Shown here: positions 1-20,000 of the stretch, piece after piece
Layout: each line of letters starts with the position of its first letter
Position numbering within the stretch: the first letter of the stretch is position 1
IMG/VR virus record: IMGVR_UViG_3300020530_000425
Strand: one strand, 5' to 3'
Origin: an uncultured virus (IMG/VR IMGVR_UViG_3300020530_000425)
Taxonomy: Duplodnaviria; Heunggongvirae; Uroviricota; Caudoviricetes
DNA: 20,000 nt
Program-made: the position numbers and the translations under genes
Notes under the pieces: generated by a model
The model's database searches: none
Seen by the model: the letters and a program-made list of their open reading frames with translations, nothing else
What the model was told of the DNA's origin: nothing

Positions 1-599
1 GATGTTTTACTATCTTCAGTTAAAAAAAACTCACTAAAACGAATTGTATTACCAACTCTACCACTTATAATAGTATCACCGTTTGATGGTTTTAAAAATT
101 TAATTTTTTCATTTACTACATATTCGTTTTTATCTTTAGTTTTAGTTTTTGCATTTGTTTTACCACCAGTAGCGGCAGTATTAGCCATAGAACCACCACC
201 CTGTTTTCCAGCAGGCACTTCTACATCTTCCTCTAACGTAGCATAATAAGTTGTATAATCTCTCCTATAATTTGAGTAAGGAGTGGTTGTATATGGTAAA
301 TAAAACGATTGATTATGTAGTTTTACTATAACTACTGTTTCACCTTTAATTGGAAATGTAAAATTATTTTTATCAAATGGAAATGCGTAATCATCTACTT
401 TAATACTACTTTCTTTTCGATAAGTGATAGCACCATACATCCTAGCATCTTTATCCGAAAATGTTTTATTATCGTTGTATACTGGAATAGCATCAAGTCC
501 TGCTTCACCTGGTTCTTTGGTTAACAATTCAGTTGTTGTACCGTATACATTATCTACGGTTGCTAAAAAGCCAAATATATTACTTTGAGTATCTGCCAT
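1..599 (-). CDS. Baseplate hub/spike protein, Gp5/Vgr OB-fold-like (runs off the window; not in the ORF track)
   Basis: Manual translation from the ATG at 599 (overlaps the upstream stop, TAATG): MADTQSNIFGFLATVDNVYG...FPIKGETVVIVK...KPSNGDTIISGRVGNTIRFSE, open to the window edge. The P-x-x-GE-x-V motif is typical of the Gp5/Vgr OB fold, and GD-x-I-x-x-GR-x-GN-x-IRF is a motif I recall from spike-like proteins of large phages. Confidence 0.6.
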   Translation of the reverse strand, partial: MADTQSNIFGFLATVDNVYGTTTELLTKEPGEAGLDAIPVYNDNKTFSDKDARMYGAITYRKESSIKVDDYAFPFDKNNFTFPIKGETVVIVKLHNQSFYLPYTTTPYSNYRRDYTTYYATLEEDVEVPAGKQGGGSMANTAATGGKTNAKTKTKDKNEYVVNEKIKFLKPSNGDTIISGRVGNTIRFSEFFLTEDSKT

Positions 600-1003
600 T
601 ATATTTTAGTTTTTATCTCTTCGATTTCAACTTGAATATCTAATAACTTTTCATCTGATTTTTTTTCTACTTCATTTATAGTATCTTCTAATTCGTTTAG
701 TAATTGTGCTTTTTCAGTTTCACTTAACCAACCATCTTCACCAATTCCTTTAGCTTCAGCTTGAGCCAATCGTTGTGCAATTGTAGCCAACTTAATTAAA
801 TGGTCATCATTCTTAATCGATGAATCAATTAAGTCTCTAATAATAGGGGCTATGACAGTTGCTTCTCCTACACTCTTAATTAATTTACGAAGTGATTCAA
901 TCATTTCTGAAATGTTCTTCTTCTTTACTTGCTGATTATCGTAAATATCTTTAAATAATGATGATAAATTTTTACCATCAAACAATTGAAATTCTGTGCT
1001 CAT
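599..1003 (-). CDS. Hypothetical phage protein, all-helical/coiled-coil (134 aa)
   Basis: ORF track; ATG start; translationally coupled to the baseplate gene. Confidence 0.75.
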   Translation of the reverse strand: MSTEFQLFDGKNLSSLFKDIYDNQQVKKKNISEMIESLRKLIKSVGEATVIAPIIRDLIDSSIKNDDHLIKLATIAQRLAQAEAKGIGEDGWLSETEKAQLLNELEDTINEVEKKSDEKLLDIQVEIEEIKTKI

Positions 1004-1035
1004 AATATGTTATTCTTTACTATATAATTATCTAG

Positions 1036-2736
1036 TTATGATATTTTACTTACTATATAATTTCCAATAACTAAATAATCCATATCACAATTTTTAAATG
1101 TAGTAACCGCAATGTATGGGTCATTAACCATTGTTTGTCCTCTTAAATTAAAAGATGTATTCAATAGTATAGGTGTTCCACTTACTTTTTCAAATTCTTT
1201 TAATAAACTATAATATAAAGGATTTTGTTCATTGGTTACTGTTTGGATTCTTGCACTATTATCGACATGAGTTACTGATGGAATTGGAGTTTCTGAAATA
1301 ACCTGAACTACTTGATTCATATATGGAACATCCTCTTCTGATTTAAAATACTGTTGATAATCTTCGTGAGTTACCGATGGAGCAAATGGTCTAAACATTT
1401 CTCTCTTTTTGACAACCTTATTAATTCTATCTCTTACATCTGGTAAATGTGGATTAGCTAATATAGAACGATTACCCAATGCTCTTGCACCAAATTCAGT
1501 TCTACCTTGAAACCAACCTATAATATTACCTTCCTTAATTAATTCGGCAGTTTTACTTAATAATGTATCGGTATTTTTATAGTATTTAAAAGATATATCT
1601 CCTATCCTATCTATAATATCTAATACATATTCTTTACTAAATTCGGGTCCTAAATATGGAGATTGATTATCACCACCTTTTATTTTGTTGTTTCCAATTA
1701 CATCATGCCATACATATAAACAGGCTCCAATTGCAGAACCTGCATCAGATGGTGCGTAGGGAATCCATACATTCTTAATACCACAATGTTTTTTGATTTT
1801 GCCATTAGCAGTTCCATTATATGCACATCCTCCACCTAACACTAAATTTGAATTACCAGAATAACTAGATGAATTATTAATGATGTAATATAAACACCTC
1901 TCATACCATCTCTGTAAAGAAGCTGCTAAATCCATGTGGTGTTGTTCTAATTTGGATTCAGGTTCACGTGGTTTAAATCCTATCAGTTTAACCAAATCCA
2001 ATGTAAACATATCCGTATTAGAATATTCCCATGTAAAATACTTCTGATTTATATTAACTAAATTAACCGTATCCAACGATGCTAATGTATCAAATAATTC
2101 GTTATATTTTGAAGAATCTCCGTATGGAGCCAATCCCATTACTTTATACTCACCACTATTTGGTTTAAATCCTAAATATGAAGTTATAGTTGAATACACT
2201 AACCCCAATGAATTTGGGAATTTTACGTTTTTAATTTCAATAATACCATTTGAATTACATTCCGCAATTGAGATAGTATCCCATTCACCAACACCATCAA
2301 TTGAAATTCCAATAGCTTCATCAAACGGTGATGTGTAAAAAGATAACGCTAAATGAGATAAATGATGTTTTGTAAATGTAATTACACCATCATACCCAAT
2401 AGCATCTTTTATATATTTTTTTAAATTTCCCTCTGTTGCTTTAAATTCTTTTTTAAACTTATTCCAAGTTTTGAAATATTTAATCCATCTTTTTCCTAAT
2501 GTTTTACTAACTCTATCATATTTGATATTTGGTACTTCATACCAACAAAGGATATCTACTTTATCTATTGTAATTTGCGCGTAAGATAAGCATGCTTCTA
2601 TAGCTTTTAATGGAAAAGAGTTGTCATGCTTTATGCCTGACAACTTCTCTTCTTCTATTGCAAATATTACCTTACCATCTATAAGCAATGCAGCTGCTGA
2701 ATCGTGATAAAATGCGGATATTCCTAATTGAATCAT
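1036..2736 (-). CDS. O-carbamoyltransferase, NodU/CmcH/TobZ family
   Basis: Motifs LGISAFYHDSAAAL, HHLSH, DGVGE, EYKVMGLAPYG, DAGSAIG, EFGARALGNRSILA, KKREMFRPFAP, HVDNSARIQTV, LLNTSFN. Confidence 0.95.
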   Translation of the reverse strand: MIQLGISAFYHDSAAALLIDGKVIFAIEEEKLSGIKHDNSFPLKAIEACLSYAQITIDKVDILCWYEVPNIKYDRVSKTLGKRWIKYFKTWNKFKKEFKATEGNLKKYIKDAIGYDGVITFTKHHLSHLALSFYTSPFDEAIGISIDGVGEWDTISIAECNSNGIIEIKNVKFPNSLGLVYSTITSYLGFKPNSGEYKVMGLAPYGDSSKYNELFDTLASLDTVNLVNINQKYFTWEYSNTDMFTLDLVKLIGFKPREPESKLEQHHMDLAASLQRWYERCLYYIINNSSSYSGNSNLVLGGGCAYNGTANGKIKKHCGIKNVWIPYAPSDAGSAIGACLYVWHDVIGNNKIKGGDNQSPYLGPEFSKEYVLDIIDRIGDISFKYYKNTDTLLSKTAELIKEGNIIGWFQGRTEFGARALGNRSILANPHLPDVRDRINKVVKKREMFRPFAPSVTHEDYQQYFKSEEDVPYMNQVVQVISETPIPSVTHVDNSARIQTVTNEQNPLYYSLLKEFEKVSGTPILLNTSFNLRGQTMVNDPYIAVTTFKNCDMDYLVIGNYIVSKIS

Positions 2737-2740
2737 AATA

Positions 2741-3430
2741 TTAAATTTTTATGTCACCATCTCTTTCGAACTCATTATATAGTTCCATTTGTCTTTCTCT
2801 CATCTTATTAACAACTTTAGTAATATAATGAGTTGGGTGACCAGTCATCTCTCTAATAAGTAGATAAAGAGATTTTTTATTGAAATTTTCTATGTATTCT
2901 GCTCTTCTAAATAATTCTAAAACTGAATCTGCTATTTGTAAATCTCGTTTTTTAGGAAAGAAATTTTCTAAATGTTTATCCCAATAATTCAACATTACTA
3001 CATTAAAAGTTCTATGGTCATCATTACGGACTTCTTCTGTAAAATTGTTTTCAGTATCCCAATGGTCTGGCATTGCAGACATTATATCCGTATCTTTATA
3101 TCTTTTATAATTTGCGTTGTTATTTAAAATCAAATAGTTTCTCGCAACAATTGTGAAATAAGAAAAGGCTTTACCTTTTCCATTTTTATACATGTGAATT
3201 TTTTCAATCATAAAAGCAACAACTTCACACATCACATCTTGTGGGTCATCATCAAAATATGAAAACTTCCATTTGTTGTAAACTATTTCTGCTAGTTTAT
3301 CAAATGCAGGCTTAATTCTATCCCTATATAATAAATCTTTAATACGTTGATTATCCGATAGGTTGTATTCTATAATTGCATCTTCAGTATCTTTTGTGAA
3401 GTATTGTTTGCTTTTTGCTTTTCTTGGCAT
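2741..3430 (-). CDS. Phage sigma factor-like protein (gp55/sigma70 region 2-like), putative late transcription factor
   Basis: Helical protein with EKIHMYKNGKGKAFSYFTIVARNYL, resembling sigma region 2.3-2.4 of phage late sigma factors; possible C-terminal HTH (LIREMTGHPTHYITKVVNKM). Confidence 0.6.
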   Translation of the reverse strand: MPRKAKSKQYFTKDTEDAIIEYNLSDNQRIKDLLYRDRIKPAFDKLAEIVYNKWKFSYFDDDPQDVMCEVVAFMIEKIHMYKNGKGKAFSYFTIVARNYLILNNNANYKRYKDTDIMSAMPDHWDTENNFTEEVRNDDHRTFNVVMLNYWDKHLENFFPKKRDLQIADSVLELFRRAEYIENFNKKSLYLLIREMTGHPTHYITKVVNKMRERQMELYNEFERDGDIKI

Positions 3431-3431
3431 T

Positions 3432-3674
3432 TTAATTGAATTGTTTGAATCTTTCGATAGTTTCTTTTATTTGATAAAATATAGAACCTACTTCATCATC
3501 CTTCTCAAACATTTCACGAGAATCTATTTCTCTTAATGCCTCCAGTAATGCTTGGTTTCTTTGAGTTTCTCTTTCTATAAACTCTTCGTATTTTTCTAAT
3601 TTTGTTAAAAGATTCCTAACTATATATAATGCAGTTAAGAATAGTACAATTATTATTCCTAATAAAATTTCCAT
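3432..3674 (-). CDS. Small protein with one N-terminal transmembrane helix and a coiled coil
   Basis: ILLGIIIVLFLTALYIV hydrophobic segment followed by a charged helix; tightly packed between its neighbours. Confidence 0.75.
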   Translation of the reverse strand: MEILLGIIIVLFLTALYIVRNLLTKLEKYEEFIERETQRNQALLEALREIDSREMFEKDDEVGSIFYQIKETIERFKQFN

Positions 3675-3675
3675 A

Positions 3676-4323
3676 TTAAACTATTTCGTATCCTTTTAAA
3701 AAATAATCATTTGCTTTTTTGTATTTAACCTCAACTAATTCACCTGTTGGTGATTTCATTACAATTTTGTCATTTCTACCATAATTGTTTTTCTTTGTGA
3801 TAGTTGTAGAATAAATTCTATCTTTAATAGTTATCCCATCTAAATGGTCAATTTCATGTTGTACAATAACTGTCATCATTGTTTCCATTGAAACTCTTTC
3901 ATCTACTTTATCTCCTTCTGGATTAATTTCAAATTCTAATTCTCCCAAATTATCAGTTTGAACTTTAATTTTACAAGACCTGATAGTTTTCAGTGGTTTT
4001 TCAATTGTTTTTGGAATAGATAGACATCCTTCATAAAAAAGAAATCCTTCTTTAGACCTTTCTGTAATAACTGGATTTAAAAGAAATAGTTCTCTACCAG
4101 TTTCTTCGTCACCAAATTTAATATAACAGGCTCTTTTCTTAATACCTAATTGAGTTGCCGAAATACCTAAACCTGGATACTGATGTAATCCTGCTTTAAG
4201 TGTTTCTTCTAATTCATTTGCTTCAATAGCAGTAAATTCTGTTTTGGGAACGCGTGTTAACAAAAACTCGCTAAATTCGTTAGATTGTAATCCGTTTGAT
4301 GCTTTGTCTGTAATTAATTTCAT
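3676..4323 (-). CDS. def: Peptide deformylase with a degenerate SEC-C-like C-terminal tail
   Basis: All three PDF motifs: GLGISATQLG, EGCLS, QHEIDHLDG. Confidence 0.93.
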   Translation of the reverse strand: MKLITDKASNGLQSNEFSEFLLTRVPKTEFTAIEANELEETLKAGLHQYPGLGISATQLGIKKRACYIKFGDEETGRELFLLNPVITERSKEGFLFYEGCLSIPKTIEKPLKTIRSCKIKVQTDNLGELEFEINPEGDKVDERVSMETMMTVIVQHEIDHLDGITIKDRIYSTTITKKNNYGRNDKIVMKSPTGELVEVKYKKANDYFLKGYEIV

Positions 4324-4331
4324 ATTTTTAT

Positions 4332-4541
4332 TTATTTTTTTAATCCGTATTTTATAAATTTATACCATATTCTTTCATGAATATAATATTGAACTGGTTT
4401 ATACACTAATTCTACAACTCCAAATGCAGCCCCTATCTGAATTGAACCACTTATCCACCACATTATTAAAAACCCTATGAGGGTACTTAAAATACGATAT
4501 GAGATGGTTTTAGCAATATGTCTCTTACGTTGTACTACCAT
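4332..4541 (-). CDS. DUF2061-like small membrane protein
   Basis: RHIAKTISYRILST...YYIHERIW pattern with two hydrophobic segments. The ATG at 4541 (MVVQRK) is preferred to the GTG at 4577. Confidence 0.8.
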   Translation of the reverse strand: MVVQRKRHIAKTISYRILSTLIGFLIMWWISGSIQIGAAFGVVELVYKPVQYYIHERIWYKFIKYGLKK

Positions 4542-4884
4542 TTGAATATATTTCTCCTTTTCTAATTTTAGTACCACTTATTTCAGCAATTTCTGTTGGT
4601 GGTTCATGATATATTACATCATATCCTACACCTCTACCATAGTTTACTGATTCAATATCAGGAATAATAGATATATGAATTTGATTCCAATTTTCTTGAA
4701 AGAATGGTTCTTTTGTTAATTCAATCATTACCTGTTGGGCAGTTTTGGGGTTGTTTTCATCTACATCCACATCTCTAATTGCCACCCAAACATTCTTTCC
4801 CTTTTCAAGTTGTTGATTGATTAACCATTCATGTCCTTTGTGCCAATTCTGCCATCTTCCGATGTATAGTGCGTACTTTTTCAT
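4525..4884 (-). CDS. Cytidyltransferase-like (HxGH) nucleotidyltransferase
   Basis: IGRWQNWHKGH (HxGH motif) and ISGTKIR (SxT-x-IR motif) of the HUP nucleotidyltransferase superfamily. Confidence 0.85.
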   Translation of the reverse strand: MKKYALYIGRWQNWHKGHEWLINQQLEKGKNVWVAIRDVDVDENNPKTAQQVMIELTKEPFFQENWNQIHISIIPDIESVNYGRGVGYDVIYHEPPTEIAEISGTKIRKGEIYSNGSTT

Positions 4885-5780
4885 AACATTGTTTTTATAA
4901 ATGGTAATATTGCTAATTCTTTTCCTTTTGCTTCAACCATAATGTCCACATCCAACTCGTATGTATTGGGGAGGGCATTAATATACACCGAATGGGCTTG
5001 TGGTTTTTCTTTTGGATTATTTTCATGTAATGCTTTTGATTCTGAATAATGAACTTCTTGTATAATACCTTTTGGCCAAGTTGTGGCAGCAAGTTTAAGA
5101 GCTTCTTCTTCGGTTAACCCACCCGTACAAAATTGGTGATGATGGTAATCAAATACAATAGGAATACCTGTTCGTTCGTAGATATACATCAAATCTTTTA
5201 CGGAATACATAGAAGCCTTATCATCATTCTCCAATGTCAATCGTTTTTGTACGCTTGGAGAGAGTCTTTTGAAATTTGTAATCAATCTATCCATCGCAGA
5301 TTGTTTATCTCCGTATACCCCATTACAATGGATATTAATATTGTTGTAATGGGTTTTAGATAACCCCATAAGGTCAAATATCTTACCATGTAATTCTAAA
5401 TCAGCAAAAGTTTTCTGAATAACTTCTTCGTTGGGTGAAGGGAGCACATTGAATGGGCCAGGATGAGAATTAATACGGATATTATGAAATTTGGCAAAAT
5501 CACCTGCTTTCTTTAACTCCGATTTAATTTCTTTGTAATCTTTTAGTTGGGTTAAATCCAAACCATCACCCCACGGAATAATAGTGGATGATAAACGAAA
5601 AAAATTGATATTATGGATACGATTCCATTCTAATATCTTAATAATATCTTTGGCATTTGCTAACGCCAACTCCGAAACGTAATCCAAGCCTTTGGCATTG
5701 AATGTTTTCTTCACCATTGAACGATTTGTGGTAACCTTGTTACCCATCGACATATTAATACACGCATATCCTATATTCAT
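4881..5780 (-). CDS. uvsE: UV DNA damage endonuclease (UvsE/UvdE)
   Basis: GYACIN, FFRLSS, HPGPF, LENDDK, DYHHH, HYSES, DIMVEAKGKELA motifs. Confidence 0.95.
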   Translation of the reverse strand: MNIGYACINMSMGNKVTTNRSMVKKTFNAKGLDYVSELALANAKDIIKILEWNRIHNINFFRLSSTIIPWGDGLDLTQLKDYKEIKSELKKAGDFAKFHNIRINSHPGPFNVLPSPNEEVIQKTFADLELHGKIFDLMGLSKTHYNNINIHCNGVYGDKQSAMDRLITNFKRLSPSVQKRLTLENDDKASMYSVKDLMYIYERTGIPIVFDYHHHQFCTGGLTEEEALKLAATTWPKGIIQEVHYSESKALHENNPKEKPQAHSVYINALPNTYELDVDIMVEAKGKELAILPFIKTML

Positions 5781-5784
5781 ACTT

Positions 5785-5815
5785 TAAATATAAGAAAAAT
5801 ATTTCGTATTTACAA
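5785..5815 (-). promoter_or_regulatory. Bacteroidota-type primary-sigma promoter for uvsE
   Basis: On the minus strand: TTG-N20-TATATTTA, 4 nt before the ATG; resembles the -33 TTTG / -7 TAnnTTTG consensus. Confidence 0.6.
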
Positions 5816-5819
5816 GCGG

Positions 5820-6860
5820 TTAGTAAGTTTTGATGTTTTCTTCTTCGTTACGGAATTTAGCCAAATCCCTAACACTTCCTTTTTTGGTGTTTAACCAATA
5901 ATTTACAGCTTTTGGATTATTTATCCACAATTTACGATTATTCCATGGAAATTCTGGATGCATGTATTCTTCCCATTTTAAATTTGAAGTTTCTTCTTCC
6001 TCTTCTTGAATTTTTTCAATGTTAGAAGCAGTTTCGTCAACTACATCCTCTGTTTTATCACCATAAATTTCATATAACCCCAATTTTTCATCATTTTCTA
6101 TCATTTCAACTAATTTTTCTTTTTGTTGGAGTTTTTTGTTAGAAATTAAACCATTAAATGCGATAATTAGAGCAACTGCGAGAGGGTCAAACACAATTAC
6201 AATCAAAAATATGAAGAATTTTACTACATTTTTTAATTCAATACCGAATGCTTCAGCTACAAATCGAAATCCACCTACTTCTTTCTCTAAATCGAGGTTA
6301 GCAATCTTAATTTCGTTGATTTTTTCTGTTTCAATTGCGTTTTCTGCTTGTAAATTAGAAATTTTATCGTTAATTTTACTAATTTCCTTATCTCTAGCAT
6401 CAAGTGAACGTAATAAACGTGAATTTACTGTACCTCCATCAATAATTTTACCTTGATTGGAGTTAAATTCGGTAATTTGAGTAGAAAGTTGAGTAATTTG
6501 CTCGGTGTTTTGGTCAATTTTTGTTTGATGAACCTCAATTTCTCTATCTACTTGCTGCAATTGTAGTGATTGTGCTTGAAATGCGTTTGAAAGGTATCCA
6601 AAAATACCTGCGGAAGTGATTAACATTAATAATCCAACAGATAAAGTTAAATACCATTTGTTGAATCCTTTAATGTTATCCCATTCTTGTTTGAGATATG
6701 TTGCAGCAACTAATTTAGCTAACTCTAAAGAGGAAGCCATTACTATAACTGATGTAGATGCTCCCGCAAAGAGAACACCTAAACCAGTTACAGAGAAATA
6801 AGCCGCACATCCGGCTACAATAATAGCAGATAATCCTACTAATACTTTTAGCCAATTCAT
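5820..6860 (-). CDS. Phage membrane protein: three N-terminal TM helices, long coiled coil, further TM helix
   Basis: Hydrophobic segments within residues ~4-90, heptad-rich QQVDREIE...NLDLEKE, then FFIFLIVIVFDPLAVALIIAF. Confidence 0.8.
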   Translation of the reverse strand: MNWLKVLVGLSAIIVAGCAAYFSVTGLGVLFAGASTSVIVMASSLELAKLVAATYLKQEWDNIKGFNKWYLTLSVGLLMLITSAGIFGYLSNAFQAQSLQLQQVDREIEVHQTKIDQNTEQITQLSTQITEFNSNQGKIIDGGTVNSRLLRSLDARDKEISKINDKISNLQAENAIETEKINEIKIANLDLEKEVGGFRFVAEAFGIELKNVVKFFIFLIVIVFDPLAVALIIAFNGLISNKKLQQKEKLVEMIENDEKLGLYEIYGDKTEDVVDETASNIEKIQEEEEETSNLKWEEYMHPEFPWNNRKLWINNPKAVNYWLNTKKGSVRDLAKFRNEEENIKTY

Positions 6861-6861
6861 A

Positions 6862-7038
6862 TTATCGATTGATTCTAGCTAACTCTCCTACACGTTCTAT
6901 TAATGCTCGGGCGTCTGCTAATGTAGTATGTGCTTCAGAAGGTGATAAGTTCTGTGCACCTGAAATTCCATTTTGTAAAATTCTCAATTTACCATCAATG
7001 GCTTCTAGTAAGTTTTTTATTTTTTCGTCGTATATCAT
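6862..7038 (-). CDS. Hypothetical 58-aa protein (not in the ORF track)
   Basis: Manual translation MIYDEKIKNLLEAIDGKLRILQNGISGAQNLSPSEAHTTLADARALIERVGELARINR*; fills the gap in the operon direction, with its stop 1 nt before the next ATG. Confidence 0.75.
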   Translation of the reverse strand: MIYDEKIKNLLEAIDGKLRILQNGISGAQNLSPSEAHTTLADARALIERVGELARINR

Positions 7039-7058
7039 ACTAATAAGTATTTTTAAAT

Positions 7059-7088
7059 AAAAAAAGGTGATAAGTTAGTCTTACCACC
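7059..7088 (-). terminator. Rho-independent terminator downstream of hsp20
   Basis: Minus strand: GGTGGTAAG-actaa-CTTATCACC stem-loop followed by T7. Confidence 0.8.
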
Positions 7089-7090
7089 CA

Positions 7091-7121
7091 TAAATATAGA
7101 AAAAATATTTCAATTAATCAA
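7091..7121 (-). promoter_or_regulatory. Bacteroidota-type promoter abutting the terminator
   Basis: Minus strand: TTG-N20-TATATTTA. Confidence 0.45.
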
Positions 7122-7494
7122 CTGTAATCGGAATTGATTTTGACTTTCTTTCTTCTTTTTTATCAATTGTTAAAATAAGTAACCCATTAGAAAATTTAGC
7201 TTTCGTTTTAGTTCCATCATAATCTTTGCTTACCGTAAAGGTAACATCGATATCATGAACCAATGGAGAGCTTCCTTCTTCTTTTTTTGCTTTAATTTTA
7301 ATTTTGTCATCTGTAACATCTAATTTAATGTTTTTAGCATCATGTCCTAAAACATTTAAAGTTAGTTGTTGCTGACCATCTTCCAATTGAGATACATCAT
7401 AATCCGCTACAAATGAAGCGTAATTTGATGATGTAGTATTCCATTTTGGAGAATCAAATAACTCGTATAATTTTCTTAAATCTGTGATGTACAT
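7114..7494 (-). CDS. Small heat-shock protein, Hsp20/alpha-crystallin family
   Basis: LNVLGHDAKNIKLDVTDDKIKIKA...AKFSNGLLILTIDK...IPI (IxI motif). Confidence 0.9.
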   Translation of the reverse strand: MYITDLRKLYELFDSPKWNTTSSNYASFVADYDVSQLEDGQQQLTLNVLGHDAKNIKLDVTDDKIKIKAKKEEGSSPLVHDIDVTFTVSKDYDGTKTKAKFSNGLLILTIDKKEERKSKSIPITVD

Positions 7495-7535
7495 AATTTT
7501 TAATTTTAAGTTTTCAAATAATTTAAACTGATAGT

Positions 7536-7608
7536 ATCCATTTTTATACCAATCAAATTATTATGACAAATTGTCAGTGTTCTCTAAATAAAGTATGACA
7601 CTTTGTCT
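7536..7608 (-). promoter_or_regulatory. hsp20 control region: two TGACA-N3-TGTC(A/T) palindromes plus a sigma54-like -24/-12 element
   Basis: TGACA-aat-TGTCA (7564-7576) and TGACA-ctt-TGTCT (7596-7608), 32 bp apart; TTGGTATAAAAATGGAT on the minus strand (7552-7536). Confidence 0.55.
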
Positions 7609-7611
7609 GTA

Positions 7612-8265
7612 TTATTTAGATTTAATGTAATTTTGTCTTTCAATAATAGTACTCATGTGGTCTGCCCAATGCATTATGTACTGAATATTTGATTTAAGAT
7701 ATTTGGATAAATCAAATGTTTTGTAATATTTTACATTATCTTCATCATACATTCCATCTGTAAGTTTAATACCAAAATATTCATTTTCATTATACTGAAT
7801 ACCATACCTGTTAAGTAAGAAGAAAGTTCTGTCAGTAATTGCCATATAAGAGTTCTTACTATTTCTAGTGTATACTTCACCTTTATTTTTTACATGCCAT
7901 TCTGATTCATTAGGTTCATAATGCAATTCTTCTTTAGTTCCTAACTTTCCTAAATCATGATGTAGTGCTACAAATATTAATTCTTCATCTGTAAAATCAG
8001 GTACACCACCCTGTGATACAAATACATTTTTCATAGCAATTGCATTCTTACAAACATTAAAAATGTGGTCGATATAACCACCAGGATATGCATTATGAAA
8101 ATTTAAATTACCTGAAGCTGGTGATATCATAAGGTTACCACCTAATTCTGATTCAGAGTACATGTGAAGAAGTTTTTCTAATCTTTCTCCTGTGAAGTAC
8201 TTTTCTAGGATTTTAAGAAACTTTTCGTAATTTGTTTTTAATTCTTGTTCTGTTTTTTGTTTCAT
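7612..8265 (-). CDS. HD-domain phosphohydrolase/nuclease
   Basis: HNAYPGGYIDH...LHHDLGK...HWAD metal-binding motifs. Confidence 0.88.
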   Translation of the reverse strand: MKQKTEQELKTNYEKFLKILEKYFTGERLEKLLHMYSESELGGNLMISPASGNLNFHNAYPGGYIDHIFNVCKNAIAMKNVFVSQGGVPDFTDEELIFVALHHDLGKLGTKEELHYEPNESEWHVKNKGEVYTRNSKNSYMAITDRTFFLLNRYGIQYNENEYFGIKLTDGMYDEDNVKYYKTFDLSKYLKSNIQYIMHWADHMSTIIERQNYIKSK

Positions 8266-8303
8266 TTTCTTGAGTAGTAAAGAGTTTAACTATTAATAAT
8301 ACC

Positions 8304-8334
8304 CAAACATACGAAAAATTTTCAACTTTTCCTA
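8304..8334 (-). promoter_or_regulatory. Bacteroidota-type promoter for the HD-domain gene
   Basis: Minus strand: TAG-N20-TATGTTTG, a perfect TAnnTTTG -7 element. Confidence 0.65.
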
Positions 8335-8338
8335 GTCA

Positions 8339-8656
8339 TCAGATAAAAAGTTTTTTCTTTGTTAAAATTTCATATAGAATTTCAACCTCTTCTTCAGTAG
8401 TTAATTCAGGCAAATCATCATCAAACAATCGAAGAGTGTAGACGGTATTTCCTTTTTCATCAAAAAATTCATCAGATTCAGAACTGAATAATGCGGGAGC
8501 ATATTCTATATTTTCTAAAGCATCCTCATCATCTATATCTATCAATGGTATAACATAATAGTGATAAGAATCTACTCCATCTTCTACTTCTATTTTATGA
8601 CACTTCCATTTATTGAAGCTATTTTCAGTTATTAGAGTCTGTGGTAATATAATCAT
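8339..8656 (-). CDS. Acidic hypothetical protein (105 aa)
   Basis: ORF track; has its own promoter upstream. Confidence 0.75.
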   Translation of the reverse strand: MIILPQTLITENSFNKWKCHKIEVEDGVDSYHYYVIPLIDIDDEDALENIEYAPALFSSESDEFFDEKGNTVYTLRLFDDDLPELTTEEEVEILYEILTKKKLFI

Positions 8657-8674
8657 AATTAAAACATTTAGAAG

Positions 8675-8706
8675 TAAATATAATAAAAAAATATGAATTT
8701 TACAAA
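8675..8706 (-). promoter_or_regulatory. Bacteroidota-type promoter
   Basis: Minus strand: TTTG-N20-TATATTTA. Confidence 0.6.
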
Positions 8707-8716
8707 TTACAGTTTC

Positions 8717-9367
8717 TTATAATATCTTTTTACCATTTTCTTTAAACAATCCTGCGTACACATAATTTGCAAATTGTTTATGTCCCAAAAAACTTAAATG
8801 ATAATCTTCCATTTTACCTTTGGTAGCATCTTTTATATTTTGTGCTCTCGAATCTTCCCAAATAGTTTGGGTATAAAATTCAAAATATTTATAACATTTT
8901 ATTATAGATTTTAAAAAATCATATCTTTGTTCATGACGTTGACGATATACATCATGCCCACTAAAATAATATGAAAAATTAACAATGGTTTCATATTCTT
9001 CTTTACTTTTAACTGTGGTTTTATATCCTGTTTCGGATTTGACTACGTTTCCGCATATAGTATAAAATTCACCTGGAGTTTCAGATGGTATATCAAATCG
9101 ATTTGAAAAAGTTTTATTAACAATTACAATATCGTTTTCCGAAATTAAATGATAATTACTTATTATCTTATCAAATATATAATCATTAGATGCTCCACAT
9201 TTACCCAAATTATTTAATTTATATCCCAATTTATTGGCCAATATAACAGGCCAAATTAAATCATCATCATTTTTTTTATATTGTTTATAATAGTCATCCC
9301 CCTCATAGTTTAGGACACATCCGTGTCCAAACGTCATTGAATCGCCAAAAGTCCAAAGTGTTGCCAT
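8717..9367 (-). CDS. SGNH/GDSL-fold hydrolase or acyltransferase
   Basis: FGDSMTFG (block I), GKCGASN (block II), DYHLSFLGH (block V-like Asp/His). Confidence 0.85.
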   Translation of the reverse strand: MATLWTFGDSMTFGHGCVLNYEGDDYYKQYKKNDDDLIWPVILANKLGYKLNNLGKCGASNDYIFDKIISNYHLISENDIVIVNKTFSNRFDIPSETPGEFYTICGNVVKSETGYKTTVKSKEEYETIVNFSYYFSGHDVYRQRHEQRYDFLKSIIKCYKYFEFYTQTIWEDSRAQNIKDATKGKMEDYHLSFLGHKQFANYVYAGLFKENGKKIL

Positions 9368-9369
9368 TT

Positions 9370-10419
9370 TTAAATTAAAGTTTTTTCAGTTTCGTATAAA
9401 TGATGAAAATTATGTAATACATTTGGAATATTTTTAACTTTATCCAATTCTAACAAAAACAAATTATGTTCTGGATGTTCTGGATTTGCTACATTTTTAA
9501 TTTTAAATTCAGCTTCACTGAATGTACCCCAATCCGAAATTACATTAGTTCTGATATCCCATTTTACTTTACTTTCTCTGTTATCCATATATGATTTAAT
9601 CATTTTATAAAAATCATACATTTCTTTATAATTAGTATCTTGCACCACAAATGAAAAAATATATTCTTTAATTGTTGGTATTTTTGTTATAAAACTTAAA
9701 TTTTCATGTAACACATTCCAATTACCACCAATTCTAGTTTTAGTTTCGTATGTTTCTTTTGTAGCTGCATCTATTGAAATTTCACAAGTATTAACATAAC
9801 AATGTATTCCACTCATCTTCTCCCACATTTCGGGAGTCCATAGTGACCCATTTGTATGTAAGTGAATTGATTTTAATTTTTTAAATTTGGTTGAATCCAA
9901 TGTAATAAGAAACTGTCTAAATGATTTTGAGAAAAATGGGTCAGCCGAACCACTCAATACTAATCTTTCAACAAACGGTGATATTTCGTTATTGATTTCA
10001 GTTAGTTTTTTTTCTACAGTTAATCGTGCATTACCTTTATAATTTATCAATTCAACTCTACAGGATGGACATTGAAAATTACAACTTCTATCAAATGTAA
10101 AATTAATTACTTTAGGTTTTTTGGTTTTATGTAAAGTATCAACATTTTCACGTGTATTAGGTATAAATTTAAGAGGTACTCTATTACTTTTTAAACTTGC
10201 TAAATACGGACATAAAGTTTCATTACAATATTTGTAACTACCATCGGTTACACTATCTCTTATTTTTTCAGAAATTTCAGAATTAAAGCTAGATACTATA
10301 CCACTACCATCATTTATATCAACTGGTAGCCAAGATGGACAGCACAAAAATTGTTTATTATCCTCCACTTCTGTAAAGTAGAATGGAGCGGTACATATAT
10401 ATTTTGATTTATCAATCAT
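9370..10419 (-). CDS. Radical SAM enzyme with an N-terminal SPASM/Twitch-like Cys cluster
   Basis: CNFQCPSC (CxxxCxxC), SGSADPF, HTNGSL, ISIDAA; N-terminal CTAPF...CCPSW...CNETLC. Confidence 0.9.
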   Translation of the reverse strand: MIDKSKYICTAPFYFTEVEDNKQFLCCPSWLPVDINDGSGIVSSFNSEISEKIRDSVTDGSYKYCNETLCPYLASLKSNRVPLKFIPNTRENVDTLHKTKKPKVINFTFDRSCNFQCPSCRVELINYKGNARLTVEKKLTEINNEISPFVERLVLSGSADPFFSKSFRQFLITLDSTKFKKLKSIHLHTNGSLWTPEMWEKMSGIHCYVNTCEISIDAATKETYETKTRIGGNWNVLHENLSFITKIPTIKEYIFSFVVQDTNYKEMYDFYKMIKSYMDNRESKVKWDIRTNVISDWGTFSEAEFKIKNVANPEHPEHNLFLLELDKVKNIPNVLHNFHHLYETEKTLI

Positions 10420-10436
10420 CCTTTAATACTATTATA

Positions 10437-10919
10437 TTAAAATATTTTCTTTTTTATATTTTTTTTATCTATAAACACAATCAATGACCATCGTTCACCA
10501 TAAGTTACTTCTTTAACTTCATGCAATCCACTTCCATAAAAACTATATATAGAACCACATATCTTTGGTAAAATTTTCATCGGATTGTAACATATAAGTT
10601 CTCCACCTCCGTAATCTTCATTCAAGCAAACTCCTATATTATATTCACTTCTTTTATCTATATGCGGTTGAAATTTATTTCCTGTTTGAACATTTTGTAA
10701 GTGAATTAAATTAATTGGTTCTACTAATTTTATACTTGTATGTTGTTCAATGTATTCCATTAATCTTACAAAAATCCATTCCGTTAAATCGGTTCGTTCT
10801 ACATGCCAAGCAAAGTATTTTGTTTCATCACTTTCCCACCATTCATCAGATGTATGTTTTTTAAATACACTTTGAAGTGAAATTATTTTTTTACATTCTT
10901 CTTTTGTAAAATTTATCAT
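10437..10919 (-). CDS. 2OG-Fe(II) oxygenase, prolyl-4-hydroxylase-like
   Basis: HID (HxD), LNEDYGGGEL, HEVKEVTYGERWSL. Confidence 0.9.
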   Translation of the reverse strand: MINFTKEECKKIISLQSVFKKHTSDEWWESDETKYFAWHVERTDLTEWIFVRLMEYIEQHTSIKLVEPINLIHLQNVQTGNKFQPHIDKRSEYNIGVCLNEDYGGGELICYNPMKILPKICGSIYSFYGSGLHEVKEVTYGERWSLIVFIDKKNIKKKIF

Positions 10920-10925
10920 ATAATT

Positions 10926-11498
10926 TTATAATAAAGTTTTATTACTAGATATAGTACTACCATATTTAGCATTATTAGATATAGTAGTTCTCAATATAGA
11001 TATATGTGTAAGTTTTAAATGAGATGGAAACAATAGTTGAAATTTTATTATATCAAAAATTTCTGAAAATTTTATTTTATTAGATGTAACTATTTTGTTA
11101 TGTTCTAACGTAGTAGGATATAAATTCACAACTCTTAATTTCATATTGTGATGTTTATTTATTAGATTAATGGAAGATTTTTGTAAATTTAATTTACTTT
11201 CTCTATACTCATCAATACTACCATTATTAAGAATAGCCGATGTTAGTATATTAAAAATAGTTTTTTCTTTATATTTCCATTCTTCAAAAAGTTCTTCAAA
11301 TAATTTTTGTTGATAAATTGGATGATATGTATTATTTATAAAAACATCACATTCATTAGCATCTTGTATTATTTTTTCGTAATTTTCTAATGAATAATTA
11401 TTGGTTCTTGAAAATCCAATAACTTCGTTTTCTTTTTTGAGTAGGGTATAAAGTTCTTTACCTAAATTTTGAGTATGACCTGTTATTGCTACTTTCAT
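10926..11498 (-). CDS. Short-chain dehydrogenase/reductase-like Rossmann protein
   Basis: KVAITGHTQNLG, FINN, catalytic S...YRESK (YxxxK). Confidence 0.8.
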   Translation of the reverse strand: MKVAITGHTQNLGKELYTLLKKENEVIGFSRTNNYSLENYEKIIQDANECDVFINNTYHPIYQQKLFEELFEEWKYKEKTIFNILTSAILNNGSIDEYRESKLNLQKSSINLINKHHNMKLRVVNLYPTTLEHNKIVTSNKIKFSEIFDIIKFQLLFPSHLKLTHISILRTTISNNAKYGSTISSNKTLL

Positions 11499-11546
11499 TG
11501 AATTAATTTTTTTGTTTCCTTTAGAATATATACGGCATTGTTTTAC

Positions 11547-12491
11547 TTAAATTAAACTATTATTTTTTAATAAAACACTTTTCTTTTCAGTTTTCTGAAT
11601 CCACTCATAGTATTTTTTAGATGCAGTATTTTCTTTTAGTTTTAAATTTAAGTTATATGGGAGTGATTTTTTATAGTTTGATTTATTAAAATAATTGATA
11701 TTAGAATTGGTTACTCCTGCATTATGCATTATGTTATATCTATTATAAAAATCCTCACTTGATGTTGCAAAAACAAACATTAAATCGGGATGACATTGTG
11801 TTTTATATCCACCCTTCCAAATGTTCCATAGTACAGACCACATATCTGCTGCCCATATTTGTAATTCATGATAAGATGGATTTTCTTGTTTTTTCTTGTT
11901 ATTTAATTGGGTTATTTTTTTATATAAATTTTCACAATCACGCTCCACATTTTCCCAAAAAGTATCATCTATATTTTTTAAAATATACTGTGCCCCGATT
12001 GAATTATTATTATTATCGATAACAAGTTGTGGATTTATATCTACTATTTTAACCATTTTATCAAAAACATCTTTGCCTTTAGAAATTATATAGTCATACG
12101 AAATATACCAATGTGTATTAGAACCATAAAATATATCATCGTTTTCAAACTGATTCCAATTTATTGGAACTCTAAATATAATATCACAATCGTGATAAAA
12201 TATGGTTTCATTTTTTAAATTAGGATGTAATTTAAAATGTTGTTTAAGAATATTAGGTCTTATTGAAGAAATATAATGTTTTGTTATACGAGTATCCTCA
12301 TAGAAAAAAAATCTAGCATTATACCCATTTGATAATTTTTTCCATACTTCTGGTATTTTATTATTTTTTTTTGTGCAAACTATATCAACACATTGAAGGT
12401 CCACCCCCATTTCCATAAAATTATTAAGCATGACTTCTATTTGCCATGCAAAGTATAATTCGGATGGTTGTGCACAAATAAATCTAATCAT
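11547..12491 (-). CDS. GT-A glycosyltransferase resembling HPAT/SERGT protein O-glycosyltransferases
   Basis: YFAWQ near the N-terminus, YHDCDIIF (DxD), GAQY, WAADMW, late IMH. Confidence 0.7.
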   Translation of the reverse strand: MIRFICAQPSELYFAWQIEVMLNNFMEMGVDLQCVDIVCTKKNNKIPEVWKKLSNGYNARFFFYEDTRITKHYISSIRPNILKQHFKLHPNLKNETIFYHDCDIIFRVPINWNQFENDDIFYGSNTHWYISYDYIISKGKDVFDKMVKIVDINPQLVIDNNNNSIGAQYILKNIDDTFWENVERDCENLYKKITQLNNKKKQENPSYHELQIWAADMWSVLWNIWKGGYKTQCHPDLMFVFATSSEDFYNRYNIMHNAGVTNSNINYFNKSNYKKSLPYNLNLKLKENTASKKYYEWIQKTEKKSVLLKNNSLI

Positions 12492-12505
12492 AATTTTTTT
12501 ATAAA

Positions 12506-13102
12506 TTATAATAATTTACTTTTAGCAGAAGAAAAATCGGATTCATATAAAAATATAGTTAAACTAAATCTAATACCCTCTTCTAATAGTTTTACTTCAT
12601 GTATATCCGAACTTAAAAATAAAGAATATGACCCTTGTTCTTTGGATTGAGGAACATCCTTAACATATAAATATCCACCAACATAATCTTTAGGGTCTGA
12701 TAATTGGATTACTAAAGTTTTATATGTACAACCAAATTCATCTATGCTTCTAAAATCACGATGAGGCGCAAAAAAATCACCTTCAATATATTTTGTTATT
12801 TTAACCTGATTATTTAAAATAGATTTTATACCGATTTTTGATAATCTACTTAAAATAAAATTTATTAATTCTTTGTTAAACAAATCTAAAAATTTTAATT
12901 TTGCATTTTTTGGTTTGATGGTAATTATTCTACCGTTTTCCGTTTGTAATTGTACAGTAGTTGCACCATTTATTACGGTAGTAGTATCTTTACGGTAATT
13001 GCCATTGGTTGTTCGATATACTACACCATCTATTGAATTAAAATCATCCCAAAAAGATTTTATATATTCACAATCTTCTTTTGAAAATAAAACATTATCC
13101 AT
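12506..13102 (-). CDS. 2OG-Fe(II) oxygenase
   Basis: KYIEGDFFAPHRD, QLSDPKDYVGGYL, HEVKLLEEGIRFSL. Confidence 0.9.
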   Translation of the reverse strand: MDNVLFSKEDCEYIKSFWDDFNSIDGVVYRTTNGNYRKDTTTVINGATTVQLQTENGRIITIKPKNAKLKFLDLFNKELINFILSRLSKIGIKSILNNQVKITKYIEGDFFAPHRDFRSIDEFGCTYKTLVIQLSDPKDYVGGYLYVKDVPQSKEQGSYSLFLSSDIHEVKLLEEGIRFSLTIFLYESDFSSAKSKLL

Positions 13103-13117
13103 AAATAACTTAATGTA

Positions 13118-13255
13118 TTATAGATGTTTTTGTTTAAATAAATTTACAAAGGTAGTAATTATATTCATTGCTTTTAATTTATCATCAGATGATGCTAATG
13201 ATATTTGTGTATTTGCTACTTCTTGAACCGGTATTTTTTTATATATTGTTGCCAT
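13118..13255 (-). CDS. Small 45-aa protein (not in the ORF track)
   Basis: Manual translation MATIYKKIPVQEVANTQISLASSDDKLKAMNIITTFVNLFKQKHL*; A-rich leader (aaaataaaATG); fills the gap between the 735-aa gene and the oxygenase. Confidence 0.75.
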   Translation of the reverse strand: MATIYKKIPVQEVANTQISLASSDDKLKAMNIITTFVNLFKQKHL

Positions 13256-13277
13256 TTTATTTTTGTTTATTAATAAG

Positions 13278-15485
13278 TTATTGAAAAACTGCTTGTCTTT
13301 TAAGAGTATTATTTAGTAATTCATTATCCCCTAAACCAGAAACCACAAAATCCTCCACTATAAAGTTATGCTCACTTTCAAATAAAAGATTACCATCTAT
13401 TTCTAAATTATAAAAATTATCCACATATTGAATACCTAATTCAACACCTGGTGCTTCAAAAATTGGTTTCCATTCTCCATTATCATAGAATGGATGTAAT
13501 CTATCGGAAATCATTCCTTTATATTTTACAACCTCAACAACATCATTTGTAGGGTGTATTAATTTATCAGTTACAACACCTCTTACATATTTACCGTCTT
13601 TGTAACTTAAAATACAATCTCCTATTTCTATATCAATAATATTTTTAAAACTACCATCTTCCATTTCAACTTTGGTTTCAGCAGTGAAACACGATGTTGT
13701 TGTTGTAACTTTATTATGAACTAAAATGTTTTCTGCAAAATAAGTATGATTATCTTTAACATCAATTAAGTGATATACTTTGAATTCACCTTTTAAAGAT
13801 TCAATTGATTTAACTTTTACAAGAATACCATCTTTATTAAATAACAAATTACCTACTTTAATATCTTGTGCGTGAGACCATCCGTGTTCCTCAACATAAA
13901 ATTTATGTAAAGGTGTACTTTTAACTTCATCACCATTTTCAGTTACAATATAAATAAGTTCATTTTGAGTAGAAACACGAATACTTGTAGCCGTACCTGC
14001 TCCATATTTTCCTTGTTCATTATTGTAAGTAAGTAAAACATCAGTAGTAGTTAAATCTTCAATGTTTTTATATGTACCATCATTTAACAATATACGAGTT
14101 CCTGCTGGGAAACAGTTGTGGGTTACAATCTTAATATTGATATCATTATCATATAATGCAAATGTATCAGTTTCTTCCAAATCTAAAATGTAAGTTGAAA
14201 GTCCTTCTTCGTTTAAAACTTCAAAATCATTATCAGTAATATCAATAAGATTACCATCTAATTTGAATACCTTATGTTCTCCTGGTATAATTCCTGCAAC
14301 TTCTTCGTATCTAATTAAATCAGAAACACTATCATAAATAAGAATATGTTGACCACCATTTGCTCTAAACGAACCACTACCATAGTATAAATGAGATACT
14401 AGATTATTTGGAAGTGATTGTTCTATTTTATTTATTAAAACCGAAGATGTAACATAAGAACCACTTGGTAAAGTTTGTCCAGGATAACTCCAACTTGTAA
14501 ATACCATAACACTATCGGTATCAGGTGTTCCTTCTATACAAAAAGATTTATAAGAACCGCCAATTTCAACATCAGATATTTGTACAGGATTTCCATCCGA
14601 ATCACTAATTAATTCTTCTTCAAAAATACCACCCCATGAATTATCAGTAATAAATTTAGGAAAGTTTGTTGTAAATTCATAATAATGTTTAGATGAAAGG
14701 TTAGATTCATCAATAAAAGATAAAGATTCTGGTTTTTCAAAAACTGCAGTAGGTTCAATTGTTACCAAATTTATTACATCTAATTCAGAACCATATATTA
14801 TGTTAAATGTACGAATTGATTTATGTCTAATGTCATCGGTATCTTCATAATTCATTAAAATATTAGATTCAATATATGATTGAGATATAAATGAATCAAA
14901 CGAATTTTCTAAACTTACACCATCTTGTGTTTGTATTTTATAAAAAGATAATGGATATCTAGCATAAGTTTCATCTTTTATAACAATATCCGGTATATTT
15001 TCGGAATTAACAACTCTTTGTAATCCATCATAAAAAAATTCCGATGATGAAATATACATAGAAGGTATTGAACCAGTTTCGGATGCATCTATAAATAATT
15101 TATGTAATTCAAATGATGATTTACAATATTCACTATCAAATACAGCAGATTCATCATACGCTAATCTTAATATAAATTTATTATCAGAATCTTCAACATT
15201 TGTTGGATAAACAGTTGATATATCTTCTTCGTATATAACAAATGAGGTAATGTTAGGTTGTGATTGAATACTTTGAGATAAAAAAGTTAAAAACCCACTT
15301 TGGAATGGTTTGTGAATTACCTCCAATGAATCGATATTATTATCAGATAATATTGAAAAGAATTCAGTAAAATCAAGTTGAGATACTGAACTACTCCAGA
15401 ATCCAGTATCGGTATTTAATTCCAATAATCTCAAATTACCAGTTGAGTCTTTTACAAAATCTGCGGAAAATAGTGTTCCTTTCAT
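13278..15485 (-). CDS. Circularly permuted ATP-grasp-like domain fused to three tandem Hint (intein-like) domains
   Basis: N-terminal ADFVKDSTGNLRLLELNTDT resembles the glutathionylspermidine-synthetase D..D...LLExNxDT motif. Hint1 G286-N457 (GIFEEELISDSDG...IVTHN), Hint2 C458-N591 (CFPAGT...TPLH...ILVHN), linker KVTTTTS, Hint3 C599-~G717 (CFTAET...RLHPF...FVVSG). Confidence 0.85.
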   Translation of the reverse strand: MKGTLFSADFVKDSTGNLRLLELNTDTGFWSSSVSQLDFTEFFSILSDNNIDSLEVIHKPFQSGFLTFLSQSIQSQPNITSFVIYEEDISTVYPTNVEDSDNKFILRLAYDESAVFDSEYCKSSFELHKLFIDASETGSIPSMYISSSEFFYDGLQRVVNSENIPDIVIKDETYARYPLSFYKIQTQDGVSLENSFDSFISQSYIESNILMNYEDTDDIRHKSIRTFNIIYGSELDVINLVTIEPTAVFEKPESLSFIDESNLSSKHYYEFTTNFPKFITDNSWGGIFEEELISDSDGNPVQISDVEIGGSYKSFCIEGTPDTDSVMVFTSWSYPGQTLPSGSYVTSSVLINKIEQSLPNNLVSHLYYGSGSFRANGGQHILIYDSVSDLIRYEEVAGIIPGEHKVFKLDGNLIDITDNDFEVLNEEGLSTYILDLEETDTFALYDNDINIKIVTHNCFPAGTRILLNDGTYKNIEDLTTTDVLLTYNNEQGKYGAGTATSIRVSTQNELIYIVTENGDEVKSTPLHKFYVEEHGWSHAQDIKVGNLLFNKDGILVKVKSIESLKGEFKVYHLIDVKDNHTYFAENILVHNKVTTTTSCFTAETKVEMEDGSFKNIIDIEIGDCILSYKDGKYVRGVVTDKLIHPTNDVVEVVKYKGMISDRLHPFYDNGEWKPIFEAPGVELGIQYVDNFYNLEIDGNLLFESEHNFIVEDFVVSGLGDNELLNNTLKRQAVFQ

Positions 15486-15548
15486 AGTGTTGTGTTTATT
15501 CGTTTATTCCTGTATAAATATGAGTATTACAAATAAATGATTATTATT

Positions 15549-16148
15549 CTATATTAAGTTTTGTTTTGGTTTAATATCAATTGTATTTCGTAATCTATTT
15601 CTATTATCTAATAGAGAATACGATTTTACTTTTTTAATTTCTAGATAGTTAGTTAATTTATCAATATCTACATTACTTTGATATAGATTTTCACAATATA
15701 TATTTTCGTATGATATTAATAATTCAATTTGTGGTATATTAGATATTAACTCTTTGTTTTTTTGTAATCTAGATTCCTCCTTTTTGATTTCTTCTTCATT
15801 TTCTGTTATCCATTCATTAGTTATTTCATAACAATCTCTCCAAATGTTAGAAGCCAATGCCCAGCAGTGTGATATCGCACACTCTCGTGTATCATTTCGT
15901 ATCAAACCAATAATTTTATCCCAATTACTCCAATCGAACGTATCTAATTCATTTTCTATTTCACTAATCAAATATTTTACTACCGTATTGTTTTTGTTTT
16001 TAGCCAATAATCGTATTTTATAAATACTCAATATATCCCCATTATCCATTGTTGGTTCATGAATAGTTTCATACCTTTTTTCTGAACCAATCCAATTAAG
16101 TAAAGAGTATCCACCACTTCTACCCATCGCTATTATTAATATTCTCAT
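15549..16148 (-). CDS. Sulfotransferase-like (Stf0-like) P-loop protein
   Basis: IIAMGRSGGYSL (5'-PSB-like loop), HEP, LIRNDTRECAIS (3'-PB-like R...S), ISYE. Confidence 0.65.
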   Translation of the reverse strand: MRILIIAMGRSGGYSLLNWIGSEKRYETIHEPTMDNGDILSIYKIRLLAKNKNNTVVKYLISEIENELDTFDWSNWDKIIGLIRNDTRECAISHCWALASNIWRDCYEITNEWITENEEEIKKEESRLQKNKELISNIPQIELLISYENIYCENLYQSNVDIDKLTNYLEIKKVKSYSLLDNRNRLRNTIDIKPKQNLI

Positions 16149-16888
16149 TATTTACCATTCTTAATTGAGCCAGATATATTTGATGCAATCGCATAAAACG
16201 CATCGTATGCTTCTAATAGGGAATCAACTACTGGATGTCTATGGTTGGTAAGTAGGGTATGTGAATCCATATCCTTAATCTTCTTTGCAGCAGATACTAA
16301 AAACTTAAATCCACTTTCTCCTTTTGATTTTAAATCTACTTGTTGTGTATCACCACACACCACCATTTTACTTCTCAATCCCAAACGAGATGTAATCATT
16401 TCCATTTGTTCGTTAGTACAATTTTGAGCCTCATCTACAATAATAAATGAATCCAAAAATGTTCTACCTCGCATAAATGCAAGGGGTACAATTTCTACTG
16501 TCCCATCTTTTAAAATCTCATCTATTTTTTGTTTGTTGTAAAGTTGATAAAAGTTTGCATAAACTGGCTGCATCCAAGGTTCCATCTTTTCGCGAAGGTC
16601 ACCTGGTAGGAATCCAATTTCTTCTTTGGATACGGTAGGTCTTGTGATGATGATTTGTTTAACTTCTTTCTTAAATAACATATCCAATGCAACCTGACAC
16701 GCTAGGAGTGTTTTACCACTACCTGCTTTACCACTCAATATGGTAATTGCATTTGATAAAATCTTTTCTTTGGCTTGTTTTTGTTCTTCATTTAACTGAA
16801 GTTGAAATTTAATAGAACCTTTTGGTCGTTTTTGGTCTGCTATTTGTTCTGTCAATTCTCTATGTTTTGTTGATATATTTGATGCCAT
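16148..16888 (-). CDS. phoH: PhoH-like ATPase
   Basis: GKAGSGKT, ITRP, IGFLPGDLREKM, PLAFMRGRTF, DEAQN, GDTQQVDL, HRHP. Confidence 0.95.
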   Translation of the reverse strand: MASNISTKHRELTEQIADQKRPKGSIKFQLQLNEEQKQAKEKILSNAITILSGKAGSGKTLLACQVALDMLFKKEVKQIIITRPTVSKEEIGFLPGDLREKMEPWMQPVYANFYQLYNKQKIDEILKDGTVEIVPLAFMRGRTFLDSFIIVDEAQNCTNEQMEMITSRLGLRSKMVVCGDTQQVDLKSKGESGFKFLVSAAKKIKDMDSHTLLTNHRHPVVDSLLEAYDAFYAIASNISGSIKNGK

Positions 16889-16916
16889 AAATTTTTTGTC
16901 TAACTAATGAAACTTA

Positions 16917-17417
16917 TTAAATTACAGAATGTAAAATTAGTTCGTGCAATCCTTCAACAATTCCGTAATCTTTACTATCTACCCAAAAATGTAATTTTGA
17001 ATGACTACCAAAGTTGGATTTCAATTTATTCTTTTCGGAATGACCCGACATTGTAATCATATCAATAGAGTTATCTACACAATACTTCGCACAATTCAGT
17101 ATATTTTTTGAATTACCTGATGATGATATTAATATTACCAATGTATCGCCCTCCACAAAGTGTTCTAAAAACATTTGATATGCGTTATCCCATCCGTAAT
17201 CATTCGCATAACAACTCATTCTAGGAGTATCTCCGAACGCAATTGCTTTAACCCCTAACATTTTATGGTAATCCTCTGCTATATGTAACGCAACGGCATT
17301 ACTACCACCATTACCTAATATAATGATATTACTATGATGATGTATTAAATTTTTCAATGTTGCTAATTTACCCAATTCTATTTGGGATAAACATTTTTTA
17401 TATTCTTGTAAATCCAT
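16917..17417 (-). CDS. SIS-domain phosphosugar isomerase, GmhA-like
   Basis: GNGGSNAVALH, ANDYG, ISSSGNSKNI, YGIVEGLH. Confidence 0.85.
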   Translation of the reverse strand: MDLQEYKKCLSQIELGKLATLKNLIHHHSNIIILGNGGSNAVALHIAEDYHKMLGVKAIAFGDTPRMSCYANDYGWDNAYQMFLEHFVEGDTLVILISSSGNSKNILNCAKYCVDNSIDMITMSGHSEKNKLKSNFGSHSKLHFWVDSKDYGIVEGLHELILHSVI

Positions 17418-17424
17418 ATATGCT

Positions 17425-17661
17425 TTATAAATTTTCTACACTATTCCATTTCTTTAAATCGCAACTACCCATAACAGGTGTGAATATCTTTTTACCCAAC
17501 GGACACCCACATTCACCGCATATTTCGGTAAATACTACTGAAGGTTGTTTGGATGGGCATGTTTGACAAATAGTATATCGTTTTCCAGCTAATATAGTTT
17601 GCTCTGGTGTTGGGTTTGCAGCTCTTCTCCAACTTAAAAATATTTCTGATACTTTGTTCAT
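17425..17661 (-). CDS. Small Cys-rich putative metal-binding protein
   Basis: RYTICQTCP...CGECGCPL...CDLKKW. Confidence 0.8.
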   Translation of the reverse strand: MNKVSEIFLSWRRAANPTPEQTILAGKRYTICQTCPSKQPSVVFTEICGECGCPLGKKIFTPVMGSCDLKKWNSVENL

Positions 17662-17960
17662 AAAGATTTGATTATATCATCGATTCGTTTACACTGCTCA
17701 AAAATTTCAAAATCTAGCATTCTCTGATGTATCCAATCCAATATTGAACTATATTCTTCCTTTTTAACGGTAACGTATGCAGGTACTCCTTCAAACCTAA
17801 ATACAACTAATTCTTTAGTTCCTTTAATTTTTTTGAAAACTTCGATTAAATCGATAATCTTAATCATCTGCTCTGCATTCATTTCTATCTTACTAATATA
17901 TTCTTTCCAATCCAATTGGATGTAACTTCTTTCTAGGCTAGATAAAACTTTGGCATTCAT
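17658..17960 (-). CDS. Hypothetical protein with a possible UVR-like C-terminal helix pair
   Basis: ORF track; ends EIFEQCKRIDDII; overlaps the next gene by 4 nt (ATGA). Confidence 0.7.
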   Translation of the reverse strand: MNAKVLSSLERSYIQLDWKEYISKIEMNAEQMIKIIDLIEVFKKIKGTKELVVFRFEGVPAYVTVKKEEYSSILDWIHQRMLDFEIFEQCKRIDDIIKSL

Positions 17961-17984
17961 ATAGATGTAGATGATTAGAGTATA

Positions 17985-18063
17985 ACAATATACTAATAAT
18001 TATTAAATTTTCCAAAATAACTGATTAAAAGCTTGTTTTTTATTTTCATTTTTTGTACATTGG
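17985..18063. promoter_or_regulatory. Divergent pair of Bacteroidota-type promoters
   Basis: Minus strand: TTTG(18016-18013)-N20-TATATTGT(17992-17985). Plus strand: TTG(18033-18035)-N20-TACATTGG(18056-18063). Confidence 0.5.
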
Positions 18064-18087
18064 ATTTGTTATGAAATAATACACTAT

Positions 18088-18240
18088 ATGAAAAACGAAA
18101 CGGATATTCTAATAGAAATTGCAGAGTTAGAGGTTGAACTGGCACGAGAAATGCGGGAAGATATTCTACATGATATCAACATACTAAAAATAAGAACGGC
18201 AATTGCTACACTCCAATGGGTGTTAGGAGTTGAAAAATAA
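18088..18240 (+). CDS. Hypothetical 50-aa protein (not in the ORF track)
   Basis: Manual translation MKNETDILIEIAELEVELAREMREDILHDINILKIRTAIATLQWVLGVEK*; promoter upstream. Confidence 0.7.
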   Translation: MKNETDILIEIAELEVELAREMREDILHDINILKIRTAIATLQWVLGVEK

Positions 18241-18253
18241 ATGTTAGAAAAAG

Positions 18254-18315
18254 CTAGGATTATTCGGTCTTTTTTCGTAGATTAGTAGAGTAATAATAGT
18301 TAAACCCCTAACCCC
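18254..18315 (+). promoter_or_regulatory. Promoter/leader copy A of the plus-strand island
   Basis: CTAG-N20-TAGATTAG, then tagagtaataatagttaaacccctaacccc. Confidence 0.6.
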
Positions 18316-18322
18316 AAATCGT

Positions 18323-18532
18323 ATGTATAATTACAAAACTTACACCAAAGCCCAACTAATCGAATTAGTTAACTCAATTGAATCCACTATCCACTCTACA
18401 TTGATGGCAGCAGAACCTGCTTCGAGGGAACACTCTTCCGAACTCCTTTCCCAACTGGCATTTGAGACTGGGTATCTGAAAGGTGGATTAAAGAGTGTAA
18501 TATCACACATCCAAGCTGCAAAAAAATATTAA
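18323..18532 (+). CDS. Hypothetical 69-aa protein
   Basis: ORF track; own promoter/leader. Confidence 0.75.
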   Translation: MYNYKTYTKAQLIELVNSIESTIHSTLMAAEPASREHSSELLSQLAFETGYLKGGLKSVISHIQAAKKY

Positions 18533-18560
18533 AAATAATCCAAAAATATTTTCACAAGCT

Positions 18561-18625
18561 CTTGGAATTGTGAGAAACTTTTCGTACATTTATAGAGTAA
18601 TAAGAGATAACCCCTAAAACCCCCC
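18561..18625 (+). promoter_or_regulatory. Promoter/leader copy B of the plus-strand island
   Basis: CTTG-N20-TACATTTA, then tagagtaataagagataacccctaaaaccccc; near-repeat of copy A. Confidence 0.65.
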
Positions 18626-18630
18626 TAAAA

Positions 18631-19215
18631 ATGAGTAAGAAAATGAAATTCGGATTTAACAAAATGACTTTTGAACTTCCATCTGCTTCCCTACAGACCA
18701 AAAAATGGGATAACAACAAACCATTTATCAATATGAATGCTAAAAACACTGCGAGTGTGATTAAGCAATACGCAAAACAAAAGTACGGAAACTCCATAGT
18801 AGTTTGGGCTAACTCCGATGTGTATAGTGGTGGTTCTTCAGTACGAATCAATGTGAGTAAAGCAGATGGTTCTCCAGTCTCCACCAACATCTACAACGAT
18901 ATCCAACTATTCTCCTACAACTTTAAAGCTGGTAGATTCGATGGAATGTATGATTGTTACGAATACAGAAACGATGAGGTTCTAACAGATAACGGAACTC
19001 AAATGGATTACTTCCCATCTTACATCTTCGTAGAAAATAAACCAAAGTGGGATTCAGTAGAATACTGGTTGAATGAGTGGAATACCTTTGACCCTTCTAA
19101 CTACTCTAGACCTATGGTAGGTAATACTCTTTGGGAGCAGTTTATGAACTTCAACTCCTCCTATTGGAAGAAAGGAACTTTGGAATCCCTAACCAAAGTA
19201 TTAGTAAAAGCATAA
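18631..19215 (+). CDS. Hypothetical protein, LPD29-like (large polyvalent protein-associated domain)
   Basis: YSGGSSVRINV...DGSP...FKAGRFDGMYDCYEY resembles the LPD29 pattern as I recall it. The ORF itself is solid; the family call is tentative. Confidence 0.6.
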   Translation: MSKKMKFGFNKMTFELPSASLQTKKWDNNKPFINMNAKNTASVIKQYAKQKYGNSIVVWANSDVYSGGSSVRINVSKADGSPVSTNIYNDIQLFSYNFKAGRFDGMYDCYEYRNDEVLTDNGTQMDYFPSYIFVENKPKWDSVEYWLNEWNTFDPSNYSRPMVGNTLWEQFMNFNSSYWKKGTLESLTKVLVKA

Positions 19216-19228
19216 CACATATTTTTTA

Positions 19229-19264
19229 TCGGCGGGGGTTGGGGGACCTCCGTCGAACTTTTTT
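19229..19264 (+). terminator. GC-rich intrinsic terminator at the convergent junction
   Basis: TCGGCGGGGGT-tggggg-ACCTCCGTCGA, an 11-bp stem with two G-U pairs, followed by acTTTTTT. Confidence 0.75.
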
Positions 19265-19293
19265 AAGAAAAATTTTTATACCTCAATTGATAG

Positions 19294-19992
19294 TTATATT
19301 AATCTCACCTTTTTTCTAATTTTTTTTATTTTCGGTAGTTCCAGTATTTTTCTATCACATATATAATCATAGTATTTAGTTTCTTCCTCTATAGCATTTA
19401 GTATTCTCGACCATATCTCGGGAAACACTATCTTTATGGAATTGATTATATCCGTACGAGAAGGACCGTATTTCGAAAAATTATAATCGGATGGAGTGTA
19501 TGCACCAGTAGCACCAACAATACCATTTTTAGCAAGAAAACGGGTTAAATCCCTTAATGGAACTATTTGTATATTTGGTCTCATTTGAAACAAATACCAC
19601 AATCCCTTATATAGTGTGGGTGACCAATGTCCCGTTCCAAATGTAGTATATTCCAATAACCATTCCCTTAATTCCAAATTAGTAGAAATAAACCCACCAC
19701 CATCTTTTATTAAATTTTTATGATGTCCGGATATATCGGTATGTAATGCGGCTTGTAATAAATCCATCGGCTCCCTTAATATTATATGTGTAATGGGTAG
19801 TTTCCAATAATGGAATATATGTTCCGAAGGAATCATTATTTTGTTATGATTTTCCGTATCGTTTATAAACTCATCCCAATCCAACGGAAATTGTGTATTT
19901 AATTGTGTTTTAATATCTAATAACTTATCTATATGACGGCTACCACATTTTGCGGGAACTAACCAATAGTTATTATATAGTGTTAAATCCAC
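19294..19992 (-). CDS. Sulfotransferase-like protein (divergent)
   Basis: VPAKCGSRHI (PK-x-GS loop-like), ILREP, HW motif; GTG start with an in-frame stop two codons upstream. Confidence 0.5.
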   Translation of the reverse strand: MDLTLYNNYWLVPAKCGSRHIDKLLDIKTQLNTQFPLDWDEFINDTENHNKIMIPSEHIFHYWKLPITHIILREPMDLLQAALHTDISGHHKNLIKDGGGFISTNLELREWLLEYTTFGTGHWSPTLYKGLWYLFQMRPNIQIVPLRDLTRFLAKNGIVGATGAYTPSDYNFSKYGPSRTDIINSIKIVFPEIWSRILNAIEEETKYYDYICDRKILELPKIKKIRKKVRLI

Positions 19993-20000
19993 CTCTTATC

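Follow-up and report, generated by a model that had tools for sequence, protein, structure and literature searches.

In encapsulins and microcompartments, unrelated cargo is loaded by means of short shared terminal peptides; these cargo-loading and encapsulation peptides comprise about 10-20 residues, commonly form a helix and are recognised by a shell protein. A more compact signal, the class I PDZ-binding motif, takes the form X-[S/T]-X-hydrophobic-COOH. In RiPP biosynthesis, each tailoring enzyme recognises a leader peptide through its RRE domain. In the LysW/ArgX-LysX pathway, an ATP-grasp ligase, an adjacent protein of about 50 aa and several enzymes act together; LysW has an acidic C-terminal tail, and we know of no common tag on the enzymes. 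A further C-terminal signal is RRKKAI, the MuA-type ClpX signal of mobile-element proteins (PMC8138137).

The window analysed here, a stretch of 20,000 nucleotides from an uncultured T4-like phage, contains a run of sequence-unrelated enzymes whose ends resemble one another. Their C-terminal consensus is K-[K/S/T/N]-[L/I]-[I/L]-COOH, and the residues immediately upstream are variable. A sequence-only reading of this DNA had listed nine such termini alongside genes that end differently; the nine match the sequence exactly, and the other ends were also listed correctly. The tag is a genuine C-terminal tetrapeptide, maintained by protein-level selection and tied to a ligase module. The tagged genes and the core of the module are the following:

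8339..8656, minus strand: strongly acidic 105-aa protein, tail KKKLFI, a marginal tag
8717..9367, minus strand: 216-aa enzyme, tag GKKIL
9370..10419, minus strand: radical SAM enzyme (rSAM; Pfam PF04055), tag EKTLI on an extension of about 7 residues
10437..10919, minus strand: 160-aa 2OG-Fe(II) oxygenase (Pfam PF13640), tag KKKIF
10926..11498, minus strand: 190-aa Rossmann-like protein, tag NKTLL
11547..12491, minus strand: 314-aa protein (phrog_4417, function unknown), tag NNSLI
12506..13102, minus strand: 198-aa 2OG-Fe(II) oxygenase (Pfam PF13640), tag KSKLL
13118..13255, minus strand: 45-aa partner ORF (YKK ... F..FK.KH[LS]), untagged, constant core
13278..15485, minus strand: 735-aa protein with an ATP-grasp-like ligase domain and three Hint/BIL folds, untagged, candidate reader or hub
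15549..16148, minus strand: 199-aa protein, tag KQNLI
19294..19992, minus strand: 232-aa protein starting at GTG (180 aa if counted from the first ATG), tail KVRLI, perhaps an outlying tag

Hydrophobic pairs at the terminus are far more frequent in the window than composition predicts. Nine of the 26 minus-strand ORFs of at least 50 aa end in [LIF][LIF], seven of them consecutively; shorter ORFs, the three plus-strand ORFs and any ORF with more than 30% of its length inside a longer one were left out of this set. The composition of each protein predicts 1.45 such ends (P = 5e-6) and that of its last 20 residues 1.71 (P = 3e-5), and a run of seven appeared in none of 200,000 simulations. The expression [KNST]-x-[LI]-[LIF], proposed by the sequence-only reading for such counts, gives a similar picture in a 145-kb relative (G001), matching 6 of 9 island ORFs (0.11 expected) and 3 of 136 outside the island (1.29 expected). 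Sequence logos place a position-specific signal in the last four residues and confine it there (0.66, 0.53, 0.37 and 0.39 bits, against 0.06-0.14 in far genes). The commonest tails combine Ser, Thr or Asn at P-2 with a Leu-Ile end (KSLI, KTLI, KTLL).

The tagged families form separate BLAST clusters and are thus unrelated in sequence. When conservation of the terminal residues was checked in diverged homologues, seven tags proved robust: those of the 216-aa, rSAM, 190-aa, 314-aa and 199-aa proteins and of both 2OG oxygenases. The 216-aa family (8/9 tagged) keeps hydrophobic-hydrophobic tails across all identity bins (GKKLL, NKKIL, VNKLI, KVKII), as does the 190-aa family (9/9) in all its distinct tails. 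The rSAM tag persists down to 59% identity (EKPLI, KSPLI, TISLI), and between 40 and 60% identity 7 of 10 distinct tails are still hydrophobic-hydrophobic. Orthologues of the 160-aa oxygenase end in PNKLL, KNKLV, TSKLL or KKGLI, and hydrophobic-hydrophobic ends make up 24 of its 26 distinct tails below 40% identity, and 18 of 18 for the 198-aa oxygenase; the merged 2OG family is tagged in 59 of 62 members. Orthologues of the 199-aa protein at 77-81% identity end in KRSLI (family 17/20 tagged), and one 314-aa homologue at 60-90% identity ends in KNSLL. Tags also occur in a 144-aa family (14/17) and two further families (7/7 and 6/6), and are missing from the core families Hsp20 (0/8), HD (0/8) and PhoH (0/5). 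The two outermost cases are less secure. The 105-aa protein, which had no match in Pfam or PHROG searches, keeps its tail in close orthologues only (KKLF[IM] at 81-87% identity; KEIFLK and RKSIYK in more distant ones), with 2 of 4 distinct tails below 90% identity hydrophobic-hydrophobic, and the only two homologues found for the 232-aa protein, both distant, end in VKLL and IEIQ. The KTML end of UvdE (called UvsE in the sequence-only reading), once considered a partial match, is a chance ending, since none of four distinct tails at 60-90% identity keeps it.

Of the fold names first given to these enzymes, radical SAM and the two 2OG-Fe(II) oxygenases are supported by Pfam. The names SGNH (216 aa), GT (314 aa) and sulfotransferase-like (199 aa) have no Pfam support, and SDR, for the 190-aa protein, corresponds only to a weak RmlD_sub_bind match (E 0.015). 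The suggestion that the tag often sits beyond the catalytic domain holds in the two checkable cases. In rSAM homologues that lack the tag the sequence ends with HNFHHL[IF]N, where the window protein continues with YETEKTLI; in one alignment set, homologues at or below 49% identity stop earlier, at this sequence or a similar one. For the 314-aa protein, the phrog_4417 profile covers residues 3-302, which leaves the last 12 residues outside, and among 30 homologues listed, from the 77 cultured-phage records that contain one, alignment extends only to residues 283-305. The tail of the 198-aa oxygenase likewise lies beyond the last conserved strand in its alignment (A2).

A tail of this composition could in principle have no protein function and be a by-product of AT-rich codons, a DNA or RNA gene-end signal, or translational coupling. 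Gene ends in these genomes are generally rich in K, I and L (last-position K 0.17-0.19, against 0.08 overall), and no other part of the window is as AT-rich as the island; the sequence-only reading had itself cautioned that AT-rich codons inflate K, N, I, L and F. However, nine ends are observed against a composition-matched expectation of 1.5-1.7, and the sugar-enzyme islands in the genomes of two relatives, similar in GC (0.28, against 0.265 for the tagged island), are essentially untagged (4/29 and 4/26), so AT-richness does not explain the tag. These islands also show that tailoring enzymes in general are not tagged, contrary to the earlier wording. The residues are kept while the codons vary (Leu as TTA, CTC, CTA, CTT, TTG and CTG; Ser as AGT, TCA, AGC and TCT) and while stop codons differ among diverged orthologues (TAA, TGA, TAG). 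The DNA 3' of the stops is not conserved, with spacers ranging from overlap to about 70 nt. The tag therefore acts at the protein level, and a by-product of sequence composition or gene layout is scarcely credible.

The tag is concentrated around one protein. In G001, 8 of 9 island ends are tagged against 8 of 110 across the rest of the genome, and in a second relative, G002, 8 of 10 against 14 of 177, the background sets coming from a simple ORF caller and possibly including some non-genes. The 735-aa protein (963 homologues found) consists of the ATP-grasp-like ligase domain (residues 1-278) and Hint families identified by Pfam, with an extra Hint fold at residues 283-455 (VIA Z 18.9 to 2lwy, rmsd 1.6, 138 aligned). 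At least 26 of the 29 non-redundant loci carry a 43-50 aa homologue of the 45-aa ORF 3' of the ligase-Hint gene; such an ORF is also present in locus L065. The two proteins that had earlier been picked for co-folding are thus the constant core beside the tagged genes. When genes are numbered from the ligase in these 29 loci, 58-71% are tagged at offsets +1 to +6, 44-46% at -1 and -2, and 0-12% beyond +16 (single ORFs excepted) and at -7 to -9; the loci were gathered with the ligase or rSAM as bait and are phylogenetically related, so the association of tag and core does not represent independent events. Among rSAM proteins, ligase-island copies are tagged (12/13 in the family adjoining the ligase), and the sugar-island paralogue and homologues in ligase-free loci are untagged. 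Diverged tagged clusters (L015, L016) lie directly downstream of a ligase homologue. Three loci have few or no tagged genes despite the core (L078, L079, L087), and a complete 276-kb genome, G004, has the ligase with no adjacent tagged run; its tagged ends are scattered genome-wide (17/332 by the expression given above, 3.2 expected), so tagged genes need not adjoin the core, and a reader supplied by the host would fit just as well. Neither cultured phages with the module nor papers describing it were found.

On this evidence, there is about an even chance that the termini form a selected C-terminal address tag read by a shared partner, most likely the ligase-Hint core. The tag probably recruits the enzymes to the neighbouring self-cutting ligase protein. 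Its carriers are the interchangeable enzymes of a single accessory island around the ligase-Hint and 45-aa core, and one shared reader would bind the upstream lysine as well as the free hydrophobic C-terminus. Each phage's own enzyme set would thereby be brought to the same place or substrate. We infer both the binding and the identity of the reader, which is most likely the ligase-Hint protein, acting as a hub or as the substrate undergoing tailoring. The arrangement recalls RiPP biosynthesis, where a small peptide and an ATP-grasp enzyme are likewise accompanied by tailoring enzymes that vary, 2OG oxygenases and radical SAM enzymes among them. The logic is inverted, however, because the recognition element is on the enzymes here and on the substrate in RiPPs; Pfam detected no RRE or PqqD-like domain in the tagged proteins.

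The sequence-only reading had proposed that a shared C-terminal peptide could recruit the enzymes, possibly through a PDZ/TPR-like adaptor. The shared peptide stands as a selected, position-specific, protein-level signal on unrelated enzymes; the adaptor was not found, with no PDZ or TPR domain among 207/216 ORFs of a complete relative. The tag resembles class I PDZ ligands in its four residues and free hydrophobic C-terminus, and KTLI, KSLI, NSLI and KTLL formally fit that motif. It differs in that P-2 is Ser or Thr in only about 22% of 355 tails, Lys being commonest, and in that P-1, unconstrained in class I PDZ ligands, is strongly Leu/Ile; nor did the searched phage ORFs include a PDZ domain. 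The suggested co-fold, run with the 735-aa and 45-aa proteins and the 198-aa oxygenase, was graded as weak support. It gave an ipSAE of 0.32 in each of three runs (contact agreement at least 15%, partner pLDDT at least 68); the best of three controls scored 0.01, as did the complex after replacement of the 735-aa chain. In the tool's calibration, which holds only approximately here given our own alignments and three chains, 116 of 157 solved complexes passed the mark used, as did 2 of 215 mismatched pairs. Scores of 0.60 or below included only 18 of the 157 solved complexes and both passing mismatches, and unless a proposed complex is probable beforehand, a pass at such a score will be wrong more often than not. 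The output contained no interface, so the part that touches the core need not be the tail.

By analogy with MuA, the tag might instead be a common degron, a basic-then-hydrophobic free C-terminus read by a host AAA+ protease for joint turnover. ClpX reads the MuA-type signal in this way, and FtsH might read non-polar ends. KKKIF, GKKIL, KKKLFI and RKKVRLI resemble the MuA degron RRKKAI in being basic and then hydrophobic at an extreme, free C-terminus, and the scattered tags of G004 fit a reader encoded outside the island. The commonest tails, however, are mostly K-[S/T/N]-L-I and differ from the basic run plus A-I described for MuA (PMC8138137). A general host degron also leaves unexplained why tagging is tied to one phage module, peaking beside one gene and sparing the sugar island, which makes this reading unlikely.

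Alternatively, the tag might be a substrate handle. The GspS-like ATP-grasp domain would activate the tag's carboxylate and attach the enzyme through a covalent bond to an amine, which might belong, for example, to a lysine in the 45-aa protein, to a polyamine or to the Hint product. The best fold matches of the N-domain, namely glutathione synthetase, GspS (glutathionylspermidine synthetase) and YgiC/YjfC (Z 8.6-6.5; Foldseek E 1e-6), activate a peptide terminal carboxylate. The next matches, RimK, ArgX/LysX with LysW (3vpb, 5k2m) and TTLL, are protein-tail ligases; RimK is described as adding Glu at the C-terminus of protein S6 (PMC10375531). In the ligase-domain ExN motif, E22 and N24 are invariant, and the tag requires a free end. 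These matches are nevertheless moderate (Z at most 8.6, rmsd about 5 A), ArgX (Z 6.0) being weaker than the glutathione synthetase group, and the 45-aa protein lacks the LysW-type acidic tail, both of its ends being basic. Because this protein is near-constant and has its own conserved C-terminus, it is a more obvious ligase substrate than the tagged enzymes, and ligation of a dozen different enzymes is without precedent. A covalent role by analogy with these ligases is quite unlikely.

The tag could also direct enzymes to a structure rather than a protein hub, through virion loading or weak polybasic-hydrophobic membrane anchoring. As with encapsulins and microcompartments, a short terminal peptide is found on unrelated enzymes, encoded beside the reading component under the preferred reading, and cargo is interchangeable between lineages; lysines with two aliphatics could also favour anionic membranes. 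Here, by contrast, the signal comprises four residues with an obligatory free end, and Pfam detected no shell gene among the island's ORFs; what stays constant beside the tagged genes is the ligase-Hint fusion. In the T4-type capsid the signal is found at the N-terminus, whereas this tag is C-terminal. The pre-tag residues vary, are polar and show no amphipathic pattern, two aliphatics would make a very weak anchor, and 2OG and radical SAM enzymes require cytosolic cofactors. Targeting to a structure is accordingly very unlikely.

A tag of four residues is a small binding epitope, which counts against binding by a dedicated reader. If the recruitment of these enzymes to the ligase-Hint core is true, however, an enzyme would join the module simply by gaining four residues, with no recognition domain needed.

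Around the gene for a 735-aa ligase-Hint protein, in a stretch here called the island, lie genes for unrelated enzymes that share a C-terminal tag of the form K-[K/S/T/N]-[L/I]-[I/L]-COOH (P0 is the last residue; P-1 to P-3 precede it). The nine termini written out in the sequence-only reading matched exactly on re-reading. Among the 26 minus-strand ORFs of at least 50 aa (smaller ORFs, three on the plus strand and those mostly overlapped by longer ones left out), nine end in [LIF][LIF], against 1.45 expected from own composition (P = 5e-6) or 1.71 from that of the last 20 residues (P = 3e-5). A run of seven tagged ORFs occurred 0 times in 200,000 simulations. Genome-wide, such ends are found in 15/145 ORFs of G001, a 145-kb IMG/VR contig, and in 14/216 of G002, a complete 202-kb IMG/VR relative. 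With M and V also allowed, they close 8/9 (G001) and 8/10 (G002) island proteins, and 8/110 and 14/177 in the rest of the genome; the regular expression proposed earlier for a genome-wide count returned 6/9 in the island of G001 vs 3/136 outside it.

Window features referred to by position
13278-15485, minus strand: 735-aa ligase-Hint protein, with an ATP-grasp-like N-domain and Hint folds
13118-13255, minus strand: 45-aa ORF, partner of the 735-aa protein (together, the core)
11547-12491, minus strand: 314-aa protein
18088-19215, plus strand: three ORFs of 50, 69 and 194 aa

Nearly all genes of the window lie on the minus strand, and its GC content is 25-34%. The three plus-strand ORFs break this arrangement; each of them is conserved in relatives, where it likewise lies on the opposite strand. 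The genes carried are those of a T4-like myovirus (PhoH, peptide deformylase, Hsp20, UvdE and a carbamoyltransferase); a protein first read as a gp55-type late sigma factor found no family match in the scans. The IMG/VR genome record of the virus itself is a 24-kb contig. Every window gene compared is present as an identical copy in G001, and G002 shares ~90% protein identity with the window. No match was found when the window was compared by megablast with 50,697 phage records, or when the radical SAM enzyme (rSAM) and the ligase N-domain were used in tblastn against 50,697 cultured-phage records. Among the proteins of G002 is one resembling a TonB-dependent receptor, with CarboxypepD_reg and Plug domains, a receptor type that hints at a Bacteroidota host. 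The coordinates listed jointly for this and other G002 genes (L033:8907-11381, L034:6497-8113, L036:5412-5714 and L038:12914-13099) also cover GroEL, GroES and ribosomal protein S21.

The caveat entered with the original observation, that AT-rich codons inflate residues such as K, I and L, was fair, as these three are generally enriched at the ends of genes in these genomes. AT-richness as the cause of the tag was nevertheless ruled out by the shuffles and by a sugar island of 26-29 ORFs in the same genomes, which encodes nucleotide-sugar epimerases, a dTDP-sugar isomerase, glycosyltransferases and radical SAM enzymes. At a GC content of 0.28 vs 0.265 in the tagged island, its hydrophobic-pair ends number 4/29 and 4/26, with 2.3-2.5 expected. 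Because an island of nearly equal GC is hardly tagged, tailoring enzymes as such are untagged and one island is tagged; the claim that the tag marks tailoring enzymes thus holds for that island and fails for the sugar island. The latter lies at 52.5-77.4 kb in G001 and 129.9-157.0 kb in G002, and also encodes GT7-type transferases fused to lectin-like domains; its radical SAM enzymes number two, and its exceptions with a tag-like end are a protein of 479-480 aa ending NKTLI and one of 440 aa ending NKLL.

The anatomy of the tag was derived from 355 distinct tails of genes located -3 to +12 from the ligase gene in 29 non-redundant loci, with 268 tails from farther genes for comparison. P0 is I (0.36) or L (0.15), P-1 is L (0.33) or I (0.15), P-2 is K (0.25), S (0.12), T (0.10) or N (0.09), and P-3 is K (0.31) or N (0.10). 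Information content reaches background level by P-5, and the farther-gene tails carry 0.06-0.14 bits throughout. The most frequent endings are KSLI, KKIL, KKII, KTLL and KTLI. Where checked, the tag lies on a tail beyond the conserved domain, as had been suggested. Untagged homologues of the rSAM end HNFHHL[IF]N, and the window protein goes on with YETEKTLI; the PHROG profile of the 314-aa protein stops 12 residues short of the C-terminus, and its cultured-phage homologues align only up to residues 283-305; in the alignment of 2OG-Fe(II) oxygenases a short variable stretch separates the tag from the last conserved strand before it. The 314-aa protein belongs to phrog_4417, whose homologues occur in 77 cultured-phage records, the majority from phages of Firmicutes; some records of Enterococcus phages annotate the region matched as tail protein.

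When 745 ORFs were clustered, giving 264 families, the sharing of the tag by unrelated proteins was confirmed: at least eight families with no sequence relationship to one another have it.

Tagged members in families that carry the C-terminal tag
2OG oxygenases (merged): 59/62
199-aa family: 17/20
144-aa family: 14/17
Radical SAM family: 12/13
190-aa family: 9/9
216-aa family: 8/9
243-aa family: 7/7
269-aa family: 6/6

The fold labels first attached to the window proteins stood for the radical SAM enzyme and two 2OG-Fe(II) oxygenases, which match Pfam; SGNH, GT and sulfotransferase-like had no Pfam support, and the "SDR" label of the 190-aa protein rests on a weak Rossmann-type match (E 0.015). 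A family of ~62 aa, encoded ~4-5 genes downstream of the ligase (L060, L071, L077, L078, L080-L082 and L085-L087), has 10 members and 0 tagged ones. Its members close with hydrophobic residues resembling a strand (IILFN, IVIYS, LVIYA) and come from lineages poor in tagged enzymes.

What is conserved is the protein end. In orthologous islands the terminal codons vary (Leu as TTA, CTC, CTA, CTT, TTG or CTG; Ser as AGT, TCA, AGC or TCT; Ile as ATT or ATA), the stop codons of tagged genes are TAA, TGA or TAG, and the DNA 3' of the stop differs between genes. A signal in the DNA or RNA where genes end was ruled out by the unconserved post-stop DNA and the varying codons and stops, and a non-protein artefact, a poor fit to the data, is given a negligible chance. 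Translational coupling was also ruled out, as spacers from a tagged gene to the next run from overlap to ~70 nt and the tightly coupled core genes are untagged. The residues preceding the tag drift and the extreme end is kept: the 160-aa oxygenase ends KKKIF, PNKLL, KNKLV, TSKLL or KKGLI, and the 198-aa oxygenase family KSKLL, TKTLI, NKSLI or SKSLI, to 30% identity. Among distinct tails of homologues below 40% identity, hydrophobic-pair ends are kept in 18/18 for the 198-aa oxygenase, 24/26 for the 160-aa oxygenase and 3/3 for the 190-aa protein. Core genes differ: Hsp20, PhoH and a 346-aa protein have such an end in no distinct tail, and the HD protein and the carbamoyltransferase in one each. 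The 105-aa protein keeps its KKLF[IM] end in close orthologues only, one of two distant homologues of the 232-aa protein is tagged, and the tail is absent from rSAM homologues in other genomic contexts. The KTML end of UvdE ("UvsE"), once counted as a partial match, is lost at 60-90% identity. The tag is very probably real and under selection.

The 735-aa protein has at least 963 relatives, in metagenomes; a scan of GTDB species genomes, which was pattern-based and is not proof of absence, returned no ligase relative. An alignment of the protein yielded 37 ligase loci, or 29 after merging of ligases with at least 90% identity. Tagged genes occupy 17/29, 20/28, 18/28, 16/27, 15/26 and 15/26 of offsets +1 to +6 from the ligase, 13/28 and 12/27 of offsets -1 and -2, 1/21, 0/20 and 0/19 of -7 to -9, and 0/12, 1/8 and 0/6 of +16 to +18, in loci that, being related and retrieved by means of a ligase or rSAM bait, are not independent samples. 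Two diverged, strongly tagged clusters found via rSAM (L015 and L016) have a diverged homologue of the ligase immediately upstream. G004, a complete 276-kb genome, has its ligase-Hint gene at 20.7-23.0 kb without an adjoining tagged run, and three loci (L078, L079 and L087) have few or no tagged genes beside the ligase. In these data, tagged clusters are always found with the ligase, and the ligase is not always found with a cluster.

Residues 1-278 of the 735-aa protein form an N-domain that was folded alone, since the Hint fold dominated structure matches of the whole 455-residue model. Its AF2 model (pLDDT 87.3) best matches glutathione synthetase, glutathionylspermidine synthetase, YgiC/YjfC and trypanothione synthetase; the top 11 rows in VIA all fall in the GSH-synthetase/GspS group (Z 8.6-6.5, 197-225 residues aligned, rmsd 4.6-5.6), with Foldseek E values of 1e-6 to 1e-4. 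RimK, ArgX/LysX with LysW and tubulin-tyrosine-ligase-like enzymes rank lower. At fold level, the domain has the ATP-grasp architecture of the circularly permuted GSH-synthetase type. Pfam, GSP_synth and ATP-grasp families included, gave no match to residues 1-450 at E <= 0.01. An invariant E22-x-N24, presumably the metal-binding motif, is in line with an ATP-grasp ligase, as are neighbours in a protein atlas, taken as leads only. These moderate scores point, at fold level, to a putative ATP-grasp carboxylate-amine ligase.

The remainder of the protein matches the Pfam families PT-HINT, Hint and Vint, and has the N-terminal Cys and C-terminal His-Asn of the Hint fold, with invariant H456-N457-C458, H590-N591 and C599. 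Residues 283-455 are a third Hint fold missed by Pfam (Z 18.9 to 2lwy, rmsd 1.6, 138 residues aligned), with Gly286 in the place of the catalytic Cys and a His-Asn end directly before Cys458 of the next domain. The protein therefore has three tandem Hint/BIL folds, not two. The last Hint domain of the window copy lacks the near-invariant terminal His-Asn-Lys and has instead an extension of ~20 residues ending RQAVFQ. The 45-aa ORF is basic, and homologues of 43-50 aa with the pattern YKK ... F..FK.KH[L/S] follow the ligase gene in at least 26/29 non-redundant loci. It has no Pfam or PHROG match and may be a substrate or carrier of the module.

A tag that is short, bound to the chain end, present on many unrelated enzymes and tied to one module bears the signature of an address label. 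Such a label, in a module with a changing set of enzymes, would be read by a single partner, for which the constant core would be the best candidate. When the 735-aa and 45-aa proteins were co-folded with the tagged 198-aa oxygenase, as had been proposed, ipSAE was 0.32 in 3/3 runs vs 0.01 for the best of three controls, with at least 15% contact agreement and partner pLDDT of at least 68; the mark is reached by 116/157 solved complexes and 2/215 mismatches, and scores of 0.60 or below include only 18 of the 157 complexes plus both passing mismatches. Replacement of the 735-aa chain abolished the score. This lends weak support, and no interface is reported from it. We give about an even chance to an address role in which one common partner, probably the core, reads the tag on all these enzymes.

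A PDZ- or TPR-like adaptor had been suggested earlier as the reader; a scan of 207 of the 216 ORFs of G002 gave no PDZ or TPR Pfam match at E <= 1e-5. Nor do the tails follow the class I PDZ ligand rule, with S (0.12) and T (0.10) vs K (0.25) at P-2 and 5/9 window tails without S/T there. The small-heat-shock IXI groove takes alternating aliphatic residues; binding to Hsp20 was dropped, given that the tag's aliphatics are adjacent and that the gene for Hsp20, one of the core genes, lies at a distance from the island in many loci. A sliding-clamp binding peptide was dropped because tagging is tied to the ligase island, and a membrane amphipathic helix was ruled out by the lack of an amphipathic pattern in the tails. 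Virion or membrane targeting fits the data poorly, and we rate its chance as slim.

The main alternative to an address tag is a degron for a host protease, which we consider unlikely. The scattered tag-like ends of G004 (L094-L107), 17/332 by the earlier regular expression vs 3.2 expected (~5-fold), would suit a host reader, and some tails are akin to the C-terminal ClpX signal of MuA, listed as RRKKAI in Table 1 of PMC8138137. The MuA-type ClpX C-motif-2 has a basic run and then small or hydrophobic residues at the free C-terminus (PMC8138137); KKKIF, GKKIL, KKKLFI and RKKVRLI match it, and the commoner KSLI, KTLI and NSLI do not. Most tails are K-[S/T/N]-L-I, unlike the MuA signal, and a degron would leave the tie to one island unexplained.

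The ligase domain could instead take the free carboxylate of the tag as its substrate. The whole structural neighbourhood of the N-domain, RimK among it (PMC10375531), activates C-terminal carboxylates of peptides or proteins; we regard this reading as improbable. It is doubtful to a similar degree that the tag serves as the handle in a C-terminal conjugation system encoded by the virus, in which the ATP-grasp domain would activate the Ile/Leu carboxylate and join the enzyme to an amine of the 45-aa protein or of a Hint-processed product, the joint outcome being a covalent multi-enzyme tailoring assembly. Such conjugation would resemble the joining of ubiquitin or Pup but differ in that whole enzymes are the tagged party.

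In encapsulins, microcompartments, peroxisomes and protease pathways, cargo is organised by short address tags at a protein terminus. The present tag resembles the cargo peptides of encapsulins and microcompartments in being a terminal peptide common to unrelated enzymes. In contrast to those systems, no shell gene lies beside the cargo genes, and no encapsulin or BMC family was detected by Pfam in the island or the scanned G002 ORFs. In RiPP leader recognition, the RRE sits on the tailoring enzymes; here, no RRE (PqqD-like) domain was found by Pfam in the window proteins, even with the cut-off relaxed to E 5 for those lacking annotation.

Full-text literature searches found no description of the tag or of the ligase-Hint module, and we know of no viral gene island whose tailoring enzymes are marked by an address tag. 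The short C-terminal address motif is of a known kind; this tag, its module and its inverted logic, in which the label is on the enzymes and not on the substrate, are undescribed. A four-residue tag on unrelated enzyme families travels with a virus-only ligase-Hint protein and points to a product made by that module. Should the tag prove to be a docking signal, it would account for the swapping of enzymes in and out of one pathway in these phages, give a simple sequence rule by which members of the pathway could be found even where they are scattered, as in G004, and offer a minimal handle to engineer enzyme recruitment.

What the first reader, a model, noticed from the sequence alone, without database searches (positions are those of the whole stretch)
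13278..14630. Three tandem Hint domains with complementary defects bracket a 7-residue peptide: a natural two-intein peptide excision device?
Seen: three Hint repeats align in register (GIFEEELISDSDG / CFPAGTRILLNDG / CFTAETKVEMEDG). Hint1 (G286-N457) lacks the first Cys but keeps the terminal His-Asn and directly abuts C458. Hint2 (C458-N591) has Cys1, TxxH and His-Asn, but its +1 residue is Lys. Hint3 (from C599) has Cys1 and the block-B His but ends VVSG without His-Asn, followed by an 18-aa tail. Known chemistry: terminal Asn cyclisation gives C-terminal cleavage, Cys1 gives an N-S shift and thioester, and canonical splicing needs C/S/T at +1. Inference: Hint2 would free the N-terminus of KVTTTTS (13712-13692) and Hint3 would activate its C-terminus as a thioester. 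This is the layout of engineered two-intein cyclisation systems, so the peptide could be cyclised, or the peptide or upstream fragment ligated onto another molecule as in Hedgehog. No homing endonuclease is present, so this does not look like a selfish intein.
Basis: partly seen in the sequence, partly recalled or inferred. Interest (0 to 1): 0.92.

Follow-up and report, generated by a model that had tools for sequence, protein, structure and literature searches.

The report
Phage enzyme with three Hint domains
A gene of a T4-like aquatic phage encodes an ATP-grasp-like enzyme domain followed by three intein-related self-cleaving (Hint) domains; the arrangement is widespread among such phages and I found no description of it, and the short peptide between the last two domains looks like a spacer, not a product.

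Summary
ORF 13278-15485 (-) encodes 735 aa with three Hint domains. Hint1 (G286-N457) has a Hint fold (VIA-align Z 19.1 to BIL domain 2lwy; hhalign to Hint2 95%). Hint2 (C458-N591) is a BIL/PT-HINT-type domain. Hint3 (C599-S716) is a Vint/Hog-like type ending VSGLGD plus a tail instead of His-Asn.

They fold like the glutathione/glutathionylspermidine-synthetase class of ATP-grasp ligases.

The protein belongs to a large, almost purely viral family. In 215 members the core (N-domain plus Gly-start, His-Asn-end Hint1) carries 0, 1, 2 or 3 Cys-start Hints (12/44/157/2). Cys1 is kept in 364 of 364 and His-Asn in 311 of 364.

The linker is the least conserved part. It is 1-36 aa long, with 121 distinct sequences among 160 and mean identity 0.11. 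A dedicated 7-mer product is therefore unlikely.

Best reading: BIL-type self-cleavage frees an ATP-grasp-Hint1 enzyme from evolutionarily labile accessory Hint modules. This is a new variant of a known kind; its function has not been tested.

The parts
13278..15485 (-). Whole ORF, 735 aa (P0001), stop codon at 13278-13280
   Evidence: M1-K2-G3 is conserved across the family, so the start is right.
14631..15485 (-). N-domain, residues 1-285: divergent ATP-grasp-like fold of the glutathione synthetase / glutathionylspermidine synthetase (apparently permuted) class
   Evidence: Foldseek gives E 3.2e-6 to 2hgs and 7uk6, and every match with E below 1e-3 is GS, GspS, YgiC/YjfC or a putative GspS. 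VIA-align Z is 9.4 / 9.4 / 9.2 to 7uka / 5oeu / 2io7 in the 457-aa model and 8.1 for the domain alone. Invariant polar residues include D9, E22, N24, K59, R107, D117, K170 and R225. No Pfam or PDB sequence match.
14115..14630 (-). Hint1, G286-N457: degenerate Hint domain. Gly replaces Cys1, block B is lost, blocks F and G are kept (D435, E437, D440, H456, N457), and there is a conserved insert at about 319-348.
13713..14114 (-). Hint2, C458-N591: complete BIL / PT-HINT-type domain (Cys1, T524-x-x-H527, H590-N591); the +1 residue is Lys
13692..13712 (-). Linker K592-S598 (KVTTTTS), Thr-rich and poorly conserved
13338..13691 (-). Hint3, C599-S716: Vint/Hog-like Hint with Cys1 and the block-B His (H664) but no terminal His-Asn
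13281..13337 (-). Conserved C-terminal tail G717-Q735 (GLGDN..LN..LKRQ..FQ), part of the Hint3 module
   Evidence: The same VSGLGD...LN..F.RQ ending closes seven otherwise unrelated proteins. It is conserved in the 37 of 121 close homologues of this type.
12506..13102 (-). Next gene downstream, a 2OG-Fe(II) oxygenase. This is a conserved neighbour (association only).
   Evidence: Pfam 2OG-FeII_Oxy_3 5.7e-7. An oxygenase of this kind lies within four genes downstream in 56 of 71 related loci, against 17 of 66 upstream.

Best explanation
The gene encodes a precursor of a phage enzyme.

The conserved core is a divergent ATP-grasp-like ligase domain (1-285) permanently joined to Hint1. Hint1 has lost the N-terminal nucleophile apparatus (Gly1, no TxxH) but keeps the C-terminal apparatus (blocks F and G, invariant His-Asn). 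Behind the core sit two accessory autoprocessing Hint domains of the bacterial-intein-like kind.

Most likely chemistry (inferred, not shown):
- Bond N457|C458 is broken by cyclisation of Asn457, by the N-S acyl shift of Cys458, or by both.
- Bond N591|K592 is broken by cyclisation of Asn591.
- Bond S598|C599 is turned into a thioester by Cys599 and then hydrolysed.

The outcome is a mature ATP-grasp-Hint1 protein of 457 residues, plus free Hint2, free Hint3 with its tail, and a short spacer peptide as a by-product.

The later Hints are evolutionarily labile, self-removing add-ons. They may be a pro-domain or timer, or tolerated intein-like passengers. The function under selection lies in the ATP-grasp-Hint1 core. 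Its gene neighbours (SET-domain and 2OG-Fe(II) oxygenase genes) suggest that the core modifies a protein or peptide.
For: Shown here:
- Hint folds for all three domains.
- The core is invariant as a unit. N-domain and Hint1 occur together in 215 proteins, with G-start in 206/215 and His-Asn in 213/215. The two-domain model has pTM 0.88.
- The later Hints number 0/1/2/3 in 12/44/157/2 members. That number changed at least 25 times on a core tree of 120 rows, against a shuffled mean of 45.
- A close relative, P0009 (Hint1 155/172 and Hint2 123/134 identical), carries a different last Hint (36/156 identical), which is a module swap.
- Catalytic residues of the later Hints are kept: Cys1 in 364/364 and His-Asn in 311/364. 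Of the 53 without His-Asn, 47 are the SGLGD type.
- C/S/T at +1 follows only 9 of 311 His-Asn ends. The last Hint is followed by a lone Lys and the stop in 112 cases. So there is essentially no C-extein to splice onto.
- The linker is the least conserved part.
- The N-domain has an ATP-grasp-like fold and invariant acidic and basic residues.

From papers (passages read): BIL domains lack the +1 nucleophile and give mainly N- and C-cleaved products (PMC7664689). A-type BILs have a conserved C-terminal His-Asn and sit in variable regions (PMC7765530).
Against: - No cleavage has been observed; everything about the chemistry is inferred from conserved residues.
- If the later Hints were mere throw-away modules, it is not obvious why the last one keeps His-Asn when only one Lys follows it.
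- It is also unexplained why a K or R sits at +1 or +2 after 294 of 311 His-Asn ends. That pattern hints at a role for the residue after the cut.
- The best sequence match of Hint2 (2lwy) is a BIL domain reported to ligate without a nucleophilic side chain (title cited in PMC7664689). Splicing rather than cleavage is therefore possible.
- The ATP-grasp assignment rests on fold only. Z is 8.1-9.4 with rmsd 4-5 A, near the tool's caution line of 8. There is no sequence-level match and no significant match among predicted viral structures.
- Counts include related sequences and are not independent events.
Confidence: 0.55

Rival explanations
1. BIL-type splicing. Each Cys-start Hint excises itself and joins its flanks without a nucleophilic side chain: Asn cyclisation frees the alpha-amine of the next residue, which attacks the thioester. 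The mature protein would be ATP-grasp-Hint1 carrying a short tail (here KVTTTTS plus whatever follows). It would then resemble the family members that have no later Hint.
For: [quoted passage not shown] Members with Hint1 only end in His-Asn plus a tail that is 1-10 aa long in 10 of the 11 whose His-Asn end was found, often containing K. That is what splicing of the longer forms would produce.
Against: Passages read say BIL domains give predominantly cleaved products (PMC7664689), and that A-type BILs cleave at the C-terminus but cannot ligate the flanks (PMC7765530). The query's Hint3 lacks His-Asn, so it cannot complete such a reaction. Its 19-aa tail is part of the Hint3 module in unrelated proteins.
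Confidence: 0.15
2. Hedgehog- or BUBL-like transfer. The thioester made by a Cys-start Hint is attacked by a specific nucleophile (a lysine side chain or a small molecule). The ATP-grasp-Hint1 protein, or the linker peptide, then becomes covalently attached to a target.
For: Hint3 is a strictly C-terminal module without His-Asn and with a conserved tail, as in Hedgehog's Hog domain. It closes seven unrelated proteins. Its nearest solved relative by sequence is BIL2 of the Tetrahymena BUBL locus, which is reported to form a Lys-epsilon isopeptide and to dispense a ubiquitin-like domain onto substrates (PMC8616854, passages). A K or R stands at +1 or +2 after 294 of 311 His-Asn ends.
Against: Arg is nearly as common as Lys at +1 of internal linkers (R 30, K 27 of 160), and Arg is a poor nucleophile. 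No acceptor or adduct-binding region has been identified. The 19-aa tail is much shorter than a sterol-recognition region (recalled).
Confidence: 0.12
3. One reading: a dedicated two-intein device that excises KVTTTTS and activates it for cyclisation or ligation.
For: The layout (His-Asn end, peptide, Cys1 start) is real in the query. It recurs in 159 of 215 members, those with 2 or 3 later Hints (157 + 2). High variability would fit a RiPP-like hypervariable core.
Against: Linkers are 1-36 aa long, and 8 of 160 are a single K or R. 56 of 215 members have no bracketed peptide. The linker changes by indels among proteins 84-92% identical overall. There is no Cys or Ser at the peptide's first position. 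The composition (T/S/G/P-rich with one basic residue) is that of a spacer.
Confidence: 0.07
4. The Hint domains are catalytically dead structural or binding modules, and the protein stays in one piece.
For: Hint1 has clearly been re-used as a fixed part of the enzyme. It has a conserved insert at 319-348 and a confident two-domain model.
Against: Dead domains would not keep Cys1 in 364/364, T-x-x-H (121/121 in Hint2) and His-Asn (213/215 in Hint1, 311/364 in later Hints) over sequence divergence down to about 30% identity.
Confidence: 0.05

Closest known systems
A-type bacterial intein-like (BIL) domains, e.g. the Clostridium thermocellum BIL domain (PDB 2lwy); Pfam PT-HINT
   Same: Hint2 matches it by sequence (E 3.7e-9). 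Hint1 matches it by fold (Z 19.1). Shared features are Cys1, TxxH, a terminal His-Asn, no +1 nucleophile, no endonuclease, and a location in a variable part of a non-essential protein.
   Different: Here the domains sit at the very C-terminus of a phage enzyme, in arrays of 1-3 behind a Gly1 Hint. Usually one Lys follows the last of them. No toxin or secreted passenger lies downstream.
BIL2 of the Tetrahymena thermophila BUBL1 polyubiquitin-like locus (PDB 6tmm, 6y75)
   Same: It is the nearest solved sequence relative of Hint3 (E 5e-4) and the second-best fold match of Hint1 (Z 18.4). It is a Hint domain that processes a short or modular neighbour and uses a lysine (PMC8616854).
   Different: BUBL domains flank ubiquitin-like domains. 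Here the flanked element is a 1-36-aa non-conserved linker, and no ubiquitin-like fold is present.
Hedgehog C-terminal autoprocessing (Hog) domain (PDB 1at0) and Vint domains (PDB 8r2c; Pfam PF14623)
   Same: Hint3 is C-terminal, has Cys1 and the block-B His, lacks His-Asn, and is followed by a conserved extra segment. Pfam Vint 1.8e-9 and Hint 1e-10. Hint1 fold Z is 16.7 to 1at0.
   Different: The tail is only 19 aa, and no sterol- or adduct-recognition region is recognisable. The context is a phage, not a eukaryote.
Glutathione synthetase, glutathionylspermidine synthetase, YgiC/YjfC (ATP-grasp ligases of the permuted class; PDB 2hgs, 2io7, 7uka, 7uk6)
   Same: These are the best fold matches of residues 1-276. 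The N-terminal strand pair carries invariant D9 and E22-x-N24. It aligns with the middle of these chains (model 2-276 against 2io7 311-608). Canonical RimK, LysX and TTLL chains align only from model residue 50 onward.
   Different: There is no detectable sequence similarity. At 285 aa the domain is much smaller than these enzymes, the substrate is unknown, and the fit is loose (rmsd 4-5 A).
Engineered two-intein systems (TWIN, SICLOPPS; e.g. PDB 5ol6)
   Same: Same order of parts in the query: the C-terminal end of one intein-like domain, a short peptide, then the N-terminal Cys of the next.
   Different: The engineered systems need Cys or Ser as the first residue of the peptide (recalled). 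Here it is Lys, and the natural 'peptide' is not conserved in length or sequence.

Membership tests
HINT (Hedgehog/intein) superfamily | Hint fold in residues 286-457 (Hint1) | tested here: met
   VIA-align Z 19.1, rmsd 1.5 A over 138 aa to 2lwy, and Z 16.7 to Hedgehog 1at0. Foldseek E 2.5e-8, TM 0.87. hhalign to Hint2 95.2%.
HINT (Hedgehog/intein) superfamily | Curated sequence-model match for Hint2 and Hint3 | tested here: met
   PT-HINT 65.3 bits (cut-off 27.7), Hint 42 bits (29.7), Vint 38.1 bits (27). TIGR01445 intein_Nterm 41.7 bits (24.5).
Canonical (class 1) intein | Nucleophile (Cys/Ser) at position 1 | tested here: not met
   Met by Hint2 (C458) and Hint3 (C599), but not by Hint1: G286, Gly in 206/215 members.
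Canonical (class 1) intein | Cys/Ser/Thr at +1 and a C-extein to be ligated | tested here: not met
   The residue after N591 is Lys. Only 9 of 311 His-Asn ends of Cys-start Hints are followed by C/S/T. The last Hint is followed by a lone Lys and the stop in 112 cases.
Canonical (class 1) intein | Terminal His-Asn | tested here: not met
   Present in Hint1 and Hint2. Absent in the query's Hint3, which ends VVS-GLGD.
A-type BIL domain | Cys1, block B, conserved C-terminal His-Asn, no +1 nucleophile, no endonuclease (features as described in PMC7765530 and PMC7664689) | tested here: met
   Hint2: C458, T524/H527, H590-N591, K592. 134 aa with no insert. Sequence match to 2lwy.
A-type BIL domain | Autocleavage activity | not testable with these tools
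   Inferred from conserved residues only.
Hog/Vint-type C-terminal autoprocessing domain | C-terminal position, Cys1 and block-B His, no terminal His-Asn | tested here: met
   Hint3: C599, H664 (121/121), ends VSGLGD. The same module closes P0232, P0256, P0258, P0262, P0265, P0266 and P0268.
Hog/Vint-type C-terminal autoprocessing domain | Adduct (sterol) recognition region and transfer to a nucleophile | not testable with these tools
   Only a conserved 19-aa tail is present.
Polymorphic-toxin pretoxin HINT (PT-HINT) architecture | Toxin domain C-terminal to the Hint | tested here: not met
   Nothing but another Hint and a 19-aa tail follows. Family tails are mostly a single K.
ATP-grasp superfamily (GS/GspS class) | ATP-grasp fold | tested here: met
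   Foldseek E 3.2e-6, prob 1.00, to 2hgs and 7uk6; all matches with E below 1e-3 are of this class. VIA-align Z 8.1-9.4 with 200-220 aligned residues. The fit is moderate, not tight.
ATP-grasp superfamily (GS/GspS class) | Sequence-model membership | tested here: inconclusive
   No Pfam hit for any of 46 N-domains at E up to 1 that names an ATP-grasp family. A profile search of PDB sequences found nothing relevant.
ATP-grasp superfamily (GS/GspS class) | Mg/ATP-binding residues in place | tested here: inconclusive
   D9, E22, N24, K59, R107, K170 and R225 are invariant in 46 diverse sequences. The spacing D-x12-E-x-N resembles the Mg-binding motif (recalled). Coordinates could not be superposed.
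Engineered two-intein peptide cyclisation layout | N-terminal Cys/Ser on the released peptide (recalled requirement) | tested here: not met
   K592. The first residue of inter-Hint linkers is F/R/K/L/W/Y in 141 of 160 cases, S or T in 9, and never C.

The most novel reading that the evidence does not exclude
The ATP-grasp-Hint1 core and the trailing Hints could form a self-contained protein-conjugation system.

The Hints would create activated C-termini: a thioester at residues 457 and 598 and a succinimide at Asn457. These would be passed to an amine, either a lysine (note the near-universal K/R just after each His-Asn) or a substrate held by the amidoligase domain. The enzyme or a short tag would thereby become attached to a host or virion protein without an E1/E2-type cascade.

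That would be a phage counterpart of the Tetrahymena BUBL 'dispensing platform' or of Hedgehog adduct formation. It might act together with the neighbouring SET-domain and 2OG-Fe(II) oxygenase genes as a protein-modification cassette.
Probability: 0.12. Interest if true: 0.85.

Novelty: new variant of a known kind. Interest (0 to 1): 0.6.

Why it matters
The natural role of bacterial intein-like and other non-splicing Hint domains is still largely unknown. This family offers a large natural series from T4-like aquatic phages: more than 200 sequences with 0, 1, 2 or 3 accessory Hints behind one conserved enzyme core.

Three differently disabled Hint types sit side by side: one able to cleave only at its C-terminus, one complete, and one able to cleave only at its N-terminus. 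In about half the family, the terminal Asn of one domain directly abuts the Cys1 of the next.

That makes several questions directly testable with ordinary expression and mass spectrometry:
- whether such arrays cleave, splice or transfer;
- what a Gly1 Hint does;
- what an ATP-grasp-like ligase gains from being made as a self-processing precursor.

The domains are also compact, at 134 aa or about 120 aa, which may be of practical use as protein-engineering parts.

Tried and rejected
Searches that found nothing useful:
- Sequence-level identification of the N-domain failed. Pfam, PHROGs and NCBIfam on the whole protein gave only Hint-type hits. Pfam on 46 N-domains gave only scattered chance-level hits, the commonest being FtsH_ext in 7 of 46 at E 0.0012 or weaker. 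A profile search of PDB sequences gave four hits at E 0.25 or weaker, none relevant.
- The BFVD fold search of the N-domain gave 0 matches at E 0.001 or better.
- The ESM Atlas gave only sub-threshold leads (0.85-0.88), some of them ATP-grasp clusters.
- Among 50,697 phage records only 4 match, and only over a Hint part covering at most 24% of the query. There is no DNA match.
- Among the genomes of 185,579 species there is 1 locus, on a 2.8-kb contig.
- Earlier notes of this scan: none.
- DNA repeats, tRNAs and terminators around the gene: nothing beyond chance.
- The paper on amidoligases (PMC3268129) is not held.

Readings considered and dropped:
- A polymorphic-toxin PT-HINT protein: there is no toxin domain downstream.
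- Hint1 as a class-2-like intein that uses C458 as its +1 nucleophile. Only 102 of 213 members have Cys directly after Hint1's His-Asn (Ala in 60). Hint1 also carries a conserved family-specific insert and packs confidently on the N-domain.
- Recent tandem duplication of the Hints. Hint2 and Hint3 are only 27% identical, and there is no DNA repeat.
Full report
**Observation**

The minus-strand ORF 13278-15485 encodes 735 aa. G286 starts at 14630 and KVTTTTS lies at 13712-13692. The junctions are H456-N457|C458 and H590-N591|K592, Hint3 starts at C599, and the protein ends ...FVVSG plus 18 residues.

Pfam recognises residues 458-591 as PT-HINT (9.2e-18, 65.3 bits against a cut-off of 27.7). It recognises 594-720 as Hint, Vint and Hom_end_hint (1e-10 to 3.5e-9). 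It finds nothing in 1-457.

[quoted passage not shown] Residues 598-691 match BIL2 of the Tetrahymena BUBL1 locus, 6tmm and 6y75 (about 5e-4).

At DNA level there is no repeat beyond 15-27-nt pairs. The three copies are old and similar only as proteins. Hint2 and Hint3 align at hhalign probability 99.9% with 27% identity.

**Is Hint1 a Hint domain? Yes.**

- A profile of Hint1 from 121 homologues aligns with the Hint2 profile at probability 95.2%, E 2.7e-8, over 123 columns. The N-domain profile against Hint2 gives 0.3%.
- An AlphaFold2 model of residues 1-457, built on 109 sequences, has mean pLDDT 93.8 and pTM 0.88.
- Residues 279-457 of that model superpose on 2lwy at Z 19.1 (rmsd 1.5 A, 138 residues), on BIL2 at Z 18.4 and on Hedgehog 1at0 at Z 16.7. 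In all, 26 intein, BIL or Hedgehog entries score Z 12.5 or more. Foldseek agrees (E 2.5e-8, TM 0.87 to 2lwy).
- Position 1 of solved inteins aligns with model residue 286.
- Hint1 has lost the N-terminal half of the catalytic set. It has Gly at position 1, and no conserved T-x-x-H: the aligned positions are N376 and Q379, with H380 in only 80 of 121.
- It keeps the C-terminal half. D435, E437 and D440 are in 121/121, T441 in 119/121, and H456 and N457 in 121/121.
- It carries a conserved family-specific insert at about 319-348 (P340 in 121/121; T346 and S348 in 120/121).

They have no sequence-level match in Pfam, PHROGs, NCBIfam or PDB sequences. The fold searches agree with one another:

- With the 457-aa model, Foldseek lists human glutathione synthetase 2hgs (1.1e-5), YjfC 7uk6 and glutathionylspermidine synthetase 2ioa.
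- VIA-align gives Z 9.4 (YgiC 7uka), 9.4 (5oeu) and 9.2 (2io7, model 2-276 against chain 311-608). RimK, LysX/ArgX and TTLL follow at Z 5.7-6.6 and align only from model residue about 50.
- With the domain alone (pLDDT 86.9), Foldseek's matches with E below 1e-3 are all glutathione synthetases, glutathionylspermidine synthetase, YgiC/YjfC or a putative glutathionylspermidine synthase; the best are 3.2e-6. VIA-align gives Z 8.1.
- The fit is loose (rmsd 4-5 A) and Z is near the tool's caution line. I therefore call the fold ATP-grasp-like with about 75% confidence.
- The first 50 residues (two strands with invariant D9 and E22-x-N24) align with the middle of GS and GspS chains and are not covered by canonical ATP-grasp chains. 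That is what the known circular permutation of this class would give. The permutation and the Mg-binding role of a D...E-x-N motif are recalled, not tested.
- Twenty-one columns are invariant in 46 diverse N-domains, among them D9, E22, N24, K59, R107, D117, K170 and R225. This speaks for an active enzyme.

**The family**

The word-indexed search found 758 proteins at E 0.001 or better among the 8000 candidates scored. Of the 120 best, 118 are 726-764 aa long and 42-92% identical. The exhaustive representative search found 141 cluster representatives at E 1e-30 or better, and it revealed shorter and longer forms.

I built HMMs of the four parts and scanned all 268 proteins then in hand. The N-domain and Hint1 go together in 215 proteins. 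Behind them come 0, 1, 2 or 3 Cys-start Hints in 12, 44, 157 and 2 proteins.

- Hint1 starts with Gly in 206/215 and ends His-Asn in 213/215.
- All 364 later Hints start with Cys, and 311 end His-Asn.
- Of the 53 that do not, 47 have the query's VSGLGD ending, 5 have a third ending and 1 is cut short.
- Only 9 of 311 His-Asn ends are followed by C/S/T. K or R stands at +1 in 208 and at +2 in 86.
- The last Hint is followed by a lone Lys and the stop in 112 proteins.
- Directly after Hint1's His-Asn comes Cys1 of the next Hint in 102 of 213 and Ala in 60.

These counts include related sequences, so they are not independent events. The set nevertheless spans identities down to about 30%.

**The linker**

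Between Cys-start Hints the linker is 1-36 aa long (mode 6), with 121 distinct sequences among 160. In 8 cases it is a single K or R.

Mean identity to the query over 120 homologues is 0.11 for the linker. It is 0.47, 0.51, 0.54 and 0.36 for the N-domain, Hint1, Hint2 and Hint3.

The seven closest relatives are 78-92% identical overall (six at 84-92%, plus P0009 at 78%). They carry KVPTTTAG, KITTSG, KITTTTS or KIPTTSGS.

**Modularity**

On a FastTree of 120 core sequences (residues 1 to the end of Hint1), the number of later Hints needs at least 25 changes. The shuffled mean is 45, and 0 of 200 shuffles were as low. I used 120 of the 215: all from the representative search plus every fourth of the close set, leaving out N-terminally cut rows.

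P0009 is 90% identical to the query in Hint1 and 92% in Hint2, but has a different last Hint (36/156 identical) that ends His-Asn-Lys. That is a module swap.

The query's Hint3 with its tail (VSGLGD..LN..F.RQ) is also the extreme C-terminus of seven otherwise unrelated proteins of 361-1566 aa. Arrays of 3-8 PT-HINT-type domains occur in other large proteins, for example one with a subtilase and a PKD domain.

**Context**

- The window is a 20-kb piece of a 24.3-kb viral record with about 28% G+C.
- Around the gene lie a carbamoyltransferase, a peptide deformylase, UvdE, Hsp20, a radical-SAM protein, two 2OG-Fe(II) oxygenases and PhoH.
- All 4 of 4 large related records tested (145-326 kb) encode a T4-type gp23 capsid protein.
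- The family is nearly absent from cellular genomes: 1 locus in 185,579 species. It has no full-length match among 50,697 deposited phage records.
- In 71 related loci with four downstream genes in view (the three identical to the window left out), a 2OG-Fe(II) oxygenase lies within four genes downstream in 56 (upstream in 17 of 66). A SET-domain gene lies there in 33 (upstream in 0 of 66).
- The loci are not independent, and one of the three SET clusters is just under Pfam's cut-off (22.3 against 22.4 bits).

**Mechanism**

Shown: the folds, the residue conservation, the variable copy number and the variable linker. Inferred: all of the chemistry.

The passages I read say that BIL domains lack the +1 nucleophile and give mainly N- and C-cleaved products (PMC7664689). 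They also say that A-type BILs keep a C-terminal His-Asn and lie in variable regions (PMC7765530).

On that basis the most likely course is self-cleavage at 457|458, 591|592 and 598|599. This frees a 457-residue ATP-grasp-Hint1 enzyme and discards Hint2, Hint3 and the spacer.

Bond 457|458 is special. It is at once the C-terminal scissile bond of Hint1 and the N-terminal one of Hint2, so Asn cyclisation and the N-S shift could reinforce each other (inference).

Two things remain unexplained under this reading: why the last Hint keeps His-Asn before a single Lys, and why K or R follows nearly every His-Asn. These features keep two rivals alive. One is nucleophile-free BIL splicing. The other is BUBL- or Hedgehog-like transfer to an amine: PMC8616854 (passages) reports a Lys-epsilon isopeptide made by BIL2.

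**Known or new**

Full-text searches found no description of this architecture:
- BIL with tandem with phage;
- Hint domain with ATP-grasp with phage (I read passages of both papers returned, and neither describes such a fusion);
- intein-like or Hint domain with cyanophage, myovirus or metagenome (listing only);
- tandem, adjacent or consecutive inteins (listing only).

The CDC123/R2K ATP-grasp paper mentions phage ATP-grasp enzymes but no Hint (PMC4431377). The library lacks most subscription journals, including the original BIL papers, which I know only from reference lists and recollection.

I class the finding as a new variant of a known kind. The parts are known (BIL-, Hog- and Vint-type Hints and an ATP-grasp-like ligase). 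The combination is undescribed, with a Gly1 Hint as a fixed partner.

**Limits**

- No experiment and no expression data were examined.
- Some 'Hint1-only' proteins could be truncated gene calls. However, 10 of the 11 whose His-Asn end was found stop 1-10 residues after it, which is not what random truncation would give.

Noticed in passing
L004-L080 (e.g. L023:3708-4737, L008:8929-9315, L004:8984-9382): Downstream of family members the order 'small 50-aa ORF, SET-domain protein, 2OG-Fe(II) oxygenase(s)' recurs. SET lies within four genes downstream in 33/71 loci and upstream in 0/66. With the ATP-grasp-like domain, this looks like a cassette of protein-modifying enzyme types. The window itself has the oxygenases but no SET gene by Pfam.
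   Followed up: partly
window 15549-16148 (-): A 199-aa protein directly upstream has no Pfam, PHROG or NCBIfam match. Paralogues of it (cluster 2, 38 copies) are scattered on both sides of the gene in related loci.
   Followed up: partly
P0009 (protein): A close relative (Hint1 90% and Hint2 92% identical) has swapped the last Hint for the His-Asn-Lys type. This is evidence of recombination at the Hint boundaries.
   Followed up: partly
P0132, P0149, P0184, P0196: A third kind of terminal Hint ending, roughly (V/I)-(E/S)-G-(I/V)-(P/A)-A-(D/S)-G-T-x-H-D, neither His-Asn nor SGLGD, followed by a tail of about 20-25 aa.
   Followed up: no
P0175, P0208, P0237, P0261: Proteins with long arrays of Hint domains. 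One of 1285 aa has 7 Hint stretches and little else. One has a subtilase, a PKD domain and 4 PT-HINT domains. A 2724-aa DNA polymerase III alpha has several inteins and a C-terminal uracil-DNA glycosylase domain.
   Followed up: no
L014, L016, L022-L027, L030, L048: Family members of 904-913 aa, long enough for three Cys-start Hints. They are commoner among the viral loci than in the protein sets.
   Followed up: no
window 1036-12491 and 16148-17417: The whole window is one minus-strand block of auxiliary-type genes: Nol-like carbamoyltransferase, peptide deformylase, UvdE, Hsp20, radical-SAM protein, two 2OG-Fe(II) oxygenases, PhoH and a SIS-domain protein. There is no tRNA. The nearest PhoH among deposited phages is from Flavobacterium myophages, at 58% identity.
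   Followed up: partly
window 11547-12491 (-): A 314-aa protein of PHROG 4417 (4.9e-61), of unknown function, lies two genes downstream. It is found in only 4 of 80 related loci.
   Followed up: no
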